Program-made: the position numbers and the translations under genes
Shown here: positions 1-64,000 of the stretch, piece after piece
Layout: every line of letters starts with the position of its first letter
Position numbering within the stretch: the stretch's first letter is position 1
Assembly: GCA_963760795.1 (NCBI GenBank)
Contig: CAVXEP010000016.1
Coordinates: 1 to 64,000 of the forward strand
Origin: an uncultured delta proteobacterium
GTDB lineage: Bacteria; Desulfobacterota; Binatia; UBA9968
Length of the DNA: 64,000 bases
Direction: 5' to 3'
The notes under the pieces: model-generated
What the model saw: the letters and a program-made list of their open reading frames with translations, nothing else
The model's database searches: none
What the model was told of the DNA's origin: nothing

Positions 1-2
1 TG

Positions 3-188
3 TTCTACAACGTCCACAGCGACGCCAACGACGAGCATGGCGATATTAACGAAGCGATCTTGAAAAAATACTGCGTGACCGCGGAGCAACAACAGGCGGC
101 GTTGGCGGCGGCGCGCTTTCGCTGGGAGAATCAGGAAACGCGCCACGATATAATTTATCGGTACTTTGTGTTGGCTGATAGTTTGTAA
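3..188 (+). CDS. 3' end of heme-oxygenase-like diiron (PqqC/TenA/CADD-type) protein, partial
   Basis: Open frame from the window edge: FYNVHSDANDEHGDINEAILKKYCVTAEQQQAALAAARFRWE...*. The F.VH...D.EH pattern resembles the metal-binding helix of this superfamily. Confidence 0.5.
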   Translation, partial: FYNVHSDANDEHGDINEAILKKYCVTAEQQQAALAAARFRWENQETRHDIIYRYFVLADSL

Positions 189-217
189 TAGTTAAGATTC
201 CTGCTTTGTCTCTGTTC

Positions 218-245
218 CGTCATTCCCGCGACGGCGGGAATCCAG
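218..245 (+). repeat. CGTC-type REP palindrome
   Basis: cgtcATTCCCGC-gacg-GCGGGAATccag hairpin; related copies occur throughout the window. Confidence 0.85.
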
Positions 246-257
246 TCTTTGCGTAAA

Positions 258-548
258 ATGGCAAAGCTGTTCTTTGTCTATATCACTGCGAGCAAACGTA
301 ACGGCACGTTGTATGTCGGGGTAACATCCGACTTGCCCGGTAGGGCATGGCAGCATAAGAATAAAGTAGTCGATGGATTTACCGCCAAGTATGAGGTCGA
401 CCTGCTGGTGTATTTTGAACCGCACGAACAGGCGGAGACCGCTATCCTGCGGGAGCGGCAAATCAAGAAGTGGCGCCGTGCCTGGAAGATTCGGTTGATC
501 GAGGAAAGTAATTCACAATGGCGAGATTTATACGACGAAATTGTCTGA
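258..548 (+). CDS. Small stand-alone GIY-YIG nuclease
   Basis: FFVYITAS..NGTLYVGVTSDL..R..QH and AILRERQIKKWRRAWK motifs, about 96 aa. Confidence 0.9.
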   Translation: MAKLFFVYITASKRNGTLYVGVTSDLPGRAWQHKNKVVDGFTAKYEVDLLVYFEPHEQAETAILRERQIKKWRRAWKIRLIEESNSQWRDLYDEIV

Positions 549-560
549 GGGCCTGGATTC

Positions 561-1597
561 CCTAAATTCACAAACCAAGTGCAACACTTATTGGATAAGG
601 TGTTGCCATGGGACAAAACTATGAACAACTTTCGCTTGAAGAGCGCTGTACGCTTTGCCGACTTAGCCAAGCCGGGAAAACAATCCGCCAAATCGCGGCA
701 GCTATGGATCGCGCGCCATCGACTATAATGCGCGAGCTCAAACGTAACACCGGCTCCCAGGTTGGCTACCAACCTGCCTACGCTGACAAGCAGGCCAAGA
801 GCCGGCGCTGGAAAGGTAGCCGACTGTTGCGCGATCCCGATCTTCAAGCCCAGGTTCTCACCGGGCTGCGCCAAGGCTGGTCGCCGGCCCAGGTGGCCGG
901 TCGGCTGAAGCAAGAGTACAGACGGCAGGTCATCAGCTATGAGTCGATCTATCGGTTCATCGACTCCCAGATCCGCCGCACCAAGGACTACGACTGGCGG
1001 CACTACTTGCCGCGGGGGAAAAGCAAGCGCGGTTGGCGCGGTCGCAAAGGCGGGAGCTCGGTGGATCGTATCCAGGGGCGCGTCTCCATCGATCAGCGCC
1101 CGGCCTACATCGACAAGCGCCGACAGCCAGGTCACTGGGAAGCCGATCTGATGCTGTTTGCCAAGTATGGTCAGGCTCTTCTGATGACTCATGAGAGACA
1201 CTCACGCTTGCTCTGCGTCAGCCGTCAGCCGAGCAAGGCGGCTGAACCGGTAGTGAAAAAACTTACTGAACTCTTCGGTCCACTGCCCCCCTCTATGCGT
1301 CGCACTATCACCTTCGATAACGGCACCGAGTTCGCCTACCATCACCGACTCCATAAACTATCGATGCGAACCTTTTTCTGTGATGCTCATGCCCCTTGGC
1401 AGAAGGGCGGCATCGAAAACGCCATCGGTCGCATGCGTCGAGGCTTGCCGAGAAAAACCGACCTCGCTACGCTCTCCGATGACCGCTTGCTCTCTGTGGT
1501 TCGCTCGTATAATCACACCCCAAGAAAGTGTCTTAACTTCAATACCCCGGCCGAGGTCCTCACCCGTGACCTGTTGCACTTCAAATGTGAATCCACC
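561..1597 (+). mobile_element. IS30-family insertion sequence
   Basis: Imperfect 26-bp terminal inverted repeats at 561-586 (cctaaattcacaaaccaagtgcaaca) and 1572-1597 (tgttgcacttcaaatgtgaatccacc). TTC direct repeat at 558-560 and 1598-1600. Confidence 0.88.
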
Positions 1598-1618
1598 TTC
1601 CCGCCTGCGCGGGAATGA
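608..1618 (+). CDS. IS30-family DDE transposase
   Basis: N-terminal HTH (IRQIAAAMDRAPSTIMRELKRN), WSPAQV, ISYESIY, PGHWEADL, TITFDNGTEF, PWQKGGIEN. Confidence 0.95.
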   Translation: MGQNYEQLSLEERCTLCRLSQAGKTIRQIAAAMDRAPSTIMRELKRNTGSQVGYQPAYADKQAKSRRWKGSRLLRDPDLQAQVLTGLRQGWSPAQVAGRLKQEYRRQVISYESIYRFIDSQIRRTKDYDWRHYLPRGKSKRGWRGRKGGSSVDRIQGRVSIDQRPAYIDKRRQPGHWEADLMLFAKYGQALLMTHERHSRLLCVSRQPSKAAEPVVKKLTELFGPLPPSMRRTITFDNGTEFAYHHRLHKLSMRTFFCDAHAPWQKGGIENAIGRMRRGLPRKTDLATLSDDRLLSVVRSYNHTPRKCLNFNTPAEVLTRDLLHFKCESTFPPARE

Positions 1619-1620
1619 CA
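1598..1620 (-). repeat. Right part of REP split by IS30 (left part 552-560)
   Basis: Removing the IS and one TTC restores cctggattcccgcctgcgcgggaatgaca, the inverted partner of REP 218-245. Confidence 0.85.
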
Positions 1621-2679
1621 GTTTGTGGCGTTGGTAGTAATTGGGAAATTGGCGGATTTCTGAAACAGCTCGCATCCGTTGCCTTGAGTCAATTAGCACT
1701 CTTGTTTGTGCTCTGTTTGAGTAATGTTTCCGCCCAGCAGCTCGATACTCTCAATGTCTCCTACGCTTCGGTTACCGGCAGCCGCATCCCGTTGTGGATC
1801 GCCAAGGATGCCGGCTTGTTCGAGAAAAACGGTCTATATGTGAATCTCGTCGTTATCGCTGCCGGCACCGCGGCGATCGGTGCCTTGGCTAGCGGCGACG
1901 TCGAGATCCTCGGCGCACCCGGATCGACGACCATGCTGTCGGCGGCGCGCGGAATGCCGTTTGCGATCATCGGCACCTTCGGTCCGTCGGCGTGGAAACT
2001 GGCCGCTCATCCTTCGATTACCGCCGTCGAGCAGTTGCGCGGTAAGACAGTGGGCATTAGCCGGCCGGGTACGACCGTAGAGTTCGCCACCAGGCGGGCG
2101 CTGGTGAAGTTGGGGCTCAGTCCCGGCAAGGATGTAAATATTCTCGCCACCGGCTTGGCGGAGTCGAACAAACGCCTTCTGGTGATGCACCAAGGCAAGA
2201 TCGACGCGACGTTGGTCAGCCCGGATAATCTTTACGAAGCCGAACAAAAAGGGCTGAAGATTTCGATCCTGGCCGATCTGAAAGATCTGGGCATCTACAC
2301 CAGCGCCAGCGATCTTTCGGCGAAGCGAGACTTTCTGAAAAATCAGCGCCAGCGGGCGCGCGGCTTCATGATGGCGTTTTGCGAGGCGATCGCGCTCGGC
2401 CGAGCGAATAGGAACGTAGCGCTCGCGAGTTTCCGCAAACATATGCGCGAGAACGACGCGCGTCGGCTGGACAATCTCTACAAAAACTACGTCGTCGAGT
2501 TTCTTCCGACCAAGCCTTTCCCGATGGAAGAGGTAATTCAGGCCGAGATCGAAAATATGACACCGACCGTTCCTGAGTTTCGCGGCAAGAACGTTGCCGA
2601 CTTCGTCGATAAAACCATCCTCAGCGATCTCGACCGCGAGGGCTTCTTCACACAGCTCGCCAGCAAGTACGGGAAATGA
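1615..2679 (+). CDS. NMT1/SsuA-type ABC solute-binding protein (true start uncertain, probably downstream)
   Basis: Signal peptide, PLWIAKDAGLFEKNGL, LRGKTVGIS.PG, C-terminal DFVD..IL..L.REGF. Confidence 0.85.
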   Translation: MTVCGVGSNWEIGGFLKQLASVALSQLALLFVLCLSNVSAQQLDTLNVSYASVTGSRIPLWIAKDAGLFEKNGLYVNLVVIAAGTAAIGALASGDVEILGAPGSTTMLSAARGMPFAIIGTFGPSAWKLAAHPSITAVEQLRGKTVGISRPGTTVEFATRRALVKLGLSPGKDVNILATGLAESNKRLLVMHQGKIDATLVSPDNLYEAEQKGLKISILADLKDLGIYTSASDLSAKRDFLKNQRQRARGFMMAFCEAIALGRANRNVALASFRKHMRENDARRLDNLYKNYVVEFLPTKPFPMEEVIQAEIENMTPTVPEFRGKNVADFVDKTILSDLDREGFFTQLASKYGK

Positions 2680-2680
2680 T

Positions 2681-2801
2681 CGTTAGGGGTGAGGGGTAAA
2701 GGGTTAGGCGAAACCCCTTTCACGAATTCACATCCCACATTCGCATTTTTTTCGTAGGGCGGTGGGGAGGTCGCCTGACGCCTCACCCTTTACCCCTTAC
2801 G
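2681..2801. repeat. Inverted pair of 7-bp tandem repeats (TAAGGGG-like)
   Basis: cgttaggggtgaggggtaaagggttaggcg ... cgcctgacgcctcaccctttaccccttacg. Confidence 0.65.
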
Positions 2802-2883
2802 GTTTTTCCCAGCTTATTGACCTGCTGGGATCGATCGGATATTCCATTCAGATTGTTTGATTAGAAGAGGAGAGTTTTACAGT

Positions 2884-4494
2884 ATGCCGTATTTCGATTT
2901 ACATCAGCATCTGAAGAATCTCGAAGAGCATGGACTGCTCAGGCGCATTACCCGCTTGATCAACAAGGACACGGAACTCCATCCATTGGTTCGTTGGCAG
3001 TACCGCGGCTTGGCGGAAGAAGATCGGCGGGCCTGGCTCTTTGAAAACGTGACCGATGCCAAAGGACGCAAGTACGATATGCCTGTCGTCGTCGGCGCTT
3101 TGGCGGGAAAGCCGGAGATCTATTATCTCGGCATGGGCTGCAGTAGCGGCGAAGAGATGGACGCGATGTGGAAAAAAGCTCTGGGCGAGCCGATCAATCC
3201 CATCGCCGTGACCAGCGCCAAGTGCCAGGAGGTTGTCATCCAAGGCAATGAACTCGACAAAGAGGGCAACGGTCTCGACCGCTTTCCCGTGCCGATCTCG
3301 ACGCCGGGCTTCGACAACGGACCCTACACGACTTGCTCGCACTGGATCACCGCTGACTTGGATACGGGGATTCAAAACATCGGCAACTACCGCGGCGAGA
3401 TCAAAGCCGGCAAGCGTGTCGGTGTGTTTCCCTCGGGGTTGGGCCAAGATATTTATCTGCATTGGCAGAAGGCGGTGCAGAAGGGCGTACATTTGCCGGC
3501 GGCGCTGGTGATCGGCGCGCCGCCGATCGTGTCCTATGTCTCGGTGCAAAAAATTCCCTACGGCGTCGATGAGATGGGCGTGGCCGGCGCTCTGGCCGGC
3601 GAGCCGATCCCGATGGTCAAGTGCAAAACCCACGACATCATGGTGCCGGCGGATGCCGAGATCGTCATCGAAGGTTATTTGAATACGGAGTTCATCGAGC
3701 CCGAGGGACCGTTCGGCGAATCTCACGGCTACATGCATCCGCGCCAGTTGAATCCGTTCATGGACGTGACTGCGATTACTTATCGCAAGGACGCGATCTA
3801 CACTTCGTGGCTGAGTCAATTGACGCCGAGCGAATCCTCGGTCATTCGCAAAATCGGCTACGACCGCTTGATGCTGGTGCATCTGCGCGACGAATGCCGC
3901 ATTACTTCGGTCTTGCGCGTCGAGATGCACGAGCCGCTGACCAACACCTACAAGCTGGTGATCATTCAAATGCGCAAGCCCAATGAAGCGGAAGTGTGGC
4001 GCGCACTGCACGCCGCCTGCTCGTTTCATCCCGGCGTCGGCAAGATCGTCGTCGCGGTGGACGAAGATATTGACCCGTCCAACGAGGCCGCGGTCTTCTG
4101 GGCGATGTGCTATCGCATGAAACCGCACAAGGATGTTCACATCGTCCCCGGCATGGAAAAGGGCCATGCGCCACCGTTCCTGTACGAGCATGAGATCAAG
4201 GGCACCGACGTGGTGTCGTACCATTTGCCGGCGGATGAGTCGGCGATGCTGTGCAACGCAATCTTGAAGGAACCGTTTCCTCCGGTGTCGCTGCCCAAGC
4301 GCGAGTACATGGAAAACGCGCGCAAGATCTGGGAAGAGTTGGAACTGCCCAAGCTGCGTCCGCAGATGCCATGGTTCGGTTACTCGCTCGGCCAGTGGAG
4401 CGATGAGCTCGATAACGAAGCGCAGCTGGCCGTCGAAGGCCGCCACTTCGAAACCGGCGAGAAGTTGAAACAGCTCCGGGTCAAGGTTCGATAA
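2884..4494 (+). CDS. UbiD-family (prFMN-dependent) decarboxylase
   Basis: QNIGNYR, VPADAEIVIEG, EPEGPFGESHGY, VAVDEDIDP motifs. Confidence 0.92.
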   Translation: MPYFDLHQHLKNLEEHGLLRRITRLINKDTELHPLVRWQYRGLAEEDRRAWLFENVTDAKGRKYDMPVVVGALAGKPEIYYLGMGCSSGEEMDAMWKKALGEPINPIAVTSAKCQEVVIQGNELDKEGNGLDRFPVPISTPGFDNGPYTTCSHWITADLDTGIQNIGNYRGEIKAGKRVGVFPSGLGQDIYLHWQKAVQKGVHLPAALVIGAPPIVSYVSVQKIPYGVDEMGVAGALAGEPIPMVKCKTHDIMVPADAEIVIEGYLNTEFIEPEGPFGESHGYMHPRQLNPFMDVTAITYRKDAIYTSWLSQLTPSESSVIRKIGYDRLMLVHLRDECRITSVLRVEMHEPLTNTYKLVIIQMRKPNEAEVWRALHAACSFHPGVGKIVVAVDEDIDPSNEAAVFWAMCYRMKPHKDVHIVPGMEKGHAPPFLYEHEIKGTDVVSYHLPADESAMLCNAILKEPFPPVSLPKREYMENARKIWEELELPKLRPQMPWFGYSLGQWSDELDNEAQLAVEGRHFETGEKLKQLRVKVR

Positions 4495-4514
4495 AACTGT
4501 TGGCAGTTGTCGGC

Positions 4515-4552
4515 AAAACCGCCGTGGCTCGAACGAGCCCGGCGGTTTTTTT
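4515..4552 (+). terminator. Intrinsic terminator after UbiD gene
   Basis: GC-rich hairpin followed by T7. Confidence 0.8.
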
Positions 4553-4626
4553 GTCGGGGGGGAATGGCCGCAGAGAACGCAAAAGGCGCAAAAAATATTC
4601 TGTATCCGAAGAAGCGAATATTGTGT

Positions 4627-4707
4627 TCACCACGAAGGACACGAAGATCACGAAGTTCGGAAAGTTGGTTCTCCGAAACCTTCGTGTCCTTCGTGGCTTC
4701 GTGGTGA
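4627..4707. repeat. Palindromic (CACGAAG)n repeat element
   Basis: tcaccacgaaggacacgaagatcacgaag ... cttcgtgtccttcgtggcttcgtggtga; second copy at 31706-31769. Confidence 0.75.
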
Positions 4708-4754
4708 GAAAGTCTGTTTGTTTATAGACAGAGATAACGTTCGACTTGCGCACC

Positions 4755-5349
4755 TCAGCCGGTGATCTCGTAGGGTACGTTGGTCGGGCCTTCGAGTCGG
4801 CGGTAGGCGCCGGTTTCAAAATTGTAATTGCCCTGCAAGACTTTGCCGGCGACGCGCTCGGAGCGGAGGATCAGGCCGTAGGACTTTGCCGGGCCGCCTT
4901 GTTCGGCGTGGATGTCGAATGGCGGCACCAAGTCGACTTTGCCTGGTGTGCCCTGGGTAATGCTCTCGATCTCCAGCTTAGCGTAGCCTTCTTTGCTGCC
5001 GTCGTCGACGCGGCGGTAGCGTTCAAGCGTTTCCGTGCCTTCGAGCAGTCCGTAGGCGGTCCAGGAATGGGCGTGATCGTGGATGCTGCCTTTGCGATCG
5101 GCGCCGTGCACCACGCCGTTGATGGCAAAGCCATAGTCGGGGTCTTCGTAGAAAAGCAGATTGCGCCGGCCGCCGTCGGTGTCCGGCCAAGTTTTGCAGC
5201 TCTGGCGCATGGACTCGTCCTTGACCAACGCCTCGAGCAGGTCGCGCCCTTTGCGCATGCGCGCTTCGGTATCAGGGAGCGCCGTCCAGGCGGCGCGCAG
5301 ATCTTGAATGAACTTTTCAAATACCTGGGAGTCGTTTCGCTGTCGCCAT
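4755..5349 (-). CDS. Cysteine-dioxygenase-like cupin, with a +1 frameshift near 5324
   Basis: IHDHAHSW and DIHAE metal motifs. The N-terminus MATAKRLP/VFEKFIQDLRAAW aligns to the neighbouring paralog once one base is removed. Confidence 0.75.
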
Positions 5350-5366
5350 GATCGCCTCCGTGAGTT

Positions 5367-5948
5367 TTATTTGATCTCGTAGGGAATGTTGGTCGGGCCT
5401 TCGATTTGGCGGTACAGGTCGCCTTCCATGCTGTAGCTGCCCTGCAACACTTTGCCGGCGACCCGCTCGGAGCGCAGGATCACGGCCACTGAGCGGGTCG
5501 GGCCGCCTTGCTCGGCATGGATGTCGAAGGGCGGCACCAGGTCTACTTTCCCAGCGTTGCCTTCGGTGACACTTTCCAATTCCAGCTTGGCGTAGCCTGC
5601 TTTCGAGCGGTCGTCGACCCGGCGAAAGCGTTCCAGGCTCTCCGTGCCGTCGAGGACGCCGTAGGCGGTCCAGGCGTGGGCGTGATCGTGGATGCTGCCT
5701 TTTCGCCCTGGATTACGCACGACACCGTTGATGGCGAAGCCGCATTCCTCGTCTTCGTGAAACAGCAGATTCTTTCTGCCTTCGGTGGACGGCCAGGACT
5801 TCGATGCTTGACGCAACGTTTCGTCTTTGACCAATCCTTCGAGCAGCTTCTGGCCTCGCTTCATGCGCGATTCGGTGTCGGGTAATTCTTTCCAGGCGGC
5901 CCGTAAATCTTCAATGAACTGTTCAAAAGCCGGTATGTGTTTACTCAT
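5367..5948 (-). CDS. Cysteine-dioxygenase-like cupin (tandem paralog)
   Basis: IHDHAHAW...DIHAE; highly similar to 4755-5349; GGAGG-type RBS upstream. Confidence 0.78.
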   Translation of the reverse strand: MSKHIPAFEQFIEDLRAAWKELPDTESRMKRGQKLLEGLVKDETLRQASKSWPSTEGRKNLLFHEDEECGFAINGVVRNPGRKGSIHDHAHAWTAYGVLDGTESLERFRRVDDRSKAGYAKLELESVTEGNAGKVDLVPPFDIHAEQGGPTRSVAVILRSERVAGKVLQGSYSMEGDLYRQIEGPTNIPYEIK

Positions 5949-6008
5949 GGTCCCTCCTCATCGGAAATACCTCCCGCCAAGGCGTAAAGGCGCCAAGTTC
6001 GAAATCGT

Positions 6009-6068
6009 TGTCATTTCGACCGAAGGGAGAAATCTTTCTTAGATCCCTCGCCTTCGCTCCGGATGACG
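6009..6068. repeat. Inverted REP pair (TGTC/CGTC type)
   Basis: tgtcatttcgaccgaagggagaaatct ... agatccctcgccttcgctccggatgacg, flanked by CGCCAAG/CTTTGCG repeats. Confidence 0.7.
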
Positions 6069-6204
6069 GGCCTTGGCCCGTCACCTTTGCGGCCTTAGCG
6101 TCTTTGCGGGACATATTCCGAGTCTTGATTGCAGCCACGCCAAGCTGCTTCTTGTGTGGTGTATCTTCGTTCATGCCAAAAACCAATAGACCGTAAACTT
6201 GGCG

Positions 6205-7161
6205 CTATTTAATCATTTCCCGCCGGACTTCTTCAAGCAGCCTGAAGTCGACGATCTTGTTGATCGGTGTATCGCCGATGGTTTTGTCGGCGCGTTGAAA
6301 CTGGTCAATATGGATTTTCAATCCGGCGTTGCTGGCAGTGCCGTCCTTACTGAACGACTTCGCCAGCGATGCGTAGGACTCCTTGGCGGTGGCGCCGTCG
6401 ACGCGCCATTCCCGTTCGAGGATTTGGATCGTGTCGTCGCCACGTTCGCGGGCGAAGGCGAGACCGCGGTAGAGCGCGCGCAGCAAGCGTTTGGTCAGAT
6501 CGCGCTTGTCGTTCAACTGGCGCTCGGTGGTGGAAAAGCCATTGCTCGGAAATTCGATGGCATCGCCTAGAAAAAGCAGCTCGCGAAAGCCTTTTTGCCG
6601 CAGCAGAACGTTGTCCGGCGGCACGACGACGGTGGCGTCGACCGAGCCGGCGCTGAGCGCGGCAACCCGAGTGCCGGGAAGTCCGATCATTATGAGAATC
6701 GCGTCGCGCTGGGCGTCCATGGCTTCGCGATTAAACGCTATCTTAGTGGCCAATTCGATGGTGTCACCGAAGCGGACGATGCCGATGTATTTGCCGCGCA
6801 GTTCTTGAATCGATTTGAACTGCGGCTTGGCCATCAAGAAATAATTGGGCCGGGAAGCGCCGAAGAAAATGGTCTTGATCGGCGCGCCTCTGGCGGCCAG
6901 GCGCAGCGCCGAGTCGGCGACGCCGTGATAGTCGACTTCGCCGGAGAGAAGCGCATTGTGCGCCAGTTGCGGCAGCATCATCGGCGTGTCGATCTCGATG
7001 TTTTCGTCCTTGAAAAAACCGCGATGGCTGGCGACGAACAGCGGCAGATAGCCCATGGACTTGGCGGGCAGAGCGAGACGCACGCGGTCAGCGGCGGTTG
7101 CCGCCGGCCGCGCAGGGCAAATCATAACAACAGCGGCGATGAGAAGAATTCGCCCAATCAT
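6205..7161 (-). CDS. NMT1/SsuA-type ABC solute-binding protein
   Basis: Signal peptide, YLPLFVA..RGFFKDENI, ELRGKYIGI, KIVDFRLLEEV. Confidence 0.88.
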   Translation of the reverse strand: MIGRILLIAAVVMICPARPAATAADRVRLALPAKSMGYLPLFVASHRGFFKDENIEIDTPMMLPQLAHNALLSGEVDYHGVADSALRLAARGAPIKTIFFGASRPNYFLMAKPQFKSIQELRGKYIGIVRFGDTIELATKIAFNREAMDAQRDAILIMIGLPGTRVAALSAGSVDATVVVPPDNVLLRQKGFRELLFLGDAIEFPSNGFSTTERQLNDKRDLTKRLLRALYRGLAFARERGDDTIQILEREWRVDGATAKESYASLAKSFSKDGTASNAGLKIHIDQFQRADKTIGDTPINKIVDFRLLEEVRREMIK

Positions 7162-7177
7162 CCGAGCGTCTCTGCCA

Positions 7178-7615
7178 TCACGATTCTTGCCGCGCCCGAG
7201 CTTTCTTCTCTTCCGGGGCTTTGATCTTGTCTAAATTGTTCTTGGCAAAGTCACCATGGCCGACTTCTCTACCAGTCATGCTGAAGCGAGGATTCCCCGC
7301 CGGTTCCGCGCGGGCGCCCAAGAGAATCATATATTCGTCGCCGGTGTTGTCGAGCTGGTAGAGTTGCCCCGCCGGAATGGTTACAAGCATGCCGCAATTG
7401 AGCGCACGCGACGGCGCGTCAGGAAAGTGAAACGTGCACTGGCCTTGAACGCAGTAAAACTGCTGGTCGGCCGTGTGCTTGTGCATCGGCCCCTTGGTTC
7501 CCGGATAGTCGCCATGCACCCAGGTGTGAAATTGGTCCGAGGTGAACAACACCTTCTTACTGTGACCGATCTCCAGTTCCGGTTCCTTCATTATATCGAT
7601 GAATTCAGCAGCCAT
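7178..7615 (-). CDS. Cupin domain protein
   Basis: MHKHTADQQFYCVQG...VTIPAG cupin motifs. Confidence 0.8.
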   Translation of the reverse strand: MAAEFIDIMKEPELEIGHSKKVLFTSDQFHTWVHGDYPGTKGPMHKHTADQQFYCVQGQCTFHFPDAPSRALNCGMLVTIPAGQLYQLDNTGDEYMILLGARAEPAGNPRFSMTGREVGHGDFAKNNLDKIKAPEEKKARARQES

Positions 7616-7651
7616 GTTCCTGCTCCTTTTCTGGTTTTTTGACGATTTCTC

Positions 7652-8227
7652 TTAACGCATTGATTCAGACTTTTTGCTTTGGCGAAACTTCTCCCACGCC
7701 GCCATGCCGGCTTTGACCGCGCGGACATCGCCGTCGCCACGGTGGCCGGCGCTGCCGACGGCGCCAACGATGACGTTGTCGACGATCAGCGGGAAGCCGC
7801 CTGGGATTAAAATAATTTGCCCTTCCATCAGGCTCAGCGCGCTGTGAAAACGCTGCGGGTTGGTTTTTATCTGATCGCCGGATTCGGCGGTTGTCTGTTG
7901 CAGTGTGACCGCGCCCACCGCTTTGCCGATGGCGAATTTTACCCAGAACCCCGAAGTTCCGTCCATGGTGTCGAGTGAAATCAGGTTGCCGTTAAAGTCG
8001 ACCACAGCGATGGCGGCGCGGCCATTCTCGGCCTTGACCACTGCTTTGGCGGCTTCAACGATAAGCCGCGCTTCTTCCAATGGCAGAGCTGTGGGCACGC
8101 GGATAATTGGGCGGGCCGAGCGGTCCTCAGCCACAGGTGAAGGTTTTTCTTGTGCTCGAAGGTTAACGACAGAGCCACCGACCGAGGCGATCAGGATAGC
8201 GGTGAAGGTTACTGATAGTTTCATCAT
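7652..8227 (-). CDS. Exported GlcG/HbpS-family heme-binding protein
   Basis: IAVVD..GNL, AIGKA, GGFPLIVDNVIVGAVGSAG...D; signal peptide; RBS ggagg. Confidence 0.85.
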   Translation of the reverse strand: MMKLSVTFTAILIASVGGSVVNLRAQEKPSPVAEDRSARPIIRVPTALPLEEARLIVEAAKAVVKAENGRAAIAVVDFNGNLISLDTMDGTSGFWVKFAIGKAVGAVTLQQTTAESGDQIKTNPQRFHSALSLMEGQIILIPGGFPLIVDNVIVGAVGSAGHRGDGDVRAVKAGMAAWEKFRQSKKSESMR

Positions 8228-8243
8228 TATTGTCCTCCCTGGT

Positions 8244-9788
8244 TCATTTAGTCGCTTGCGCAGCGGCGCGCGCGGCTTGCATCGTCGCGCTGTCGCCGTG
8301 GATGCCGACAATGGTTGCGACGTCGAGATTCAACTTGTCCAGCGCCGGGACAAATTCTTTCACAGTTGCGGCCGGTCGCACTTCACCTTTGCGCGGGCTG
8401 ATATGATCCGCCTCGATAATAATTTTCTCAGCCGGTAAGTAAATGACGACCATGTCTTCGGCGTGAGGCAAGGGCAGGGGATGGACCTCGACGCGGCGCT
8501 GGCCGTCGCTGAGGATGCGCGGGCCGCCGCCGAAGGCTTCGATGACGACGCCAGTGGGCTGTTTTGCCAAGCTGTCAGGTTTGCGAGTATGCGGCGCTAT
8601 GGCGACGCGGCGGTAAAACTCTTTGGCGGAGAACGGGACGACAATGGTCGCGCCGGTGGCCATGAAGGCGCGGATACCTCCCGCGTGGTCGAGGTGGTGA
8701 TGGGTCGGGATCACGTAGCGAATCGGTTTGTTGGGAAATTTGTCTTTGATCGATTGCACCACGGGCGCAGTGCGTTGGTCGTAAAGCGGTCCTTCGACGG
8801 CGATCAAATGATCGCTCATCTCGACGACGATGGTGGCGTGGCCGACGCCTTGGATTTTGTGAATGCCGTTGGCCAAGGGATGCCATTCCACTGCCGGCGG
8901 GCGGCCGAAGTCCTGGTAACTAACGTTGCCGGCGACCCGGCGCGTTATCCATTGCGACGCGATCGGTTTGGCGTCGGTTTTTTCATTACGGACTTCCGGC
9001 GGAATGACAAACGGGTCGGCGACAAAGGTGAGATTATGCTGGATCGATTTGACCTGTTCCTCTTGTAACGGTTTTCCATTGAGTTCGGTGCGCAAGCTGT
9101 ACGGCAGCATCACCGCGCCGCTCTTGCGCCAATCGCCATAGCGCAAGACATAGCTGCTGTCGCCTTCGAGCGGATCGTCTTCGAGTATGTCGACTTGGGT
9201 CGGAAAATAAGTCTTGGCGTCGATGTAAAGATGAAACTCGTCGTTATTGTCGATGAAACTCAAAACATAATTGCGTTGGCCATTTATGTCCGCATCGGCG
9301 CGCCGGCGCAGCGAGCTGTGGCTTGCCGCCGTAAGCAATATTTTTACCGGTGCGCGTTTTTCCTCGCGCAGGCGGGTGGCAAGTCTGCCGGGGTGTAAAC
9401 GGCTAACCTTCGCCGTATCGGTGGCTCCTTCGCGCAGCGATCCGGTGTCGCCGTCGATGACTTCGACGAAGCGGACGCTCTGATTGCGCGCCGAGTTGCC
9501 GCCGTCCCATTCGAGACGGAGGCGCGGCTGGGTCAGGTCGCGGGTTAGCGTGTAGCGAAAGGTGCTGATCTGCCGGGTCGGTCCGAGCGGTTGCGGTGTC
9601 GACGACGAGTCAAACTGCTTGCCTTCGCTTTCGATGACTTCGTTCCTTATTGCCCGCAGAGCGTTCATGCCGCCCATCGCTTTGGCGGCCTGGTCGATGA
9701 TCGCTTTGGCCGATTGGGCTTGAACGCCGTTTGCTGGAAGGGTGAGAGCGATCCATGTCGAGGCGGCGATTAACATTTTGCCGATCAT
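8244..9788 (-). CDS. Secreted metallo-beta-lactamase-fold hydrolase
   Basis: Signal peptide, THHHLDHAGG motif, PHAEDM, GIHG. Confidence 0.85.
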   Translation of the reverse strand: MIGKMLIAASTWIALTLPANGVQAQSAKAIIDQAAKAMGGMNALRAIRNEVIESEGKQFDSSSTPQPLGPTRQISTFRYTLTRDLTQPRLRLEWDGGNSARNQSVRFVEVIDGDTGSLREGATDTAKVSRLHPGRLATRLREEKRAPVKILLTAASHSSLRRRADADINGQRNYVLSFIDNNDEFHLYIDAKTYFPTQVDILEDDPLEGDSSYVLRYGDWRKSGAVMLPYSLRTELNGKPLQEEQVKSIQHNLTFVADPFVIPPEVRNEKTDAKPIASQWITRRVAGNVSYQDFGRPPAVEWHPLANGIHKIQGVGHATIVVEMSDHLIAVEGPLYDQRTAPVVQSIKDKFPNKPIRYVIPTHHHLDHAGGIRAFMATGATIVVPFSAKEFYRRVAIAPHTRKPDSLAKQPTGVVIEAFGGGPRILSDGQRRVEVHPLPLPHAEDMVVIYLPAEKIIIEADHISPRKGEVRPAATVKEFVPALDKLNLDVATIVGIHGDSATMQAARAAAQATK

Positions 9789-10672
9789 GGTCTCTCCTGA
9801 CGCAGCTGGTCGAATTTCCGCCTCGATACATCTTCACCGCCAAGATCGTTGCGGAAATCATAAAGCGACGCTTCCCAGGAACCGTACATCGGATTGGGCA
9901 GCATGAACCACTTGGTGCCCCATGTGTTGTGTTTATCCGCCGCGGCAGCACGTTGCGCCGGCGTGGTGCGGTACTCGGAGATGAAGTCGGCCAGATCGTC
10001 GCCAAAAAGCATGAGCACGCGGTGGGACTGGGCGACGTAGCGGCGCCGGCTCTCCTTATCGCTGCCCCAGTCCGGCCGCTCGTCTCGGCAAAGCACGGTG
10101 TCTAAATCGCTCGGTAGTTTGACGCCGGTGGTGGTGAGATTGAGCCTGGTGGCCGCTTCGGTGGGGTGATCGCGATTGGTGACGAAAAATATCGTTACGC
10201 CGCGGGCCTGCGCTGCGGCAATGAATTCAAGCGCACCGGGAACCGCCGCGGGTTGATTGCGCTCCTGCCATTCGCGCCAGGGGCGGCTGGAAAAGCGCGC
10301 GTTGGTGCGCGCCAGCTGGCTTTGGAACACGCCGGTGTCGATGACGGTTTCGTCGACATCCATGATTACCGCCGGGGGCAGCTTTTGATAATTTTCTTTC
10401 TGCGCCGATAGGGCGGTCCAGTTGGGATCGGCGAGAGCGCGCTCCAAGTGTGTCAGGGCGGTGGCGTAAATCGATTGGACAATCACGCGATATTCAACTG
10501 AAGTGGTTTGCCAAAGAATCGCATCCAAGCGGTTATCGGCGCGGCTTGGCGCTTCATCCGAAGTAGATGTTACGGCGGCACAGCCCATAACCAAGCTCAG
10601 GATCACCAAGAGAAATGACAGCGGCCGGGCGGCGGACTGGCGACCTGTTCGTGAGATCGATGGCATCATCAT
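9785..10672 (-). CDS. Class C acid phosphatase / 5'-nucleotidase lipoprotein e(P4) family
   Basis: Lipobox VMGC, DVDETV, VTNR, FGDDLADF, LPNPMYGSWE. Confidence 0.9.
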   Translation of the reverse strand: MMMPSISRTGRQSAARPLSFLLVILSLVMGCAAVTSTSDEAPSRADNRLDAILWQTTSVEYRVIVQSIYATALTHLERALADPNWTALSAQKENYQKLPPAVIMDVDETVIDTGVFQSQLARTNARFSSRPWREWQERNQPAAVPGALEFIAAAQARGVTIFFVTNRDHPTEAATRLNLTTTGVKLPSDLDTVLCRDERPDWGSDKESRRRYVAQSHRVLMLFGDDLADFISEYRTTPAQRAAAADKHNTWGTKWFMLPNPMYGSWEASLYDFRNDLGGEDVSRRKFDQLRQERP

Positions 10673-10683
10673 GAGCGTACTCT

Positions 10684-11754
10684 CTAGTACGACGCCGAGC
10701 GCCGTTCGATTTCGGGAATGATTTCCTGGCAGATCAGATCGATGGCTTCGTCCCAGTTCGGTCCCAACGGCGACGCCATGTCGACGATATCGAAGCCATA
10801 CGATTTGGCGGCGCGCAGCATTTCATCGATGCCATCGATGCATTGGGCCGGCGTGCCGGCGATGACCGTGCCAACCTGTGTCAGCAGATCGTCGCTGATC
10901 AGTTCCATCATCTCGTCCACCGCCTTGCCCGAACGATGAGCGTCGGCGACCGCGTCGGCGGTTGCTTCAGGGACGGGTAGCTTCAGCATGCGCTGCTTGA
11001 GCATATGGCCTTGGATGAGCGCGCCGGCAGCCATGGGTTTGGCGTGACGTTTTGCCGCTGGGCCATCGCGGGACACAGAGATATGCAGATGCAAAACCTT
11101 GGTGAACTTTCGGCCGTCGTTACGGGCGCGGCGGGCTTTTTCCAACTCCGCCATCGCCAGGTCGATGGCGCCCTGGCGTACCAGCGCGGTTGGGAAAGAA
11201 AGATTGCTGACGATCAAACCGTCGCCGATGTCCCAGGCCATCTTGAGCATCTGCGGGCCGGCGGCGGCGACGAAGATTTCCGGCATTTGCTTTGGCGGCA
11301 GCCTCAGAAACCCTTCGGCATTGACATCGAGGCGAAAAAATTCGGCGAGATCGGCAAAGGCGCCGAGCTTGACTGTCTTGCCGGCAAACATTTCGCGCAA
11401 GAACAAGATCGTTTGCCGCGCCATGGCGACGCGCTTGGTCTTGCGGATCATGTTCGACGACGGCGAACCGGCGCCGATGCCGACGGTGATGCCACGATCA
11501 CCGGCGAGGTGCGCCAGGGCGGCGAAGCTCGAAGCGAGATCCACCGGTGTGCGCGCCCACGGGTGCGTGACGGATGTACCGACGTGAGCATGGGTCTGAC
11601 CGACGATGGCAGCCAGAATGACGAAGACGTTTTCGTAGGTCAGGTGATCGGGCACCCAGACTTTGTCGAAGCTATGCTGGGCCATGGCTTTTTTGGCGTA
11701 GGCGGCCATTTCCGGGGCGGTGCAGGGTGGATAGAATTGAATTCCAAAGCGCAT
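10684..11754 (-). CDS. Luciferase-like (LLM) flavin- or F420-dependent oxidoreductase
   Basis: FD.VWVPDH, GTSVTHPW.R.P, GIGAG, FVAAAGPQML...GDG. Confidence 0.85.
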   Translation of the reverse strand: MRFGIQFYPPCTAPEMAAYAKKAMAQHSFDKVWVPDHLTYENVFVILAAIVGQTHAHVGTSVTHPWARTPVDLASSFAALAHLAGDRGITVGIGAGSPSSNMIRKTKRVAMARQTILFLREMFAGKTVKLGAFADLAEFFRLDVNAEGFLRLPPKQMPEIFVAAAGPQMLKMAWDIGDGLIVSNLSFPTALVRQGAIDLAMAELEKARRARNDGRKFTKVLHLHISVSRDGPAAKRHAKPMAAGALIQGHMLKQRMLKLPVPEATADAVADAHRSGKAVDEMMELISDDLLTQVGTVIAGTPAQCIDGIDEMLRAAKSYGFDIVDMASPLGPNWDEAIDLICQEIIPEIERRSASY

Positions 11755-12224
11755 GGTGGTTTCGGCGAATGTGGTTGGTAACTCTGTAGCATAAAATTGG
11801 GGCGGGGTACTAACTAATTGGTTTCGCGCACGGCTGTGCCTGACCGCCAAGCTATGAGAACGATGGTTGCGACTCGAGAGCTGCCGATCGGGCGTCGCCA
11901 GCCGAGCAGCGATCATCAAATCGTTCCCGGGACGTGGACTCCGCCTGCCCGATTTCACTATTCGCTGGTGGCGTTGCAGTCCCTAATTTTTGTTAGAAAA
12001 ATCAGCATAAAAATTACTCTCGCTGTCAGCGTAATGCCCCCACGCTCACCGGGAAAACCATGGATTTATGCTCCACATTAGCCGGCTGTAAAGTAAGACC
12101 TTTGCAGAGGTGACGCGTTTGCCCGTGTACCGCCTGTGGTAGACTTGCACCTTTTTATTTCCGCAATGGACAACTCCGACCCGATTGGGACTTGAAATCT
12201 CATCATCTTTGTCCGGGATGTCAC

Positions 12225-12240
12225 TGGCATAATTGCTGCT
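12225..12240 (+). promoter_or_regulatory. Candidate sigma54 (-24/-12) promoter
   Basis: TGGCAT-AATTG-CTGCT with GG-N10-GC spacing. The predicted +1 near 12251 coincides with the start of the duplicated riboswitch block. Confidence 0.55.
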
Positions 12241-12250
12241 CTGACACCAA

Positions 12251-12348
12251 ATGAAGTTGACGCTGTGATCTGAAGTCCCCGACGTGGTCACCATGGGGCT
12301 CAGGGAGCGAGTGGTGAAACCGGCAACTCAAGGTTGCCGATTTTTTTT
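12251..12348 (+). ncRNA. c-di-GMP-II-type riboswitch with overlapping intrinsic terminator
   Basis: P1 AGUUG/CAACU, kink-turn UGA...GA, stem CCCC/GGGG, loop GGUCACCA pairing with UGGUGAAACC (pseudoknot). Terminator CGGCAAC/GUUGCCG plus U8. Confidence 0.85.
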
Positions 12349-12386
12349 GTTCGGTTTGGGAAATCGTCGAAGGGAGAATCGAAACG

Positions 12387-12842
12387 ATGTTGCACCGCTT
12401 GAAGGAAAACATAGGCCAGAGCGCGGTGGAATTCACCTTGGGGTTCTTACTTCTCTATACCGTCATCATGGCTGTCGTAGAGTTCTCGCACATGTTTTAT
12501 ACCAAGACCACTCTACAGCACGCGATCGCCGAAGCCGGCCGTTTCATGATCACGGGCCAAGGGATTGACCATACAGGAACCGACCCCAACGCTCGTTTGC
12601 AAAAGGTCCAAGACAAATTCTGTAATAATCTGATCGCGACGGGTCTTTCCTGCGCCAATGTTTCCTCCCATCTCACGCTGACCTGTGTCGGTGGTTGCGC
12701 GCAACCGGCCGGCGGTCCAGGTCAGACCGTAACCCTCACCGCGACATATTCGAGAGGGTGGTTTACCGGAATGTTCAATCATCTATTGCCCAGCATCACT
12801 CTTGTCGCCAACACGACCTGGAAAAACGAAGTCTATATGTAG
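12387..12842 (+). CDS. tadE: TadE/TadG-family minor pilin (pseudopilin)
   Basis: Prepilin site GQSAVEF, hydrophobic helix, LQHAIAEAGRF, C-terminal WKNE. Confidence 0.88.
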   Translation: MLHRLKENIGQSAVEFTLGFLLLYTVIMAVVEFSHMFYTKTTLQHAIAEAGRFMITGQGIDHTGTDPNARLQKVQDKFCNNLIATGLSCANVSSHLTLTCVGGCAQPAGGPGQTVTLTATYSRGWFTGMFNHLLPSITLVANTTWKNEVYM

Positions 12843-12860
12843 CCGACCCCGGAGATCACC

Positions 12861-13523
12861 ATGAGATTCTTACGCAAATACTTGAGTTCAAGAAAAGGTC
12901 AAAGCCTGGTCGAGATGACATTTGGCATCCCGATGTTGATAGGTTTGGGTTTCGGGGTCATCGAAATCGGCAACATGATTAACTCCTACCTGGTGTTAAC
13001 CCATTTGACCCGTGAAGCCACTAACATTGTCTCTCGTCAGCCTGGAGCAAAGGGCTCGACACAATGGGCGACAAGCGTCAACACGGATTTGAATGCGGTT
13101 ATCAGCAAGGCAAGCCCGGTCATTAACCCAACCGGCAGCGGCGCAAGAGGGCCGAATCAGTATAAGATTTATTACTCCATGGTCGAATGGAATCCCACCC
13201 CAGGTGTTTGCGGCGGCGGGTTAATGACGAATGGCCAGCCGGACAATTACCGGATTCGCCGCAGCAACACCGGTTGGGCCGGCAACGTCACCTGGCAATA
13301 TGGTTCGCTCAGCCAAAATAGCAACTTGGGTAATGATGGAGATTGCGCCTACCTGCTTTTGCCTGAGGTCAAGAATCTTTCTGCACAGGGGCTTGTCCTT
13401 CATGTCGTTGAAGTCTTCTATGATTATGCCCCAAGCAAGTTAACGCCGGTGGAAGGGTTCATCGGTGCTCTCGCGCCCGGAATATTCTATCGCAGAACGG
13501 TTTTCATGGATGTCGTCGGCTAA
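12861..13523 (+). CDS. TadE-family minor pilin
   Basis: KGQSLVEM, hydrophobic helix, LTREA, VEVFYDY. Confidence 0.85.
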   Translation: MRFLRKYLSSRKGQSLVEMTFGIPMLIGLGFGVIEIGNMINSYLVLTHLTREATNIVSRQPGAKGSTQWATSVNTDLNAVISKASPVINPTGSGARGPNQYKIYYSMVEWNPTPGVCGGGLMTNGQPDNYRIRRSNTGWAGNVTWQYGSLSQNSNLGNDGDCAYLLLPEVKNLSAQGLVLHVVEVFYDYAPSKLTPVEGFIGALAPGIFYRRTVFMDVVG

Positions 13524-13561
13524 CTCGGCAGGTCGTGATGTCACGTACATAGGTCGAGGAA

Positions 13562-14759
13562 ATGATTATGAAACACAAAAACGAAAAGGGCCAAGCACTG
13601 GTTTTCATCTTGTTATTGTTCGCCATACTGCTCTTTCTGGTTGGCTTAGCCAGCGACGGCGGGCGAGCGTACTTGGTTAGAGCCTCGATGGCTCGAGTCG
13701 TCGATGCCGCGGCGATCGCCGCGGCTGCCAAGGTCAATAGCGGGGGACTAACCGCGGCGCAAACCGCTGCATGCGACTCGGCGCGGATGAACGGTGTCAC
13801 CAACTGCGGCATTCTTGATGTCACCCAGGTGACTACTAACGACGCCGCGGGCAATCCCAAAAGCGCCGTCAAAGTCACGGCCAACGTTGCCACACCGACT
13901 ATTTTCGTTGCCGCTGGCAAACTGATGGGTTGCACTACTTGCAGCGTAATCAATGTCTCGGTTAGCGCAGTGGCAGCGGGGGGCGGGACTATCGATCTGG
14001 CCATGACTCTCGACGATACGGCTTCTATGAGCGGTGGCGGTTGGCTCGGTCCAATGAAGACGGGCGCCAACGCATTGGTAGACGCACTTTTCCCTGTGAG
14101 CGGCTCGACGACCTCCTTGGCCTCCATGGTGCCTTTTCGAGGGATGTTATAACCTGACCGGAGCAAGCGATTGTAAGAAGAGTCAGGAGTATTCAACCGG
14201 GCACATTGCATCGCTTACCAATACTACTTCGCAACTCCACAACGCCATCAACGCGCTCCCCGGAACCGGTGGATCCGGCACCAACGTTTGTGAAGGGCTC
14301 ACCCAGTCCCGCCTCAAACTTTTTCAACCCGGTGTCGCCCGGCCGAACTCACAAAAATTTCTCGTATTGCTGTCGGATACCGACATGAACTACAGCACTG
14401 CCGCAAGTTTTGCCTCATGTACGCCAACGTCCGGCGGCACAGCCAATCACAAAGTCAATTTGTTAACCTACAACGTGGCCACAAGACATCAAGAATGGGA
14501 CAAACGTCGGCATGACCGGGCAAATTGACGGACAGACGGTAAAAGTATTCGTGATATTTTATGGCAGCGCCGGCCCTGCGCCAGCCAACTGTACACCACC
14601 GCCGGCAGGTGCGACTTCCTGGGACACCACGCCGCTCAACCTCGGCTCGTTGTATCGCGTCGAGCGCCGGCGACATGTATTTTGCCCCTACGCCCGAGCG
14701 ATGTAACAACCGCATTTCAGCAAATCATCAACCGATTACCGGTAGTCTTGGTTAACTAA
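13562..14759 (+). CDS. tadG: TadG-like pilin with C-terminal vWA domain; four +1 frameshifts (about 14141, 14493, 14645, 14696)
   Basis: KGQALV, DGGRAY...VDAAAIAAA, MIDAS-like DDTASM. Joining frames gives GTNVCEGL, FLVLLSD, VKVFVIFYG, YFAPT..DVTTAFQQIINRLPVVLVN*. Confidence 0.8.
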
Positions 14760-14778
14760 TTTGCTACTCTAACATCCG

Positions 14779-14877
14779 ATGAAGTTGACGCTATGATCTG
14801 AAAGCCCCGACGTGGTCACCATGGGGTTCAGGGAGCGAATGGTGAAACCGGCAACTCAAAGTTGCCGGTTTTTTTTT
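14779..14877 (+). ncRNA. Second c-di-GMP-II-type riboswitch with overlapping terminator
   Basis: Near-identical to 12251-12348, with differences that keep the pairings. Terminator CCGGCAAC/GUUGCCGG plus U9. Confidence 0.85.
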
Positions 14878-14913
14878 GAAAGACCGGCATGACAACCGAA
14901 AGGAGAGTTTGTC

Positions 14914-15462
14914 GTGATCACCGGTCTGATCAGTAGGTTCGCAAGTCGAAAGGTGGCTTTGTTGGCGGTGGCACTGCCGATGATGCTCCTGTTGGTGCTC
15001 GCGGCAGTCGAAGTCTCGCGGGCCATCAGCGTCAACAGCACCCTGGTCCAGTTCACGCGCGAAGCGGGATATTTAACCTCTCGGGGAACCGAAGTGAACA
15101 GGTCTCTGACGACGGCCATTGCCGCCACGGCGCCGACCCTGCGCGACAACAATAAGCAGCAGTGGAAGGTGATTTACTCCCAGCTACGTCAGCAAGCGGG
15201 AAACTCCTGTTCGGCGAAACCCTGTCCCTATCAGGTCGACAGCCGAGTTGAGGCGGGCGACCTTAAAGCACCGAGCACTATCGGGGCGGTCAAAAAACCG
15301 ATAATGATTTCCGGCATAGACAGTGTCGAGCCGAATCAGGTTTTTCATTCGATCGAAGTGTATTACGACTACCGTCCGGAGTTTCTTGCCTTGGTTGGCA
15401 ATATCGTCGATCTAAAGTTTTACGAAAAAACCGTTTACACGGACCTCGCAGCGATTCGCTGA
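14914..15462 (+). CDS. TadE-like minor pilin
   Basis: LPMMLLLVLAAVEVSR...FTREAG.LTSR, KVIYS, IEVYYDY, similar to 12861-13523. RBS aggag; no clear GQ..E site. Confidence 0.75.
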   Translation: MITGLISRFASRKVALLAVALPMMLLLVLAAVEVSRAISVNSTLVQFTREAGYLTSRGTEVNRSLTTAIAATAPTLRDNNKQQWKVIYSQLRQQAGNSCSAKPCPYQVDSRVEAGDLKAPSTIGAVKKPIMISGIDSVEPNQVFHSIEVYYDYRPEFLALVGNIVDLKFYEKTVYTDLAAIR

Positions 15463-15524
15463 CAAGGGCGGGGGATGTCAGATATCCGCACAGTGCTCTT
15501 ATTCGCATTAGAAAGTTTCAAATT

Positions 15525-15558
15525 AAAAGGGAGTCGGATTAGTAATCCGACTCCCTTT
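15525..15558. terminator. Bidirectional intrinsic terminator
   Basis: aaaagggagtcggatt-agt-aatccgactcccttt between convergent genes. Confidence 0.75.
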
Positions 15559-15593
15559 GGTTACCGCGCAGCGAACAGCGTAAACGATTACGC

Positions 15594-15939
15594 CTAATAT
15601 TCGCTCTGGCGTGGCTTTTGGATCTGTTGATTATTGCGATTGATCGTTTGCTGGTTCTGTTGAATCTGCTGTTGGTTCGACTCGTATTGTTGCTGTTGTT
15701 CTTGCCCCTGCATGCGATCGCCGATCAAAGCGCCGGCGCCCAAACCGACGGCACCGCCGATGGCCGCGCCGGCACCGGGGTGGCCCACGGCCGCGCCGAT
15801 CAACCCGCCCGCCGCGGCGCCGCCTAACACGCCGATGCCCGCGCCTTTTTCACGGGTCGTCAGTCGGACCGCCGGAACAACCGACGAAGATCATACCGGT
15901 GATTCCCAGTACGATCATTCTTTGGCTCATGGTTTTCAT
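15594..15939 (-). CDS. Glycine-zipper lipoprotein with Q-rich tail (+1 frameshift near 15866)
   Basis: RBS ggagg, MKTMSQRMIVLGITGMIFVGC lipobox, LTTREKGAGIG..GGAAAGGLIGAAVG. Confidence 0.8.
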
Positions 15940-16103
15940 ACTGCCTCCTATGAATCTATTCAGACCGAGGTTCTTGGTTTGTCGATCGGTAGTGTCATTG
16001 CCAAGCCGTTTATCTCAAGTCGACCATAATTCTATCACATCGGGGCACGATTGTAGCGCATTAGTTGCTGAAAGTTTGTCCACGTTGGGCCTAAAGCGCG
16101 CGG

Positions 16104-16424
16104 TTATTTGCCTCGCGCCATGGCTTCGACATCGGCGATGGTCGGTTTGTCCAAGCGAAAGGCCCGGTGGGCGCGCCACTCCAAAACTTCCATCTCGCGG
16201 ATGCCGCGCTGGTGGTGCGGGTCGGTGGCGGCGAGGTTTTTTGCCTCTTCTAGATTCGCTGCCAGCATGACGTAGACGCCGTAGCGGCCGTCGGTGGTTG
16301 GGCCGGAAAACATTAGTCGCCCGGCCTTATGCTGATCGTCGAGCCACTGGCGATGATCTTCGTAATTGCGTTGCTTGTCTTCTTCCCGTTCCGGCAGCGA
16401 GCGCGACATGACGAGATACCACAT
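16104..16424 (-). CDS. YciI-family protein
   Basis: H..WL......G.L..SGP, A..DP pattern. Confidence 0.8.
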   Translation of the reverse strand: MWYLVMSRSLPEREEDKQRNYEDHRQWLDDQHKAGRLMFSGPTTDGRYGVYVMLAANLEEAKNLAATDPHHQRGIREMEVLEWRAHRAFRLDKPTIADVEAMARGK

Positions 16425-16556
16425 GGTGACTTCTCCTTTTTCCCAGAGCAATTCATCTACGCTGGTAGTCAAATTAACCGGCGCTGCCGGTGAATGTCCT
16501 CACTTGCTTCGTCGGTTCGCCGAAGATAAGAAGTGTAAATTGAAGGAGGACCAGCA

Positions 16557-17561
16557 ATGATCATCGATGTCCATGGACATGTATCGGCGCCCACCGAGTT
16601 GTGGGCCTACAAGGCGAATATCTTATCGGCGCGCGGCTCCCATGGCCGCGGCGGCGTCAATGTTTCCGACGACGAGATCCGCGCGGCGGCAAATCGCAAA
16701 GAAAACTGGGCCAAGGGCCATCTCGACTATCTCAAAGACCACGGCACGGACCTGCAATTGATCTCGCCCCGGCCATTTCAGTTGATGCAATCGGAGAAAC
16801 CGGCGAAGCTGGTGCACTGGTTCGCCGAGGAGTGCAACAACATCATCGCCCGGCAGATGAAGCTGTTCCCTGGGACGTTTCTCGGTGTCTGCGCCTTGCC
16901 CCAGGCGGCGGGCGAGCCGATTCAAAATGTTTTGGCCGAACTCGAACGCTGCGTGAAGTTGGGCTTTGTCGGTTGTTTACTCAACCCCGATCCCTATGAG
17001 AACGGCGGCCAAGAAGCGCCGGCGCTGGGCGATCGCTACTGGTATCCGCTTTACGAAAAACTTTGCGAATTGGACGTGCCGGCCCATCTGCACGGCACTG
17101 GCTCACGCTCGGAGCGCAGCCCTTATTCGGTGCATTTTATCAACGAAGAGACCATCGCGGTGTTTGGCTTGGTGAACTCCACGGTCTTCCAGGATTTTCC
17201 CAAACTGAAAATCATCGTCAGCCACGGCGGCGGCGCGATTCCCTATCAGCTCGGCCGCTTCGAAGCGCCGTCGTTGCGCCGCGGCACCGGCGCGCGCTTT
17301 TCCGACGGCCTGCGCAAGCTTTATTATGACACCGTGCTTTACACCGAAGACGCCTTACGGCTCTTGATCAAAACCGTCGGCGCCGACCGTTGCCTGTTCG
17401 GCACCGAGTGTCCCGGCACCGGTTCATCCGTCGATCCGGCCACCGGCCGGTCGATGGACAATGTTAAACCGATGCTGGAGAATATCGAAACTGTGACCGC
17501 GGCGGATAAACAGAAAATCTTCTGCGACAACGCCAAGGCGGTGTTCAATTTGAAGATATAG
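16557..17561 (+). CDS. Amidohydrolase_2 family, LigJ (4-oxalomesaconate hydratase)-like
   Basis: MIIDVHGH, GTDLQLISPR, LNPDP, WYPLYEKLCELDVPA, SHGGGAIPYQ, LFGTE. Confidence 0.8.
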   Translation: MIIDVHGHVSAPTELWAYKANILSARGSHGRGGVNVSDDEIRAAANRKENWAKGHLDYLKDHGTDLQLISPRPFQLMQSEKPAKLVHWFAEECNNIIARQMKLFPGTFLGVCALPQAAGEPIQNVLAELERCVKLGFVGCLLNPDPYENGGQEAPALGDRYWYPLYEKLCELDVPAHLHGTGSRSERSPYSVHFINEETIAVFGLVNSTVFQDFPKLKIIVSHGGGAIPYQLGRFEAPSLRRGTGARFSDGLRKLYYDTVLYTEDALRLLIKTVGADRCLFGTECPGTGSSVDPATGRSMDNVKPMLENIETVTAADKQKIFCDNAKAVFNLKI

Positions 17562-17639
17562 CAGGGCGAAGAGTTCAAGCCGTTCAAAACGTTCAAGCGG
17601 GCTGAAGAAGCGGTCAAAACAGCTAGCCAATAGAAAATT

Positions 17640-18887
17640 ATGTTATCGCGTGAAGAAAATGATCTTCTGACCCGAGTCGGGCCGGGGACGGCGATGGGGC
17701 AGTTGATGCGTTGTTACTGGATTCCGGCGTTGTTGTCGGAGGAGATTCCGTCGCCAGATTGCGCTCCGGTGCGGGTGCGGCTCTTGGGTGAAGATTTGGT
17801 TGCCTTTCGCGATTCCACCGGCAGAGTCGGCTTGCTTGGCGAGCATTGCGCCCATCGGGGCACGTCGTTGTTCTTTGGCCGCAACGAAGATTGCGGTCTG
17901 CGCTGCATTTATCATGGTTGGAAATACGACGTGGATGGCCATGTGATGGAGACGCCGGCGGAGCCGGCGGCCAGCGACTTTCGCAACAAGCTTCGTCACC
18001 TCGCCTATCCTTGTCAGGAAATCGCCGGGATGATTTTCACTTACATGGGCGCGCCGGAGAATATGCCGCTGCTGCCGCGCTACGAATGGGCTGAATTGCA
18101 ACCAGGCCAGCTGTTTCCGGTGAAGTCGTTTCTCGAATGCAATTATCTCCAGGGCATCGAGGGCGACTTCGATTCTTCGCATACGTCTTTCTTGCACAAC
18201 AACAATCTCCAAAACGCCGAACGACTGAAACGCGACGGCGCGCCGACGTTGGAAGCCGAGGAGACCGGCTACGGCATGCGGGCGGTGTCGATCCGTAAGT
18301 TCGGCGCCGAGCAAATTTACGTGCGCACGAGCCCGTACATCATGCCGTCGTTCAGCATCGTGCCCGGCCCGCCGACGGCCAAGTTCGAGGAAGATGACAT
18401 TCGCGGCTTTCGTTTCTGGGTGCCCATCGATGATAGTTCTACTTGGCTTTATATTCTGAATATGCGCAAAAAGCCGTTCGATGAAGCCGACCAAAAAAGT
18501 TTACGCAGTTGGGTTGAAAGCGATTACATGCGCAAGCGCAATCTGCACAACGACTATCTCATCGACCGCCAGCTCCAGCGCAGGCAACTTTACTCCGGTA
18601 TCCAAGCGGTCAATGCCGCCGAACAGGATGGTTGCGCCACCGAGACCATGGGGCCGATCTTCGATCGTAGCAAGGAACACTTGGGTTATAGCGATAAAAC
18701 CATCATCGCCTTGCGCAAATTGCTGCTTGGCGCGCTGAGCGATTTGGCTGAAGGCAAACAACCGCCGCATGTGATTCGCCATGAGCGAGAGCGCGACTTC
18801 TCGCGGCTCCGTTCGCTAAAGGCGATACTGCCGGCGAATGACGACTGGCATAAGGTCATGGAAGGGATGGGGAAGAACGATGGCTAA
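17640..18887 (+). CDS. Rieske non-heme iron oxygenase alpha subunit (phthalate 4,5-dioxygenase-like)
   Basis: CAHR-X-CIYHGW Rieske motif, EGDFDSSHTSFLH, EQD...ETMG, EHLGYSD. Confidence 0.9.
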   Translation: MLSREENDLLTRVGPGTAMGQLMRCYWIPALLSEEIPSPDCAPVRVRLLGEDLVAFRDSTGRVGLLGEHCAHRGTSLFFGRNEDCGLRCIYHGWKYDVDGHVMETPAEPAASDFRNKLRHLAYPCQEIAGMIFTYMGAPENMPLLPRYEWAELQPGQLFPVKSFLECNYLQGIEGDFDSSHTSFLHNNNLQNAERLKRDGAPTLEAEETGYGMRAVSIRKFGAEQIYVRTSPYIMPSFSIVPGPPTAKFEEDDIRGFRFWVPIDDSSTWLYILNMRKKPFDEADQKSLRSWVESDYMRKRNLHNDYLIDRQLQRRQLYSGIQAVNAAEQDGCATETMGPIFDRSKEHLGYSDKTIIALRKLLLGALSDLAEGKQPPHVIRHERERDFSRLRSLKAILPANDDWHKVMEGMGKNDG

Positions 18888-19969
18888 CTTAATGGGTTAC
18901 ATTCGTTCAAGCCGTTCAAGTCATTTAAATTTGAATGCTTGTTTATTCTGGCCAATTGCGATTGCAGCGTTGACCGTGTTTTCGTTCGCCTTCAGCCTTT
19001 GCCCAGCCGTTGCAGAAGTCGGTGGCCATGATCGGCGCCCGCAGTGGGGCGTCTTGGCCGCTGTGGATCGCCAAGGAAGCGCGGCTTTACGCCAAGTATG
19101 GACTCGATGTCGAGTTGGTCTATGCGGTCCACCCGGCGCCCATCGCGGCGGTGATTACCGGCCATGCGGCGATGACTTCGTCGGGCGGCGATCCGGCGCT
19201 GCTCGCCGCGGCCAAGGATCCGTCGTTGGTGGTGCTCGGCGGCTTCATGAACAAAGCGTCCTTCGCCATGATCGGCTCGAAAAGCGCCACCGACATGAAG
19301 CACTTGTCCGGCAAAAAGATCGGCGTCGGCAGGGTCGGCGATCCGCCCTATCACATGGCGGTCAGTCTGCTCAGGAAATTTCATCTGACGGCGCGCGATG
19401 TCCAGTGGGTGTCCATCGGCGTCGACGCCGCGGCTAGAGCGGCGGCGCTGCAAAGCGGTCTGGTCGACGCGGCGTTGATCACCGCGCCGGCTTACTTTCG
19501 CTTGCAAGCGGCAGGCTTGCCGGTGCTTGCCGTGCTGCTCGATCACGACGATATTTATGTGTCGACCTATTATTTGTTTCGCCGCGATGCGCTGGGCAAG
19601 GAACGCCCCGCGGCCTTGGCTTATATCAAGGCGCATGCGGAAGCGATCAAACGATTTTACGACGACAAAGCCTTCGCCGCTGACGTGATGATCAAGTACG
19701 GCGGCACGCGCGACCGCGAGGATGCCAATCGGGTTTACGATCTATATCGCAAAGCGCGCGTGCTCGAGGCGGTGCCCTACGCGCTCAAAGGTTCCATCGA
19801 CGCGGTGATCGAGCGCCAGGGGCAGGATCTCAAGGGCAGCGACCTGAGCAAGATGATCGATAACAGCCTGGTCGACCAGTTGGTTAAAGAGAAATATTTC
19901 GAGACTGTCTTCGGGCCGTCCATTCGTGATGAACAGCAGCGCCGCCAGGCGCAGGCCTTCGGCCGTTAG
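18880..19969 (+). CDS. NMT1/SsuA-type solute-binding protein (+1 frameshift near 18993)
   Basis: Signal peptide in the upstream frame; WPLWIAKEARLYAKYGL, LSGKKIGVGR, MIDNSLVDQL. Confidence 0.82.
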
Positions 19970-20368
19970 TTAAGGACTGCGCCCGCCGCTAAAAGTGCTG
20001 ACGCGGTAATCGGTCGCCGCTGTGCCGATGACCATGACGCCATACATGAATTGTCCGTCGCCCTCGCCGCGCAGCGTGACATTGACGATTTTCTCACCCT
20101 TTACCGGGGCGGCGGTGAGGCTGGCAATCTTGCTCGGACGGCCGGATGGGTGCATCTGTTTCACCTTGTCGGCGAATATGTTCAAGGGCACATAGGCGCG
20201 CGCTTTGTCGGCGAGCATGGCGTAGCCTTGATCGAGATTGCCGCGGACAAAAGTCGCTTCGGCAAATTCGATGGCGCGTTTGGTGGCGAGCGCGGTGTCA
20301 TGATCGAAGTTTTCGGCGCAGCCGCCGGTCATGACCAGGAACAGTAGCATCGCGGCAAGTTTCAACAT
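19970..20368 (-). CDS. Hypothetical lipoprotein
   Basis: Signal peptide with lipobox TGGC; RBS ggag. Confidence 0.65.
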   Translation of the reverse strand: MLKLAAMLLFLVMTGGCAENFDHDTALATKRAIEFAEATFVRGNLDQGYAMLADKARAYVPLNIFADKVKQMHPSGRPSKIASLTAAPVKGEKIVNVTLRGEGDGQFMYGVMVIGTAATDYRVSTFSGGRSP

Positions 20369-20451
20369 GATTGATTTCTCCGGTTCGTGGCGGATAACTC
20401 ACTTTTCTCATTGAGCGAATGACGACGAGCGCTAACCTGAATCGCTATCTC

Positions 20452-21996
20452 TCAGCGGTTATAGCGCGCCGGCAACTCGGTTGCGAACGGCGGGCGGCGC
20501 AAGCGCGCCGCGCAGTTGGCATCGAGTTCTTTGGCGGAGCCATTCGTGATGAACGCGACGATCTGATCGCGCGCACAGGGCGATGCGTAGCTATGCGGCG
20601 TGCTGCGCAAAATAACTTGGCGCCCATTGGGCAAGCTCTTGAGCGCCTGGGCGCCAAACTCCGCCGGTGTCGCCGGATCGATATCGCCGGAGAGCATGAG
20701 CACCGGCGCGGCAGCGCGCACCGGGGTATGATAATCCGGGTCGATCGCGCCGCGCGGCCAGTAAGCGCAAGCTTGTTGGTGGCGGCGCGTGCGATAATCG
20801 CCCAAGAACGTGCCGGCGGTGGCGCGTTCCAGCTCCGATTCATCGATGAACGGTATGGACTCGGCGCAGGTGGCGCTAAAATAGGCGCCGAGAAACACGC
20901 CAAATTCCGGTGCCGCCGCCGATCTCGTGAGGATTCGCACATAGGGAGACCAGTCGCCCTTGGCTGCGCTGTCAATGATCAGCGGGAGAAGGCTGGCAGT
21001 GCGATGACTATAGAGCAAGGAGACAACTTGTCTGGCGAAGACACCGTGCGAAAGCGCCACCGTCTGGATCGCCTTGCTTTCGGGATGGGCCACTGCAAAA
21101 TTCACCGTCCCCGGTTTAAACCCGTCAAGAATCCGACCGAAGCTCGCAGCGAGATTGGGGTATGCCGAGGCGCAGACGACATCCGCAGCGCAGTCGTGAA
21201 ACAGCCTGGTCATCGCCTGTTGCGCCGCTAAGGCGAACTGCAGCGGTAGTTTCGCGGGGGGAGCGGCAACGCCGGCAAGAACCGCGGACCGTACATGGTC
21301 GGAATAACGCCGCACATATTCCAAGGCGGCGAGCGAGCCATGAGAGATGCCGTACAGGTTAACTTTGTCGTAGCCCAATGCGGATCGGATCTCTTCAAGG
21401 TCTTCGATCCCTAGCGGCGTAGTATAATATCTTAGGTCGGCGGTCGGCGCTAATTTTTCCCGGCATGTCTGAACTCTGACGGGGTCGAAAAGCTCAAGAA
21501 AAAAATTCTGCACCTCGGTGCGGTCGATTGGAAAATCGCATTGCAGCCCGTTGGAATCCCCGGTGCCGCGCATGTCGACGAAGACCAGGTCGCGCTCGCG
21601 GCGCAACTCGCGCATGATCGCATCTTCACCGGCGCTGGCGATGCGCGCCGCGGCTTGTCCCGGCCCGCCGGCCAAATAGAAAACCGGGTCAGCCTTGGCT
21701 GCGGAACTTCGTGCCGGCAGGACCACGATATTGAGCCCAATCCTGCGGCCGGTTTGTGCCGCGCGATTTTCGTAGACTTGATGTTTACCGCAGAGCGCGG
21801 TTTCCTTGTGTTTGGAAATGGTGCAGGAGGTTAACTCAATGGTGGTCGGTCTCTTCTCGGTGACTGGCGAATGGGTGACCGTTGCACACGAGGAGGCGAC
21901 CGCGAGAACGATTGCCAGAACAACGAGAGGTGAAAAACCGTCATGCCGGCGCAGGCCGGCATCCAATCTTGGTTTCGTGGATATTTGCACAATCAC
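20452..21996 (-). CDS. TAP-like alpha/beta hydrolase (secreted peptidase)
   Basis: LAGGPG, DMRGTG.S, YGISHG nucleophile, GDIDPATP, C-terminal His. Confidence 0.85.
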   Translation of the reverse strand: MIVQISTKPRLDAGLRRHDGFSPLVVLAIVLAVASSCATVTHSPVTEKRPTTIELTSCTISKHKETALCGKHQVYENRAAQTGRRIGLNIVVLPARSSAAKADPVFYLAGGPGQAAARIASAGEDAIMRELRRERDLVFVDMRGTGDSNGLQCDFPIDRTEVQNFFLELFDPVRVQTCREKLAPTADLRYYTTPLGIEDLEEIRSALGYDKVNLYGISHGSLAALEYVRRYSDHVRSAVLAGVAAPPAKLPLQFALAAQQAMTRLFHDCAADVVCASAYPNLAASFGRILDGFKPGTVNFAVAHPESKAIQTVALSHGVFARQVVSLLYSHRTASLLPLIIDSAAKGDWSPYVRILTRSAAAPEFGVFLGAYFSATCAESIPFIDESELERATAGTFLGDYRTRRHQQACAYWPRGAIDPDYHTPVRAAAPVLMLSGDIDPATPAEFGAQALKSLPNGRQVILRSTPHSYASPCARDQIVAFITNGSAKELDANCAARLRRPPFATELPARYNR

Positions 21997-22060
21997 GTAC
22001 GATGACTTGATTCCGGCCGGAGTTTAACTTGAGCAGTTCGTCGAAGGGCCGGAATGACGG
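21938..22060. repeat. Inverted CGTC REP pair
   Basis: ccgtcatgccggcgcaggccggcatcca ... gattccggcc(insert)ggccggaatgacgg. Confidence 0.8.
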
Positions 22061-22136
22061 AAGGGGAGTCGGCTTTCGATCAATATGCTCTAGCGCTGCT
22101 CAGCTTGTCACCGTGGGTTACCAAGCTCGCGCCTTG

Positions 22137-22970
22137 CTAGATGGGCCAGCGCAGCCAGTGCGCCAGGCTCTTGCCCATGATCCATTCTTTGTCGTCGGCT
22201 GAGAGAAAGTCCATCTCTTCGGTGAACAGGGTGACGTTTTGCCGATAGGAAATCGGCGATTGCGACAGGTCCGTGCCCCACATGACGCGTTGGGGGCCAA
22301 AGGCCTCGACGACTCTACGCACCTGCGGATGGAGCGCGGGATAGGGATAATTCTCGGCGACGTAACAGGGCAGGCAGGAAGTTTTGACCGCGACGTTGGG
22401 CAGGCGCGCGAAGCTCAGCAATACATCGACGCCGGGCGTGAGGTCTTTGCCGCGCCACTGCACGTTCAAACCCATGTGGTCGACGATCACGCGCAGTCCG
22501 GGGTGGCGCTGGGCGATCATGCCGATGGCTGCCACGGCGAAGGGCGCGAAGATCATCACCGGTATGTCGTAGCGTTCACAGTCGGCCCAAAACCAATCGG
22601 CGGTGCCGTCGTCGAGAAATGAATGGGTGCCGCTGTGGCGAAAGCTGATCCGGAAGCCTTTCATGCCCGGCTGTTTGAGCCAAGCGGGCAGCTTGTCTTT
22701 GCTCGCCGCATCGTTGAGCGGCACCTTGCCCATGACGGCGAACCGGTCGGAATGTTTTTGCGCCGCTTCCAGCGCGTAATCATTGCGGTAGCCATCCCAG
22801 GACGGCGGCACCAGGATCACCCGGTCGACGCCGGCACGATTCATTTCCTCCAGCAAGCGCTCGTAGGTCAGCGGATTTTCCTGGTGCGGTTTGGAAGCGT
22901 CCTCTTTGACATGCGGCCGCTCCGAAGTGTCAGCTTGCCAAATATGGACTTGGGCATCGGTGATTTTCAT
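22137..22970 (-). CDS. Amidohydrolase_2 family protein
   Basis: DAQVHIW, VIVDHMG, FGPQRVMWGTD. Confidence 0.88.
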   Translation of the reverse strand: MKITDAQVHIWQADTSERPHVKEDASKPHQENPLTYERLLEEMNRAGVDRVILVPPSWDGYRNDYALEAAQKHSDRFAVMGKVPLNDAASKDKLPAWLKQPGMKGFRISFRHSGTHSFLDDGTADWFWADCERYDIPVMIFAPFAVAAIGMIAQRHPGLRVIVDHMGLNVQWRGKDLTPGVDVLLSFARLPNVAVKTSCLPCYVAENYPYPALHPQVRRVVEAFGPQRVMWGTDLSQSPISYRQNVTLFTEEMDFLSADDKEWIMGKSLAHWLRWPI

Positions 22971-23034
22971 GGGAAGGCAACAGGCAATAGGCAGCGGGCA
23001 ACAGCAAGAAAGAGCGGATTCATGTTCAAGTCAA

Positions 23035-24036
23035 TTATTTTGTCGCGTTGACCTGGCGCAGAATACGATCGTCGAAGAATTGCGCCGGCTTGGCGGTCTT
23101 GGCCTCGGGGATGGATTCGGAGAGGAAATCCAAAACGCCTTGCAGCCCTGCTTCAGAAGTGACCAGCTCGCGGCGAAAGCCAGCCTTTTTAAAAAACTCG
23201 TAGCTGCGGTCGAGAACGTCTGGATCGGTTTCGTAGGCGTATTTGCCGATGACCTTCATCGAGAAGGGCTTATCGGCGTAGAAGCGCATGATGCCGCTGC
23301 GTACGGCGCGGAGCAACGGCACGAGCCTGGCACTGAGCTCATCGATGCGGCTCTTTCGCACCACCAAGCCGACGTTTTGATAGGGCTCGCCGATCAAGCT
23401 GACCAAGGAATGAAAGCCGTCGCGCTCGATTCTAAAGCTTGCCGGCGGCGAGCCGACGCCGCCGGCGATCTGTCCGGCGTAAAAAGCCGCGACGATTTGC
23501 GGACTGCTGCCGAGCGGGCGAAGCTGCACGTCTTTCGCCGTGAGACCCATTTTTTTCAATGCCACCATCGTCCCATAGGCGACCGGTGTTCCCGGCCGGT
23601 CGGTACCGACAATTTTACCTTTCAACTGCTCGACGGTTTTGATTTCCGGACGGGCATAGAAATCCCAGATCATCGTGTTCAAAAGACCGGCGATGAAAGT
23701 CACGTCGATGCCGCGCAGTGCGGCGGTGAGGACGGGAGCCGCCGAGACTTGGACGACATCGATCTCGTTGGCGAGCAATGCCGGAATCGCGCTGGTCGAT
23801 TGCATGGAGAGCACTTCGATGTCCAAGCCTTCCTTGGTAAACGCTCCCGAGTCTTTGGCCATCCACACCGACGCCATGGTCGACGAGGTGCTCAGATATG
23901 CTACCCGCAGCGGCCGAGCCTGACGTGAGGACTGCGCCCAGCCAGTAATCGGCATGACGATACTCGCGAATATTCCGGCAATGACCACACCGGTCAGTAT
24001 TTGCTCGATCGTAGCGTTGTTCTTTGCAAAGCCCAT
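23035..24036 (-). CDS. NMT1/SsuA-type solute-binding protein
   Basis: VWMAKDSGAFTKEGL, QLKGKIVG, KPAQFFDDRIL. Confidence 0.87.
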   Translation of the reverse strand: MGFAKNNATIEQILTGVVIAGIFASIVMPITGWAQSSRQARPLRVAYLSTSSTMASVWMAKDSGAFTKEGLDIEVLSMQSTSAIPALLANEIDVVQVSAAPVLTAALRGIDVTFIAGLLNTMIWDFYARPEIKTVEQLKGKIVGTDRPGTPVAYGTMVALKKMGLTAKDVQLRPLGSSPQIVAAFYAGQIAGGVGSPPASFRIERDGFHSLVSLIGEPYQNVGLVVRKSRIDELSARLVPLLRAVRSGIMRFYADKPFSMKVIGKYAYETDPDVLDRSYEFFKKAGFRRELVTSEAGLQGVLDFLSESIPEAKTAKPAQFFDDRILRQVNATK

Positions 24037-24406
24037 GGGATTGGCCTCCAAGTGTGGCAGCAATTTGATTGAGCGTAAGATAGGGCAGGACGAAGGGTAG
24101 CGTCAAGGTAAAATAGCGAGCTTCTCGAACATGAGCGCACTGACCCCACGGTCCTAGAATAGCGCAGCCATTTCCTACAACCTGTGGATGGTCGTCCGGC
24201 GGTTAAAATTGTTCCGTGCACATTATTGGCCGCCTGTGGGTGCAAAAGCTCAGGAAAATTACCAAAATTTACGCTTATGCTTCAAGCTCACTCACGGCCC
24301 AAGGGTTGCGCTAAGTCAGAGTGAATGCGCGAGCAAATTATCCCGTAAACTTTTTGTCGCTGCTCGCGTCTATCTAGAGTGTTCAGATCGGAAAGGATGG
24401 TGGCCC

Positions 24407-24568
24407 ATGAAGAACTCTAACGATTCACTTTTTGGTTTCGCCTTGGCGGTTGTGGCTTTGGTGGCGCTGCTCACGGTCAGTCACTCTTGGGAGCGTTCGG
24501 TGTCGCCGTTGACCGTGACTCAATCGAGCGTTAGCGAACTCGGGTTGCGGCTTTCAATGCAGCGTTAA
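24407..24568 (+). CDS. Possible small membrane protein (53 aa)
   Basis: MKNSNDSLFGFALAVVALVALLTV single hydrophobic helix in an intergenic gap. Confidence 0.35.
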   Translation: MKNSNDSLFGFALAVVALVALLTVSHSWERSVSPLTVTQSSVSELGLRLSMQR

Positions 24569-24596
24569 ATATCTCGGTTCGCCGCTTCAGCGGCGC

Positions 24597-25590
24597 CTAG
24601 AAGCGGCCCTCTTTCTCCAGTTTCTTCAGGACGCTGTCGTCGATCAATTCTTCCGCCTTCAACTTGCGAATCTTTTCATTGGTCAAGCCGAGCAGACGGA
24701 TGACGTTGCGAATGCCGTCGACGCTCGGATAGATTTTCTGGTCGTACAGAGTCGGCAAAGTTTTGTAGCCTTCCTCGGCATCTTCCAGTTTCGCCAAGCG
24801 CATCCCCTTGGCGACGGCGCGAATGACCTCGGTTTTGTTGGCCGGGTTGCGGACAAAGTTGACCGCGTCGAGCAGGCCGCGAAAGACATTTTCCGCCACC
24901 GCCGGCTGCGTGCGCATGAAGTTGCGCCGCGACATTAGTCCCGAGCCCTGATAGGGGATCGGCAGCTTTTCCACGTCGGCGAGCACCGTGTAGCCTTTGT
25001 TCTGCAAGTTCTTCCCATGGGCGTAGCCGACCAGCACGGCGTCGACGGTGCCGGCCATGAAACCTTGAACCATGACGGTCTGATCGCCGAGGGAGCGGAA
25101 CTGGATCTTGTCGCGCTCCGGCGACAGGCCCCAGTGGTCCAGCGTCAGCATGGAAAAAATCCAACCGCCGCCGCTAAGACTGTTGACCCCGACGCTCTTG
25201 CCTCTTAATTCCGCCGGGCTTTTGATCTTTGGCTGGGCCATGAACATGCCGGTGAGCCGATTGATAAAACCGGCGACGAAAACCAAGTCGGCGCCCTTCG
25301 GCGATGGCGCCAAGATTGGCGCCGGATACCGAGCCCCAGTGAAACTGCGATTCGCCGGAACTCAGCGCCGCCATGCCGATGGGCCCGCTGCGCGCTTGAA
25401 TGAACTGGACTTCGATGCCGTATTTGCGAAAGTAGCCCTGCTCTTGGGCGACATAGATCGCCGCTTCGCGCTCGCTTACCGAACCGGTGGTGAGGAGGAC
25501 TTTGGTCAGCGGGGTAGCTGCATGCAGGATATTTGCCGGCGCTGCAACAATAAACAAGATAATGAGCAATCCAAGAGAACGAACCATCAT
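24597..25590 (-). CDS. NMT1/SsuA-type solute-binding protein (+1 frameshift near 25295)
   Basis: Signal peptide and YVAQEQGYFRKYGI in one frame; ELRGKSVGV...LIDDSVLKKLEKEG in the next. Confidence 0.85.
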
Positions 25591-25627
25591 CAAAATAAGT
25601 CTCCGTTCATGGCAGTAAATCTCGTTT

Positions 25628-25710
25628 CCGTCATTCCGGCGTAGGCCGGTATCCAGACTTCGAACTAGACACCCACCCCGCCTGGATGCCGGTTTCCACC
25701 GGCATGACGG
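25628..25710. repeat. Inverted CGTC REP pair
   Basis: ccgtcattccggcgtaggccggtatccag ... ctggatgccggtttccaccggcatgacgg. Confidence 0.85.
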
Positions 25711-25743
25711 AGTTGGCGACTCTCATGACTCGTTTAGCCTAGC

Positions 25744-26304
25744 CTACAGCGTCGGCTGCACCGCTGGACGATCTAACAGCCGTTTCACCCACGCTTTTAC
25801 ATTCGGCAGATCATCACCGATGGTCGCTTGATAGCGGTCGAGCCGGGTGAAAAACGGGATGAAGGTGATATCGGCAAGCGAGTAGTCGCCGGCGATATAG
25901 TCGCGCCCGCGCATGTGGCCTTCGAGATACTTCAAGTATTCAACGATCTCGGCCTTGGACTGTTCGACTTTGTAGTCATGGGCGACGAAGCCGCCGGCGC
26001 GCTGCAAGCGGGTGTTGCAGTAGTCGACCCAGATGCGCACGCGGGCGCGCTCGCCGAGGTCGCTGGGCATCAATCGAACCGCCGGATATTTCTCTTCGAG
26101 ATATTCATCGATGATCGCCGACTCGTAGATCACCAAGCCGTCGTCGTCGAGCACCGGCACTTTGCCGTAGGGATTGCGCTCGAGCAAATCCTTGGATTTA
26201 TTTTTGAGATCGCACTCGATGGTTTCGTAGGAGAGATTCTTTTCCGCCAGGACGATCCTCGTCCTGTGGGCATAGGGTCAGGGACGGTAGGTAAATAACT
26301 TCAT
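25744..26304 (-). CDS. Selenocysteine-containing glutathione S-transferase (Sec9, U-P-Y-A)
   Basis: RBS ggagg then MKLFTYRP-UGA-PYAHRTRIVLAEK...NPYGKVP...YESAII...SLADI in one frame. UGA (26280-26278) sits at the CPYA cysteine position. Confidence 0.85.
26248..26266 (-). promoter_or_regulatory. Bacterial SECIS-like hairpin (GST)
   Basis: CAGGACGA-GGA-UCGUCCUG starting 11 nt after the UGA. Confidence 0.75.
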
Positions 26305-26343
26305 AAGACCTCCTGGATAGTTGTGATGGCGAATCTACGCCGC

Positions 26344-27427
26344 TTAGGCGCCTTGGCGCAATAGCAATTTGTTGTACCAGCCGATCAGTTCGTTGTAACG
26401 GTCGCCCCATTTTTCCGCCGATGGGATCATGACTTTGCGCTCGCCGACATCGTCCGGCCCTTTGGTCGCGATATTCTTGTGCCCGACCCAGCGGCCATGG
26501 CCATGCATGATCTCCTGGCCTTTGCGCGACATGAGAAAGTCGGCGAGCAACGCCGCCGCGTAGGGATGGGGCGGACGGGCCGACATGTAGATCGGTATTA
26601 AAGATTTCGCCGGCACATAAGGTTGGGGGAAATTATATTCGACCGGCGCGCCGGCTTTCTTCTTATTGATGGCTTCCTGATGATGGCTGTCGATCTGCAT
26701 GGAAAATTCGCCGGCGGCCACCAGTTGCGCGATCAACGAAGGGCCGCGCCGCACTTGCAGCTTTTGTTGGCCGAGCCGGGTGGCCAGCTCCAAGCCTTTG
26801 GCTTCGCCGTAGTGGTCGATCAATGCCGCCAACCAGTCGTAGGATTCGTCGTCGATGGCCATCTTGCCGGCCCATTTGGGATGCAATAGATCTTCGATGG
26901 TGCTCGGCGCCTCTTTGCGTGGAATCATCTTAGTATTGAACAGGAACACCAACGGCGTGGCAAAGATGCCATTCAAATAGCCCTCCTTATCGGCGAAGCC
27001 GTCGCGCAGGCCGCTACGATAGGGCGACCGGTAGCGCATGATGGCGCCGGCCTTTTTGAGCGTGTTGACCGTCATGCTGCGGGTGTTGAAGACGTCGAAT
27101 TGATGGGAGCGCGCGCGGCTTTCCGTGAGCACACGATTGAGCAGCGAACCGCCGCTGCCGGTCAAAGTATTGACCTTGAGAAACGGATACTCGGCTTGGA
27201 AGCCATTGACGAGATCGTTGGCGAAGACGCGATTCATCGCCACATACCAGTTGACCGTGCCTTCCTTCTTGGCGCCGTTGACCAGCCTTGTTTGACGCTC
27301 GGCTTCGGGTAACTGGTTGATCTCGTCGAGGAGTTTTTCTTCGCTTTGCGCGTGGAGCAGTGCCGGCGCGATGGCCGAAAGCAGTAAGAGCTGCGACAAG
27401 TCGGATAGCTGAAATCCTAATGCCCAT
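26344..27427 (-). CDS. AfuA/FbpA-type (iron/thiamine-like) ABC solute-binding protein (+1 frameshift near 27375)
   Basis: GAKKEGTVNWY, DLLHPKWAGK, VAAGE, PHPYAAALLADFLMS..GQ. Confidence 0.83.
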
Positions 27428-27815
27428 GGTCAACCTCCTGCTCGATGCCACCGGCGAAGCGTTGGGTGTCGACCACCGCGCGCCATTGGGTGCCCGCGCC
27501 GATCTTTAAACCCGTTTCATTGAAAGCATCCACTGAATAGCGAATCTTCCGGCCTTTCACTTCGATAATCGCCGCATTCATGGTGACGCTTTGGCCGATG
27601 CGGGTCGATGCCAGGTGGCGCACGTCGATGTGAATGCCGACGGTCTGTTCGTTTTCGTCGAGAAAGGGTTCCGTAAGGTCAGTGCAAGTCCGCTCCATCA
27701 AGCTAATCATCGACGGCGTCGAAAAGACATCGGCTTTGAGCTGGCGCGCGCGCATGTCGATGGTGGTTTGATAGGATGCGGTGCGAGTGAGGCCGGGGCG
27801 CAGGCTGTCTTTCAT
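27417..27815 (-). CDS. FlK-like hotdog-fold thioesterase
   Basis: VFSTPSMISLME, TVGIHIDVRHLAST..G. Confidence 0.85.
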   Translation of the reverse strand: MKDSLRPGLTRTASYQTTIDMRARQLKADVFSTPSMISLMERTCTDLTEPFLDENEQTVGIHIDVRHLASTRIGQSVTMNAAIIEVKGRKIRYSVDAFNETGLKIGAGTQWRAVVDTQRFAGGIEQEVDHGH

Positions 27816-27930
27816 GGGGGGAATATAGGGGAGAGGGCATGTCCCAGGCAACAGGCAATCGTCATAAATAGCGCGTGATCATGACCGTGGATCGTGGTAT
27901 GAGACTTGAAACCACTCAGGAGAAAAATCG

Positions 27931-28971
27931 ATGCTATTGCCGTTTCGCGAACACTTGGACTTTGGGCCGACGCCGTACGATCTTTTGCAGCAAAAAGAGG
28001 GGATACCCATTGTCCGCGGCAATGTCGTCAATGACGTGACGACCCTGGAGCTGGGCAAGTGGGAGCGCATGGGGGTACTCGGTTGCTATCTCAATCTGTC
28101 CAACCAGCAGCGCACCGATGCTTACGTTTGCGAGATCCCGCCGAGCAGCCAGACCTTGCCGCAACGCCATTTATTCGAAGAGATCGTTTACGTCGCCAAA
28201 GGGCGCGGCGCTACGACGGTCTGGCAGGATGAGAAGTCGAAAGTCACCTTCGAGTGGGGACCGGGAGCGATCTTCGCCATTCCCTTGAATTCCACCTACA
28301 TCCATTTCAACGGTTCGGGCAGCGAGCCGATCCGGCTGTTCGTCGGCACCACTTGCCCGGCCATGATCAATATTTTTCACAATGAAGACTTTATTTTTCG
28401 CAATCCGTTCAACTTCCGCGACCGCTTGCACGAGGGCGACGAGTTCCTGCGCTACAACAAACATGTCACCGACCGTTACTGGGAGACCAATTTAGTCCCA
28501 GACGTCAATCACTTTCCGCTTGACGATTTCCCGATGAAGGGCAAGAACGTCAAGCATATGCGCTACACGCTGGCTGATACGACTTATGGCTGCCATGTGT
28601 CGGAGTTTCCGGCGGGCTGCCGCAGCACTTTTCATCGCCATGGGCCGGGGGCGGTGATCATCATTACCCAAGGCGAGGGCTACGTAGTATTGTGGCGGGA
28701 TGGCGAGGAGCGCCAGCGCCATGATTTTAAAGTCGGCACGGTCTATTCGCCCAACGATCTCATGTGGCATGGACATTTCAACACCGGCAAAGGCAACATG
28801 CGCCACTTCGCCATGCGCGGCGATAGTCCTAAATACAGTCATGACCGATTCCGCAATCCGGCCTGGACGATGATCCCGATGGCCGACGAAGATCCGGCGA
28901 TCCAACGCGAGTATGTCGAGATTCTCAAAGGCAACGGTGTCGAGGCGGCGGTGCAGGTGGTGGAAGACTGA
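27931..28971 (+). CDS. Bicupin (gentisate 1,2-dioxygenase-like)
   Basis: QRHLFEE...FAIPLN...HFN and FHRH...WHGHFN, two cupin domains. Confidence 0.78.
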   Translation: MLLPFREHLDFGPTPYDLLQQKEGIPIVRGNVVNDVTTLELGKWERMGVLGCYLNLSNQQRTDAYVCEIPPSSQTLPQRHLFEEIVYVAKGRGATTVWQDEKSKVTFEWGPGAIFAIPLNSTYIHFNGSGSEPIRLFVGTTCPAMINIFHNEDFIFRNPFNFRDRLHEGDEFLRYNKHVTDRYWETNLVPDVNHFPLDDFPMKGKNVKHMRYTLADTTYGCHVSEFPAGCRSTFHRHGPGAVIIITQGEGYVVLWRDGEERQRHDFKVGTVYSPNDLMWHGHFNTGKGNMRHFAMRGDSPKYSHDRFRNPAWTMIPMADEDPAIQREYVEILKGNGVEAAVQVVED

Positions 28972-29014
28972 TTCGATAACCAGGCAACAGCCACTAGGTA
29001 AGGGAGGAAACCAG

Positions 29015-29407
29015 ATGTTAAAGACTCAAGGCATGCTGCATTTTAGTTTGGCAGTCACAGATTTGGATCGCAGCCGCAAATTCTATGAAGGCGTGCTCAA
29101 TTTGAAAGTGGTCGAGCAGTCGCCGCGCATGGTGTTTCTCCAGACCGGCGACGACTATTTGATCCTCGCCAAGGGCGACGAACCGCTCAAGTACGACACC
29201 AACAAGAGCACGCCGGTGCATCATGCGTTCAAGGTGAAGCCGGACGAGTTCCAGTCGTCCATCGACCATCTGCGCCAGCATGGCGTCGAAGTGTTCAACA
29301 TCGAAGATCGCAACACCGGCGTGTTTTGGGGACCGCAGGCTTACTTTCTCGATCCCGACGGCAATAAGTTGGAGATTTACGCCGGGCCGGGAGCGCAGAA
29401 GAGTTAA
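29015..29407 (+). CDS. VOC (glyoxalase/bleomycin resistance) family protein
   Basis: HFSLAVTDLDRSRKFY, HHAF, YFLDPDGNKLEI. Confidence 0.9.
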   Translation: MLKTQGMLHFSLAVTDLDRSRKFYEGVLNLKVVEQSPRMVFLQTGDDYLILAKGDEPLKYDTNKSTPVHHAFKVKPDEFQSSIDHLRQHGVEVFNIEDRNTGVFWGPQAYFLDPDGNKLEIYAGPGAQKS

Positions 29408-29490
29408 AGCGATTAAAAAATTCAAAATTGCTCGGCGAGGTTTTTCATTGTGTAACATTTCAAAGGTAAGAAGCTAAAACTGGAGGAGCC

Positions 29491-30570
29491 ATGAAGCATA
29501 GGCCTTACTTGTCGCGATTCGCGCAGCTATTCGCGATCATTGCCGCGGCAATCGCCTTAATGTGCTCAGCCGTAGAACCGTCCCGTGCGCAAGCGCCGTT
29601 CTTCCAAGGAAAGACCGTCACCATCATCCAGGGGCGCGATCCCGGCGGCTCGGGAGACTTGCGAACCAAGGCCTTAGTGCCGTTCCTGCAAAAATATCTG
29701 CCCGGCAATCCCACCGTCATCATGGAATACATGCCCGGCGCGGGCGGGCGAATGGCCGCCAATCATCTCTACCGAACCGCGAAACCTGACGGGCTCACCA
29801 TCGGCAATCCGAGTATCGGTATGATTTCTTCCGCCATCCTCGGCGAGGCCGGAGTGCAATACGATATCGATAAGTTCTCCTATCTTGGATCGCCCTACAG
29901 CGCCTATCACGCCGTCTTTCTCAGCAGACAACAGGCGGGGTTTAACAGTGTCGAGAAATTGCAAGCGGCATCAGGGGTGCGCATCGGCGCTCAGTCGGTT
30001 GGTTTCGTCACCTACAACGAAGGCCGCCTCTTCGCTTATTTGTTGGGTCTAAAGGAACCACGGTTCGTTGCCGCTTACAGCGGCGCCGAGCTCGACCCAG
30101 CGCTTATTCGCGGCGAGATCGACGCGCGCGCCACCGGCGCCGACTCCATTACTCAGCGTAACAAAGAGTGGCTCGAAAAAGGTTCGCCGGTGGACTTCCA
30201 TGCGATCCTCGAAGTTCCCAAAGGCAACAAACATCCGCAATTCGCCCAGTTGCGAGAAATCGAGAGCTTTGCCAAATCGGATTTAGATCGCAAGCTGGCC
30301 AATATGGCGCGCGCTTTTAGAATCGCCGGCACGCCGTTCGTGCTGCCGCCGGGAACACCGAAGGATCGCGTCGAAATCATCCAGGCCGCGTTCCGCAAGA
30401 CGTTTCAGGATCCCGATTTCTCGCGTGATTATAAAAAGATGAGCGGCGACGAGGCAACGCCGCTGCTGCCGGAAAACCATGAAAAGGCGATCAAAGAAAT
30501 CCCGCGCGACCGCGAGGTGATCGAGCTATTCAAGAAACTCGTCGGCGCCGGACCGCTACCGGCGCGGTGA
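29491..30570 (+). CDS. Bug/TctC-family tripartite tricarboxylate transporter solute-binding protein
   Basis: FFQGKTV, PGGSGD, MPGAGG..AANHLY..AKPDGLT, PPGTPKDRV. Confidence 0.88.
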   Translation: MKHRPYLSRFAQLFAIIAAAIALMCSAVEPSRAQAPFFQGKTVTIIQGRDPGGSGDLRTKALVPFLQKYLPGNPTVIMEYMPGAGGRMAANHLYRTAKPDGLTIGNPSIGMISSAILGEAGVQYDIDKFSYLGSPYSAYHAVFLSRQQAGFNSVEKLQAASGVRIGAQSVGFVTYNEGRLFAYLLGLKEPRFVAAYSGAELDPALIRGEIDARATGADSITQRNKEWLEKGSPVDFHAILEVPKGNKHPQFAQLREIESFAKSDLDRKLANMARAFRIAGTPFVLPPGTPKDRVEIIQAAFRKTFQDPDFSRDYKKMSGDEATPLLPENHEKAIKEIPRDREVIELFKKLVGAGPLPAR

Positions 30571-30701
30571 CGCCCCGGATTATTTTGCAGGGGGTATCGA
30601 GCTGCCATGTGGTTAGTACGTAACCGAGCCCAACCTGGATGCCGGTTTTCACCGGCATGACGAATAAATTGGACGTCGGCGTACCGCCTCAGCCATTTTA
30701 T

Positions 30702-30737
30702 AAAAAAAAACGCGCACTCTTTGGGAGTGCGCGTTTT
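30702..30737 (-). terminator. Intrinsic terminator
   Basis: A9-cgcgcactc-tttgg-gagtgcgcg-tttt. Confidence 0.8.
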
Positions 30738-30760
30738 GCTTAAAGCGTGTTCTGGGTTGA

Positions 30761-31576
30761 TTACTTAGCTGCGCGCGTCGCGGTTAGCTTGGCTCCGCCG
30801 CCGTTGATTTCCATGCTATTGCCTTGAACATGTCCGGTGTATTGGACGCCGGCGCCGCTGAAGCTGATTTCTTCACCGTTCAGCTTGCCGTTGATCGGCG
30901 TGCTGACATTGCCGCTCTTGATGGTGCCGGTAATCATTTGAAATGTTTGTTTGAGGGCTATCTCGCCCGCGGCGGTTTTCCAGGTGCCCTGGACTTTGGC
31001 GGGGACGATCCACAGGTGAGCGGTGCACCAGTTGGTGCAGCCTTCGACCCGTTCGGTCTGATCCGGCTTCCAATCTTCCATGTCGAAAGAGTTCGACACG
31101 ATACGTGTGCCGGGTTTCAGATCGAGGATTTTCGGACGCAGCTTCAAATTGATGCTCGGCAGCAAGAACATGGTGATGACTTGTGCTTGGGAAAAGTCGC
31201 TCTCGAATAAATCGGCTTTGGTGAAGGTGGCTTTGTCGCTAACTCCTTCTTTCGCTGCGGCATTCTTTGAGATCTCAACCATGTCTGGGTTGTATTCGAT
31301 GCCAAGGGCTTTGGAGCCCTTCTTCGCCGCTGTGATAACGGTGCGGCCGTCGCCGGAGCCGAGATCGATGACGTAGTCTTTGGGCGTGACCTTGGCCATT
31401 TCCAACATCTTGTCGACCAGCGCCTGTGGCGTTGGCACCCAAACGACATCCTTGCCGGCCTGGCCGACCTCCGGCTGAAACTCCTTCGCCGGTTGGGCGA
31501 AGCTGATGTTGCCGGCGACATTGATGACCAGCGCGGCGCTGACAAACACACTAGCGGTTAATTTCTTCAGATCCAT
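30761..31576 (-). CDS. Class I SAM-dependent methyltransferase with signal peptide
   Basis: DVVWVPTP, IDLGSGDGR, GIEYNP, LKPGTRIVSN.FDM.DW.PD. Confidence 0.88.
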   Translation of the reverse strand: MDLKKLTASVFVSAALVINVAGNISFAQPAKEFQPEVGQAGKDVVWVPTPQALVDKMLEMAKVTPKDYVIDLGSGDGRTVITAAKKGSKALGIEYNPDMVEISKNAAAKEGVSDKATFTKADLFESDFSQAQVITMFLLPSINLKLRPKILDLKPGTRIVSNSFDMEDWKPDQTERVEGCTNWCTAHLWIVPAKVQGTWKTAAGEIALKQTFQMITGTIKSGNVSTPINGKLNGEEISFSGAGVQYTGHVQGNSMEINGGGAKLTATRAAK

Positions 31577-31705
31577 TTCAATCCTCCTTAGCGGGGAAAT
31601 ATAGCAGGCGAAATTAGAATAGTGGAGAGGCCTAAGAAAAAAAATCCCAGCCAGGAGTGAGATTCCTAGAGCGGAACAGTGGCAAGCGCGTGAGCCGAAA
31701 ATTGT

Positions 31706-31769
31706 TCACCACGAAGGACACGAAGTTAGGAGACTTACGGAACCGAAACCTTCGTGCTCTTCGTGGTGA
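31706..31769. repeat. Palindromic (CACGAAG)n repeat element
   Basis: tcaccacgaaggacacgaag ... cttcgtgctcttcgtggtga. Confidence 0.75.
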
Positions 31770-31809
31770 GGTTGAATTTTCATCTAGACCTAAGGTCTTA
31801 GTTAGGCCA

Positions 31810-32613
31810 CTAGCGCCGCGTCGCCGTCCACTTGGCGCCGTTTTTCGCCATGCCATCGATGGTGTTGCCAGTGACCTTGCCGCTGTATTCGGTCGTGCCG
31901 GCGGTGAAAGAAATCTGCTCGCCGTGCAATTTCCCGTTCACCGGGGTTTCAACGCCGCCAGACTTGAGCGTGCCGGTAATGTTCTGAAAGGTCTGTTTCA
32001 GGGCCAACTCGCCTTGGCCTAATGTCCAGGTTCCCGCCACTTTTGCCGGCACGATCCACAGATGCGCGGTACACCAGGAGTTGCAGCCCGGTAAACTGGC
32101 GGTTTCATCTGGTTTCCAATCACCCATGTCGAAGGTGTTCGAGGCGATGCGCGTGCCCGGTTTGAGATCGAGGATCTTCGGCCGTAGCTTCAGGTTGATG
32201 CTGGAGAGCAGGAACATGGTGATCACCTGGGCCTGGGAAAAGTCGCTCTCGAAAAGATCGGCTTTAACGAAACTCGCTTTATCGCTCACGCCTTCCTTGG
32301 CCGCCGCCTTTTTCGATAGCTCCACCATGTCGGGGTTGTATTCGATGCCCAGAGCCTTGGAACCGCGCTTGGCTGCTGTGATGACGGTGCGGCCGTCGCC
32401 GGAACCGAGATCGATGACGTAATCCTTGGGCGTGACCTTGGCCATGTCGAGCATCTTGTCGACCAGACCTTGCGGCGTCGGCACCCAAATGACGTCTTTG
32501 CCGTCTTGGCCGACCTGGGGCTGAAACTCTTCCGCGGCGCGCGCGGACTGTGCCGCGCTGAAAACTAGACAAAGTATTAAAGCTAACAATCGTATTGAAG
32601 TATTCGCTGGCAT
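31810..32613 (-). CDS. Class I SAM-dependent methyltransferase with signal peptide (tandem paralog)
   Basis: Near-identical core to 30761-31576; RBS gaggag; A-X-A cleavage site. Confidence 0.88.
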   Translation of the reverse strand: MPANTSIRLLALILCLVFSAAQSARAAEEFQPQVGQDGKDVIWVPTPQGLVDKMLDMAKVTPKDYVIDLGSGDGRTVITAAKRGSKALGIEYNPDMVELSKKAAAKEGVSDKASFVKADLFESDFSQAQVITMFLLSSINLKLRPKILDLKPGTRIASNTFDMGDWKPDETASLPGCNSWCTAHLWIVPAKVAGTWTLGQGELALKQTFQNITGTLKSGGVETPVNGKLHGEQISFTAGTTEYSGKVTGNTIDGMAKNGAKWTATRR

Positions 32614-32753
32614 GGCCTCTCCTCGTGAAGTATCTCGCTTTGCTACGGTCCACCTCAATACTCTAAGCAAACAAAAATGTCCAGGAAACCTCCGACCCGG
32701 TCCGACGATTTGAACGGCTTGAACGTTTTGAACGACTGGAACGGCCCAGGGTT

Positions 32754-34040
32754 CTAAGATTCTAATTGTCGGATCGCCGGGATGCGCCACGCGACCAGGG
32801 CGGTGAGGACGATGACGATGGCGCCCATGATCGCGACCGTTGTTGGCGCGCCGAGGAAGTGCGCCGATGTGCCGGCGAATAGCGCGCCCAGCGGCATGAA
32901 GCCGCGGTCGAGCATGTAGAGACTCAACACCCGGCCGCGCAGTTCATCGGGGACGATCATTTGCAGCATGGTGGCGGTGCTGGCGAGGAAAAACATCTGA
33001 AATATACCGACGATTACCAACGTCACCAAAGCCAGCGGAAACCAAGTGATCTGCGAGAACAGGATGATCGCGGCGCCGAGGACGAAAATGCTGCCGACCA
33101 AAAAGCGCCCCTGCCTCTTGATGCGGTTGCCCATCGAGGCCAAGGTCAAAATTGCTATTACGGCGCCGATACCGGGGGCGGCCATCAGCAAGCCCAATCC
33201 TTCCGGACCGATCTTGAGCACGTCCTTTTGAAACACCGGCATGAGCGTCTGGTAGGGCACGGCGAATATCCGCGGCACGTAAGCGAGCGCCATGAGGGCG
33301 AACACCGCCGGCGTCGACCAGACGTAAGCGAAACCCTCTTTGAGATTGGCCAGAGCTGAAGTGTGTCTGGCTTCGGCCCGCTGGGGCGGGACATTCATTC
33401 TATAAATCATCCACAGCACGCCGGCGTAGGCCACAGCTTGGACGAAAAAATTCTCGGCCGCGCCAACCCAGGCGATCAGCGCTCCGCCCAACGCCGGGCC
33501 TAGCACTTTCATCATATTGAAGCCGCCGGAGTTGATCGCCACGGCGTTGGCCAGCTCGTCTTTGGGCACCGAGCTGGGAATCAAACTCATGCGCACCGGC
33601 TCGGTGATGGTCCAAGCGATGCCGGTGATCAGTGTGAAAACAAAAATATGCCAGACATGCAGGTAAGGCGACCAGACCAAGCCGCCGAAGATGACGGCGG
33701 TGGCGATCAGCACCCATTGAGTGCCGATCAAGAGTTTTCTCCGGTCCATGCGATCGGCGGCAACCCCCGCCATCGGTCCGGTGACTAAAAACGGCAGCGC
33801 GCGCAGACCGTTGAGAGCGCCGAGAAGCACCGAATTGCCGGTGAGATCGTAGATCAGCCAGCCCAATGTGACTTGCTGCACCCATTGGCCGGCGCTCATC
33901 ATCACCGTGCCAGTCCAGAGATAACGAAAGTCGGCGTGGCGCAGCGACGAAAAGGTGCGCAAGCGAGCGCGTGCTGGAGTTGCTGTGGTTGCGGTGTCGA
34001 GCGGCGCTGTTAGTTCATCGTCCAAGTGTCTAGTTTCCAA
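32754..34040 (-). CDS. MFS transporter (MFS_3/EntS-like)
   Basis: FSSLRHADFRYLW, GVAADRMDRRKL, VPDELRGRV, about 12 hydrophobic segments. Confidence 0.9.
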   Translation of the reverse strand: METRHLDDELTAPLDTATTATPARARLRTFSSLRHADFRYLWTGTVMMSAGQWVQQVTLGWLIYDLTGNSVLLGALNGLRALPFLVTGPMAGVAADRMDRRKLLIGTQWVLIATAVIFGGLVWSPYLHVWHIFVFTLITGIAWTITEPVRMSLIPSSVPKDELANAVAINSGGFNMMKVLGPALGGALIAWVGAAENFFVQAVAYAGVLWMIYRMNVPPQRAEARHTSALANLKEGFAYVWSTPAVFALMALAYVPRIFAVPYQTLMPVFQKDVLKIGPEGLGLLMAAPGIGAVIAILTLASMGNRIKRQGRFLVGSIFVLGAAIILFSQITWFPLALVTLVIVGIFQMFFLASTATMLQMIVPDELRGRVLSLYMLDRGFMPLGALFAGTSAHFLGAPTTVAIMGAIVIVLTALVAWRIPAIRQLES

Positions 34041-34225
34041 AACCGTATAGTATCATGAATTTTAATAAGTTCACTTCGTTCGAGAAAATCATCTCTGCTT
34101 TCCCGACCCTTGCGGGCTCGGCATCGCTCGGCCTTTGCCAAATACATCGGGTTGGGAGCACTCGTGGCTCTCGCTTGCGGCGATGCCACTCCGATGGGTT
34201 CTGTATCGCCTTGGCGGCGATTATT

Positions 34226-35267
34226 TCATTGCAGCGCGTAGAATCGTTTGGCGTTCTCACTGAGGATTTTGCGCTTGGCTTGCTCGGATAAATCCCGGCG
34301 GTGCCAGAACTCGGGGATGTCGACGGCGAATTCGCCGGCTTGGCGTTCGTGGGGGAAGTCGGTCGGGATACATGACATGATCTTCGCCGAGTTCGCGGAC
34401 GACGGCGTCGAGAGTCTTTTCGTCGGTTTCGCAGGTGACATAGATGTTGCCGCGTTTGAAGTATTCGCTCGGTTTGATGCTCAGTGGAAAATGTTTGCGC
34501 TTGCGGTCGATGTGAAACTTTTCGTCCATGCGGTCCATCATGTAGGGAATCCAACCGGCGCCGGCTTCGAGAAAGCCAACTCTCAGCTTGGGAAATAAAT
34601 CGAACACGCCGTCCAGGACCACGCTGGTGAGCTGGATCATCTGCGCCAGCGGATGTTCGAGGGTGTGGATCATCGACATGGTCTGCAAAAAATCGAAGCC
34701 CAAGCCGCGGCTAACGGCGCCGTGCACGGTCAGCGGCACGTTGAGCGCTTCGGCTTCCTTGTAGATCGGGTGAAAGTCTTGGTGGCCGTAGCCTTTGTTG
34801 AGCATCGTCACCGCCGGCAGCAGGCCGGCGACCATGCCGAGTTCTTTGACCGCGCGGCGCAGTTCGCTGGCCGCTTCTTGCGGGTTGTGCACCGGCAGCA
34901 TGGCGACGCCTTTCAAGCGCGGGTCGACTTTGCAGTAGCGATCGGCGAGCCAGTTGTTGTACATGCGCGCGACCACGCATGCCCAATCGGGATCTTGGAT
35001 AAGACCGAAGGAGAGGCCGGCGGTGGGATAGAGCACGGCGGCGCTGATCTGCGAACCATCGATGAACTCGATCCACTCCTTGGCGGAGATGCGCGTGACT
35101 TTATTCAAGCCGCGGACGAAGCCGCGCGGCCAACCGTCGAGGGAGGGAAAGATCGAAAAAACTCCCGAGCGCCGGTGGCCGGTGTAGTCGCCGTCGAAGT
35201 ATTCTTCCAGTTCCGCGTCGGTCTCCAAGACGTGACCGTCGGCGTCTATGACTTCTACTCCGTCCAT
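34226..35267 (-). CDS. Amidohydrolase_2 family protein (+1 frameshift near 34366)
   Basis: IDADGHVLE, FLEAGAGW, TDFPHE, KILSENAKRFY. Confidence 0.87.
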
Positions 35268-35520
35268 CGCGGGCGTTCTCCTGGCAAGAAAATCTGCAGA
35301 GCCCTGGCTTAGCATCCGGGCACAATTTTTGTCAACGCAGGGACGTGCGGCAAATCTATCATGCAAGTGAAAGCAGAATCCAGATTCAACTCGGCGAGAA
35401 TAAACCTGAATTACCGTGTCGGCGAGAAGGACGGTTTAGGGAATCCTGATGTTGCTTGGCGTTGACAGCGCTTGGAAGCGCGTGCTTTAACGGGTCAATC
35501 GTATACTTCGGAGAACGCCG

Positions 35521-35665
35521 GTGATCGACGGTTATCAAATCTATGACGCTGATGCCCACGTCAATGTGGCGCCGCAGATGTGGGAAGATCTGCCCAAGGA
35601 GTTCGCGGTGGCAGAAGCAGAGGATCTTATACAATAATCCGATTCGGCTATTTGGCGAAGTGTGA
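35521..35665 (+). pseudogene. Internally deleted amidohydrolase remnant
   Basis: N-terminus MIDGYQIYDADAHVNV..WEDLP joined out of frame to C-terminus QKQRILYNNPIRLFGEV*. Confidence 0.7.
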
Positions 35666-35681
35666 GGCTGCTTCCTGACTC

Positions 35682-35808
35682 CGTCATTCTCGCGTACGCG
35701 GGAATTCAGGTGACGGACAGTGTCCGTCATACCGTTGAAAAACGGTATCTAGGTTGAGGGGATGGACCCCGGTCGTCACCGGGGTGACGATAGAACGGGA
35801 ATGACGGA
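35682..35808. repeat. Cluster of CGTC REP palindromes
   Basis: cgtcattctcgcgtacgcgggaattcag; cgtcataccgttgaaaaacggtatctag; ggaccccggtcgtcaccggggtgacg; gggaatgacgg. Confidence 0.8.
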
Positions 35809-35835
35809 TAGGCGGGTGACTTTCAGTGAAACTGA

Positions 35836-36825
35836 ATGAGGTACGTCATGTTGCGTAGAACTAAAGCAGTTCAACTAATCTATCTGCTACCAGCGCTTTG
35901 GATTTTGCTTAGCTCTGTCCAAGCGCCGGCCCAGACTCACGTCAAGATCGGCATCGTCAGTCCGACCTTCGGGCATGCGCCATTTTACGTCGCGCGGGAG
36001 AAGGGATTCTTTAGGGCTGAAGGCTTGGTCGGTGAAGTGATCGTCATGAATCGGGATGACCTGATCTTGCAATCGTTAGTTGCCGACTCGATCCAGTTCG
36101 GCAATATTTCTCCCGGCGCATTTTTCCCGGCAAGGGATCAGGGTCTCACGGATCTCAAGATTATCGCCGGTTCGTTTAACGGCACGACCTATTCGATCAT
36201 TGCCAATGCGAAATTTAAAAGCCTAGAGCAGCTCAAGGGAGCGAAGCTGGCGGTCTCCAGCTTGCAGGCCGGTTCGACGCAAGTTTTGAAATACATCCTT
36301 AAACAGCGTGGTCTGGTTTATCCGCGTGATTATAACTTGATCCGCGCCGGTGGCACGACGCTGCGATGGGCGGCGTTGCAAACGCAGCAAGTTGACGGCG
36401 CGATTTTAGCGGAACCCGTAAGTGTCATCGCGGTGGAGAAGGGTTTCGTCAATTTGGGCGACGCCTATAAGTTGGTACCGGGATATATGCTAGCTGGCGT
36501 ATTCGTCCGCGAAGGGTGGGCGGCGAAGAACAAGGATCTGACACTGCGTTTTCTGCGCGCGTTTCACAACGCGTTAAAGTGGTTACACGACAACCGCGCT
36601 GAGGCGCTCGATCTCTTGCCGAAGATCACCACTCTGCAAAAGCAGTATGTGCAGAGCGCTTGGGAGACTTATACCAAAGCCGTTTGGCCGCGCGACGGAC
36701 GGGCGAGCGCCAAAGGCCTGCAGCTAGTGATCGACATGGTGGTTGAAGAGGGATTGCTCAAGAAGCCGGTGAAGCCCGAGGACGTGATCGATCATTCCTA
36801 CTTGCAGGAGATTGGCGCGCGCTAA
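35836..36825 (+). CDS. NMT1/SsuA-type solute-binding protein
   Basis: PFYVAREKGFFRAEGL, QLKGAKLAV, DVIDHSYL. Confidence 0.88.
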   Translation: MRYVMLRRTKAVQLIYLLPALWILLSSVQAPAQTHVKIGIVSPTFGHAPFYVAREKGFFRAEGLVGEVIVMNRDDLILQSLVADSIQFGNISPGAFFPARDQGLTDLKIIAGSFNGTTYSIIANAKFKSLEQLKGAKLAVSSLQAGSTQVLKYILKQRGLVYPRDYNLIRAGGTTLRWAALQTQQVDGAILAEPVSVIAVEKGFVNLGDAYKLVPGYMLAGVFVREGWAAKNKDLTLRFLRAFHNALKWLHDNRAEALDLLPKITTLQKQYVQSAWETYTKAVWPRDGRASAKGLQLVIDMVVEEGLLKKPVKPEDVIDHSYLQEIGAR

Positions 36826-37087
36826 TTATTTGTTCAAGTCGTTCCAATCGTTCAAGCGGTTCCAATCGTTCGGTCGATTTTGACTGTTGTGGCACGTTTG
36901 TATTAAGAGTGGATATGAAAACACGGAGGTGACCATGGAATTGGCGAGGCATCCGGCGCAGAAAATGTGTGGCCGCGTTAGGGTTCAAGGTTCAAAAGTT
37001 CAACGGTTCAAGGTCAGAAATTCAGCTTGGTTTATTCGTGAAAAACATTGTTTACTCCTTTCACCGTCTTGGAGGCTGTGACGCAAC

Positions 37088-37149
37088 TGTCATTCCGAGG
37101 CGAAGCCGAGGAATCTCGTCTTCGTAAGTGGCAGACAAGACGAGATCCT
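37088..37149. repeat. Inverted TGTC/CGTC REP pair
   Basis: tgtcattccgaggcgaagccgaggaatct ... agatccttcgctacactcaggatgaca. Confidence 0.8.
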
Positions 37150-37259
37150 TCGCTACACTCAGGATGACAGAACTCGGACTTCCGCGCATTGCTCCACAGT
37201 CTCTCTAGGGAGAAACGGTGGGATGGGGCGAGGCTATTTTCCAATCGGAGGGGATCATC

Positions 37260-38343
37260 ATGGGAATCATAGACGCCGATACGCATATCGATGAAACCGA
37301 GGACACTTGGGAGTTCATGACGGGCGACGATCTCAGGTTCAAACCGACGACACAGTACCCCGCCAATCCCGATCCGACCAAAGTTCCCGACCCGTTATTG
37401 GCTGATCGATGGGCGGCGCCAGCTGCGTTTTATCCGCGGCGACGAAGAATCGGGGACGGTGGTGGAATCGCGGGAACTGCTGGATGTCCAAGTCCGGCTC
37501 AAACATATGGACCAGCTCGGCACCGATATTCAAGTCATCTACCCGACGGTTTTTCTCATGGAGGCGACCGAGAAGCCCGAAGTCGCCAGCGCGCTGCGCC
37601 GTAGCTACAACCGCTGGCTTGCCGATCGCTGTGGGCGATCGGCTGGCCGGTTGCGCTGGGTGTGCCTGCCGCCGCTGCATAATATGGACGAGACCGTCAA
37701 AGAGCTGCGCTTCGCCAAAGAGCATGGCGCGTGCGGCGTCTTGAAGAAGGGCGATCGCGAGGCCGACAAATGGATCACCGATCCGTACTTTCTGCCGCTT
37801 TACGCAGAGGCGGAAAAGCTCGACCTGCCGATCTGCATTCATACCGGTTCGGGTATCCCGGATTTTTCGCCGGCGCGGGATTTTTCTCTAGCGCAGTTCT
37901 GGCGCACTAAAGCCGCGGCGGTCAACGGTATCGAGACCTTGATCGTCAACAACATTCCGGCGCAGTTTCCCAAGCTGCGTTTCGGCTGCATCGAAGCGGG
38001 CGCTTCGTGGGTCAACTTTGTCGATTATGACCTGCGCCGGCGGATGAAGTCGCGCACTGGGCGGGTGAGCGTCCTGGGCGGTCCGCCGACGATAATCAAG
38101 AGCAATGTCTACCAAGAAAACCGCATCTACGTCACCTGTCAGGTCGATGAAGATTTGCCGTACATCCTGCAATATGTCGGCGAGGACAATCTGATCGTCG
38201 GCTCCGACTACACGCACCGCGATCCGTCGATGGAGTTGGAGTTTCGTACACTATTGCAGCAACGAGCCGACCGGGGCGAGATTCCAAAGACGGCGGTGGA
38301 GAAGATCCTCTATGATAATCCCAAAGCGTTCTACGGGTTATAG
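37260..38343 (+). CDS. Amidohydrolase_2 family protein (+1 frameshift near 37382)
   Basis: MGIIDADTHIDE, VIYPT, CIEAGASW, GSDYTH.D, ILYDNPKAFY. Confidence 0.87.
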
Positions 38344-38454
38344 ATGATTTGACGGCGCCGCCGGGGAACGGGTGGCTAGCTTGCCGCTCTTTAAAAACCC
38401 GCCGATCCGTATTAAGCAATGAAGAAACTAATCCAATCGTAAGGAGAAGCCACC

Positions 38455-39543
38455 GTGCGCATAATTGACGCTGACACACATATCGACGAAACCGATGCCA
38501 CTTGGGAGTTCATGACGAGCGGCGATCTGGCCTACAAGCCGACGACCGCTTATCCATCCAACCCCGATCCGAAACTGCCGCCGGCGCGCTATTGGGTGAT
38601 CGAGGGCAAGCGGCAAGTGCGCTTCATCCGCAGTGACAAGGATTCCGGTACCACCGTTGAGACCCGCGAACTGCTCGACGTCAACGCCCGGCTCAAACAT
38701 ATGGATGAGCTCGGCACCGATATTCAGGTGATTTATCCGACCTTGTTTCTAATGGAAGCGTCGGAGAATCCCGAGGCGAGCACGGCGACGCGGAAAAGCT
38801 ACAATCGCTGGTTGGGCGAGCGTTGCAGTCATTCGGGCGGCCGCCTGCGCTGGGCATGCATGCCGCCGGTGCAGAAAATCGATTCGGTGCTGGAGGAGCT
38901 GACCTGGGCGAAAGAGCATGGCGCCTGCGGCGTCGTGAAAAAAGGCGACCGCGAAGCTGGGAAATATCCCGCCGATCCCTATTTCGAACCGCTTTATGCG
39001 GCGGCGGAAAAACTCGATCTGCCGATCTGCATTCATACCGGCTCCGGCATTCCAGATTTTTCGCCGGCGCGGGAGTTCTCCCATGGCCAGTTTATGCGCA
39101 CCAAAGGGGCGGCGATCAACGGTGTGCTCGGATTGGTCTTGCACAAGATCCCGATGAAGTTCCCCAAGCTGCGCATCGGCTGTATCGAGGCCGGATCCAT
39201 GTGGACGCCGTTCGTGGCTTACGATTTGAAACGGCAGGCGATCAAGCAGCAGGGGCGCGAGTCGGTGGGTGTTCTCGGCGTGCCGCTGATCGATATTTCA
39301 ACCAATGTCTTCAAGGACAACCGGATCTGGGTCACCTGCCAGGTGGACGAGGACTTGCCGCTAATCCTCAAAACCGTCGGCGAGGATAATCTCATGGTCG
39401 GTTCGGACTATACCCACCGTGATCCGTCGATGGAGCTGGAATTTCGCAAAGAGTTGCAAGCCCGCGCCGACAAGGGCGACATCCCGCAGGCGGCGATTCA
39501 GAAAATTCTCTACGACAATCCGAAGGCGTTCTATGCGCTATAG
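38455..39543 (+). CDS. Amidohydrolase_2 family protein (tandem paralog)
   Basis: IIDADTHIDE, GSDYTHRDP; closely similar to the upstream gene. Confidence 0.9.
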   Translation: MRIIDADTHIDETDATWEFMTSGDLAYKPTTAYPSNPDPKLPPARYWVIEGKRQVRFIRSDKDSGTTVETRELLDVNARLKHMDELGTDIQVIYPTLFLMEASENPEASTATRKSYNRWLGERCSHSGGRLRWACMPPVQKIDSVLEELTWAKEHGACGVVKKGDREAGKYPADPYFEPLYAAAEKLDLPICIHTGSGIPDFSPAREFSHGQFMRTKGAAINGVLGLVLHKIPMKFPKLRIGCIEAGSMWTPFVAYDLKRQAIKQQGRESVGVLGVPLIDISTNVFKDNRIWVTCQVDEDLPLILKTVGEDNLMVGSDYTHRDPSMELEFRKELQARADKGDIPQAAIQKILYDNPKAFYAL

Positions 39544-39571
39544 TCTTAAATTAGTATCTATGAAGCACACT

Positions 39572-39651
39572 CCGTCATGCCGGCGAAAGCCGGCATCCAT
39601 CTTCGCTTCTCCGACAATAACCCTGGATTCCGGCCTGCGCCGGAATGACGA
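39572..39651. repeat. Inverted CGTC REP pair
   Basis: ccgtcatgccggcgaaagccggcatcca ... ctggattccggcctgcgccggaatgacg. Confidence 0.85.
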
Positions 39652-39744
39652 AATGAATAAGAGAGCGTATAGCGTATTAAGTTGTGACACAGTGAGGTGC
39701 GGTTGATGTTAACTATGGCAAATTTAACAGGAGGAGGACATTAA

Positions 39745-40296
39745 ATGATTGTTCTCAGCCCGGAAGGGAAAGCGCAGACCTCGGCGGCGAAAATCGCGGG
39801 TATCGCCCAGTTCACCGATCTGCGCGGCAAAGTAGTGGGGCTGCTCGATAACAGCAAACCCAACGCCGACAAGCTGGCGGAGCGTTTCGCGGAATTGTTG
39901 AAAGAAAGATACGGCGTCGCCGGCCTGATCACGCGGCGTAAGCTGACCGCCCAGCAAGGAGCGCCCAAACAGTATCTCGACGAGCTCGCGTCGCAAGCCG
40001 ACTTCGTCATTTGCGGCCTCGGTGATTGAGGCTCCTGCACGTCGTGGAGTGTCCACGACTCACTCGAGATCCAAAAGCGCGGACGGTTCGCGATCACACT
40101 GATCACCCACGCCTTCATCGCATTGGCAAAGTCCGAAAAGGAAGCTTTCGGCGCGCCGGATCATCCGGTGCTGGTCGTGCGGCATCCCATCGGCACGGTC
40201 AAGATCGAAGATGTGAATGAAAAGGCCGACGCGGCGTTCGATCAGTTGGTAAATATTCTGCTTGCGCCCGAGGCGGCGCGAGCGAAGGTCGCCTAG
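39745..40296 (+). CDS. UGSC-family selenoprotein (Sec95, U-G-S-C)
   Basis: RBS ggaggagg. VGLLDNSKPNAD...ICGLGD-UGA-GSCTSWSVHDSLEIQKRG...VRHPIG; the frame stays open 88 codons past UGA 40027-40029 to TAG at 40294-40296. Confidence 0.9.
40041..40059 (+). promoter_or_regulatory. Bacterial SECIS-like hairpin (UGSC)
   Basis: GUCGUGGA-GUG-UCCACGAC starting 11 nt after the UGA. Confidence 0.75.
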
Positions 40297-40387
40297 CAAA
40301 GATAGTTTCAAGTTTCGGGTTTCGAGTTTCGTGTTGAACCACGGACTCGGAATCCGAGACTTTTTGTTTTGTATCTGTTCCTAAGTT

Positions 40388-40472
40388 CGTCATACCGGCG
40401 AAAGCCGGTATCCATCTTGGTCTTCGGTTCGCCGGCAACAAACCTGGATTCCCGCTTTCGCGGGAATGACGA
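40388..40472. repeat. Inverted CGTC REP pair
   Basis: cgtcataccggcgaaagccggtatcca ... ctggattcccgctttcgcgggaatgacg. Confidence 0.85.
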
Positions 40473-40510
40473 ATAGAAATTTCGAGTCTATTCTTGAAGG
40501 GTGGAATTCT

Positions 40511-41563
40511 ATGGCAACGGCAGCATTAGCAGCGGAACGAGTCGAAATACCGGATGACCTCTGGGAGGCGCAAGCCTTCTTCGAAGAACAGGGCTGGTCC
40601 GATGGCCTGCCGATCATCCCGCCCACGGAAGCGCGGGTCGCGCAAATGCTGGCGGCGACCAAGCGCAAAGCGGATGAAGTGATCGGCGCGGTGCCGCCAC
40701 GCTGGGCGCAAGCGACGGTGGAAAAAATCGCTATCAACGGGGTCATGGCCGGCTGCAAGCCTGAGTATATGCCGACGCTGATCGCCGCGGTGGAAGCGAT
40801 CACCGATCCCAAGTTGAATCTCTACGCCCTGCAAGCCACCACCGGCGGGCCGGCGGTGATGATCATCATCAACGGGCCGGTGCGCCAACAACTGAACGTC
40901 AACGGCGGTTCCAACGCCCTTGGCGAAGGCTGGCGCGCCAACGCCACCATCGGCCGCTTCGTGCAATTAGTGAAGCGCAATATCGGCGGCTCGTATCCGG
41001 GCTCCACTTGCAAAGCCACGCTAGGGTGGCCGGGAAAATATTCCATCTGCGTCGGCGAAAACGAGGAAGCGAGTCCCTGGGAGCCGCTCCATGTCGAGCG
41101 CGGTTTCAAAGCCGATGAGAGCACGGTGACGGCGATCAGCGCGGATGCGTCGATCCGCGCGTCGGACCTGGACAGCTCGAAAGCGGAAGGCGTGCTGATC
41201 AATTTCGCGCAAAAAATGGAAGGCCCTTCCGGGCCTGAGGCGATCATGGTCGTCTGCCCGGAGCATGCCAAGATCATCGCCGACGACGGCTTCAGTAAGA
41301 AGGACGTGCAGAAGTTCATTTGGGAGCGCGCCGCGTACCGGATGAAAGATTTGCCCGACGAAACCTTCTTCCAGCGGGTCAAGCGGCGATCCGATCTTAA
41401 ACTGACTCGCGACAGCATCATTCCGGTCACCGACAAGCCCGAAGATATTCTCGTCATCGTCGCCGGCGGCGATGGCTCGCAGTCGCAGTATATTCACGTC
41501 TGGGGGCAGAGCACGCCGGAAGGCGGTTCGACGCGGTCGGTGACTAAAGTTATAAAAGATTAA
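40511..41563 (+). CDS. Conserved uncharacterised protein typically partnering UGSC proteins
   Basis: GWSDGLPIIPPT..RV..ML, ATVEKIAINGVMAGC.PEY, RANATIGR, GENEEASPW, VAGG. Confidence 0.75.
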   Translation: MATAALAAERVEIPDDLWEAQAFFEEQGWSDGLPIIPPTEARVAQMLAATKRKADEVIGAVPPRWAQATVEKIAINGVMAGCKPEYMPTLIAAVEAITDPKLNLYALQATTGGPAVMIIINGPVRQQLNVNGGSNALGEGWRANATIGRFVQLVKRNIGGSYPGSTCKATLGWPGKYSICVGENEEASPWEPLHVERGFKADESTVTAISADASIRASDLDSSKAEGVLINFAQKMEGPSGPEAIMVVCPEHAKIIADDGFSKKDVQKFIWERAAYRMKDLPDETFFQRVKRRSDLKLTRDSIIPVTDKPEDILVIVAGGDGSQSQYIHVWGQSTPEGGSTRSVTKVIKD

Positions 41564-41565
41564 GG

Positions 41566-41610
41566 GTTCCAATCGTTCAAAACGTTCCAGTCGTTCCAAT
41601 CGTGTCGGAA
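41566..41610 (+). repeat. (GTTCMANNC)x4-GT(GT)CGGAA dispersed element
   Basis: gttccaatc gttcaaaac gttccagtc gttccaatc gtgtcggaa, identical to 46461-46505. Confidence 0.85.
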
Positions 41611-41681
41611 AATCCTCGACCGATAAGCCTCTTACCCTCGCCCATTCCGATGGGAGAGGGGAGGGTGAGGGTCTGATACCC

Positions 41682-42671
41682 ATGTTCATTCGCCTAATCA
41701 CTCTCTTCGCCGTTCTTTTACTTATTCTTTCTTTGACAGTTACGCCCACCTTCGCCGCCGACAAGCTGCGCATCGGTTACTCCGGCGCTACGATCACCAA
41801 CTCGATGTTGTGGGTGACTCACGAAGGCCGGCTGTTCGAAAAGAACGGCATCGACGCCGAAGTTCTCTACTTGCAGACCACTTTGGGGCAGACCGCGTTG
41901 ATCGCCGGCGAGATTCAGATGTGTGTCTACTCGGCCAGCTTGCTCACGCCGGCGCGTTTGCAGGGCGCCGATGTGGTCATGCTGCTGAGCTTTCTGCATA
42001 AGCCGATTTATCGTCTGGTGGTCAAGCCGGAGATTCGCTCGGTTGCCGATCTCAGAGGCAAACGGGTAGGAGTTACGCGTTTCGGCACGGTGAGCGACTG
42101 GACGACGCGCTTGTTATTAGCGCGCCTCGGGCTCGACGCGGAAAAAGACGTGATCCTGGTGCAAAGCGGCGATGTGCCGGTACTGGTTAATTCGCTTGCC
42201 GTGGGAAAATCCATCGACGCCGCGATCATGCAGCCGCCTTATGACAAAAAACTCGCGGCGATGGGTATGCGTGTTCTCTTGAACATGCAGGAGATGGACA
42301 TCGTCTTGCAGCAGACCGGCCTCAACACCACGCAAAAGTTCATCGCGCGAAATCCAGACATCGTTAGGCGGGTAGTGAAATCGATGATCGACGGCATCCA
42401 TTTCATGCGCAACAACCCCGCCGTCGCCAAACGCGCCATCGGCAAACACATGCAGATCAAAGACGAGCGCGACCTGGAAGATTCGTATCAACTCCTACGC
42501 AGTTTCATCCAACCCAAGCCCTATCCGAATCTCGAAGGCTTCAAACCGATCTTCGAGGAAGCCGGCAAACGTTTGCCCGCGGCCAAGACCGCCAACGCGA
42601 AGGATTTCGTCGACACGCGGTTTATCGAGGAGCTAGATAAGTCAGGGTATATCGACGGGCTGTATAAATAA
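41682..42671 (+). CDS. NMT1/SsuA-type solute-binding protein
   Basis: Signal peptide, ADLRGKRVGVTRFG, DFVDTRFIEELDKSGYIDGLYK. Confidence 0.88.
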   Translation: MFIRLITLFAVLLLILSLTVTPTFAADKLRIGYSGATITNSMLWVTHEGRLFEKNGIDAEVLYLQTTLGQTALIAGEIQMCVYSASLLTPARLQGADVVMLLSFLHKPIYRLVVKPEIRSVADLRGKRVGVTRFGTVSDWTTRLLLARLGLDAEKDVILVQSGDVPVLVNSLAVGKSIDAAIMQPPYDKKLAAMGMRVLLNMQEMDIVLQQTGLNTTQKFIARNPDIVRRVVKSMIDGIHFMRNNPAVAKRAIGKHMQIKDERDLEDSYQLLRSFIQPKPYPNLEGFKPIFEEAGKRLPAAKTANAKDFVDTRFIEELDKSGYIDGLYK

Positions 42672-43047
42672 TCTGGCTGCAAAACTTCAGTTGCGCACCA
42701 GCGGGAAGATTATATGCCGCATCGATTGATCCGAACCGGGCGACGAATGTAAAGTTCGTAGACAGATGAGAACCGGTCTTCACGGATATTGTTGATGCTC
42801 GTGAATGTACGTAAAGAGCTTTCAGGCTCTGTTGGATCGCCTTCTCAATTCGTCTTTACAACTTATTGTTCCGCTGTAATAGCGATTTAGATCGAATTCT
42901 ATGGGCCTTGTTACACGGAAGCTATGAGCTTCTATATTGATAGTGCCACGTGCATGGGATTGCGGGCGCGGATCGCCCTGGGACAACACATGTGAGTCGC
43001 AACTGTCCGCTGCATGCTGCGTACCCGATTATTCACTGGAGAGCCAC

Positions 43048-44115
43048 ATGCCTTTGTGGGCTTTGCTGATACCGATCGCAGCCACCGCACTGCTAGCTGT
43101 TGCCGTCGCGCTACCGGTCGGTGTGGCACTGGCCATCGTCTGCGCACTGGCGCTGATGGGCGCCGTGATCGCCGCGGTTCACCATGCCGAGGTGGTGGCG
43201 CATCGTGTCGGCGAGCCCTTCGGTACATTGGTGCTCGCGATCGCGATCACGATCATCGAGGTGGCGTTGATCGTGTCGATGATGCTCGCCGGCGGACCGG
43301 ACAAGGCCACGCTGCCGCGCGAGACGATCTTCTCTGCGATCATGATCATCTGTAACGGCGTGGTTGGCCTGTGCCTGCTGCTCGGCGGCCTCCGCCACCA
43401 CGAGCAGTCGTTCCACGTCGAAGGCGCCAACACCGCCCTAGCGACGGTGATCGCACTGGCCACGCTAGCGCTGGTGCTGCCGACGTTCACGACAAGTTCC
43501 GCCGGGTCGACCTACACGGTGGCGCAACTAATTTTCGCTGCGATCGCGTCGCTGGTGCTGTGGGCGAGTTTCGTGTTCGTGCAGACCGTGCGCCATCGCG
43601 ACTATTTCCTGCCGGTTCACAACACGGCTGACGACGCCCTCCACGCGGCGCCGCCGTCGACCCGGCTCTCGTGGGCGAGCTTCGGCATGCTGTTGGTCGG
43701 GCTGGTGGCAGTCGTCGGGCTGGCCAAGGTGCTGTCCCCGAGCATCGAAGCTGCGGTGGCTGCGGTGGGCGCGCCGCCGGCCGTCATCGGCATCGCGATC
43801 GCGATGCTGGTCCTGCTGCCCGAAATGTGGGCAGCGGCGCGCGCGGCGCGAGCGAACCGGCTACAGACCAGCCTGAACCTGGCGTTCGGCTCCGCGCTCG
43901 CCAGCATCGGCCTGACGATCCCAGCGGTTGCCTTCGCATCACTGTTAGTCGGCATGCCGCTAGCGCTGGGGCTGGAGGCGAAAGACCTGGTGCTGCTGGT
44001 GCTGACTTTCGTTGTTGCGTCGATCACGCTGGTCTCGGGCCGCACTCACGTCATGCAAGGCGTGGTGCACCTCGTGATCTTCGCCGCTTTCTTGTTCCTG
44101 GCGTTCGTGCCGTAA
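43048..44115 (+). CDS. chaA: Ca2+/H+ antiporter (ChaA-like)
   Basis: HHAEVVAHRVGEPFGTLVLA, FVQTVRHRDYF, GSALASIGLTIP. Confidence 0.88.
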   Translation: MPLWALLIPIAATALLAVAVALPVGVALAIVCALALMGAVIAAVHHAEVVAHRVGEPFGTLVLAIAITIIEVALIVSMMLAGGPDKATLPRETIFSAIMIICNGVVGLCLLLGGLRHHEQSFHVEGANTALATVIALATLALVLPTFTTSSAGSTYTVAQLIFAAIASLVLWASFVFVQTVRHRDYFLPVHNTADDALHAAPPSTRLSWASFGMLLVGLVAVVGLAKVLSPSIEAAVAAVGAPPAVIGIAIAMLVLLPEMWAAARAARANRLQTSLNLAFGSALASIGLTIPAVAFASLLVGMPLALGLEAKDLVLLVLTFVVASITLVSGRTHVMQGVVHLVIFAAFLFLAFVP

Positions 44116-44692
44116 CGCTCCCACGCCGGCCATCATGCCACTCGCACTCACCCGCCGCAGCTGTTACGTGTCTCTCGCGACGGCCGTTGCATCGGCTTGC
44201 TAATGCAAGCAAATGCCGCATGACAACCGGTTGGGCGCTTCTATCTTATAGGGGAGGAGCTAGGAGTCAGAATTTTATAACTGGCTATCTTTGGATATGC
44301 GGCTTCGCGAGCTTACCTTCCTGATATGGGGTGTAGGTCCCTGGTCTTCCTATCTAAACAAATAAACAGACTCCGGAAACATACCATAAGATGGGTAGCG
44401 GCTTTGGTCATCGCATTACTCCCGTAAAAAAAGCTTGTCATCTACCAGCGCGTTTTAGTATGACGTTGCCTTCGGAATGTCGAGAGGGGTGATTGTGATT
44501 AACGACACCGTCCCTACATCGAAGAGTTCTTGTCGCTGTTCGACCTCCTGCACCAATGGTTCGGGAGGCAGCGGTCGTCGCCAGTATGGTTAGGAAAACT
44601 ATAGATCGGACACGAACTGTGAATGCGTCTCGCTGGTTTGTCGTCGATCAGATACAAAAAAATGATTTCATCGCTTTTGTAAGGAGAACGAT

Positions 44693-46396
44693 ATGGCGCA
44701 AGGAACAGTTCATGTCGACGAGAGCGGCGCGGTTCCGAAGATTGACATCTCGATTATCAACGAGAAATCGGTTGAGGTCTCGATCTTTCGCCTCGACCCA
44801 AATACTTTTGAAGAAGAACCGGTCGTGGAATTGGGATCCGGCGAGGAAGTAAACATTCCCGTGTGGGTGACGGACTGCCTGGTGGCAAGGATCGGCGCGG
44901 AACTGGTCGGCGAATTTGGCGTTTCCGAGGAGTTGCGTGAATGGCGCTTACCCAATGGGGAGCCCGAGAATGGCCACCACTGTCGGTTCCTTGTTGACAA
45001 TCATCGTGCAGAATCGGTGCGGCTTTTGTGTACGGCAGGCGAAGATGGAGAAACACTGCTGATTCAGGTTCTCGATCCGGGTGCTCAGACCGTCCTGGAT
45101 TCTTTTTCCGGGGACTATTGGGAGGCGATGATCGGCGACCAGGTCGTCTCGGCATATCAGCCGAGCGCGCGGCTGCCTGTATGGGAGATCGACAACCTAG
45201 TCTGTGACTTCGTGCCGGAGCTTGATCCCCTCCATAACGAAAATCTCAATGAGACGAGCGAGCCTCGGCTCATCGATCAACCTGCCATCGGCGAGGTCAG
45301 GGCAGTAATGGTGTTCGTTGATTTCTCCGACGTACCGGGCAAGAGATCGCCGGATGAGGCTCGCAAGTGTGTCGTAGGCGAATCGGCCGAATGGTTTCGC
45401 CGGGAATCTTACGGTCGGTTGCGTTTCTCGGTTGAGACTCCGCTCCTGGAGTGGCGCCGGATGCCGCGCGCCGCGACTGCTTACGACAAGATTCGCAGTG
45501 ATGGTGCCGAGCATGCGTCGTATATCACCACTGCGCTGCGACTATTTGCCGCTGACGAGATCGACTTTGCGCAGTATCAAATAGCGTATATCGTGGCAGC
45601 TGAAACTCCCGTGGATGCCCCTTATGTCGGAGTGTTGGACCTGTCTCCGACTTTGAGCGCGGGGATCCCGATCGCGACCAACAATGGCGCGGTGCACCAT
45701 GTAGTGACTTTTGGTCGCGACAGTTACCATCGGGGATTTCGCGTTCTCGTGCACGAAACTGGCCATCTATTTGGATTGCCGGATTTGTATCGGTTTCATC
45801 CCGACGCGAGCGGTGCGTGGCTGACGCCAACCGGCGCTTGGGACATCATGTGTGACCTGGATCATGGCTGGCATTTTCTCGGTTGGCATAAGTACAAGCT
45901 CGGTTGGCTCGACGAGTCGCAGCTGATTTATTTCAGCTCGGGTGAGCTTTCGGTACGGTTGACTGCTCTGGAGTCGGCTCAAGGCGTCAAAATGATCGTT
46001 CTCCCGAGCGAACACTCTTCGCAACTTTATATCGTCGAGATCGCCCAGCCTCTCGGTGATAACGAAACATTTCGCGACAAAGGTTTGTTGATCTACGCGG
46101 TGGACGCCTCAGTGGCCACCGGCCATGAACCGGTGAGTGTGCTGCGCTGTGGATCTCGCTCGGAAGATCTCACGGTGGGCATGCGCTGCAACGACTTCGT
46201 CGCGCCGGGGGAAAGCCATATCGTGCGCTTGCCCAACGGCGAGCGGGTTGAAGTGTTCAACCGAGAGCGGCATGGCGCCGACTTCGAAGTTACGGTGGTC
46301 AGCACGAGCGCTGGGGAACCTGGCGATAGGGAGCCGATACCATGCCGTATCTGTCAAGATGCCGCCGCTCATTCGATATGGGTGAGAGCAACTTAA
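44693..46396 (+). CDS. M6 (immune inhibitor A-like) metalloprotease with two N-terminal VHL-beta-like repeats
   Basis: FVDFSD, WF..ESYG.L, HETGHLFGLPDLY, WDIM, GWHKYKLGWL. Confidence 0.8.
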   Translation: MAQGTVHVDESGAVPKIDISIINEKSVEVSIFRLDPNTFEEEPVVELGSGEEVNIPVWVTDCLVARIGAELVGEFGVSEELREWRLPNGEPENGHHCRFLVDNHRAESVRLLCTAGEDGETLLIQVLDPGAQTVLDSFSGDYWEAMIGDQVVSAYQPSARLPVWEIDNLVCDFVPELDPLHNENLNETSEPRLIDQPAIGEVRAVMVFVDFSDVPGKRSPDEARKCVVGESAEWFRRESYGRLRFSVETPLLEWRRMPRAATAYDKIRSDGAEHASYITTALRLFAADEIDFAQYQIAYIVAAETPVDAPYVGVLDLSPTLSAGIPIATNNGAVHHVVTFGRDSYHRGFRVLVHETGHLFGLPDLYRFHPDASGAWLTPTGAWDIMCDLDHGWHFLGWHKYKLGWLDESQLIYFSSGELSVRLTALESAQGVKMIVLPSEHSSQLYIVEIAQPLGDNETFRDKGLLIYAVDASVATGHEPVSVLRCGSRSEDLTVGMRCNDFVAPGESHIVRLPNGERVEVFNRERHGADFEVTVVSTSAGEPGDREPIPCRICQDAAAHSIWVRAT

Positions 46397-46460
46397 CGTA
46401 GCCGCTTCTTGTGGACAATCTGTGAGGATGGGCGTTGATGAAAGTGAACAAGGCTTAGGA

Positions 46461-46505
46461 GTTCCAATCGTTCAAAACGTTCCAGTCGTTCCAATCGTGT
46501 CGGAA
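46461..46505 (+). repeat. (GTTCMANNC)x4-GT(GT)CGGAA dispersed element
   Basis: 45 bp identical to 41566-41610. Confidence 0.85.
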
Positions 46506-46686
46506 CGATTCTAATTGCGTACCCTCGCCCGCTTGTGAGAGAGAGCCGGTCCTGAGCGTGTCGAACGAGAAAGGTGAGGGCGCCCTCCAGTCTAGTTATC
46601 CTTGCCGCTTGGGCCGCTATTGCTCCACTGCAGAATTCGGCTTCAACCTTAACCATTTCGATCGGTCTAATCTCCCTGTATCTATC

Positions 46687-48996
46687 TTACGGCTCCCCCG
46701 GCAGAGGACCGAAGGCTCGTGGTGGTCGGCGGTGCTTGGTGGCCGCTTCGTAGGCTGAAGCGGCTTTTAGAATCGTTCCTTCTTCGCCCGGACCCGCCCA
46801 GAACGCTATGCTTATTGGCAATCCCGGCGCGTCGAGCATCGTGCGCTCGCTGCCGGAAATATTTCGATAGCTGCGCGTGTCGGCGCTGAGGGTGAACTTA
46901 GGCTCGTAGACGACCTGATTGAAGCCCGCCGGAACGACGACTTCGGGAATACCGGCGTCGGCGGTGAAGGCGAAGCGATTGCTGGGCCGGCTATTCACTT
47001 CGGGTTCCACCGGGCCGCCGATCTTGGGGATTGGAATCGTTGTCAGCGGGTTCACTAACACGTCGAGATTGTTTTCCCGCATCACCTTCAGCACCACGCG
47101 CTGCATGACTTCGCGCATCTTGATGCGTTCGGTAATGCCGGCGGAGCGGATGTCGTCTAGGTTTTGCCAATTGATAAACGCCGCCAGCTTGTCGCCGGAG
47201 TAGTAGGACGCGTTGGCATTGAGCGACGGCCAGTCTTTGACCCTGGGGTCGTTACGCCGCAGCAAATATTGGCTCAGATGAAAGCGGAAACTCGAGGTGC
47301 GCTGAAACAGCGTGACGCGCCTGAGATTCAAATTCGCTGGAAAGGGCTCTAACCCCTCGGCGGCGCGGGCCATATATTCCGCCGGTGACAAAATGCCGCC
47401 GCCGGGCGTCTTGCCGATGTTGACATTGACTTTGCTCGCGAACTCGGGGAACTCGGCCTCGCCGCTGCCGGTGGTTTTGTAAAGATACTCGGGCATGTGA
47501 AATGGCAGAATTTCCGCTAACGCTTCTTGGAAGCTTGGTTTCAAGTTAGGAATCGTCGGGTCGTCGGGATAGAGCGGATCGACGGATTCGAACAACTGCG
47601 CGCCCAATTTGTCGCGCAGGACTGATTTGATCTCCTTATCGATTTGATCGCTGATCGCGGCATCGTTTGGCGTGTGTTTGACCATGTACTCGCGCACGAT
47701 GCCGATGCGCATGCCCTTCAAGCTCTTGGCTCCGGCAAAGCTGGCGTAGGAATTTTGCGGGAATAATGCCTTCGGCAGCGCGGTATAAATGTCGCGCGGG
47801 TCGTAGTAGCCGAGCTTGGGATCTTTCAGAGCGTCGAGCACGATGGCGGTATCTTTGATCGTCCGACAGTGAATACCGGCGCGGTCGATAAACGGGTCGG
47901 CGCCGATGCCGCCGCCGAAAGCCATGATCGCTTTGCCGGTGGTCAAGTTGGCGACGCCGTTGTAGGCCGCCGGCACGCGGCAGGAGCCGCCGGTCTCTTC
48001 GCATATGGAGCAAGTAACCAGATTGGCCGACACCGAAACACCCGAGCCCGAGCTCGATGCGGCCTGCGCGCCGGCGCGCTCGGTGTCGTAGGGGTTGCAC
48101 GGATTGCCGGCCCAAGTGCTGCGCGAATTGCCCGCGCCGAGCACCACCGCGGTGGCCTTGGCCGCGCCGCCGGGATCGCCGCTGCCGCCGTTGTATTCGC
48201 TCAAGTTGGCTTTGGCGAGAATGATCGCGCCCTTGGCGCGGAGCTGCGCGACGATGGTCGAATCCGCCGGCGCCGCGTCCATCGCGTAGTTCACGTCGGC
48301 GCCGCCGGTGGAGCGCATGTCTTTAGCGTCGAAGATATCCTTGATCGAAAACGGCGCGCAGTATAGCGGCATCGCGGCCAAATTAGGATTGGCGCCGAAA
48401 AGCCGATCAAGTTCGCGTGCCCGCTCGATGCCGTCGGGCTGGGCGCGAAACGCTTCGCAGGTTCGAGGACAATTGCCGGGCAGGGCTCCTTTGGAGGGAT
48501 GGAGATCGCAGGTCGCTTTGCATGTCGCCGAGCGTTCGCCGCGGATGTTGACTGTGCTTAGGGAACGCAGCTGCCCGGCATTTTTCACGCCGCGGATGTA
48601 GCCGTAGGTTTGCTGTGTGGCCGGATCGGAGATCGTCGCTTGCATGACACCCGGCTGCATCGGTGTGCCGGTGTATTTGCCGATGTCGGGGAAATGGTTT
48701 TTCGGATCATTGGCGTCATTGGGATTCACCGGCGCGACGCATTGGCCGTCATAAGCGCGGATGCGGTTGATGTAGGCCTGGACAACTTTCTCGCAGGTGA
48801 TTTGGCGTGTCTTGATCGCGCGCTGAATGTCTTCGATGCGCGCCTCCTCAAGACGAAACTTCCAGCCTGTTGACGTCTTGGCGGGAGTCGCCGGCTTGGC
48901 AACTTGCGCGTTGCTCACTGGCTTCGCCCATGGCAATAGCTCCGTCGCCAGAGCGAAAGCCAGGGTACAAGCGATTATCCGTTCCGGTTTTATCAT
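46687..48996 (-). CDS. Secreted amidase-signature family protein
   Basis: FSIKDIFD, GAIILAKANLSE, SSSGSG, EETGGSCRVPA. Confidence 0.88.
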   Translation of the reverse strand: MIKPERIIACTLAFALATELLPWAKPVSNAQVAKPATPAKTSTGWKFRLEEARIEDIQRAIKTRQITCEKVVQAYINRIRAYDGQCVAPVNPNDANDPKNHFPDIGKYTGTPMQPGVMQATISDPATQQTYGYIRGVKNAGQLRSLSTVNIRGERSATCKATCDLHPSKGALPGNCPRTCEAFRAQPDGIERARELDRLFGANPNLAAMPLYCAPFSIKDIFDAKDMRSTGGADVNYAMDAAPADSTIVAQLRAKGAIILAKANLSEYNGGSGDPGGAAKATAVVLGAGNSRSTWAGNPCNPYDTERAGAQAASSSGSGVSVSANLVTCSICEETGGSCRVPAAYNGVANLTTGKAIMAFGGGIGADPFIDRAGIHCRTIKDTAIVLDALKDPKLGYYDPRDIYTALPKALFPQNSYASFAGAKSLKGMRIGIVREYMVKHTPNDAAISDQIDKEIKSVLRDKLGAQLFESVDPLYPDDPTIPNLKPSFQEALAEILPFHMPEYLYKTTGSGEAEFPEFASKVNVNIGKTPGGGILSPAEYMARAAEGLEPFPANLNLRRVTLFQRTSSFRFHLSQYLLRRNDPRVKDWPSLNANASYYSGDKLAAFINWQNLDDIRSAGITERIKMREVMQRVVLKVMRENNLDVLVNPLTTIPIPKIGGPVEPEVNSRPSNRFAFTADAGIPEVVVPAGFNQVVYEPKFTLSADTRSYRNISGSERTMLDAPGLPISIAFWAGPGEEGTILKAASAYEAATKHRRPPRAFGPLPGEP

Positions 48997-49323
48997 GGCC
49001 GTCCTCCGAGAAACTGAATTGCCATTTTCCTATCACAGATCGGGTTAAACGAGGATTATTTTTCTAAGCGGCAAAGTTGCACCCAACCCTTGGACTTTCG
49101 TGGACTTCGGTCTTTGTGTTAAGAGTTTAAATCTAAACATTCCCCGCAGCTTGCTGCGGGCACCATCAAATGGGGAATCCAAAGGGGGCGAGCATCCCCT
49201 TTGGTCGCGTGCGGGGTTAATACCCCGTACGCGAAATGCCTTGTTTATTTGTTCAAGCGGTCCGAAGCGGTCATTGCGGTTCGGAAGAGCCGACTGGTTC
49301 GAATCAAATTGGGTACACCAATC

Positions 49324-50304
49324 ATGAAGCGAATAATTGAAGGTTTCTTAACGCTGTTACTATTGGCGCCACAGGCTGTTCCTGCCGCCGACAAGATCCG
49401 CATCGGCTATTCTGGACTAAGCCCGGCCACCGCGATGCTGTGGGTTGCGCAGGAAGGCAAGCTCTTGGAGAAAAACGGTCTCAATCCTGAGGTGCTGTTT
49501 TTGCGCAACAATCTCGGCCAGTCGGCGATGATCGCCGGCGAGATCGACATGGGCAGTTATTCGGCGAGCCTGATGGCGCCGGCGCGGGTGCAAGGGGCGG
49601 ATCTGGTGATGATTGTGAGCTTTCAACAGAAGCTCAACTACCGGCTGGTGGTTCGACCGGAGATTCGCACGCTGGCGGACTTGAAAGGCAAGGTGCTCGG
49701 GGTTACCCGTTACGGCACGGTGAACGATGCCACCATGCGTTTGCTGATCAATAAGCTCGGTCTCGATCCTGACCGCGATGTCAGGTTGATTCAAGTCGGC
49801 GATTCCGCGCCGGTGGTCGCGACTTCATTGATCGCCGGCAAGACTTTCGACGGCGCTTTGCTGCAGCCGCCTTATTATAACAAGGCGGTGGAGTCCGGCT
49901 TTCGCGTGTACGCCAACATGGAAGATATGGACATTCCATTTCAACAGGTGGGACTCAATACCACCCAGCGCTTGATCGCGAAGAGCCCAGACATGGTGCG
50001 CCGCGTGGTCAAATCGATCCTCGAAGGCGTGCAGTTAATCCGCACCAATCCCGCCGTGGCCAAGCGCGCCATCGCTCGCTACATGCAGATCAAGGATGAG
50101 AAAGTGCTGGAGGAGTCCTACCAGCAGTTGAAAGGAACTGCGGAAATCAAACCCTATCCCTCCGCGGAGGGTTTCAAGACGATCTTGGACGAGCTGGCGA
50201 AAAAACTCCCAGCCGCGCGCACGGCCAATCCTCGCGACTTCATGGATGCACGCTTCATTCAGGAATTCGACAAGTCCGGGTATATCGACGGGTTGTATAA
50301 ATAA
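49324..50304 (+). CDS. NMT1/SsuA-type solute-binding protein (paralog of 41682-42671)
   Basis: ADKIRIGYSG, ADLKGKVLGVTRYG, DKSGYIDGLYK. Confidence 0.88.
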   Translation: MKRIIEGFLTLLLLAPQAVPAADKIRIGYSGLSPATAMLWVAQEGKLLEKNGLNPEVLFLRNNLGQSAMIAGEIDMGSYSASLMAPARVQGADLVMIVSFQQKLNYRLVVRPEIRTLADLKGKVLGVTRYGTVNDATMRLLINKLGLDPDRDVRLIQVGDSAPVVATSLIAGKTFDGALLQPPYYNKAVESGFRVYANMEDMDIPFQQVGLNTTQRLIAKSPDMVRRVVKSILEGVQLIRTNPAVAKRAIARYMQIKDEKVLEESYQQLKGTAEIKPYPSAEGFKTILDELAKKLPAARTANPRDFMDARFIQEFDKSGYIDGLYK

Positions 50305-50546
50305 TCGAAGAGACCGGCGTATTTTACCACAGGAGGCACAAAAGCACAGCCGCGTCGGAAGCGGAAGTTAGTCTGCAATGCATGCAGAGGGTACAAAGTT
50401 GGGGCTTTGGGGCGGGTTTAAGCTTGCCTTCGGCGTTGCTCCGTTCACGGTGGCGAGTTCTACGTGATCATCGACACCGAAGCCGGAATGATGGTAAGTT
50501 TCGTGCGCAGTTAGTGACATTCAGCGAATCACAGAGGAGTAAGATT

Positions 50547-51803
50547 ATGACCCAATATATCTTGACGTTAATTTTTGGAGTCTATCTGCTTATGTTGGTG
50601 CCGGTGGCCCATGGCGCGCAGGCGCCGGTGCAGTTGCCGGACGGTGAGGGAAAGCCGCTGGTTCAGGGCATGTGTACCGCCTGCCATGATCTCAACCAGC
50701 TTACGCGCAGCTCCGGTTACACGCGTGACGAGTGGAAGGAACTCGTCGGCACGATGATCAACTTGTCGGGGACGCCGCAACTCGACAGCATCACAAAATA
50801 TCTTGAAACCCATTTCCCGCCGAGTGCGAAGTTCGCTCCGACACTGGTCTCTGGGCCGGTGTCGATAACTTTTCGTGAATGGCAGGTGGCGCAATTGGGC
50901 CAGCGGGCACGCGATCCCGTGGAGGCGCCGGATGGCTCTATCTGGTATTGCGGGCAATATGGCAATCTTGTCGGTCGGCTCAATCGTAAGACCGGGGAGA
51001 TTGTCGAATACACCCTGCCGGAAAAGGCCTTGCCGCACAGCGTGACGCCCGACCGTGACGGCAATATTTGGTACACCGGCAATGGCAACGGCACCATGGG
51101 CAAGCTCGATCCCAAAACCGGCATGATCACCGAATACAAGATGCCCGATCCAGCCGCCAAAGATCCGCACACGGCGGTGTTCGATTCCAAGGGAACGCTC
51201 TGGTTCACCTTGCAAGTGGCGAACATGATTGGCCGGTTGGTGCCGTCGACGGGCGAGATCAAGCTCGTCACCTCGCCGCGGACGAATTCCCGGCCGTATG
51301 GCATCAAAGTCGCCGCTGACGGCGCGCTTTGGGTGTCGTGCAACGGCGCCAATTGTTTGCTCAGGGTCGATCCTGACACCTTGGCAATTCGTGAATTCAA
51401 TTTGCCCGAAAAGACCACAGTGCGCCGGCTCGATATCGCTGCCGATGGAATGATCTGGTACGTCAACTCGAGCCTTGGCCGCCTCGGCCGCTTGGATCCA
51501 AAAAACGGCCAATACAAAGAGTGGGATTCGCCTAGTGGTCCGAGCTCCCATCCCTATGCCATCGCCGTCGTCGACGGTATCGTCTGGTACAATGAATCTG
51601 CCCGGCGTCCCGATGCGCTAGTGCGCTTCGATCCTGCCACCGAAAAATTCCAAAGTTGGGCGATACCTTCCGGAAACATTTACGCCGGTATGCTCCGACA
51701 TATGCGGCCGACCCGCGAGGGCAATCTGTTGATCCACCAGACCAGCACGAATCGCATCTATGAGGTGAATCTGAAACCCGGGGCGAAGCGTGTGGCCAAC
51801 TAG
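50547..51803 (+). CDS. Cytochrome c fused to Vgb-like beta-propeller
   Basis: Signal peptide, LPDGEGK..V...CTACH heme motif, repeated P.....DG.IWY....N..GRLDP blades. Confidence 0.85.
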   Translation: MTQYILTLIFGVYLLMLVPVAHGAQAPVQLPDGEGKPLVQGMCTACHDLNQLTRSSGYTRDEWKELVGTMINLSGTPQLDSITKYLETHFPPSAKFAPTLVSGPVSITFREWQVAQLGQRARDPVEAPDGSIWYCGQYGNLVGRLNRKTGEIVEYTLPEKALPHSVTPDRDGNIWYTGNGNGTMGKLDPKTGMITEYKMPDPAAKDPHTAVFDSKGTLWFTLQVANMIGRLVPSTGEIKLVTSPRTNSRPYGIKVAADGALWVSCNGANCLLRVDPDTLAIREFNLPEKTTVRRLDIAADGMIWYVNSSLGRLGRLDPKNGQYKEWDSPSGPSSHPYAIAVVDGIVWYNESARRPDALVRFDPATEKFQSWAIPSGNIYAGMLRHMRPTREGNLLIHQTSTNRIYEVNLKPGAKRVAN

Positions 51804-51871
51804 CGGCTAGTGGGAATAGCGTTGGCGGATGACGGAGAGACGACGAATCGATCTGCGCATTGGATATCGTT

Positions 51872-51955
51872 CCGTCATGCCGGCTCTATCGTCACCCCGG
51901 TGAAGACCGGGGTCCATCGCCTCAACCTGGATACCGTTTTTCAACGGTATGACGG
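51872..51955. repeat. CGTC REP cluster
   Basis: cgtcatgccgg; cgtcaccccggtgaagaccggggtcca; ctggataccgtttttcaacggtatgacgg. Confidence 0.8.
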
Positions 51956-52122
51956 ACACTGTCCGTCACCTGGATGCCGCGTGCGCGGGACTGACGAATA
52001 GAAGGAAAATCGATTTCAATTAGCATATGTGAGATTGTTGGCTCATGAGTCTGATAGATTTATTTTTGGGGTGTTTTCGCGTGAATCTTTAAATTGCACA
52101 CGGCACTTTTTGGGAGTGGATT

Positions 52123-53199
52123 ATGATTATCGACGCCGATGCTCACATCGAAGAATCCGTGGCGATGTTCGAGCGTTTGGACAAGGAGTTTCAGCCCCGC
52201 CGGCCGTTACCGGTTCGACTTGAGCGCGACACGATTTATGGCCGGTACAACGCCGTGTGGCTCATTGACGGCGAGACTTACCCAAAGCTGGTCGGCAAGG
52301 GCGGGACGATTTTTCGCACGCCGACGTTGATGGAGGCGGCGAGCCAGAAGCGCGAATCCATCGGCGCTCAGGAGCTTATCGATGTCCCGGCGCGCATTCG
52401 CGACATGAACAAGGTCAAGATCGACACGCAGGTGGTCTTTCCGAGCTTATTCCTGACGCACACGGCTGAAGATCTAAAGCTGGAAGCGGCGCTGTTGCGC
52501 GCCTACAATTCGTTCCTCGGCGAGTGTGCGACGACGTCGAAAGGGCGCATTCGCTTCGCCGCATTGGTGCCGATTCGCGATGTCGCGGAGTCGATCAAGG
52601 AGATCAAACGCGCCGCCAGGATCGGCGCTGCCGCAGTCATGCTGCAAGGCATGGCGTGGGACAAGCTGCTCGGCGATGAAAGCTTGTTTCCGTTCTATCA
52701 AGTCGCGGCGGATTTGAACTTGCCGGTTTGCGTGCACCTGGGCTGGGGCTGTCCGGCGTTGACCCGCATCTTCGACGCCACGACAAATTTTTATAGCGCT
52801 ATTCTGCCGGTGCTCATGGGCTTCAATAGCATCATGAGCTCGGCGGCTTTCGAGAAGATTGCCAATCTCCGGTTCAGTTTCCTCGAAGCCGGGGCGGCGT
52901 GGCTGCCGTTCATGATCAAGCAAGTGCGGCGCGACAACATGCGGCGCAAGCTGGCCAAGGATCCCATCGAGTATTTCAACACCGGCAGGGTGTTCGTCAG
53001 CGCTGAACCGGACGAAGATCTGACCGGCATCGCGGCTCTTGTTGGCGAAGATTCCTTCGTCCTCGGTTCCGACTATCCCCACGGCGATCCATCGCGCCAG
53101 GAAGATATGGTCGCCGAATTCAGAGAACGCAAGGACCTCTCGCAGACGATGGTCGAAAAGATGCTGTGCGACAATCCCAAACGACTTTACGGATTCTAG
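52123..53199 (+). CDS. Amidohydrolase_2 family protein
   Basis: MIIDADAHIEE, FLEAGAAW, GSDYPHGD, DNPKRLY. Confidence 0.9.
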   Translation: MIIDADAHIEESVAMFERLDKEFQPRRPLPVRLERDTIYGRYNAVWLIDGETYPKLVGKGGTIFRTPTLMEAASQKRESIGAQELIDVPARIRDMNKVKIDTQVVFPSLFLTHTAEDLKLEAALLRAYNSFLGECATTSKGRIRFAALVPIRDVAESIKEIKRAARIGAAAVMLQGMAWDKLLGDESLFPFYQVAADLNLPVCVHLGWGCPALTRIFDATTNFYSAILPVLMGFNSIMSSAAFEKIANLRFSFLEAGAAWLPFMIKQVRRDNMRRKLAKDPIEYFNTGRVFVSAEPDEDLTGIAALVGEDSFVLGSDYPHGDPSRQEDMVAEFRERKDLSQTMVEKMLCDNPKRLYGF

Positions 53200-53346
53200 G
53201 TTATCGGCGAGATTCCGGTTGCTCAGAGTAGTCGACTTCCAACCTTTGATCGAAGTGCGGCGCGAGTTGGGCTGCGCTGAACAACCGTCGGTGATCATTG
53301 GACTCGGCGCGGGAGAAATTCCCGCCTTCACTTGCGTCCCTGCGAG

Positions 53347-54144
53347 TCAGCGGCTGGCAGCGGACGGCATCAAGTTGTTGGCACGCAGGAATTCTATGAC
53401 GAAGGCATCGAAGCCGGCGGGATCTTCGATATTGCAGGCGTGGCCGGTCTTGGGCAGGATTTTGTGCACGGCGCCGGGAATGAGCGACGCGGTTTTCTTG
53501 CCGCCGGCCAGCGAGTTGTCGTATTCGCCGTTGATCACCAGCGTCGGGACTTTCATCGTCGCCAGCCGCGGCGTCATGTCGAGACCGCCGCGGGCGCGAA
53601 AGATTTGTCCAATCGATTCTCCCGACAGCCAGGGATCGCGCTCGACGAAAGTGTTCAACAGATACTTGCCCAGTTTGGTTTCGGGAAATTCCGGCGCGAC
53701 CAGTTCGCGCAAGTGCTGGATATGATATTTCTCGATGCCGACTTTGGTGTAGCCGTGGATGCGCTCGTCGATGGAGCCGCCCGGACCGCTGCTGCCGCCG
53801 ACTAGAATGATGGCTTTGAACATTTCCGGATGATCGAGGCCGAGTAAAATCGCCATGCCCGAGCCGACGCTGACGCCGCCGAGGATCGCTTCTTTGATAT
53901 CGAGGTCGCGGCAAACGCCGAGCACATCGTCAGCCATGTCCTTGAGGCTAAAGGGCGTCTCCGGTTTGTCCGAGCGGCCGTAGCCGCGAATGTCGATGGC
54001 GACGACTTTGAAGTAGGTCGAGAAGTGGGCGATCTGGTACATCCACAGGTTATGATCGAACGGATTGGCATGGACCATGACGAAGGGGAGACCTTCGCCG
54101 GAGACTTCGTAATAGATCTTTAAGCCGTTCGAAGTACTGTACAT
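53347..54144 (-). CDS. Alpha/beta hydrolase (enol-lactonase-like)
   Basis: DIRGYGRS, GVSVG, VINGEYD, TGHACNIE. Confidence 0.88.
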   Translation of the reverse strand: MYSTSNGLKIYYEVSGEGLPFVMVHANPFDHNLWMYQIAHFSTYFKVVAIDIRGYGRSDKPETPFSLKDMADDVLGVCRDLDIKEAILGGVSVGSGMAILLGLDHPEMFKAIILVGGSSGPGGSIDERIHGYTKVGIEKYHIQHLRELVAPEFPETKLGKYLLNTFVERDPWLSGESIGQIFRARGGLDMTPRLATMKVPTLVINGEYDNSLAGGKKTASLIPGAVHKILPKTGHACNIEDPAGFDAFVIEFLRANNLMPSAASR

Positions 54145-54158
54145 GGTCTAATAAATCC

Positions 54159-54269
54159 GTTCAAAACGTTCCAAATCGTTCCAATCGTTCGCTCAGGTGG
54201 CGCTCGTTCAAGACATTCGAATGCGTTTCCGACGGTTGGAACTATTGGAACGATTGGAACGCTTGGAAC
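54159..54269. repeat. Inverted pair of 9-bp GTTCCA-type tandem repeats
   Basis: gttcaaaac gttccaaatc gttccaatc ... ttccgac ggttggaac tattggaac gattggaac gcttggaac. Confidence 0.8.
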
Positions 54270-54276
54270 CGAGCGA

Positions 54277-54981
54277 TTAATTCGCTTTCCTCGGCCGTTC
54301 CTGTTTGATCTTTTCTTTGACTTCGTCGAGCTTCATTACATCGGTGTACTTGTGGTGCATGTCGAACAGATTGACCTTGTGCGACAGCTGGCTGCGGTCG
54401 AAGACGCATTCTTCGACGATCGACACATGATAACCGAGCGAGTAGCCGTCGACGCAGCTGGCGCGCACGCAGCCGCTGGTGCTTTCGCCGCAGACGATCA
54501 GGCTATCGCAGCCCAATTGGGTCAAGTGCGCCACCAACGGCGTGCCGAAGAAACCGCTGGCGCGTTCTTTAAAAATCACCACGTCGCCGGGCTGCGGTTT
54601 GAACTCTTCCTTGATCTCGAAGGCATCGGGATCGATCTTAGCGCGCTGGCGGTTGGTCGCGTTGATCAGGTCGGGCTTGGCTTCTACTCTGGTTTCGCTG
54701 GTGGTGTAGAAAACCGGGATCTTCAAGCTGCGCGCCAGGGCGAACAGCTCCTGAGTCGGTTTGATCGCGTTATGCGCATAGACGCCGCAGGAACTCTTGT
54801 AGGTGTCGATCAATTCGTGGGGCTCTTTGGCGCCGCCTTGATAAGCCAGGTTGTAGAGATCGATGGCCAGCAGCGCCGGTCTTTGGCCGATGAAGGTTTC
54901 GCGATGATAGGGCGTGTAGGTTTTGAGGATTTCCGGTGAGACGATATCTTTCCAGCAATGATCTTCGAAATCGGCAGCCAT
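54277..54981 (-). CDS. Isochorismatase-family cysteine hydrolase (maleamate amidohydrolase-like)
   Basis: PALLAID, K.RASGFFGT.L, GESTSGCVRAS. Confidence 0.88.
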   Translation of the reverse strand: MAADFEDHCWKDIVSPEILKTYTPYHRETFIGQRPALLAIDLYNLAYQGGAKEPHELIDTYKSSCGVYAHNAIKPTQELFALARSLKIPVFYTTSETRVEAKPDLINATNRQRAKIDPDAFEIKEEFKPQPGDVVIFKERASGFFGTPLVAHLTQLGCDSLIVCGESTSGCVRASCVDGYSLGYHVSIVEECVFDRSQLSHKVNLFDMHHKYTDVMKLDEVKEKIKQERPRKAN

Positions 54982-55128
54982 AATGGGCCTCCTAATGATT
55001 TATCGCTTTTCATGTAACTGGAGCGCTGCCGGGTTGTCAAGGAAGCCGGGGCGATTTGCATTGACCGCGCCGGTGCCATTGGTTATACCGGTTGCGGAAA
55101 TCGTCGTGCTAGTTACGGAGGATCGCTC

Positions 55129-56825
55129 ATGAAAGATAGCCAAAAAGTCATCGTTGACCCGGAGACAATTCGTCAAACTGACCGGTGCCACGGCAGCGGG
55201 CGCGCTGTGGGCGCCGCAGTTATTCGCGGCTCAGCCGGGGCGCAAGCGCATCGTCATTCACGGCGAGCGCCAGGTGACCAGCCTCGGTTATCATAACCGG
55301 CGCGAGACCGAGCATGTCTCGATGGTCGATGCCGGTCTGGTGACGCAGAATCCGGTGACACTCGAACGGGTGCCGGTGTTGGCCGAGGAATTGCCGTCGG
55401 TCAAGAAGGGCACCTGGAAGATCGACATGCAGAAGAAGACGATGGTCACGGTCTACAAGCTGCGGCCCAATCTCAAGTGGCATGACGGCAAGCCTTACAC
55501 CTCGAAAGATTTCGAGTTCGGCTGGCAGATCGCCAAGCATCCCGAATTTCCCATGCCGGATCGCCTGGTGCCGGAGATGATCACCAAGATCGAGACCCCC
55601 GACGATCGCACCATCGTGATTCACTGGAACGATCTCTACAATGAAGCCAATGCGATTCAGTACACCCATGTGCGCGCCTTCCCGCGTCACCTGCTGCTCG
55701 ACGCTTTTCAAGGCGGCGACATGAAGGCGTTCGCCAATCTGCCGTACTGGAATAAAAACTTTGTCGGCGCCGGTGCGTTTAAAGTCGTCGAGTGGGATCA
55801 GGGCAGCCGCATGGAGTTGGAAGCCTTCAATGACTTCGTCTTGGGCCGGCCAAAAATCGACCGGATGACTTTCAAAACCGTCGAAGATACCAACACCAAT
55901 TTGGCCGCGGTGCTGGCCGGCGAAGTGGACTTCTGCATGCGCAGCACGATCTCCTTCGACGGCGCGACGATCTTGCGCGAGCAGTGGGAGAAGCAAGGCA
56001 AGGGCAAGGTGCTGACCAGCCCGGCGTCCTGGACCTGGCTCAACCTGAGCCGCGACAATCCCTGGTTCAACGACGTCAGAGTGCGCCGGGCGCTGCTCCA
56101 CGCCATCGACCGCGACACCATGACGCAGAATATTTTTAAAGGCGAACGGATCACCTCGCATTTCCCCATGGGCGCGGGCGCGCAAGAGCTATAAAAAAGC
56201 GCTGGCGTCGGCGACGATCTACAAGCATGACCCGGAGCGGGCGAAGAAACTGCTTGCCGAGGCGGGCTGGAAGCCAGGCGCCGACGGCGTGCTGGTCAAC
56301 GGCAAGGGCGAGCGCATGGAGTTCGAGTTCCGCTGCACCGCGGAGCGGCGCGACCATGAGCAGGCCCAAGCGATCATCGCCGACTACTGGAAAAAAATCG
56401 GCGTGCGCACGGTGATCAAGAACATGCCCAACCGCCTGCTCAATTCGGCGGAGAACCGCAGCCGCTGGCCCGGCGCCTTCATCGGCTCGCATAACGCGAC
56501 GGTGGAGGAGTGGCCGGAACGCTTTCACAGCAAAAACATTCCCAGCGCGGAGAACAAATTCTCACTAGAAAATGTCTCGGGCTGGAACGATCCCAAGAAG
56601 GACGCCATCCTCGACGACATCAATTCGATCATCACAGCCGAACGCTCCGAACAGCTCCAGGTCGAATACTGCAAGATGTTTAGCGAGGCGCTGCCGCACC
56701 TGCCGCTGTTTTTCTCGCCGGAAGTGCTGGTCGTGAAAAAAGGGCTGACCGGAATCACGCCGCGCCAGGAGAGCGGCGGGCAGAATTCGAGCTCGTGGAA
56801 TACGCATACTTGGGATAAGGCTTAA
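55129..56825 (+). CDS. DppA/OppA-family solute-binding protein with Tat signal (+1 frameshifts near 55134 and 56176)
   Basis: TRRQFVK Tat motif, LRPNLKWHDGKP, DVRVRRALLHAIDR, LL.EAGW. Confidence 0.85.
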
Positions 56826-56945
56826 GACAAGGCCGTTCAAGGGTTCAGATGTTCAAGGTGTTCGATGCGAATTCGTTGAACGGTTGACACTTGAACTTTG
56901 AACCGGTCGAGTGCCAGCGTTAACCTGACGCGATCGAAAATATTT

Positions 56946-57919
56946 ATGTTGCTCTACGTTCATTCGCCGGCTATTTCAGACCGTGCCGTTGTTGCTGGTG
57001 ATATCGGCGCTGATTTTTACGTTGTTGTATCTGATGCCGGGGGATCCGCTTTATCGGATGCTCGAAGGCGTTCCCAACTTGCGGCCGCAGGATTTTGACC
57101 GGCTGCGCAAACTCTACGGCTTCGACGATCCGGTTTACCTTCAGTACGGCAAGTGGCTCTGGCAGCTGCTTCAGCTCAATCCCGGCTACTCGCGGGAGTA
57201 TGGCCAGCCGGTGTTCGATATTATTCTGCCGGCGTTGAAAAATACCCTGGTGCTGACCATCGCCGCGGTGGTGCTCGGCAAAATCATCGCCATCGCGTCT
57301 CGGCATCTTTTCCGCGGTGCGGCAGTATTCCATCGGCGACTATATTCTCACCGCGACGACTTTTGTCGCCTATTCGGTGCCGGCGTTTTGGCTGGGGCTG
57401 ATGTTGATTATCCTATTCTCGGTCAAGCTCGGCTGGCTGCCGACCTCCGGTATCGTCAACAGCGAGCTGGCGCCGGGTAGCTGGGCGGCCACGGTGGACT
57501 GGATGAAACATCTGATTTTGCCGGTGGCGGTGTTGGCGATCTCCGAGATCATTCAAGTGCAGCGCTTCATGCGTTCGAGTTTGCTCGAAGTGCTGCGCCA
57601 GGATTATTTGACGACGGCACGCGCCAAAGGATTATCCGAGAGCGTCGTCATCGGCCGCCATGCGCTCAAGAACGCGCTGATTCCAGTGGTGACGATCATC
57701 GCCGTGACCATGCCGCGAGTGGTCGGCGGTTCGACTGTGGTGGAAACCGTGTTCGCCTATCCCGGCATGGGCCGGCTGCTCTATACGTCGATCATGGGTA
57801 ATGACTATGTCGTCGCCATGACCGTGGTGATGATCATCGCCGTGACCGTGGTGTTCTTCAATTTATTGGCGGACGTGGTTTACGGCTGGCTCGACCCGCG
57901 CATCCGCTATCAGAGTTGA
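56946..57919 (+). CDS. DppB/OppB-type ABC permease (+1 frameshifts near 56960 and 57298)
   Basis: YVIRRL, MPGDP, RSSLLEVLRQDY..TARAKGL, LDPRI. Confidence 0.87.
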
Positions 57920-58058
57920 AGGGAAGAGATTTAACCACAAAGAGCACAAAGTTCACAAAAATTGGATTCGGAAATTAGCCGCAAAGAACCCAAAGGGCAC
58001 AAAAAAGGATCGGGACGTAAGGGTGGGTTTTAAAACCAGCCCGTCTCACTGGTGACAA

Positions 58059-58964
58059 GTGACAGTCGAAAGTCCATTGGCAATTGCATTGAATCCCATA
58101 CAAGGCGCCGAGCCGGTGGGCTATTGGCGCGTTGTTTGGCGGCGCTTCAAACAGCACCGGGTTGCCTACGTCGGCTTTTTTTTCTTTGTTACTTTATTAG
58201 TCGCGGTGATCGTCGGTCCCTATCTGGTTCCATTTGAACTCGACCAGGTGTCATTGGCCGAGCGCATGCAGACGCCGTCGGCCCGCCATTGGCTCGGCAC
58301 CGATGAGCTCGGGCGCGACACCTGGGTGCGCATCATGCATGGCGGCCGGGTTTCGCTGACCGTCGGATTGGCGGTGGCGCTGAGTACCGTTCTCATCGGC
58401 GGATTGATCGGCATTCTCGCCGGTTATGTCGGTGGCGCGCTCGACAATGCTTTGATGCGTTTGGTCGATACGATTTACACGATCCCGCGCATCGTCTTGC
58501 TGCTGGTCCTGTCGAAATTAGCCGGGCCTGGCTTGCTCAACATTATCGTCATTCTCGTCGCCCTGGAGTGGACCAATGCGGCGCGCTTGGCGCGCAGCGC
58601 CGTGCTGTCTTTTCGCGAGCAAGAGTTCGTCTTGGCGGCCCAATGCCTCGGCGCATCGCGCTGGCGCGTCATGCTGCGCCACCTGCTGCCCAACGCCCTC
58701 GGTCCGTTGATCGTTTCGGCGACGCTCGACGCCGGCGCGGCGATCCGCGCCGAGACCACGCTGAGCTTTCTCGGCCTCGGTATCCAGCCGCCGACGCCGA
58801 GCTGGGGCAACTTGCTCACCAACGCCGCGACCAATATTTTTATCGCGCCGTTGCAAGTATTCCTGCCCGGGCTGTTTATCTTTTTCGCTCTGATGAGTTT
58901 TAACTTGCTCGGCGACGCCCTGCGCGATGCCCTCGATCCGAAGATGTCGAAGAGTCGGGGATGA
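58059..58964 (+). CDS. DppC/OppC-type ABC permease
   Basis: HWLGTDELGRD, EFVLAA..LGA, HLLPN, GDALRDALDP. Confidence 0.9.
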   Translation: MTVESPLAIALNPIQGAEPVGYWRVVWRRFKQHRVAYVGFFFFVTLLVAVIVGPYLVPFELDQVSLAERMQTPSARHWLGTDELGRDTWVRIMHGGRVSLTVGLAVALSTVLIGGLIGILAGYVGGALDNALMRLVDTIYTIPRIVLLLVLSKLAGPGLLNIIVILVALEWTNAARLARSAVLSFREQEFVLAAQCLGASRWRVMLRHLLPNALGPLIVSATLDAGAAIRAETTLSFLGLGIQPPTPSWGNLLTNAATNIFIAPLQVFLPGLFIFFALMSFNLLGDALRDALDPKMSKSRG

Positions 58965-59051
58965 TGGGTCGAGGATTGACGATCGCGATCCCCGATCGGC
59001 GATTTTCGATTTTCCATCCTCGATCTTCTACCCTCCATCCTCGACCCTGTT

Positions 59052-60330
59052 TTATAACGGTCTGACCGCGTCCCAAGGTTTGATTAGCATTGCCGTGAGA
59101 ATGGTGCCGAGCACCAGCAAGCCACAAAGTCCCCATAGTGTTGCCGCGTAGCTTTGACTGCGGTCGTAGATTGCGCCGGCGACGACCGGGCCGATGACGC
59201 CGCCCCAGGTGTAGAAGAACGCCATGGTGCCGCGGATGGTGGCGAAGTATTTACGGCCGAAGAAGTCGCCGATGGTGGCCCAGACGACGGGAAAGGAGGC
59301 ATCGATGACAGTGAAGAGAATCGTGAATAGCCAAAGCGGCCAGAGTCCGCCGCCCCAGATCAGAAACAGTATTGACCCCGCCGCGGCCAACATGCAGCCG
59401 GCAAGCAGCTTGGGACGATTCATCATATCGGCTAGAGGGCCGATGACGTAGTGGGCGGCCCAGTTCAGAAATGCGAAAGCAGCGAGTAAGTAAGCGCCAT
59501 GTTCCTGGCTCAAACCCTTCCAGACCATGATCGGTATGAAGTGCACACTGATGGTGCTGTAGGCCGCCACGCGCACGGTCATGCCGATGGTGAATAACCA
59601 GAAGACTCTTGGTCTTCATCGCTTGACGCACGCTGGGGTCTTGGTCGGCGGCTTTCTCCTCCGAACCTTTTTCCGACTTGCCGCTGTTGCTTGCCGCCGT
59701 TCGCGGCGCGTCGCCGTCGGGCAGGAGCCCCATGCTTTCGGGCGATGGTCGCACGCCGATGCCGATGGGGATGCCGATAACTAAAAATAGCACTCCCGCG
59801 ATGATGGCGCCCCAACGCCAGCCCCAGTTTTGCACGGCGATGGCGAGTAGCGGCGTCAAGAGCGTGCCGCCGATGGGCACGGCCGAACTGATCACCGTCA
59901 TGGCGCGGGCGCGGTAACGAATAAACCAGGTGTTGCCCACCGCCATGGAAGCGTGGACGAAGCCGGGCGTGAACGACAGCGAGATGACACCGAGATAGAC
60001 GATGAGAAAATTTGTGTAGTTGTCGACCCAGGCGAGCATGATGTATCCCAAGCCGCAGAGGATGGTCGCGACGAGAATAATCGGCCGGGGACCGAAACGG
60101 TCGATGAGATAACCGACGAAGGGACCTTCGAGAGCACCCTCGGCGCGGGCGAGGGAAAATGCCAGCGAGGTCGCGGCGCGGCTCAAGCCCAAATCTTGGC
60201 TGAGCGGTAAAAAGAAAACGGTGAAGCCGTAATTGTGCAGCCCGCCGCCGAGCACTCGCAGCGCCGAGACCAGGCCGACCATGCGCCAACCGATAAAAGT
60301 CTGGGATAAAAATTGCCGAAGAGTTTTCAG
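59052..60330 (-). CDS. MFS transporter (+1 frameshift near 59602; start uncertain)
   Basis: GYLIDRFGPR, WF.R.R..A, PESMGLLPDG, FFGRKYFATIRG. Confidence 0.85.
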
Positions 60331-60480
60331 GGTGATGCCTCGATGTTGCCTAAGCGCTCTGTCGTTTCTCCCAAAAGCGGCGCGGGAAGGCAAGGCAAAT
60401 ATTTTATGACAACGATGCGCAGCACTCAGGTTTGCACCGATGGGAAATATCCGTTAGTTTGAAAATCTACCGTTGGCCCA

Positions 60481-61773
60481 TTGGACACCGCATTGGCATC
60501 ACGCAACCCAAGTACCTCGACAACTGCGAATACGTCAAAGCCGAAAGTCGCTTTCGCGGCGCTCAAGCATAAAGACTACCGCTGGTTTCTTATCGCCACC
60601 ATGCTGGCGATGATGGCCGACAACATCGAGCATGTGATCAGCTACTGGGTCTTGTTCCAAAAGTTTCAGTCGCCGGTGCTCGCCGGGTTCGCCGTCATCA
60701 GCCATTGGACGCCGTTTCTCCTGCTGTCGGTCTATTTCGGCGGCTTGGCCGACCGCTACGACTGCCGCAAGCTGATTCAAATCGCGCAAATCATGTACAT
60801 GGGCGTGACGGTGGTGTGGGCGATCTTGTTTTTGACCGATACGATTCAAATCTGGCACGCCTGCGTTCTTCTCATCATTCACGGCATCGCCGGGGTGTTC
60901 TGGACTCCGGCCGAGATTCTCCTGATTCATGATATCGTTGGCGGCGACGATTTGCCGAGCGCGGTCAGGCTTAACGCCACCGCGCGCCAGCTTGGCATTC
61001 TTTTCGGTCCGGCGGTGGGCGGCGCAATGATGTTATGGTTAGGCGCGCCGGCTGGTCTATTGATCAACGCGCTCATCTACGTGCCGTTTACCGTCTGGTT
61101 GATGCTGGTCCCTTACACTGGACACCTGCGCGAGGGCGCGCCGGCGCGCCGCGGGCTGAGATGGCGCGACGCCTTTGCCGTGCTGCGTGAGGTCGCGCAA
61201 CACCGCTCCATCGTGACGATGATTGTCCTCGGCGGCGCGGCGTCGTTGTTCGTCGGTAATGCGTTCCAAGCGAGCATGCCCGAGTTCGCCCATGATCTCG
61301 GCACCGACAAGGCCGACTTTGCCTACAGCGCACTGCTCGCCGCCAATGCCGCCGGTTCGGTTTTCGGCGGGTTTGTCCTCGACGGCAAGCAATGGGTGCC
61401 GCCGACGGTGAAAGCGGCGATCGGCTGCGCGATTCTTTGGTGCCTAACGATGACGGTGTTCGCTTTTTCCACTAGCTATCCGCTGTCGTTGGCGTTGTTG
61501 TTTATCGCCGGCGCGCTCAATCTGGCTTTCTACTCCATCGCACAGACGATTGTTCAACTAGAAGCGCCGATGCATCTGCGCGGCCGCCTGATCGGTCTGT
61601 TTTCGATGTCGGCCTTCGGTCTGCGCGCTTTTAGCGGTGTCACCGTCGGAGTTATCGGCGGTTTGATCGGCGTGCACTGGTCGCTGGCGCTAAGCTCGCT
61701 GGTATTGCTGGCGGTGACGTTGGTTTTGTTTGCCTTTGCGCAAGAACGTCAGCCGATTGTCGAGCCGGGGTGA
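60481..61773 (+). CDS. MFS transporter (MFS_3-like), tandem copy 1
   Basis: FAALKHKDYR, LADRYDCRK, LRGRLIGL. Confidence 0.9.
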   Translation: MDTALASRNPSTSTTANTSKPKVAFAALKHKDYRWFLIATMLAMMADNIEHVISYWVLFQKFQSPVLAGFAVISHWTPFLLLSVYFGGLADRYDCRKLIQIAQIMYMGVTVVWAILFLTDTIQIWHACVLLIIHGIAGVFWTPAEILLIHDIVGGDDLPSAVRLNATARQLGILFGPAVGGAMMLWLGAPAGLLINALIYVPFTVWLMLVPYTGHLREGAPARRGLRWRDAFAVLREVAQHRSIVTMIVLGGAASLFVGNAFQASMPEFAHDLGTDKADFAYSALLAANAAGSVFGGFVLDGKQWVPPTVKAAIGCAILWCLTMTVFAFSTSYPLSLALLFIAGALNLAFYSIAQTIVQLEAPMHLRGRLIGLFSMSAFGLRAFSGVTVGVIGGLIGVHWSLALSSLVLLAVTLVLFAFAQERQPIVEPG

Positions 61774-61860
61774 GTGGGGTTCGCAGTCAAGTCCACCCCG
61801 AGTTTTCGATTCGTGGCAAAGATGATGTTTGAAATCCCGCGCCGTCGACGGAAGTGAAAG

Positions 61861-61953
61861 CCGTCATGCCGGCGCAGGCCGGCATCCATCTTTGCTCCAT
61901 CGATCGCCTCGGTGCCACTATGAAATTATGGATTCCGGCTTCCGCCGGAATGA
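61861..61953. repeat. Inverted CGTC REP pair
   Basis: ccgtcatgccggcgcaggccggcatcca ... tggattccggcttccgccggaatga. Confidence 0.82.
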
Positions 61954-62069
61954 TGGAAATTAGAGTCGATGAACTCGCATCCTTCGATTTCAAAGGCGAG
62001 GGTTCACCAATGTACATTTGTTTGCGTCACCCATCGATATTGGCTACTGTCCGAAGATAATCTAAAAGT

Positions 62070-63338
62070 TTGGAGATTGTATTGGCAACTGCTGAACCGC
62101 AAAAAAAGCTTGCCTTCGCGGCGCTGCATCATAAGGATTTTCGCAGTTACTTTTGGACCACGGCGCTGGCGATGATGGCCGACAGTATCGAGCATGTGAT
62201 CAGTTACTGGCTGCTCTATCAAAAATTCCACTCGCCGGTGCTGGCCGGCTTCGCCGTGCTCAGTCACTGGACGCCGTTCCTGTTATTTGCGGTTTATTTC
62301 GGCGCCATGGCAGACCGCTACGATTGCCGCAAGGTCATCCAAGTAGCGCAAATCATGTACATGGGCGTGTCGGCGGCTTGGGCGTTTCTTTTTTGGACCG
62401 ATACGATTGAACTTTGGCATGCCTGCGTGTTGTTGGTCATTCACGGCATGGCCGGCGTGCTCTGGGGGCCCGGCAGCCAATTGCTGATTCACGACATCGT
62501 CGGCCGCGAGCAGTTGCAGAGCGCTATCCGTCTCAACTCGACAAGCCGGCAATTGGGTATTCTCTTCGGTCCCGCGGTGGGCGGCGGATTGATGTTGATC
62601 TTCAGTCCCGCGGTCGGCTTGGTGGTGAACACGTTAATATATTTGCCGCTGACGATCTGGCTCCTGACCGTGCCCTACACCGGTCACAGCCGCGCGGGTG
62701 CGGCGCCGGCGCGGCGCGCCATTGGTTGGGGCGATGCGCTTCAGGTGCTCCGTGAAGTCGCCAATAATCGGCCGATCGTCACCATGGTCATTCTTGGCGG
62801 CTGCGTGTCGTTCTTTGTCGGCACCGCTTTCCAAGCAACCATGCCCGAGTTCGCCCATGACCTTGGCACCGAAAAGGCCGGGTTTGCCTACAGCGCGCTG
62901 CTCGGCGCCAACGCCGCGGGCGCGGTCGTCGGCGGCTTTCTCCTCGAAGGCCGAGCGTGGCTGCCGCCCAGCGTCAAGACGGCGTTCATCAGCGCGATCC
63001 TGTGGTGCGTCGCCATCGCGTCCTTCGCGCTTTCGGAAAATTATTACATGTCCTTGATACTGCTCTTTTGTGCGGGCGTGTTAAATCTGACGTTTTCCTC
63101 GATGGCCCAGACCATCGTCCAGTTGCGCTCGCCGGCGCCGCTGCGCGGCCGGGTGATCGGCCTATACTCGATGGCGAGCATGGGGTTCAAGGCGTTTAGC
63201 GGGATCACGGTGGGCGTGGTCGGCGGCTTGATCGGCGTGCACTGGTCGTTGGCGCTGAGCGCGATGGTGCTCATGACGATAACACTGGTTCTTTTCGCCT
63301 TCGCGATTCCCGGCTTGAGGCAAGGGGAGTCGGGCTAG
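62070..63338 (+). CDS. MFS transporter, tandem copy 2
   Basis: FAALHHKDFR, IEHVISYW, MADRYDCRK. Confidence 0.9.
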   Translation: MEIVLATAEPQKKLAFAALHHKDFRSYFWTTALAMMADSIEHVISYWLLYQKFHSPVLAGFAVLSHWTPFLLFAVYFGAMADRYDCRKVIQVAQIMYMGVSAAWAFLFWTDTIELWHACVLLVIHGMAGVLWGPGSQLLIHDIVGREQLQSAIRLNSTSRQLGILFGPAVGGGLMLIFSPAVGLVVNTLIYLPLTIWLLTVPYTGHSRAGAAPARRAIGWGDALQVLREVANNRPIVTMVILGGCVSFFVGTAFQATMPEFAHDLGTEKAGFAYSALLGANAAGAVVGGFLLEGRAWLPPSVKTAFISAILWCVAIASFALSENYYMSLILLFCAGVLNLTFSSMAQTIVQLRSPAPLRGRVIGLYSMASMGFKAFSGITVGVVGGLIGVHWSLALSAMVLMTITLVLFAFAIPGLRQGESG

Positions 63339-63425
63339 TCTGTTCACAACCTTCGAACCGTTCAAAACGTTTGAGGCTCGATAGATTTGACCCGTCGTGG
63401 CAAGTCCCAGCGAGTAATTTGACGA

Positions 63426-64000
63426 ATGACTGCAAAAACTAATTCTCCGAGGGATGCGCCGGCAGCCATATCCGCCGGCCGTGTCGCTTTCGCCGCGCTG
63501 CACCATCCCGACTATCGCAAATATTTTGTCGTCATCATGTTGGCGCAGATGGGCGACAACATCGAGCATGTAATCAGCTACTGGCTGCTCTACCAAAAAT
63601 TTCACTCGCCGGTGCTGGCCGGGTTTGCCGTCATCAGCCACTGGACGCCGTTTCTATTTTTCGCCGTCTATTTCGGCGCGTTGGCGGATCGCCATGATTG
63701 CCGCCGGCTGATCCAAACCGCCCAAGCCATGTACGGCTTGGTATCGCTTACCTGGGGCATCTTATTTCTCACCGACACTATCGAAGTTTGGCATGCCTGC
63801 GCGCTGCTTGTGCTCCACGGCCTGTCGGGCGTCTTGGGCCAGCCCGCTAGCCAACTGATCATTCACGACATCGTCGGCCGGGAATATTTGCAAAGCGCGG
63901 TGCGGTTGAACTCCACGGGACGCAACATCGCGGTTCTTTTCGGTCCCGCCGTTGGCGGTGCGACGATGCTTTGGTTCGGCGGGCCGGCCGGTCTGTTTAT
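63426..64000 (+). CDS. MFS transporter, tandem copy 3 (runs off the window)
   Basis: MTAKTNS...VAFAALHHPDYRKYF...DNIEHVISYW, open to the edge. Confidence 0.88.
   Translation, partial: MTAKTNSPRDAPAAISAGRVAFAALHHPDYRKYFVVIMLAQMGDNIEHVISYWLLYQKFHSPVLAGFAVISHWTPFLFFAVYFGALADRHDCRRLIQTAQAMYGLVSLTWGILFLTDTIEVWHACALLVLHGLSGVLGQPASQLIIHDIVGREYLQSAVRLNSTGRNIAVLFGPAVGGATMLWFGGPAGLF

Follow-up and report, generated by a model that had tools for sequence, protein, structure and literature searches.

A cassette of four Tad-type genes in the 64-kb stretch of DNA analyzed here (the window) carries two copies of an RNA element, both of which are very probably genuine class II c-di-GMP riboswitches acting as ON switches of transcription. 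The genes of the cassette are most likely switched on when c-di-GMP is high. The mechanism itself is textbook, and the locus is a rather unexceptional addition to a known kind of switch; its interest lies in bringing an uncultured diderm soil lineage into the range of a riboswitch class whose study has been confined almost entirely to Clostridia. The coordinates of all features are collected in Table 1.

Table 1. Features of the cassette and its two switches, in positions of the 64-kb window.
Feature	Positions	Strand	Description
Repeat unit, copies 1/2	12233-12348 / 14761-14876		116 nt, 90% identical, spacing 2528; single direct-repeat family of the repeat finder
Candidate extended -10 element TGgCATAAT	12225-12233	+	Putative; ~15 nt 5' of aptamer 1
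c-di-GMP-II aptamer 1	12249-12334	+	RF01786, 54.9 bits, E 2.2e-9
Intrinsic terminator 1	12321-12348	+	8-bp stem 12321-12339, 3-nt loop, then A + U8
tadE-like gene 1	12387-12842	+	151 aa; Pfam TadE 46.2 bits; G/QSAVEF prepilin-type N-terminus
tadE-like gene 2	12861-13523	+	220 aa; Pfam TadE 31.1 bits; G/QSLVEM N-terminus
tadG-like gene	13562-14759	+	Tad N-terminal domain 32.5 bits, plus vWA domain
c-di-GMP-II aptamer 2	14777-14861	+	RF01786, 52.1 bits, E 9.5e-10 (local scan)
Intrinsic terminator 2	14844-14877	+	13-bp stem 14844-14872; U run to 14877
Fourth tadE-like gene	14914-15462	+	182 aa; Pfam TadE 27 bits
Strong GC hairpin at cassette end	15529-15555		Read in the sequence

The original prediction described a duplicated element of ~100 nt, each copy directly upstream of a TadE-type gene, and the repeat finder, a pairwise alignment of the two copies (which returns the same duplication), and the Pfam TadE matches agree on this arrangement. 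A cmscan search of the whole window against 4227 Rfam families gave two matches at gathering level, one per repeat copy, and a covariance-model search of the whole 6.58-Mb genome found the same two c-di-GMP-II aptamers only. The expected match to the class II model was obtained outright for aptamer 1, which lies 1.4 bits over the RF01786 gathering threshold of 53.5 bits, and only in part for aptamer 2, which lies 1.4 bits under it and scores 52.5 bits with the RF03169 model (threshold 40). Together with the canonical pocket bases described below, the RF01786 matches point to class II for both copies.

Both copies align to the RF01786 model over its full length (positions 1-84), and the P1 stem, kink-turn, and loop complementarity claimed earlier can all be read in the sequence. 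P1 (AGUUG/CAACU) joins 12255-12259 to 12324-12328 in copy 1 and 14783-14787 to 14852-14856 in copy 2; it is short, with five real pairs, the outer model pairs being mismatched in both copies. The kink-turn (UGA...GGA), P2, and P3 are likewise readable in both aptamers. The pseudoknot of copy 1 is formed by the loop GGUCACCA (12287-12294) and UGGUGA-AA-CC (12312-12321), giving eight pairs with AA bulged, and that of copy 2 is identical. Across an alignment of 19 aptamers from the genus, including one row (L008) from the unpublished genome G004, compensatory changes occur in 7 of the 24 predicted pairs; the P2 pair beside the ligand is C-G in nine sequences and U-A in seven, and is C-G here. The pseudoknot is invariant across the same 19 aptamers, so covariation support for it is absent in the genus.

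We infer the ligand from the pocket. According to PMC13715770, A69, A70, G73, and the ceiling base A61 (3Q3Z numbering) contact the ligand, and alignment to the model consensus places all four in both copies. The Rfam consensus GUGCAACCG reads GUGAAACCG in both copies, with the preceding A retained; the replacement of C68 by A is offset by a G-to-U change in the loop, so that the pseudoknot pair is preserved. The elements are close to RF03169 (c-di-GMP-II-GAG), with which they share the scaffold and the U-A pseudoknot pair (A68) beside the bulged purines. The aptamers could be a specificity variant whose ligand is not c-di-GMP but a different cyclic dinucleotide or that of the GAG variant; aptamer 2 exceeds the threshold of RF03169 alone, the genome encodes a single GGDEF protein, and small scaffold changes, including one in a ligand-adjacent pair, alter selectivity among cGAMP isomers according to PMC13715770. 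We nevertheless regard this as unlikely. The three bases that read GAG in the variant and GCA in the canonical consensus (presumably the GAG of the family name) read GAA here: where A69 aligns, the variant has G, whereas both copies, like all 19 sequences from the genus, have A; A70, G73, and A61 are canonical too. Thus, neither copy is a member of RF03169, although aptamer 2 exceeds its threshold. Moreover, aptamer 2 scores as well with RF01786 as with RF03169 (52.1 vs 52.5 bits), and the gene context, with pilins, adhesins, lipoproteins, and EPS genes, is the usual c-di-GMP regulon. Judged by its pocket bases, aptamer 2 is a canonical class II aptamer. The host could make c-di-GMP, as suggested by its gene for one PAS-GGDEF cyclase, and further encodes three HD_5 (HD-GYP-like) proteins, no EAL protein, two PilZ proteins, and two MshEN ATPases.

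The cassette stands alone, flanked by metabolic genes, and all four of its genes have a TadE (PF07811) or Tad (PF13400) domain, each above cut-off. The motif recognized by prepilin peptidase is G/xxxxE(F/Y) at the N-terminus. The tadG-like protein begins with G/QALVF, without the E of this motif, and the fourth tadE-like protein has no G/xxxxE cleavage motif and is similar to that of gene 2 at its C-terminus. Switch 2 lies 17 nt past the tadG stop codon. The GC hairpin with which the cassette ends is a probable operon-end or bidirectional terminator, missed by the terminator scan because only three U follow it. At the same positions, an unrelated Rfam model aligns through its terminator portion with 29 bits, far under its threshold.

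The prediction of a diderm, Tad-bearing lineage held for the cell envelope (LptD and a T2SS are encoded in the host genome, and a secretin in the Tad locus of the sister genome G019) and, as to Tad, for the genus, since the Tad locus of G019 is complete; in the 89%-complete host assembly, searches for the motor and platform components of Tad (CpaF/TadA, TadB/C, RcpC) found none. The only PF00437 proteins of the host are GspE and PilB, the only PF00482 proteins are GspF and PilC, one A24 peptidase is present, and the matches to the CpaF of G019 are only 30-35% identical. A search for Flp pilin genes gave sub-threshold matches only (18-20 bits), distant from any tad genes. The host has a second orphan tad cassette on contig C32, and the core Tad locus of the genus has its own tadE-tadE-tadG set, both without a riboswitch; no further riboswitch was found at either (the core locus being that of G019) or at the cassette of genome G013.

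In the assembly, four +1 shifts, near 14140, 14480, 14646, and 14691, interrupt the reading frame of tadG (three-frame translations), and the cassette may thus be in decay in this genome. Intact orthologues of 417 aa (G019) and 415 aa (G013) have both Tad and VWA domains, and at the four breaks all related contigs that cover them, from three other metagenome runs, have one base fewer; the breaks may therefore be assembly errors. An aptamer with its terminator also precedes the orthologous cassettes of three genus genomes, with two switches in G019, one in G013, and two in G022, the first aptamer of G022 being degenerate (32 bits, no U run). The frame shifts, the degenerate G022 copy, and the motor and platform genes not found in the assembly would all fit a cassette in decay since the Tad machine was lost, in which the elements are relics with constitutive or dead terminators and non-regulatory aptamers; of the 16 c-di-GMP riboswitches predicted in C. 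difficile, PMC6366702 reports only 11 as functional. This relic reading is very unlikely, however, as the aptamers and terminators are intact, the two copies are ~90% identical to each other, and both barely differ from those of G019, a genome with the full Tad locus, while the tadG breaks are missing from the related contigs and the genome is only 89% complete.

In a soil metatranscriptome run (X20), two contigs lie on tadE1 and tadE2 with 95-99% identity, a weak hint that the cassette is expressed, DNA carry-over being possible; as the run is represented by contigs only, its uncovered stretches say nothing on termination. A contig of run X1 that joins 12127 to 14781, leaving out switch 1 and genes 1-3, was given no weight, being a single contig with only 28 letters on its shorter side. 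The soil and bog habitat labels of the runs were also set aside as evidence, given their small word shares.

The reading of both elements as intact ON switches is favored by the way aptamer and terminator overlap. The terminator scan detects both terminators, and in the MFE and centroid folds of the full leaders the terminator is formed and P1 is not. The hairpin of terminator 2 has a folding energy of -21 kcal/mol (z -3.6); the z-score of the leader 1 fold is unremarkable (-0.79). The 5' arm of terminator 1 contains G73 and the 3' strand of P1, and that of terminator 2 spans A69-G73 and the 3' strand of P1, so that folding and the terminator scan bear out the overlap originally proposed. Since the arm doubles as the 3' strand of P1 and also takes in some of the pocket, a bound aptamer would exclude the terminator, from which the predicted ON logic follows, in agreement with the precedent of Cdi-2-4 in C. 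difficile. OFF switching, or control of translation instead of transcription read-through, is extremely improbable: some other genus aptamers (e.g., L003, L004, L007, and L014) have no terminator and must use another platform, but here the bound aptamer and the terminator are mutually exclusive, and the ribosome-binding sites lie 30-50 nt past the U runs, unpaired with the aptamer.

The proposed action of the ON switches can be rationalized into three steps. (i) Ligand-free state: the nascent leader would fold P2 and P3, followed by the hairpin of the terminator, and RNA polymerase would halt at the U run (12341-12348 or 14869-14877). (ii) Bound state: with c-di-GMP in place, P1 and the pseudoknot would hold C71-G73 and CAACU, i.e., the 5' arm of the terminator, which would thus be blocked, and transcription would continue. 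(iii) Read-through: switch 1 would let polymerase into tadE-tadE-tadG(vWA) and switch 2 into the fourth tadE-like gene, gene 4 being reached by a transcript begun 5' of switch 1 only after two ligand-dependent read-throughs. The products, putative accessory Tad minor pilins and a vWA adhesin, all encoded apart from the Tad machinery, would be made at high c-di-GMP.

Where these transcripts might start is suggested for switch 1 by the candidate extended -10 element; in the aligned stretch 5' of copy 2 the sequence is ACTAAT, overlapping the stop codon of tadG. A consensus scan for two-hexamer promoters found no convincing promoter for either switch, with four matches vs 3.1 expected (shuffle level), the sole match on the + strand lying inside aptamer 2.

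The class had been said not to be usually described in this lineage, whose public relatives within the genus are labelled Candidatus Binatia. This stood as far as the literature goes, as no paper was found describing the class in the lineage, but not for the genomes: a c-di-GMP-II aptamer is present in 19 of 31 genus genomes, in one or two copies each. Only 4 of these 19 genomes have it 5' of TadE genes. Aptamer and terminator also precede all three metagenome TadE relatives (87-95% identity) that have upstream sequence, and the aptamer is absent from three loci of more distant TadE1 relatives (56-64% identity), one of which has 188 nt upstream. A reading of some genus targets as spore-coat-U-like proteins had no Pfam support and was rejected. 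Beyond the genus, a pattern scan of genome contigs found the same aptamer subtype in at least 119 stretches, in MAGs of many phyla. For 12 loci (13 sites), hand-picked for taxonomic spread and not random, the downstream genes encode an LCP/CBM protein, a sugar transferase, DUF3568 proteins (three), SdrD-type adhesins (two), PilB, an EPS enzyme, an HTH protein, a beta-helix protein, and two proteins without a Pfam match. A general link of the subtype to TadE was therefore rejected, TadE being downstream in none of the 13 sites of this hand-picked sample.

Tentatively, the cassette may serve the Tad pilus as an exchangeable "tip module" induced by c-di-GMP, a possibility to which we give limited credence. 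It would then supply an accessory minor-pilin set with a vWA adhesin domain that is hypervariable between species, held apart from the core tad locus, which has a separate set without riboswitches. With two ON gates in series, genes 1-3 would respond in a graded way and gene 4 more steeply, roughly as the square, and the two riboswitches would be the only direct transcriptional output of a tiny c-di-GMP network. With two gates in series and so small a network, the locus is a compact system for relating a second messenger to pilus-tip composition. In the literature searched, we found no paper linking c-di-GMP-II to Tad (type IVc) minor pilins.

Canonical Tad loci include tadE/tadF/tadG of Aggregatibacter and the cpa genes of Caulobacter. 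The cassette resembles them in its TadE and TadG/vWA-type domains and in the G/xxxxE(F/M) N-termini of genes 1-2, and differs in being isolated among metabolic genes. Among known switches, the validated class II riboswitches of C. difficile are all ON switches, including Cdi-2-4 5' of pilA1, according to PMC6366702. The elements reported here share with Cdi-2-4 the aptamer class and the terminator-based ON logic, and in both cases the controlled genes encode subunits of a type IV-family filament, so that high c-di-GMP would favor adhesion. Unlike Cdi-2-4, they occur in a diderm host with relatives labelled Candidatus Binatia, and they target Tad minor pilins together with a tip-type vWA protein instead of the major pilin; the cassette is unlinked to the assembly machinery, and the second switch lies within the gene string. 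Tandem c-di-GMP-II riboswitches are also known: 59 doublets and 9 triplets, mostly 5' of a Paraclostridium surface-anchor gene, are reported in PMC9481103. Similarly, two switches of the same class, each with its own terminator, lie here on one transcription path, and by analogy two such switches in series can sharpen a response. However, the tandems described there are adjacent in one leader, whereas the present pair is 2.5 kb apart with three genes between, so genes 1-3 would be under one gate and gene 4 under two, or under one if it has its own promoter.

The evidence supports a reading in which an accessory Tad minor-pilin/vWA cassette is preceded by two canonical class-II c-di-GMP riboswitches with predicted terminator-type ON platforms. 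Within 12000–15700 a repeat finder returned a duplicated unit of 116 nt (12233–12348 and 14761–14876; 90% identity, 2528 nt apart), and pairwise alignment extends the similarity from ~16 nt 5′ of the aptamer through to the U run. Scanned with cmscan against 4227 Rfam families at the gathering threshold, the whole window gave exactly two matches, both inside this unit. The original prediction of a duplicated element of ~100 nt was correct in its coordinates and in every feature it named, as judged by sequence reading, the repeat finder, and cmscan. Copy 1 exceeds the threshold of the c-di-GMP-II model (RF01786) and copy 2 that of its sister, the c-di-GMP-II-GAG variant model (RF03169), but against RF01786 copy 2 scores only 52.1 bits (E 9.5e-10 in a local E-value scan), below the gathering threshold of 53.5. 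The genome (6.58 Mb, 35 contigs, 89% complete) has no matches other than these two.

Riboswitch elements and cassette genes in the window
Feature	Position	Length or structure	Match or context
Aptamer 1	12249–12334		RF01786, 54.9 bits (threshold 53.5), E 2.2e-9
Predicted terminator 1	12321–12339	8-bp stem, 3-nt loop, then A + U8	directly after aptamer 1
Gene 1 (tadE-like 1)	12387–12842	151 aa	Pfam TadE
Gene 2 (tadE-like 2)	12861–13523	220 aa	Pfam TadE
Gene 3 (tadG-like, vWA)	13562 onward (to 14759)	frame broken	Pfam Tad (TadE/G-like)
Aptamer 2	14777–14861		RF03169, 52.5 bits (threshold 40)
Predicted terminator 2	14844–14872	13-bp stem, U run on to 14877	directly after aptamer 2
Gene 4 (tadE-like)	14914–15462	182 aa	Pfam TadE

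In copy 1, P1 is short (AGUUG, 12255–12259, with CAACU, 12324–12328) and the outer pairs of the model are mismatched, while P2, the UGA/GGA kink-turn, and P3 read as in the model. The pseudoknot pairs the P3 loop GGUCACCA (12287–12294) with UGGUGA-AA-CC (12312–12321), leaving two adenines bulged. According to the excerpt of PMC13715770 consulted, the two guanines of c-di-GMP are read by A69 and G73, one each, in the class-II structure 3Q3Z, where A70 intercalates between both ligand bases and A61 is the ceiling adenine of the pocket. The Rfam consensus GUGCAACCG corresponds to GUGAAACCG in both copies, which keep both bulged adenines, the G, and the adenine of the ceiling; their sole difference from consensus is C68 to A, and a G-to-U change in the loop compensates for it and preserves the pseudoknot pair. 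Whereas the GAG-variant consensus has G at the A69 position, both window copies have the canonical A; this makes copy 2 a canonical aptamer, and it simply passes the less strict cut-off of the variant model, which presumably takes its name from the three bases of its consensus here.

The 5′ arm of each terminator consists of the 3′ strand of P1 plus C71–G73 (copy 1) or A69–G73 (copy 2), so that the RNA can adopt the ligand-bound fold or form the terminator, but not both. When the full leaders are folded, the minimum-energy and centroid structures show the terminator and P2/P3 but lack P1. Against shuffled sequences hairpin 2 stands out clearly (z −3.6); leader 1, taken whole, does not (z −0.79). 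The predicted ON logic of both platforms, which had been proposed from the start, is supported by the overlap of terminator and P1 and by its likeness to the class-II switches of C. difficile, validated as ON, including Cdi-2-4 before pilA1, in the portion of PMC6366702 consulted. The terminator 3′ arm begins only 4 nt past the end of the aptamer, from which we infer that the switching decision would be kinetic.

As predicted, TadE-type genes directly follow both elements (genes 1 and 4, Pfam). Genes 1 and 2 have prepilin-like N-termini (G/QSAVEF and G/QSLVEM, respectively); gene 4 is without such a motif, and its C-terminus is similar to that of gene 2. Metabolic genes flank the cassette: one for a luciferase-like monooxygenase on the opposite strand, then those for an amidohydrolase and a Rieske oxygenase. 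Two metatranscriptome contigs from one soil run (209 and 226 nt, 95–99% alike) fall on tadE1 and tadE2, a weak hint of expression; DNA carry-over is possible, and transcript ends are invisible in contigs.

Gene 3 carries four +1 shifts in the window (near 14140, 14480, 14646, and 14691), and its orthologues with Tad and vWA domains are intact in the sister genome G019 (417 aa) and its congener G013 (415 aa). When contigs from three DNA metagenome runs were aligned to this stretch, every contig covering a shift was exactly one base shorter there, in the one run covering site 1, both covering site 2, and all three covering sites 3 and 4. Being 90–99% alike, these contigs come from relatives, in which they show the frame to be open; for the window they fit either a consensus error or a strain-specific pseudogene. 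Compared with G019, gene 3 is a mosaic, nearly identical over the first ~480 and last ~70 nt and highly diverged in the vWA-coding middle, which suggests that the adhesin domain has been exchanged or has diversified rapidly.

Switch 1 lies in a 428-nt gap behind a divergent gene, and switch 2 starts 17 nt past the tadG stop codon. A possible extended −10 (TGgCATAAT, 12225–12233) was found by eye before switch 1, its counterpart before switch 2 (ACTAAT) being poorer; a promoter scan called no usable promoter for either switch. Should switch 2 lack its own promoter, expression of gene 4 would depend on two ligand-dependent read-throughs.

The organism is diderm, since its genome encodes LptD beside a T2SS as well as PilB/PilC, and public records matching contigs of the genus are labelled ‘Candidatus Binatia bacterium’ or ‘delta proteobacterium’. 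The lineage had been described as diderm and Tad-bearing; the first part holds and G019 has a complete Tad locus (secretin, TadZ-like protein, CpaF, TadB, TadC, two TadE genes, and a TadG-like gene) with no riboswitch, but in the present 89%-complete assembly PF00437 finds only GspE and PilB, PF00482 only GspF and PilC, RcpC, CpaF, and TadB/C were not found, and G019 CpaF as query gives only 30–35% identical matches. One A24 peptidase is present. A second orphan tadE-tadE-tadG cassette (vWA, 518 aa; contig C32, 446222–448844; locus L145, 10223–12844) lies among unrelated genes with no riboswitch. For a genome of 6.6 Mb, the c-di-GMP toolkit found in this assembly is very small, with one PAS-GGDEF protein, three HD_5 proteins, two PilZ matches, MshEN domains in PilB and GspE, and no EAL domain.

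Within the genus (31 genomes, including this one and the unpublished G004), RF01786 matches 19 at E ≤ 0.001 and 13 over threshold, with 26 matches at 1–2 per genome. It matches none of 16 genomes from two other families of the order (E ≤ 0.001) and 6 of 151 in an even phylum sample (E ≤ 1e-4), where only this genome is over threshold. At least 119 stretches carry the aptamer subtype GGUCACC...UGGUGAANCCG; MAG labels among those listed include Thermomicrobiales, Dehalococcoidia, Actinomycetota, Halanaerobiales and other Bacillota, Binatia, Acidobacteriota, Armatimonadota, and others. Our literature search turned up no paper that links Binatota or Binatia to c-di-GMP or riboswitches, nor any that links c-di-GMP-II to TadE.

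In four genomes of the genus a TadE cassette follows the motif (seven matches: two each here, in G019, and in G022, one in G013); 19 of the 26 genus matches were not assigned to it. In G022, the first switch (contig C378; locus L022, 1501–1586, minus strand) has degenerated (32 bits, without P1 or U run) and the second is intact, the latter assigned by synteny because the contig stops 29 nt after it; G013 has the first switch only and no fourth tadE gene. Of the 19, four precede Kelch/glyoxal-oxidase-like secreted proteins (three Pfam-scanned, locus L012 assigned via similarity to L011), two DUF3568 lipoproteins, four small secreted proteins without Pfam match, and four genes without a TadE domain; five have no clear ORF within reach. 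Near two of those without a TadE domain, ORFs gave a solute-binding protein and a CopD-like match scoring below its Pfam cut-off; no Pfam match came from the others. Among metagenome relatives of TadE1, the aptamer is present in 3/3 at 87–95% identity (one with both switches, 2523 nt apart) and in 0/3 at 56–64%; a seventh locus has no upstream sequence. Because the aptamer occurs only at close TadE1 relatives, the riboswitch–TadE link is young and narrow.

The window holds other repeats. A 43-nt element with a GC-rich hairpin, CCGTCATGCCGGCGnnnGCCGGCATCCA..., found by the repeat finder in six copies (21938–21980, 25628–25670, 39572–39614, 40387–40429, 51889–51931, and 61861–61903), looks like a REP-like intergenic repeat. 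Inverted repeats of 108 nt (35701–35808/51871–51978, 93% complementary) around ~16 kb may delimit a mobile or invertible segment. Tandem paralogous gene copies (72–81% identity) lie at 37256–39543 (two ~1.2-kb units) and 60605–63840 (three ~1.5-kb units), and a 76-nt repeat at 41535–41610 recurs at 46430–46505.

Another split pair in one gene string occurs in a Sphaerobacteraceae MAG contig (L035), where same-subtype aptamers (2165–2200 and 4498–4533, one strand, 2.3 kb apart) lie upstream of genes for an LCP/CBM protein and a sugar transferase. The arrangement in the window belongs to an already known kind and is ordinary; what is of modest interest is that its two gates are split, that the adhesin module is unlinked and hypervariable, and that the c-di-GMP network is sparse. 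Unlike the adjacent tandem c-di-GMP-II switches already known, of which the part of PMC9481103 consulted counts 59 doublets and 9 triplets, the window pair is separated by three genes and thus differs in layout.

Follow-up and report, generated by a model that had tools for sequence, protein, structure and literature searches.

The minus strand of the DNA analysed here (the window, 64,000 nucleotides from an uncultured delta proteobacterium of the Binatia) carries a gene of 186 residues for a protein of the glutathione S-transferase (GST) fold, and we propose, with a probability of about 0.96, that a UGA at its codon 9 is read as selenocysteine (Sec), a prediction that rests on sequence comparison and conservation. 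The coding sequence runs from an ATG at 26304 to a TAG at 25746-25744 and holds one in-frame TGA, and its N-terminus, MKLFTYRP-TGA(26280-26278)-PYAHRTRIVLAEK, is in frame with the GST body. An earlier sequence-only reading had proposed this frame (MKLFTYRP-UGA-PYAHRTRIVLAEK) together with a strong ribosome-binding site and the ATG at 26304, and all of these were recovered, with AGGAGGT at 26314-26308 and a product of 186 residues. It had further claimed that the ORF track truncates the GST, which is indeed the case: the sole call of the table-11 ORF list at this locus is a 147-aa fragment with a TTG start (25744-26187). The features of the locus are given below.

25744..26304, minus strand: coding sequence of the predicted Sec-GST, with 186 aa followed by TAG (reading frame; GST_N and GST_C Pfam scores over cut-off; AlphaFold; Foldseek)
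26314-26308, minus strand: Shine-Dalgarno sequence AGGAGGT, the GGAGG of which ends 4 nt 5' of the ATG
26278..26280, minus strand: in-frame TGA at codon 9, predicted to be read as Sec, in the motif U-P-Y-A (conservation and alignment)
26248..26266, minus strand: SECIS-like upper stem-loop of the bacterial type, with 8 bp and a GGA loop that lies 19 nt from the UGA (folding and conservation)
26119..26163, minus strand: motifs K48-V49-P50 and E61-S62, with conservation of 95% or more across the 51 sequences
25870..25881, minus strand: S142-L-A-D145, likewise with conservation of 95% or more across the 51 sequences
26212..26214, minus strand: Cys31, a second conserved cysteine (44 of 51 sequences; Val in seven)
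26017..26019, minus strand: Cys96, within helix 83-108 of the predicted structure (49 of 51 sequences)
25744-26187, minus strand: truncated ORF of 147 aa with a TTG start, as in the table-11 ORF list, without the active-site loop

The full-length protein passes the Pfam cut-offs for both GST_N and GST_C, with 71.8 bits for PF13409 against a cut-off of 25. The AlphaFold model, obtained from a 99-sequence alignment, is a GST fold with a pLDDT of 97.9, in which U9 is located at the start of helix 1. We take K48-V49-P50 and E61-S62 to be glutathione-site motifs, including the cis-Pro, and P50 is invariant in the 99-sequence alignment; S142-L-A-D145 presumably corresponds to the N-capping box in the C-terminal domain of GSTs. 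Among the relatives whose upstream sequence was displayed, the starts are also preceded by purine-rich stretches of the GGAG/GGGG type. A promoter and terminator scan at the locus gave nothing above shuffled sequences. Past the stop, a palindromic intergenic repeat was observed at 25620-25720 (-54.7 kcal/mol, 50 BLAST hits in the genome), a REP/MITE-like element that could serve as a terminator.

The TGA at codon 9 and the length of 186 codons were found in all 51 distinct coding sequences compared, down to 55% identity; this set comprised the window gene and its relatives, and it omitted duplicates, one longer locus (L032) and two loci with truncated 5' ends. TAA or TAG occurred at codon 9 in none of the 51, and the residues flanking the TGA were conserved. 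In addition, 21 of these genes use TGA as their terminal stop, and thus TGA functions as a stop in the Sec-GST lineage. Across 61 genomes (the host's own and 60 relatives), the matches listed at 51% identity or more numbered 81 and fell in 58 genomes, with 75 weaker matches besides. Exactly one TGA was present in 79 of these 81; the other two begin at query residues 24 and 15, missing the site, and one of them ends at its contig edge. When 301 genomes of the class were considered, the clade was present in 44 of 49 further genomes from the host's order, often as two copies per genome with one fixed SECIS sequence, and the 186-aa clade is apparently nearly fixed in one order of soil and sediment Binatia. 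Near-identical copies on two contigs or at two loci of one relative (L020 and L021 in G019) would reflect duplication or strain mixing.

Outside the clade, many homologues carried at this site one of the residues that the sequence-only reading had named, Cys or UGA. Beyond the host's order, weaker matches of 41-49% identity occurred in 24 of 251 genomes, 2 with TGA; the 13 retrieved hits from other Binatia orders that cover the site comprised 10 Cys, 1 Ser and 2 TGA, and the Cys homologues had a TGC or TGT codon and were without the Sec-GST hairpin sequence. Of 150 distant representatives, 90 have Cys at the aligned position, 38 have Ser, 19 have no residue there and 3 have a different one, and in tau GSTs the aligned residue was the active-site Ser; these alignments agree with the claim that the UGA occupies the catalytic Cys position. 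The presence of the TGA was also followed in public runs, the best-matching of which were soil, cave and sediment metagenomes, none containing half of the sampled words. In the 4 of 24 listed runs whose contigs were checked, the TGA was spanned by DNA contigs (runs X1 and X4) and by one RNA-library contig (X17, depth 2.5, 26021-26304); these contigs come from related strains, and no difference at 26278-26280 was among the differences listed for them. The RNA-library contig is not counted as expression, since such contigs do not prove transcription. A sequencing error at the TGA, a point that the sequence-only reading had raised, is excluded by independent assemblies.

The hairpin claimed to begin 11 nt past the UGA was found with 8 bp and a GGA loop as CAGGACGA-GGA-UCGUCCUG at 26266-26248. 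The 51-nt region from the UGA has a folding energy of -15.8 kcal/mol. The folding z-score was -3.3 for the 31-nt core, and -1.7, -0.8 and -1.2 for windows of 51, 81 and 101 nt, none of these longer-window values being significant. According to a 2026 survey of selenoproteins, the bacterial SECIS has a loop of 3-9 nt, a stem of 4-16 bp, an MFE of -7.5 or lower and a G within the first two loop positions, at 16-37 nt from the UGA (PMC13188914); the Sec-GST hairpin falls within the constraints given there, with a loop of 3 nt (GGA), a stem of 8 bp, a distance of 19 nt and -15.8 kcal/mol. Of the 194,514 TGA triplets counted over all six frames, 2,194 satisfied a loose hairpin rule, which was dropped as a stand-alone test for Sec because it is too unspecific; a stricter version, with at least 8 bp and the stem beginning at 11 nt, was satisfied by 30 TGA triplets, mostly outside genes. 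The combination of hairpin and TGA in the Sec-GST gene goes beyond chance because the TGA is kept at codon 9 in every one of the 51 coding sequences.

Codon usage within the hairpin was analysed as well. AGG had been described as an uncommon Arg codon in the window, and among the long ORFs there it accounts for 36 of 816 codons for Arg, with 3.7% of 45,365 genome-wide; in the 51 coding sequences, Arg14 and Arg16 are AGG in 99 of 102 instances, compared with 38 of 684 at other Arg codons. Synonymous codon heterozygosity was 0.06 at the six hairpin codons (13-16, 18 and 19) versus 0.46 at 123 other sites, and the hairpin codons formed the lowest-heterozygosity windows of the gene. Pairing and covariation were assessed in 39 of 52 extracted hairpin regions, where the expected pairs were formed in 97.8% of cells, compared with 25-51% for slid partners. 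Two-sided changes were observed in two of the eight hairpin pairs (four cells) and five pairs were invariant; this covariation is thin, and the sequences are kin. One covarying pair changed from A-U to G-C in the window's own gene, silently at Thr15 and Ile17.

The Sec machinery on which the sequence-only reading depends is present in the host genome, where selA, selB and selD are clustered on one contig (C11) and selC, for tRNA-Sec, lies on another (C13), all over cut-off. In the wider set, selD was found in 57 of the 61 genomes. The host copy of selD (G000, C11 near 2850, L010) carries one extra base relative to 12 relatives, a few codons upstream of selD's own Sec codon, and this base shifts the frame. 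We consider the insertion to be probably an assembly error, because an NMT1-type binding-protein gene in the window (24597-25593, minus strand), downstream of the Sec-GST gene, is likewise split into two frames here and is continuous in L020, probably through another assembly indel. If the selD insertion were real, the strain could not make selenophosphate. For glutathione, gshB (glutathione synthetase), a GCS2-family ligase and glutathione reductase were all over cut-off in the host genome.

The genome gave 15 GST-fold hits, and TGA at the active site is confined to two of them, the window gene and a second Sec-GST (L115, C32:473654-474211), which has 186 aa, is 53% identical and carries an identical SECIS hairpin; a Ser-type GST lies about 16 kb from it. 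Further selenoprotein candidates came from a crude scan, from which 16 were hand-picked among the 170 listed of 285 (L101-L113 and L116 among them). They include GrdA, about five GrdB-like proteins, a PrdB-like protein, TxxU/UxxC peroxiredoxin-like and AhpD/YciW-like proteins, as well as DsbA-like, rhodanese, glutaredoxin-like and UGSC candidates. With so many likely selenoprotein genes, the host, apparently a soil organism, is therefore regarded as a heavy user of Sec.

In the mechanism that we propose, SelB would bind the hairpin and Sec-tRNA would decode UGA9. By analogy with Cys-GSTs, we favour, with some reservation, a role of the enzyme as a glutathione-dependent, deglutathionylating reductase of the Cys-GST type. 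The Sec9 selenolate would attack a glutathionylated small molecule or protein, the reduced product would be released with the enzyme left carrying Se-SG, a second GSH would free the enzyme with formation of GSSG, and glutathione reductase with NADPH would recycle the GSSG. Such an Se-SG cycle is suggested by the CP[F/Y]A-type motif and the conserved glutathione-site residues, as in Cys-GSTs. CP[F/Y]A is the motif of the Lambda-type, Omega-like Cys-GSTs, whose ping-pong cycle starts with an attack on a glutathione conjugate that leaves glutathione on the enzyme until a second GSH removes it (PMC4138524).

The window protein was compared with characterised proteins of several GST groups. The Omega and Lambda Cys-GSTs (human GSTO1) share with it the xP[Y/F]A motif, the cis-Pro and ES motifs and the fold; the window protein differs in having Sec for Cys, in its length of 186 versus about 240 aa and in being without N- and C-terminal extensions. 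Human GSTO1 scored 1e-54 with the Sec-GST profile and was outranked by SspA/RegF, and the nearest solved structures found with Foldseek, with 30-36% identity, belonged to SspA/RegF and to the tau GSTs rather than to Omega. U9 aligns with the Cys of betaproteobacterial SspA/RegF and, in the soybean tau GSTs 4chs and 2vo4, with the Ser of the active site, and none of the NCBIfam GST models reached its cut-off for the Sec-GST. Gene neighbours differ between lineages and none names a substrate: of 53 loci, about 11-17 have thioesterase, cupin and NMT1 binding-protein neighbours, and these come wholly or almost wholly from the host genus; the neighbourhood of the 53 loci showed no selenium or redox operon, and the neighbours of family f3 differ. 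A literature search, outside which subscription journals lay, found no assay of a natural Sec-GST.

The same Sec enzyme might instead act mainly as a glutathione peroxidase, in which H2O2 or an organic hydroperoxide would be reduced by Sec9, which two GSH would then regenerate; we regard this as possible, if on balance doubtful, and it can coexist with the deglutathionylating role. The alignment of U9 with the tau Ser speaks for this role, and conversion of Ser13 to Sec in GmGSTU4-4 and its variant Sh14 abolished CDNB conjugation and conferred reduction of H2O2 and cumene hydroperoxide, with ping-pong kinetics for the Sec variant of Sh14 (PMC10812501); a review reports the same outcome for Sec conversion of other GSTs (PMC9944854). 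It also speaks for a peroxidase that the host's best GPx-family match is a Cys form. The two engineered proteins, SeGmGSTU4-4 and SeSh14, resemble the window protein in that Sec sits at the position corresponding to U9, in a tau GST fold very like its own (PMC10812501), but they are artificial conversions of Ser-GSTs by chemical modification, whereas the window gene would be a natural, genetically encoded form. Against a peroxidase stand also the nearest natural relatives, which are Cys-GSTs with deglutathionylation as their described cycle, and the several Sec peroxiredoxin-like and AhpD-like candidates that the genome already has. If the peroxidase reading is true, a minimal GST scaffold with genetically encoded Sec would be nature's version of the enzyme that protein engineers have built artificially. 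The broader proposal that the clade is such a natural seleno-GST glutathione peroxidase throughout the order, and that Sec-GSTs possibly had more than one origin in Binatia with the same SECIS sequence, we consider rather unlikely.

A non-catalytic protein, namely an SspA-like transcription factor or ligand-binding protein with Sec9 as a redox switch, is much less probable. It is consistent with the top Foldseek and profile hits, which are betaproteobacterial SspA/RegF structures (4qq7, 6v91 and 4hoj; TM 0.88-0.89, 30-34% identity) with Cys at the site and bound glutathione in 4qq7 and 4hoj; moreover, representatives of the SspA type share the unresolved tree fork of the Sec-GST, and the SspA-like query P0200 returned the two Sec-GSTs as the genome's two best E-values. 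However, the PHP motif, which SspA requires to bind RNA polymerase (PMC7515715), was present in none of 52 proteins, and the SspA model NF007016 gave 87.3 bits for the window protein and 105.3 for the paralogue L115 against a cut-off of 314. Membership in SspA was rejected on both grounds. Hardly any weight can be given to the remaining explanations, that the UGA is a Trp codon, a sequencing error or a true stop, in which last case the gene would be a pseudogene or translation would restart at codon 40 to give a short protein. The short form is called in 119 of 120 homologues, one record reads W, and the assembly shows apparent one-base errors elsewhere; yet the codon is TGA in 51 of 51 sequences between conserved residues, and the short form would lack the active site together with the first strand and the first helix of the predicted structure. 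The Trp reading was rejected because TGA is also the stop of 21 of the 51 genes.

With UGA9 read as Sec, the window gene very likely adds a member to a family predicted since 2005, the existence of which will be no surprise to specialists. Four Sec-GST sequences appear in the Sargasso Sea selenoproteome of 2005 (PMC1088965) and 12 GST-like selenoprotein sequences in the GOS study of 2008 (PMC2398784), a GST-like selenoprotein family is listed in a 2022 review (PMC9312934), algal Sec-GSTs are reported (PMC7539508), and the 2026 catalogue has the GST-like family PF13409 as "predicted with high confidence", the functions of such families being largely uncharacterised (PMC13188914). The earlier view that Sec-GSTs are rarely reported is to be qualified, as they have been catalogued since 2005, and the view that they are usually mis-annotated was confirmed: residue 9 is missing from 119 of the 120 closest database proteins, the remaining one reads W, and 25 of the best 120 homologues are 147 aa long. 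A systematic mis-annotation, in which the database proteins are without the catalytic N-terminus, is thereby corrected. In addition, the clade is small, well folded by prediction and deeply sampled, and would be suited to a first assay of a natural Sec-GST; such an assay would tell deglutathionylation from peroxide reduction as the role of Sec at this site.

The Sargasso proteins resemble the window protein in the GST domain (COG0625/PF13409), the single Sec and its N-terminal active-site position followed by P[W/Y]; close to the N-terminus, two of the four have VT-U-PW, one has RR-U-PY and one RR-U-PW, the motif being compared by eye, and they differ in belonging to other subgroups than the 186-aa clade, as judged by eye only. 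In quick trees, the 186-aa clade is recovered as one group amid GSTs of the Cys and Ser types, with SH-aLRT values of 98 and 91. Sec-GSTs of 203-204 aa from other Binatia orders (L032, L151 and L152) are 44-47% identical and have the same hairpin core; they were placed apart from the 186-aa clade, and a single origin of all Binatia Sec-GSTs had a p-AU of 0.048, which is not a decisive value, as it comes from quick trees and a group chosen post hoc. A search of the available literature returned no paper joining selenoprotein terms with Binatia or Binatota. The main text of BSepDB mentions neither GST nor Binatia, its supplement includes Binatia genomes (PMC13326102), and its online database may already hold members of the Sec-GST clade; the deep-Sep text makes no mention of GST.

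Two further loci were observed in the course of this analysis. At 39745-40296 on the plus strand of the window lies a gene for a UGSC-family protein (PF24696, 149.8 bits) of 183 aa, with an in-frame TGA at 40027 and a hairpin 11 nt past it; judged from its sequence, this would be the second hidden selenoprotein of the window. Elsewhere in the genome (C32:271407-271841, L100), a DUF411 protein (PF04214) has TGA in place of the first Cys of a CxCC motif. DUF411 is absent from the family table of the 2026 review in the part available (PMC13188914), and a literature search found no paper joining DUF411 with selenoprotein. One TGA was present in 25 of the 26 DUF411 matches, found in 24 of the 61 genomes, and a hairpin follows in the 12 loci that were folded. 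Near-identical DUF411 copies on two contigs or at two loci of one relative (L140 and L142 in G037) would point to duplication or strain mixing.

Follow-up and report, generated by a model that had tools for sequence, protein, structure and literature searches.

UGSC proteins occur in selenocysteine (Sec) and cysteine forms, and the passages of PMC1976440 and PMC13188914 that treat the family leave its function unassigned. An environmental survey ranked it fifth among bacterial selenoprotein families, with 255 sequences (PMC2398784), and in the same 2008 paper Zhang and Gladyshev published a UGSC/Unknown_1 fusion (Fig. S1A) and guessed a Trx-like fold for UGSC. Beyond that guess, the UGSC passages and Fig. 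S1A of the paper hold no interface, fold or link to GrdB, the selenoprotein B of glycine reductase, whose motif is given as UxxCxxC in the relevant part of PMC13188914. Neither a UGSC-GrdB link nor a function for the partner was found in the UGSC-related passages of the open literature that were searched. The bacterial SECIS model, as described in the corresponding section of PMC13188914, has a loop of 3-9 nt beginning with G and then G or U, a stem of 4-16 bp, a distance of 16-37 nt from the UGA and an energy of at most -7.5 kcal/mol.

The locus studied here lies in a stretch of 64,000 nucleotides, referred to as the window. An earlier note had described five co-directional genes on the + strand, and these are present as claimed (Table 1) with one correction, since the first amidohydrolase is split, its ORF being broken across two frames in the assembly. 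The base at the break is missing from the contigs of three of the four DNA runs, the fourth having no cover there, and the ORF is intact in a 99%-identical relative (L116), so that the frameshift is probably an assembly error. A promoter and terminator scan of the locus gave results at chance level. RNA runs yielded near-identical contigs over UGSC (one across the UGA) and over the partner, although such contigs cannot prove transcription or co-transcription.

Table 1. Features of the UGSC locus, in coordinates of the window
Feature	Position	Strand	Remarks
Second NMT1/SsuA-type solute-binding protein (SBP), upstream, co-directional	35836..36825	+	Beyond the coordinates of the earlier note
Amidohydrolase 1, tandem paralogue	37260..38343	+	~70% identical to next gene; frameshifted near 37384
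Amidohydrolase 2, Amidohydrolase_2 (PF04909)	38455..39543	+	
UGSC-family selenoprotein, 183 aa, U95-G-S-C98 (predicted read-through)	39745..40296	+	PF24696 149.8 bits (cut-off 25); NF041046 131.4 bits (cut-off 125)
TGA, predicted selenocysteine codon, in frame	40027..40029	+	Aligns with Cys codons in homologues
Predicted bacterial SECIS hairpin, 8-bp stem, GUG loop	40041..40059	+	Fits consensus model
Partner, 350 aa, 'Unknown_1' of Zhang and Gladyshev 2008	40511..41563	+	No Pfam or NCBIfam match
NMT1/SsuA-type SBP, hydrophobic signal-like N-terminus	41682..42671	+	

The assignment to the UGSC family holds, both family cut-offs being passed and Sec and Cys being exchanged among homologues. The protein shares the U-G-S-C motif and the occurrence of Sec and Cys forms with NF041046 and PF24696, no family-level difference was seen, and the locus is an ordinary member of the family. 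Its TGA aligns with TGC or TGT Cys codons in 48 homologous loci. The hairpin that had been proposed 11 nt past the UGA, with an 8-bp stem and a 3-nt loop, is confirmed, and with its GUG loop, 19 nt from the UGA, and an energy of -12.5 kcal/mol it falls within the SECIS model, although dinucleotide shuffles show its energy alone to be unexceptional (z = 0.0 to -1.0). The window contains 1935 TGAs, and the geometry recurs at no more than 4 of them, including that of UGSC and, as had also been claimed, that of a GST gene at 26280 on the minus strand. The full stem is kept in register in 47 of 64 distinct TGA copies of the family as against 7 of 47 Cys copies; the Ser codon in the loop, within the same peptide, is AGT in 40/40 TGA copies and AGC in 32/32 Cys copies; and the full stem arises in 2.3% of 20,000 synonymous recodings. 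Judging from these codon patterns, the hairpin is under codon-level selection. The genome also encodes selA, selB and selD, over the cut-off in profile searches, and tRNA-Sec (selC). Because of the family match, the SECIS fit with its codon-level selection, and the presence of selA, selB, selC and selD, the UGA at 40027 is predicted to be a Sec codon. The window copy reads U-G-S-C-T-S-W, with Trp101 in place of a third Cys; UxxCxxC is found in 65 of 114 distinct TGA copies of UGSC. Two other UGSC copies exist in this genome, each running in frame into a partner domain.

Linkage, fusions and a predicted interface agree that UGSC and its partner are a pair, as had been suggested. The partner lies within 1.5 kb of UGSC in 28 of the 29 loci of the class and likewise in 48/48 Cys-type loci of other groups. 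Among 64 long partner homologues that were scanned, 43 carry a UGSC domain, N-terminal in 39 and C-terminal in four. The alignment in the 2008 figure (PMC2398784, Fig. S1A) corresponds to the region of the partner from A-x-N-x-V-M-A-G-C through N-G-P, the two proteins being fused there and encoded by separate genes here; the pairing of the genes is thus already in print, and the predicted complex is new. Partners without an adjacent UGSC (copy C2 of this genome, and L117) and tandem partner-partner proteins also occur.

The complex, whose modelling the earlier note had proposed, was predicted for a natural Cys pair (L071), about 35% and 42% identical to the proteins of the window, and it scored 0.87 against 0.00 for the best control. 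Of 157 solved pairs, 116 reached the score mark used, as did 2 of 215 mismatched ones; this calibration is approximate for the alignments used here. At least 96% of contacts were shared between runs, and the pLDDT of the partner was at least 89. The predicted interface includes Cys94 (the Sec equivalent) and residues 95-96 and 98-100, with a conserved Q-A-T-T loop on the partner side, but the tightest predicted contacts are made by the N-terminal strands of both proteins and not by the active site, and conservation at the interface is no higher than elsewhere (0.49 vs 0.52 and 0.52 vs 0.53). No similar solved complex was found, PDB sequence searches with the UGSC and partner alignments having given nothing significant. 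Binding of UGSC to its partner, with the Sec-equivalent residue at the interface, is therefore a prediction of the model.

The partner belongs to a family of 5,555 clusters at 50% identity, in which D31, C82, T110-T111, N144, R149, C180 and E183 are conserved; C82 is kept in 132 of 136 homologues (97%) and C180 in 126 (92%). Its predicted structure is confident and has no solved whole-fold match: the best hit of a fold search had Z 6.2 over 75 residues, mainly within 211-331, with the N-terminal half barely covered, and ESM Atlas returned unnamed clusters or automatic 'thioredoxin' names only. A GrdE/PrdA proprotein (PF09338) was rejected as its identity, the partner having no Pfam match and hhalign against the five GrdE of this genome giving a probability of 0.6. 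Class I (Fe-S) fumarate hydratase alpha subunits made up the best Foldseek rows (E = 0.005, TM 0.21), but the structural match is weak (VIA Z 3.7, rmsd 5.8, 187 aligned) and profile support is absent, with a probability of 0.2, below that of shuffles.

The predicted model of UGSC consists of five alternating beta/alpha units, like flavodoxin-like and receiver domains. Its best structural match in VIA-align (Z 10.8, rmsd 4.8, 136 aligned) was to generic alpha/beta folds, and the best 50 matches were flavodoxin-like or Rossmannoid, with an agreeing order of strands and helices. Within these 50 listed matches, the predicted fold appears flavodoxin-like, in contrast to the Trx-like fold guessed in the UGSC passage of PMC2398784.

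The likeness to GrdB and PrdB that the earlier note had drawn stands for GrdB in profile and HMM tests, within the C-terminal half of UGSC, and is weaker for PrdB. With hhalign, UGSC and GrdB aligned over 102 columns with probability 89.9 and a score of 49.7 (reversed control, 14.4; 15 shuffles, at most 17.7), and a second, largely separate and mostly Cys-type UGSC alignment gave probability 94.9 and a score of 59.5. When a UGSC HMM was run against a background of 34,250 ORFs, six GrdB proteins outranked every unrelated ORF (best E 3.3e-6) and 15 of 16 GrdB had E<1; conversely, an HMM of the GrdB C-terminal region ranked UGSC next below PrdB-like proteins, with 11 of 84 at E<0.01. Masking four motif columns lowered the UGSC-GrdB score to 31.2, as compared with 28.1 for an unrelated SBP control, and against the whole NCBIfam library GrdB (E = 0.06) was level with NAD kinase (0.071). 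UGSC scores 12.2 bits against TIGR01917, far below its cut-off of 602.2, and has no match to PF07355. These comparisons suggest that residues ~68-176 of UGSC share a remote homology with the Sec-bearing C-terminal region of GrdB, a relationship that leans partly on the U-x-x-C motif and covers about half of the protein. When sequences like GrdB and PrdB served as queries, no relative of known structure came up by sequence.

It is possible, with a chance that we put at about even, that UGSC and its partner form a selenium-dependent reductase whose Sec attacks the substrate at the subunit interface. UGSC would bind the 350-aa partner, with pairing of their N-terminal strands in the model, to give a cytoplasmic two-subunit enzyme in which Sec would attack a small substrate, as the homologous residue of GrdB does, and the selenolate would cleave a carbon-heteroatom or heteroatom-heteroatom bond. 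Cys98, or in many homologues the third Cys of UxxCxxC, may resolve the adduct to a selenenyl-sulfide, which could be re-reduced by thioredoxin reductase and a thioredoxin-fold or similar CxxC carrier; TrxB-like genes were found in seven loci from two phyla, and domains of the AhpC/TSA, FTR and CxxC types are fused to some partners. The partner may bind or activate the substrate, by analogy with the role of GrdE for GrdB, though it is unrelated to GrdE. Each subfamily probably acts on a different intermediate from the breakdown of organic compounds. Two conserved cysteines of the partner, C82 and C180, would be superfluous in a pure binding subunit and count against this mechanism, as do the missing third Cys of the window copy and the partners (C2, L117) that have no UGSC beside them.

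It can also be the case, although we consider it unlikely, that the partner catalyses through Cys82 and Cys180 and that UGSC, in this view a selenium-based disulfide reductase, does not itself attack the substrate but serves the partner as a dedicated subunit for electron transfer or for resolution. The conservation of both cysteines, the location of most invariant polar residues on the partner and the existence of partners that are UGSC-less or in tandem would fit such a role, as would the repeated fusion of the partner to thiol-redox domains (AhpC/TSA, FTR and CxxC). However, UGSC lies directly downstream of redoxin-fused partners in 72 of 80 loci, and in all 54 that have at least 2.2 kb of downstream DNA; these 54 loci rule out a replacement of UGSC by thioredoxin-fold domains, which come in addition to it. 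Moreover, the equivalents of C82 and C180 are not among the residues named at the predicted interface (where an unnamed residue is uncertain), the predicted fold of UGSC does not appear thioredoxin-like, and its closest relative, GrdB, is the substrate-attacking subunit.

More improbable still is the five-gene pathway of the earlier note, in which the SBP would import a compound, the amidohydrolases would process it and the UGSC pair would reduce the product. An orthologue of amidohydrolase 2 lies directly upstream of the pair in all 17 same-genus loci with upstream DNA, the twin in four of them. Downstream, 12 of 18 same-genus loci have an SBP that is at least 65% identical, and so do 5 of the 18 loci of other genera that are informative. 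In this genome, both gene types occur within 5 kb in three of the four pair or partner loci, as against 15% of the time at a random site, the genome holding about 140 amidohydrolase-type and about 407 NMT1/SsuA-type SBP genes. Non-orthologous amidohydrolases recur at distances of up to ~6 kb in 19 of the 48 Cys-type loci, many of these 19 being close kin (a count from gene models; the amidohydrolase HMM, which missed a second subfamily, found 10), and 6 of 29 loci of the class have one within 1.5 kb; some of these cases come from genomes with as few as 16-22 family matches in 8-12 Mb, which speaks for the pathway. Against it, the orthologue was found in one of the 19 informative loci that belong to other genera of the family, where it is not adjacent, and in a quick partner tree its carriers form a single shallow clade apart from one outlier. 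The amidohydrolases that recur elsewhere have no more than 27% identity to amidohydrolase 2, and in just 4 of 48 loci is one encoded on the same strand less than 1 kb away. There is no ABC permease within 14 kb of the SBP, the nearest PF00528 match on the contig, at 57.3 kb, adjoining a family 5 SBP, though a permease encoded elsewhere may serve it, and closer relatives in other genera adjoin acyl-CoA ligases, PrpD-like proteins or CoA transferases. PDB relatives of the amidohydrolase are diverse and distant (best E 1e-13). The neighbourhood, clustered with a codon model as a guard against shadow ORFs, is thus conserved across groups for the UGSC-partner pair, whereas the amidohydrolases and the SBP, largely confined to one genus, are a genus-level arrangement and not fixed parts of the UGSC system; the pathway is not upheld, and a loose association with catabolic clusters remains because unrelated amidohydrolases recur near Cys-type loci.

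Very improbable is a role of the pair in handling sulfur, selenium or a metal with Cys and Sec as ligands, be it in the transfer of persulfide or selenide, in the assembly of clusters or in detoxification, and not in the reduction of carbon substrates. In its favour are small CxxC domains, NifU-like by eye and with no Pfam match, that are adjacent in 11 loci or fused, and the fumarate hydratase rows. Against it, those rows have the weak scores given above, and the neighbours are mostly organic-catabolism genes and not sulfur or cluster genes.

The predicted heterodimer, the GrdB link and a candidate donor chain make the function of this abundant family directly testable, and Sec expression can be avoided with the Cys-only forms that cultured actinomycetes encode (Embleya, Yinghuangia, Conexibacter, Nonomuraea); the partner family is large as well, and its confidently predicted structure is matched as a whole by no solved fold. 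The remote homology to GrdB and the flavodoxin-like predicted fold are, like the complex, new here. Tentatively, UGSC and its partner might even form a branch of their own, the third, within the selenoenzyme lineage of the glycine and proline reductases, in which a GrdB-type Sec domain would be joined to a fold-unmatched partner in place of a pyruvoyl proprotein; selenol-dependent enzymes of reductive bond cleavage, with substrate-tuned paralogues, would then be widespread in the catabolism of soil and aquatic bacteria. The likeness to GrdB (TIGR01917, PF07355) extends over ~85-100 residues, which surround U-x-x-C and include the E-x-x-G-x-P and H-P elements that follow it, and to work with a second subunit, predicted in the case of UGSC, UGSC loci also having thioredoxin-type donors nearby. 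GrdB differs in having ~346 residues ahead of Sec, as compared with 94 in UGSC, in its UxxCxxC, common to many UGSC proteins and absent from the window copy, and in its second subunit GrdE, which the UGSC partner does not resemble; homologues of GrdB, GrdE and GrdA are present elsewhere in this genome, and no partner gene was found near PF07355 in the 30 loci examined. PrdB and the short PrdB-like selenoproteins are likewise small proteins with U-x-x-C behind a hydrophobic strand and are related via GrdB, but their direct profile score to UGSC, 25-28, is at the level of the unrelated control (28).

The UGSC gene is a genuine selenoprotein gene, its family known but uncharacterised, and its 350-aa partner was likewise already known, being the 'Unknown_1' domain that Fig. 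S1A of PMC2398784 shows in fusion with UGSC. Read through its TGA, the gene encodes 183 residues with U95-G-S-C98, over the PF24696 and NF041046 cut-offs, and the genome encodes the Sec machinery (selA, selB, selD and tRNA-Sec). The hairpin downstream of the TGA satisfies all constraints of the bacterial SECIS model as set out in the relevant part of PMC13188914; its folding energy by itself is not unusual. Among fetched homologues, the full stem is retained in 47 of 64 distinct TGA copies vs 7 of 47 Cys copies, and the same peptide is encoded with the loop codon AGT in 40/40 TGA copies and AGC in 32/32 Cys copies, these counts including kin, so that copies are not independent. The hairpin geometry is common to 4 of the 1935 TGAs of the window, among them those of UGSC and of a GST-family gene (residue 9, GGA loop), the second example advanced in the earlier note. 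Several public protein records (P0002-P0008, P0028-P0030; six inspected) show W in place of Sec, apparently because their genes were called with TGA read as Trp, and are not natural variants.

All five co-directional genes described earlier, namely two amidohydrolases, UGSC, the partner and a solute-binding protein (SBP) of the NMT1/SsuA type, were found in the same direction. The frame of the first amidohydrolase is broken in two near 37384; because the base concerned is missing from the contigs of three of four DNA runs (the fourth lacks coverage) and a 99%-identical relative has an unbroken gene, the frameshift was probably introduced during assembly. The intergenic DNA on either side of UGSC and partner contains palindromic REP-like repeats and short degenerate tandem repeats, and their metagenome depth, far above that of the surroundings, indicates that they are multi-copy. 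The window also contains a tandem pair of near-duplicate methyltransferase-fold genes, of which the first has a signal-like N-terminus, and a 567-aa protein with no Pfam match whose H-E-x-x-H-x-x-G-x-x-D motif we take to be metalloprotease-like.

Positions of features in the window, on contigs (C) of the source genome, and in homologous loci (L) or protein records (P)
Feature	Position	Strand
First (twin) amidohydrolase	37260-38343	+
Second amidohydrolase	38455-39543	+
UGSC	39745-40296	+
UGSC TGA	40027-40029	+
UGSC hairpin	40041-40059	+
Partner	40511-41563	+
SBP of the five-gene set	41682-42671	+
All eight window SBPs	1615-2676, 6208-7161, 19010-19966, 23038-24063, 24600-25593, 35836-36825, 41682-42671, 49201-50304	
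GST-family gene (TGA 26280)	25747-26304	-
Repeats	39573-39657, 40388-40478, 35682-35811, also 36825-36869, 41550-41603	
Methyltransferase-fold genes	30761-31576, 31810-32790	-
567-aa protein	44693-46396	+
Grd-type genes	C13:10175-12584, C20:123960-126580, C4:118580-123733, C4:155454-157977, C1:107010-109612, C7:96546-97725, C13:157087-157515	
Short PrdB-like gene	C12:93513-94310	+
C-x-x-C-V protein beside partner	L036, L037, L038, L040, L041, L046, L047, L053, L055, L058, L076	
C-x-x-C-V protein fused to partner	P0215, P0223, P0282	
Relatives with second UGSC	L087, L090, L091, L092, L102, L109, L110, L111, L120	

That UGSC and partner form a unit is borne out by near-constant linkage and by fusions in both orders. 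They lie at most 1.5 kb apart in 28 of 29 loci of the class (Binatia, to judge by the sources of close homologues), the best-scoring subset of matches that occur in 85 of 121 genomes, and are equally close in all 48 Cys-type loci, those with a Cys codon at the Sec position. The two other UGSC copies of the genome are fused to a partner, each frameshifted further on. Sixty-four long partner homologues, chosen from the best 150, carry UGSC (43, either order), an AhpC/TSA domain (2), an FTR domain (1) or nothing further (18). The partner family is large (5,555 clusters at 50% identity), and the partner had no match in Pfam or NCBIfam; a structure search with its predicted model (pLDDT 95.9) found nothing that matches the whole fold (best Z 6.2, rmsd 2.8, 75 aligned; Foldseek top E 0.005, TM 0.21). 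In nine relatives another, divergent UGSC (36-46% identical), often accompanied by a partner of its own, lies within 1-4 kb downstream of the first pair, and UGSC matches reach 6-12 per genome in some class members.

The complex prediction proposed in the earlier note, run on a natural Cys pair (locus L071, ca. 35% and 42% identical to the two window proteins), predicted binding, with a score of 0.87 vs 0.00 for the best control; the score mark was reached by 116 of 157 solved pairs and 2 of 215 mismatched ones, counts that are only rough with the alignments built here. At least 96% of contacts agree between runs, with a partner pLDDT of at least 89, and the model supports binding of UGSC to its partner. 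PDB sequence searches found no solved complex of like kind. The closest predicted contacts set the N-terminal strand of UGSC, ill-defined when UGSC is folded alone, against that of the partner. The predicted interface takes in the Cys that stands for Sec, together with its neighbours, and on the partner side the equivalents of N76, M79, Y105-G112 and N157-G159; those of partner C82 and C180 are not among the residues named. Conservation of the interface residues is no higher than average.

It is about an even chance that the pair, through remote kinship with the glycine reductase component GrdB, constitutes a two-subunit selenol reductase, in which the Sec would act on a substrate held at the subunit interface and a thioredoxin system would supply electrons. 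A doubtful alternative is that UGSC is an electron shuttle serving the partner's cysteines.

The five-gene pathway of the earlier note, with SBP import and hydrolytic processing of a substrate, appears improbable. Amidohydrolase and SBP both occur within 5 kb of three of four pair or partner loci vs 15% of random genome sites, in a genome with about 140 amidohydrolase loci (at least 129 PF04909 matches) and 407 NMT1-type SBP loci (HMMs built here). Outside this genome, 40 of 50 orthologue matches were fetched, longer contigs being favoured. Among loci with enough flanking DNA, the amidohydrolase orthologue stands directly upstream in 17/17 of the same genus (one of 18 was left out for want of upstream DNA) but occurs, not adjacent, in only 1/19 of other genera (three of 22 left out), and the twin is present in 4 of the 17; downstream, an SBP at least 65% identical follows in 12/18 same-genus and 5/18 other-genus loci (four of 22 left out; a fragment is among the five). 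On a quick partner tree (103 rows) the amidohydrolase label needs two changes, and no permease was found near the SBP. Amidohydrolases only distantly related to it (at most 27% identical) do lie within about 6 kb in 19/48 Cys-type loci, some of these in genomes of 8-12 Mb that have 16-22 matches to the family; most stand on the opposite strand and come from close kin. SDRs, class III CoA transferases, acyl-CoA dehydrogenases, acyl-CoA ligases and PrpD-like proteins also recur. The orthologue being largely genus-bound while these neighbours recur, the pair favours catabolic clusters generally and belongs to no fixed cassette. With 98 permease-domain matches of all types, the genome shows a very large surplus of apparently orphan SBPs. 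Handling of sulfur or metal by the pair is highly improbable.

With regard to the selenol reductase, UGSC is probably homologous to GrdB. The resemblance claimed from sequence was upheld for GrdB as remote homology by profile and reciprocal HMM, whereas direct similarity to PrdB-like proteins (PrdB, a D-proline reductase subunit) was only at control level. A profile of 16 GrdB-like sequences from same-class genomes aligned with the UGSC profile over 102 columns with Sec aligned to Sec (probability 89.9, score 49.7, compared with 14.4 when reversed and no more than 17.7 in 15 shuffles), and with a mostly Cys-type UGSC alignment at probability 94.9 and score 59.5. Against a background of 34,250 ORFs, GrdB ranks immediately after UGSC's own members, and UGSC immediately after GrdB's own members and PrdB-like proteins. 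Masking four motif columns left a score of 31.2, near an unrelated control (28.1), and the GrdB match in a library-wide search had an E-value of only 0.06. A search for a solved GrdB or PrdB with which to compare folds gave none; the UGSC model (pLDDT 90.9, five strands alternating with helices, Sec where helix 3 begins) matches flavodoxin-like domains, none standing out. The partner was rejected as GrdE-like. UGSC is no GrdB, yet it may work like one, and the GrdB link and the predicted interface turn an old open question about UGSC into a testable one.

Of the genome's own genes, five are GrdB homologues with TGA (two with UxxS, two with UxxC, one with UxxG), about seven are GrdE-like and one is a GrdA; full-length homologues of GrdB occur commonly within the order, and a literature search on Binatota and glycine reductase found nothing. 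The genome also has a short PrdB-like gene whose frame contains a TGA (U-P-F-C), like forms being widespread in the class. In 11 actinobacterial loci the partner has as its neighbour a protein of 83-99 aa with C-x-x-C-V and no Pfam match, a candidate electron carrier, which in three proteins is joined to the C-terminus of the partner.

GrdB has a UxxCxxC motif, which is found in 65 of 114 distinct TGA copies of UGSC, whereas the window copy has Trp there. The motif predominates in UGSC beside redoxin-fused partners, which have a TGA-type UGSC directly downstream in 72/80 loci, the eight exceptions each having no more than 106 bases of sequence beyond the partner. In 7 loci of Binatia and Actinomycetota, including that of the UGSC-partner fusion on contig C7 of this genome, there is a TrxB-like gene with a CxxC motif. 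These redox neighbours would parallel the thioredoxin-dependent electron supply of glycine reductase, as described in the part of PMC13188914 dealing with that enzyme.
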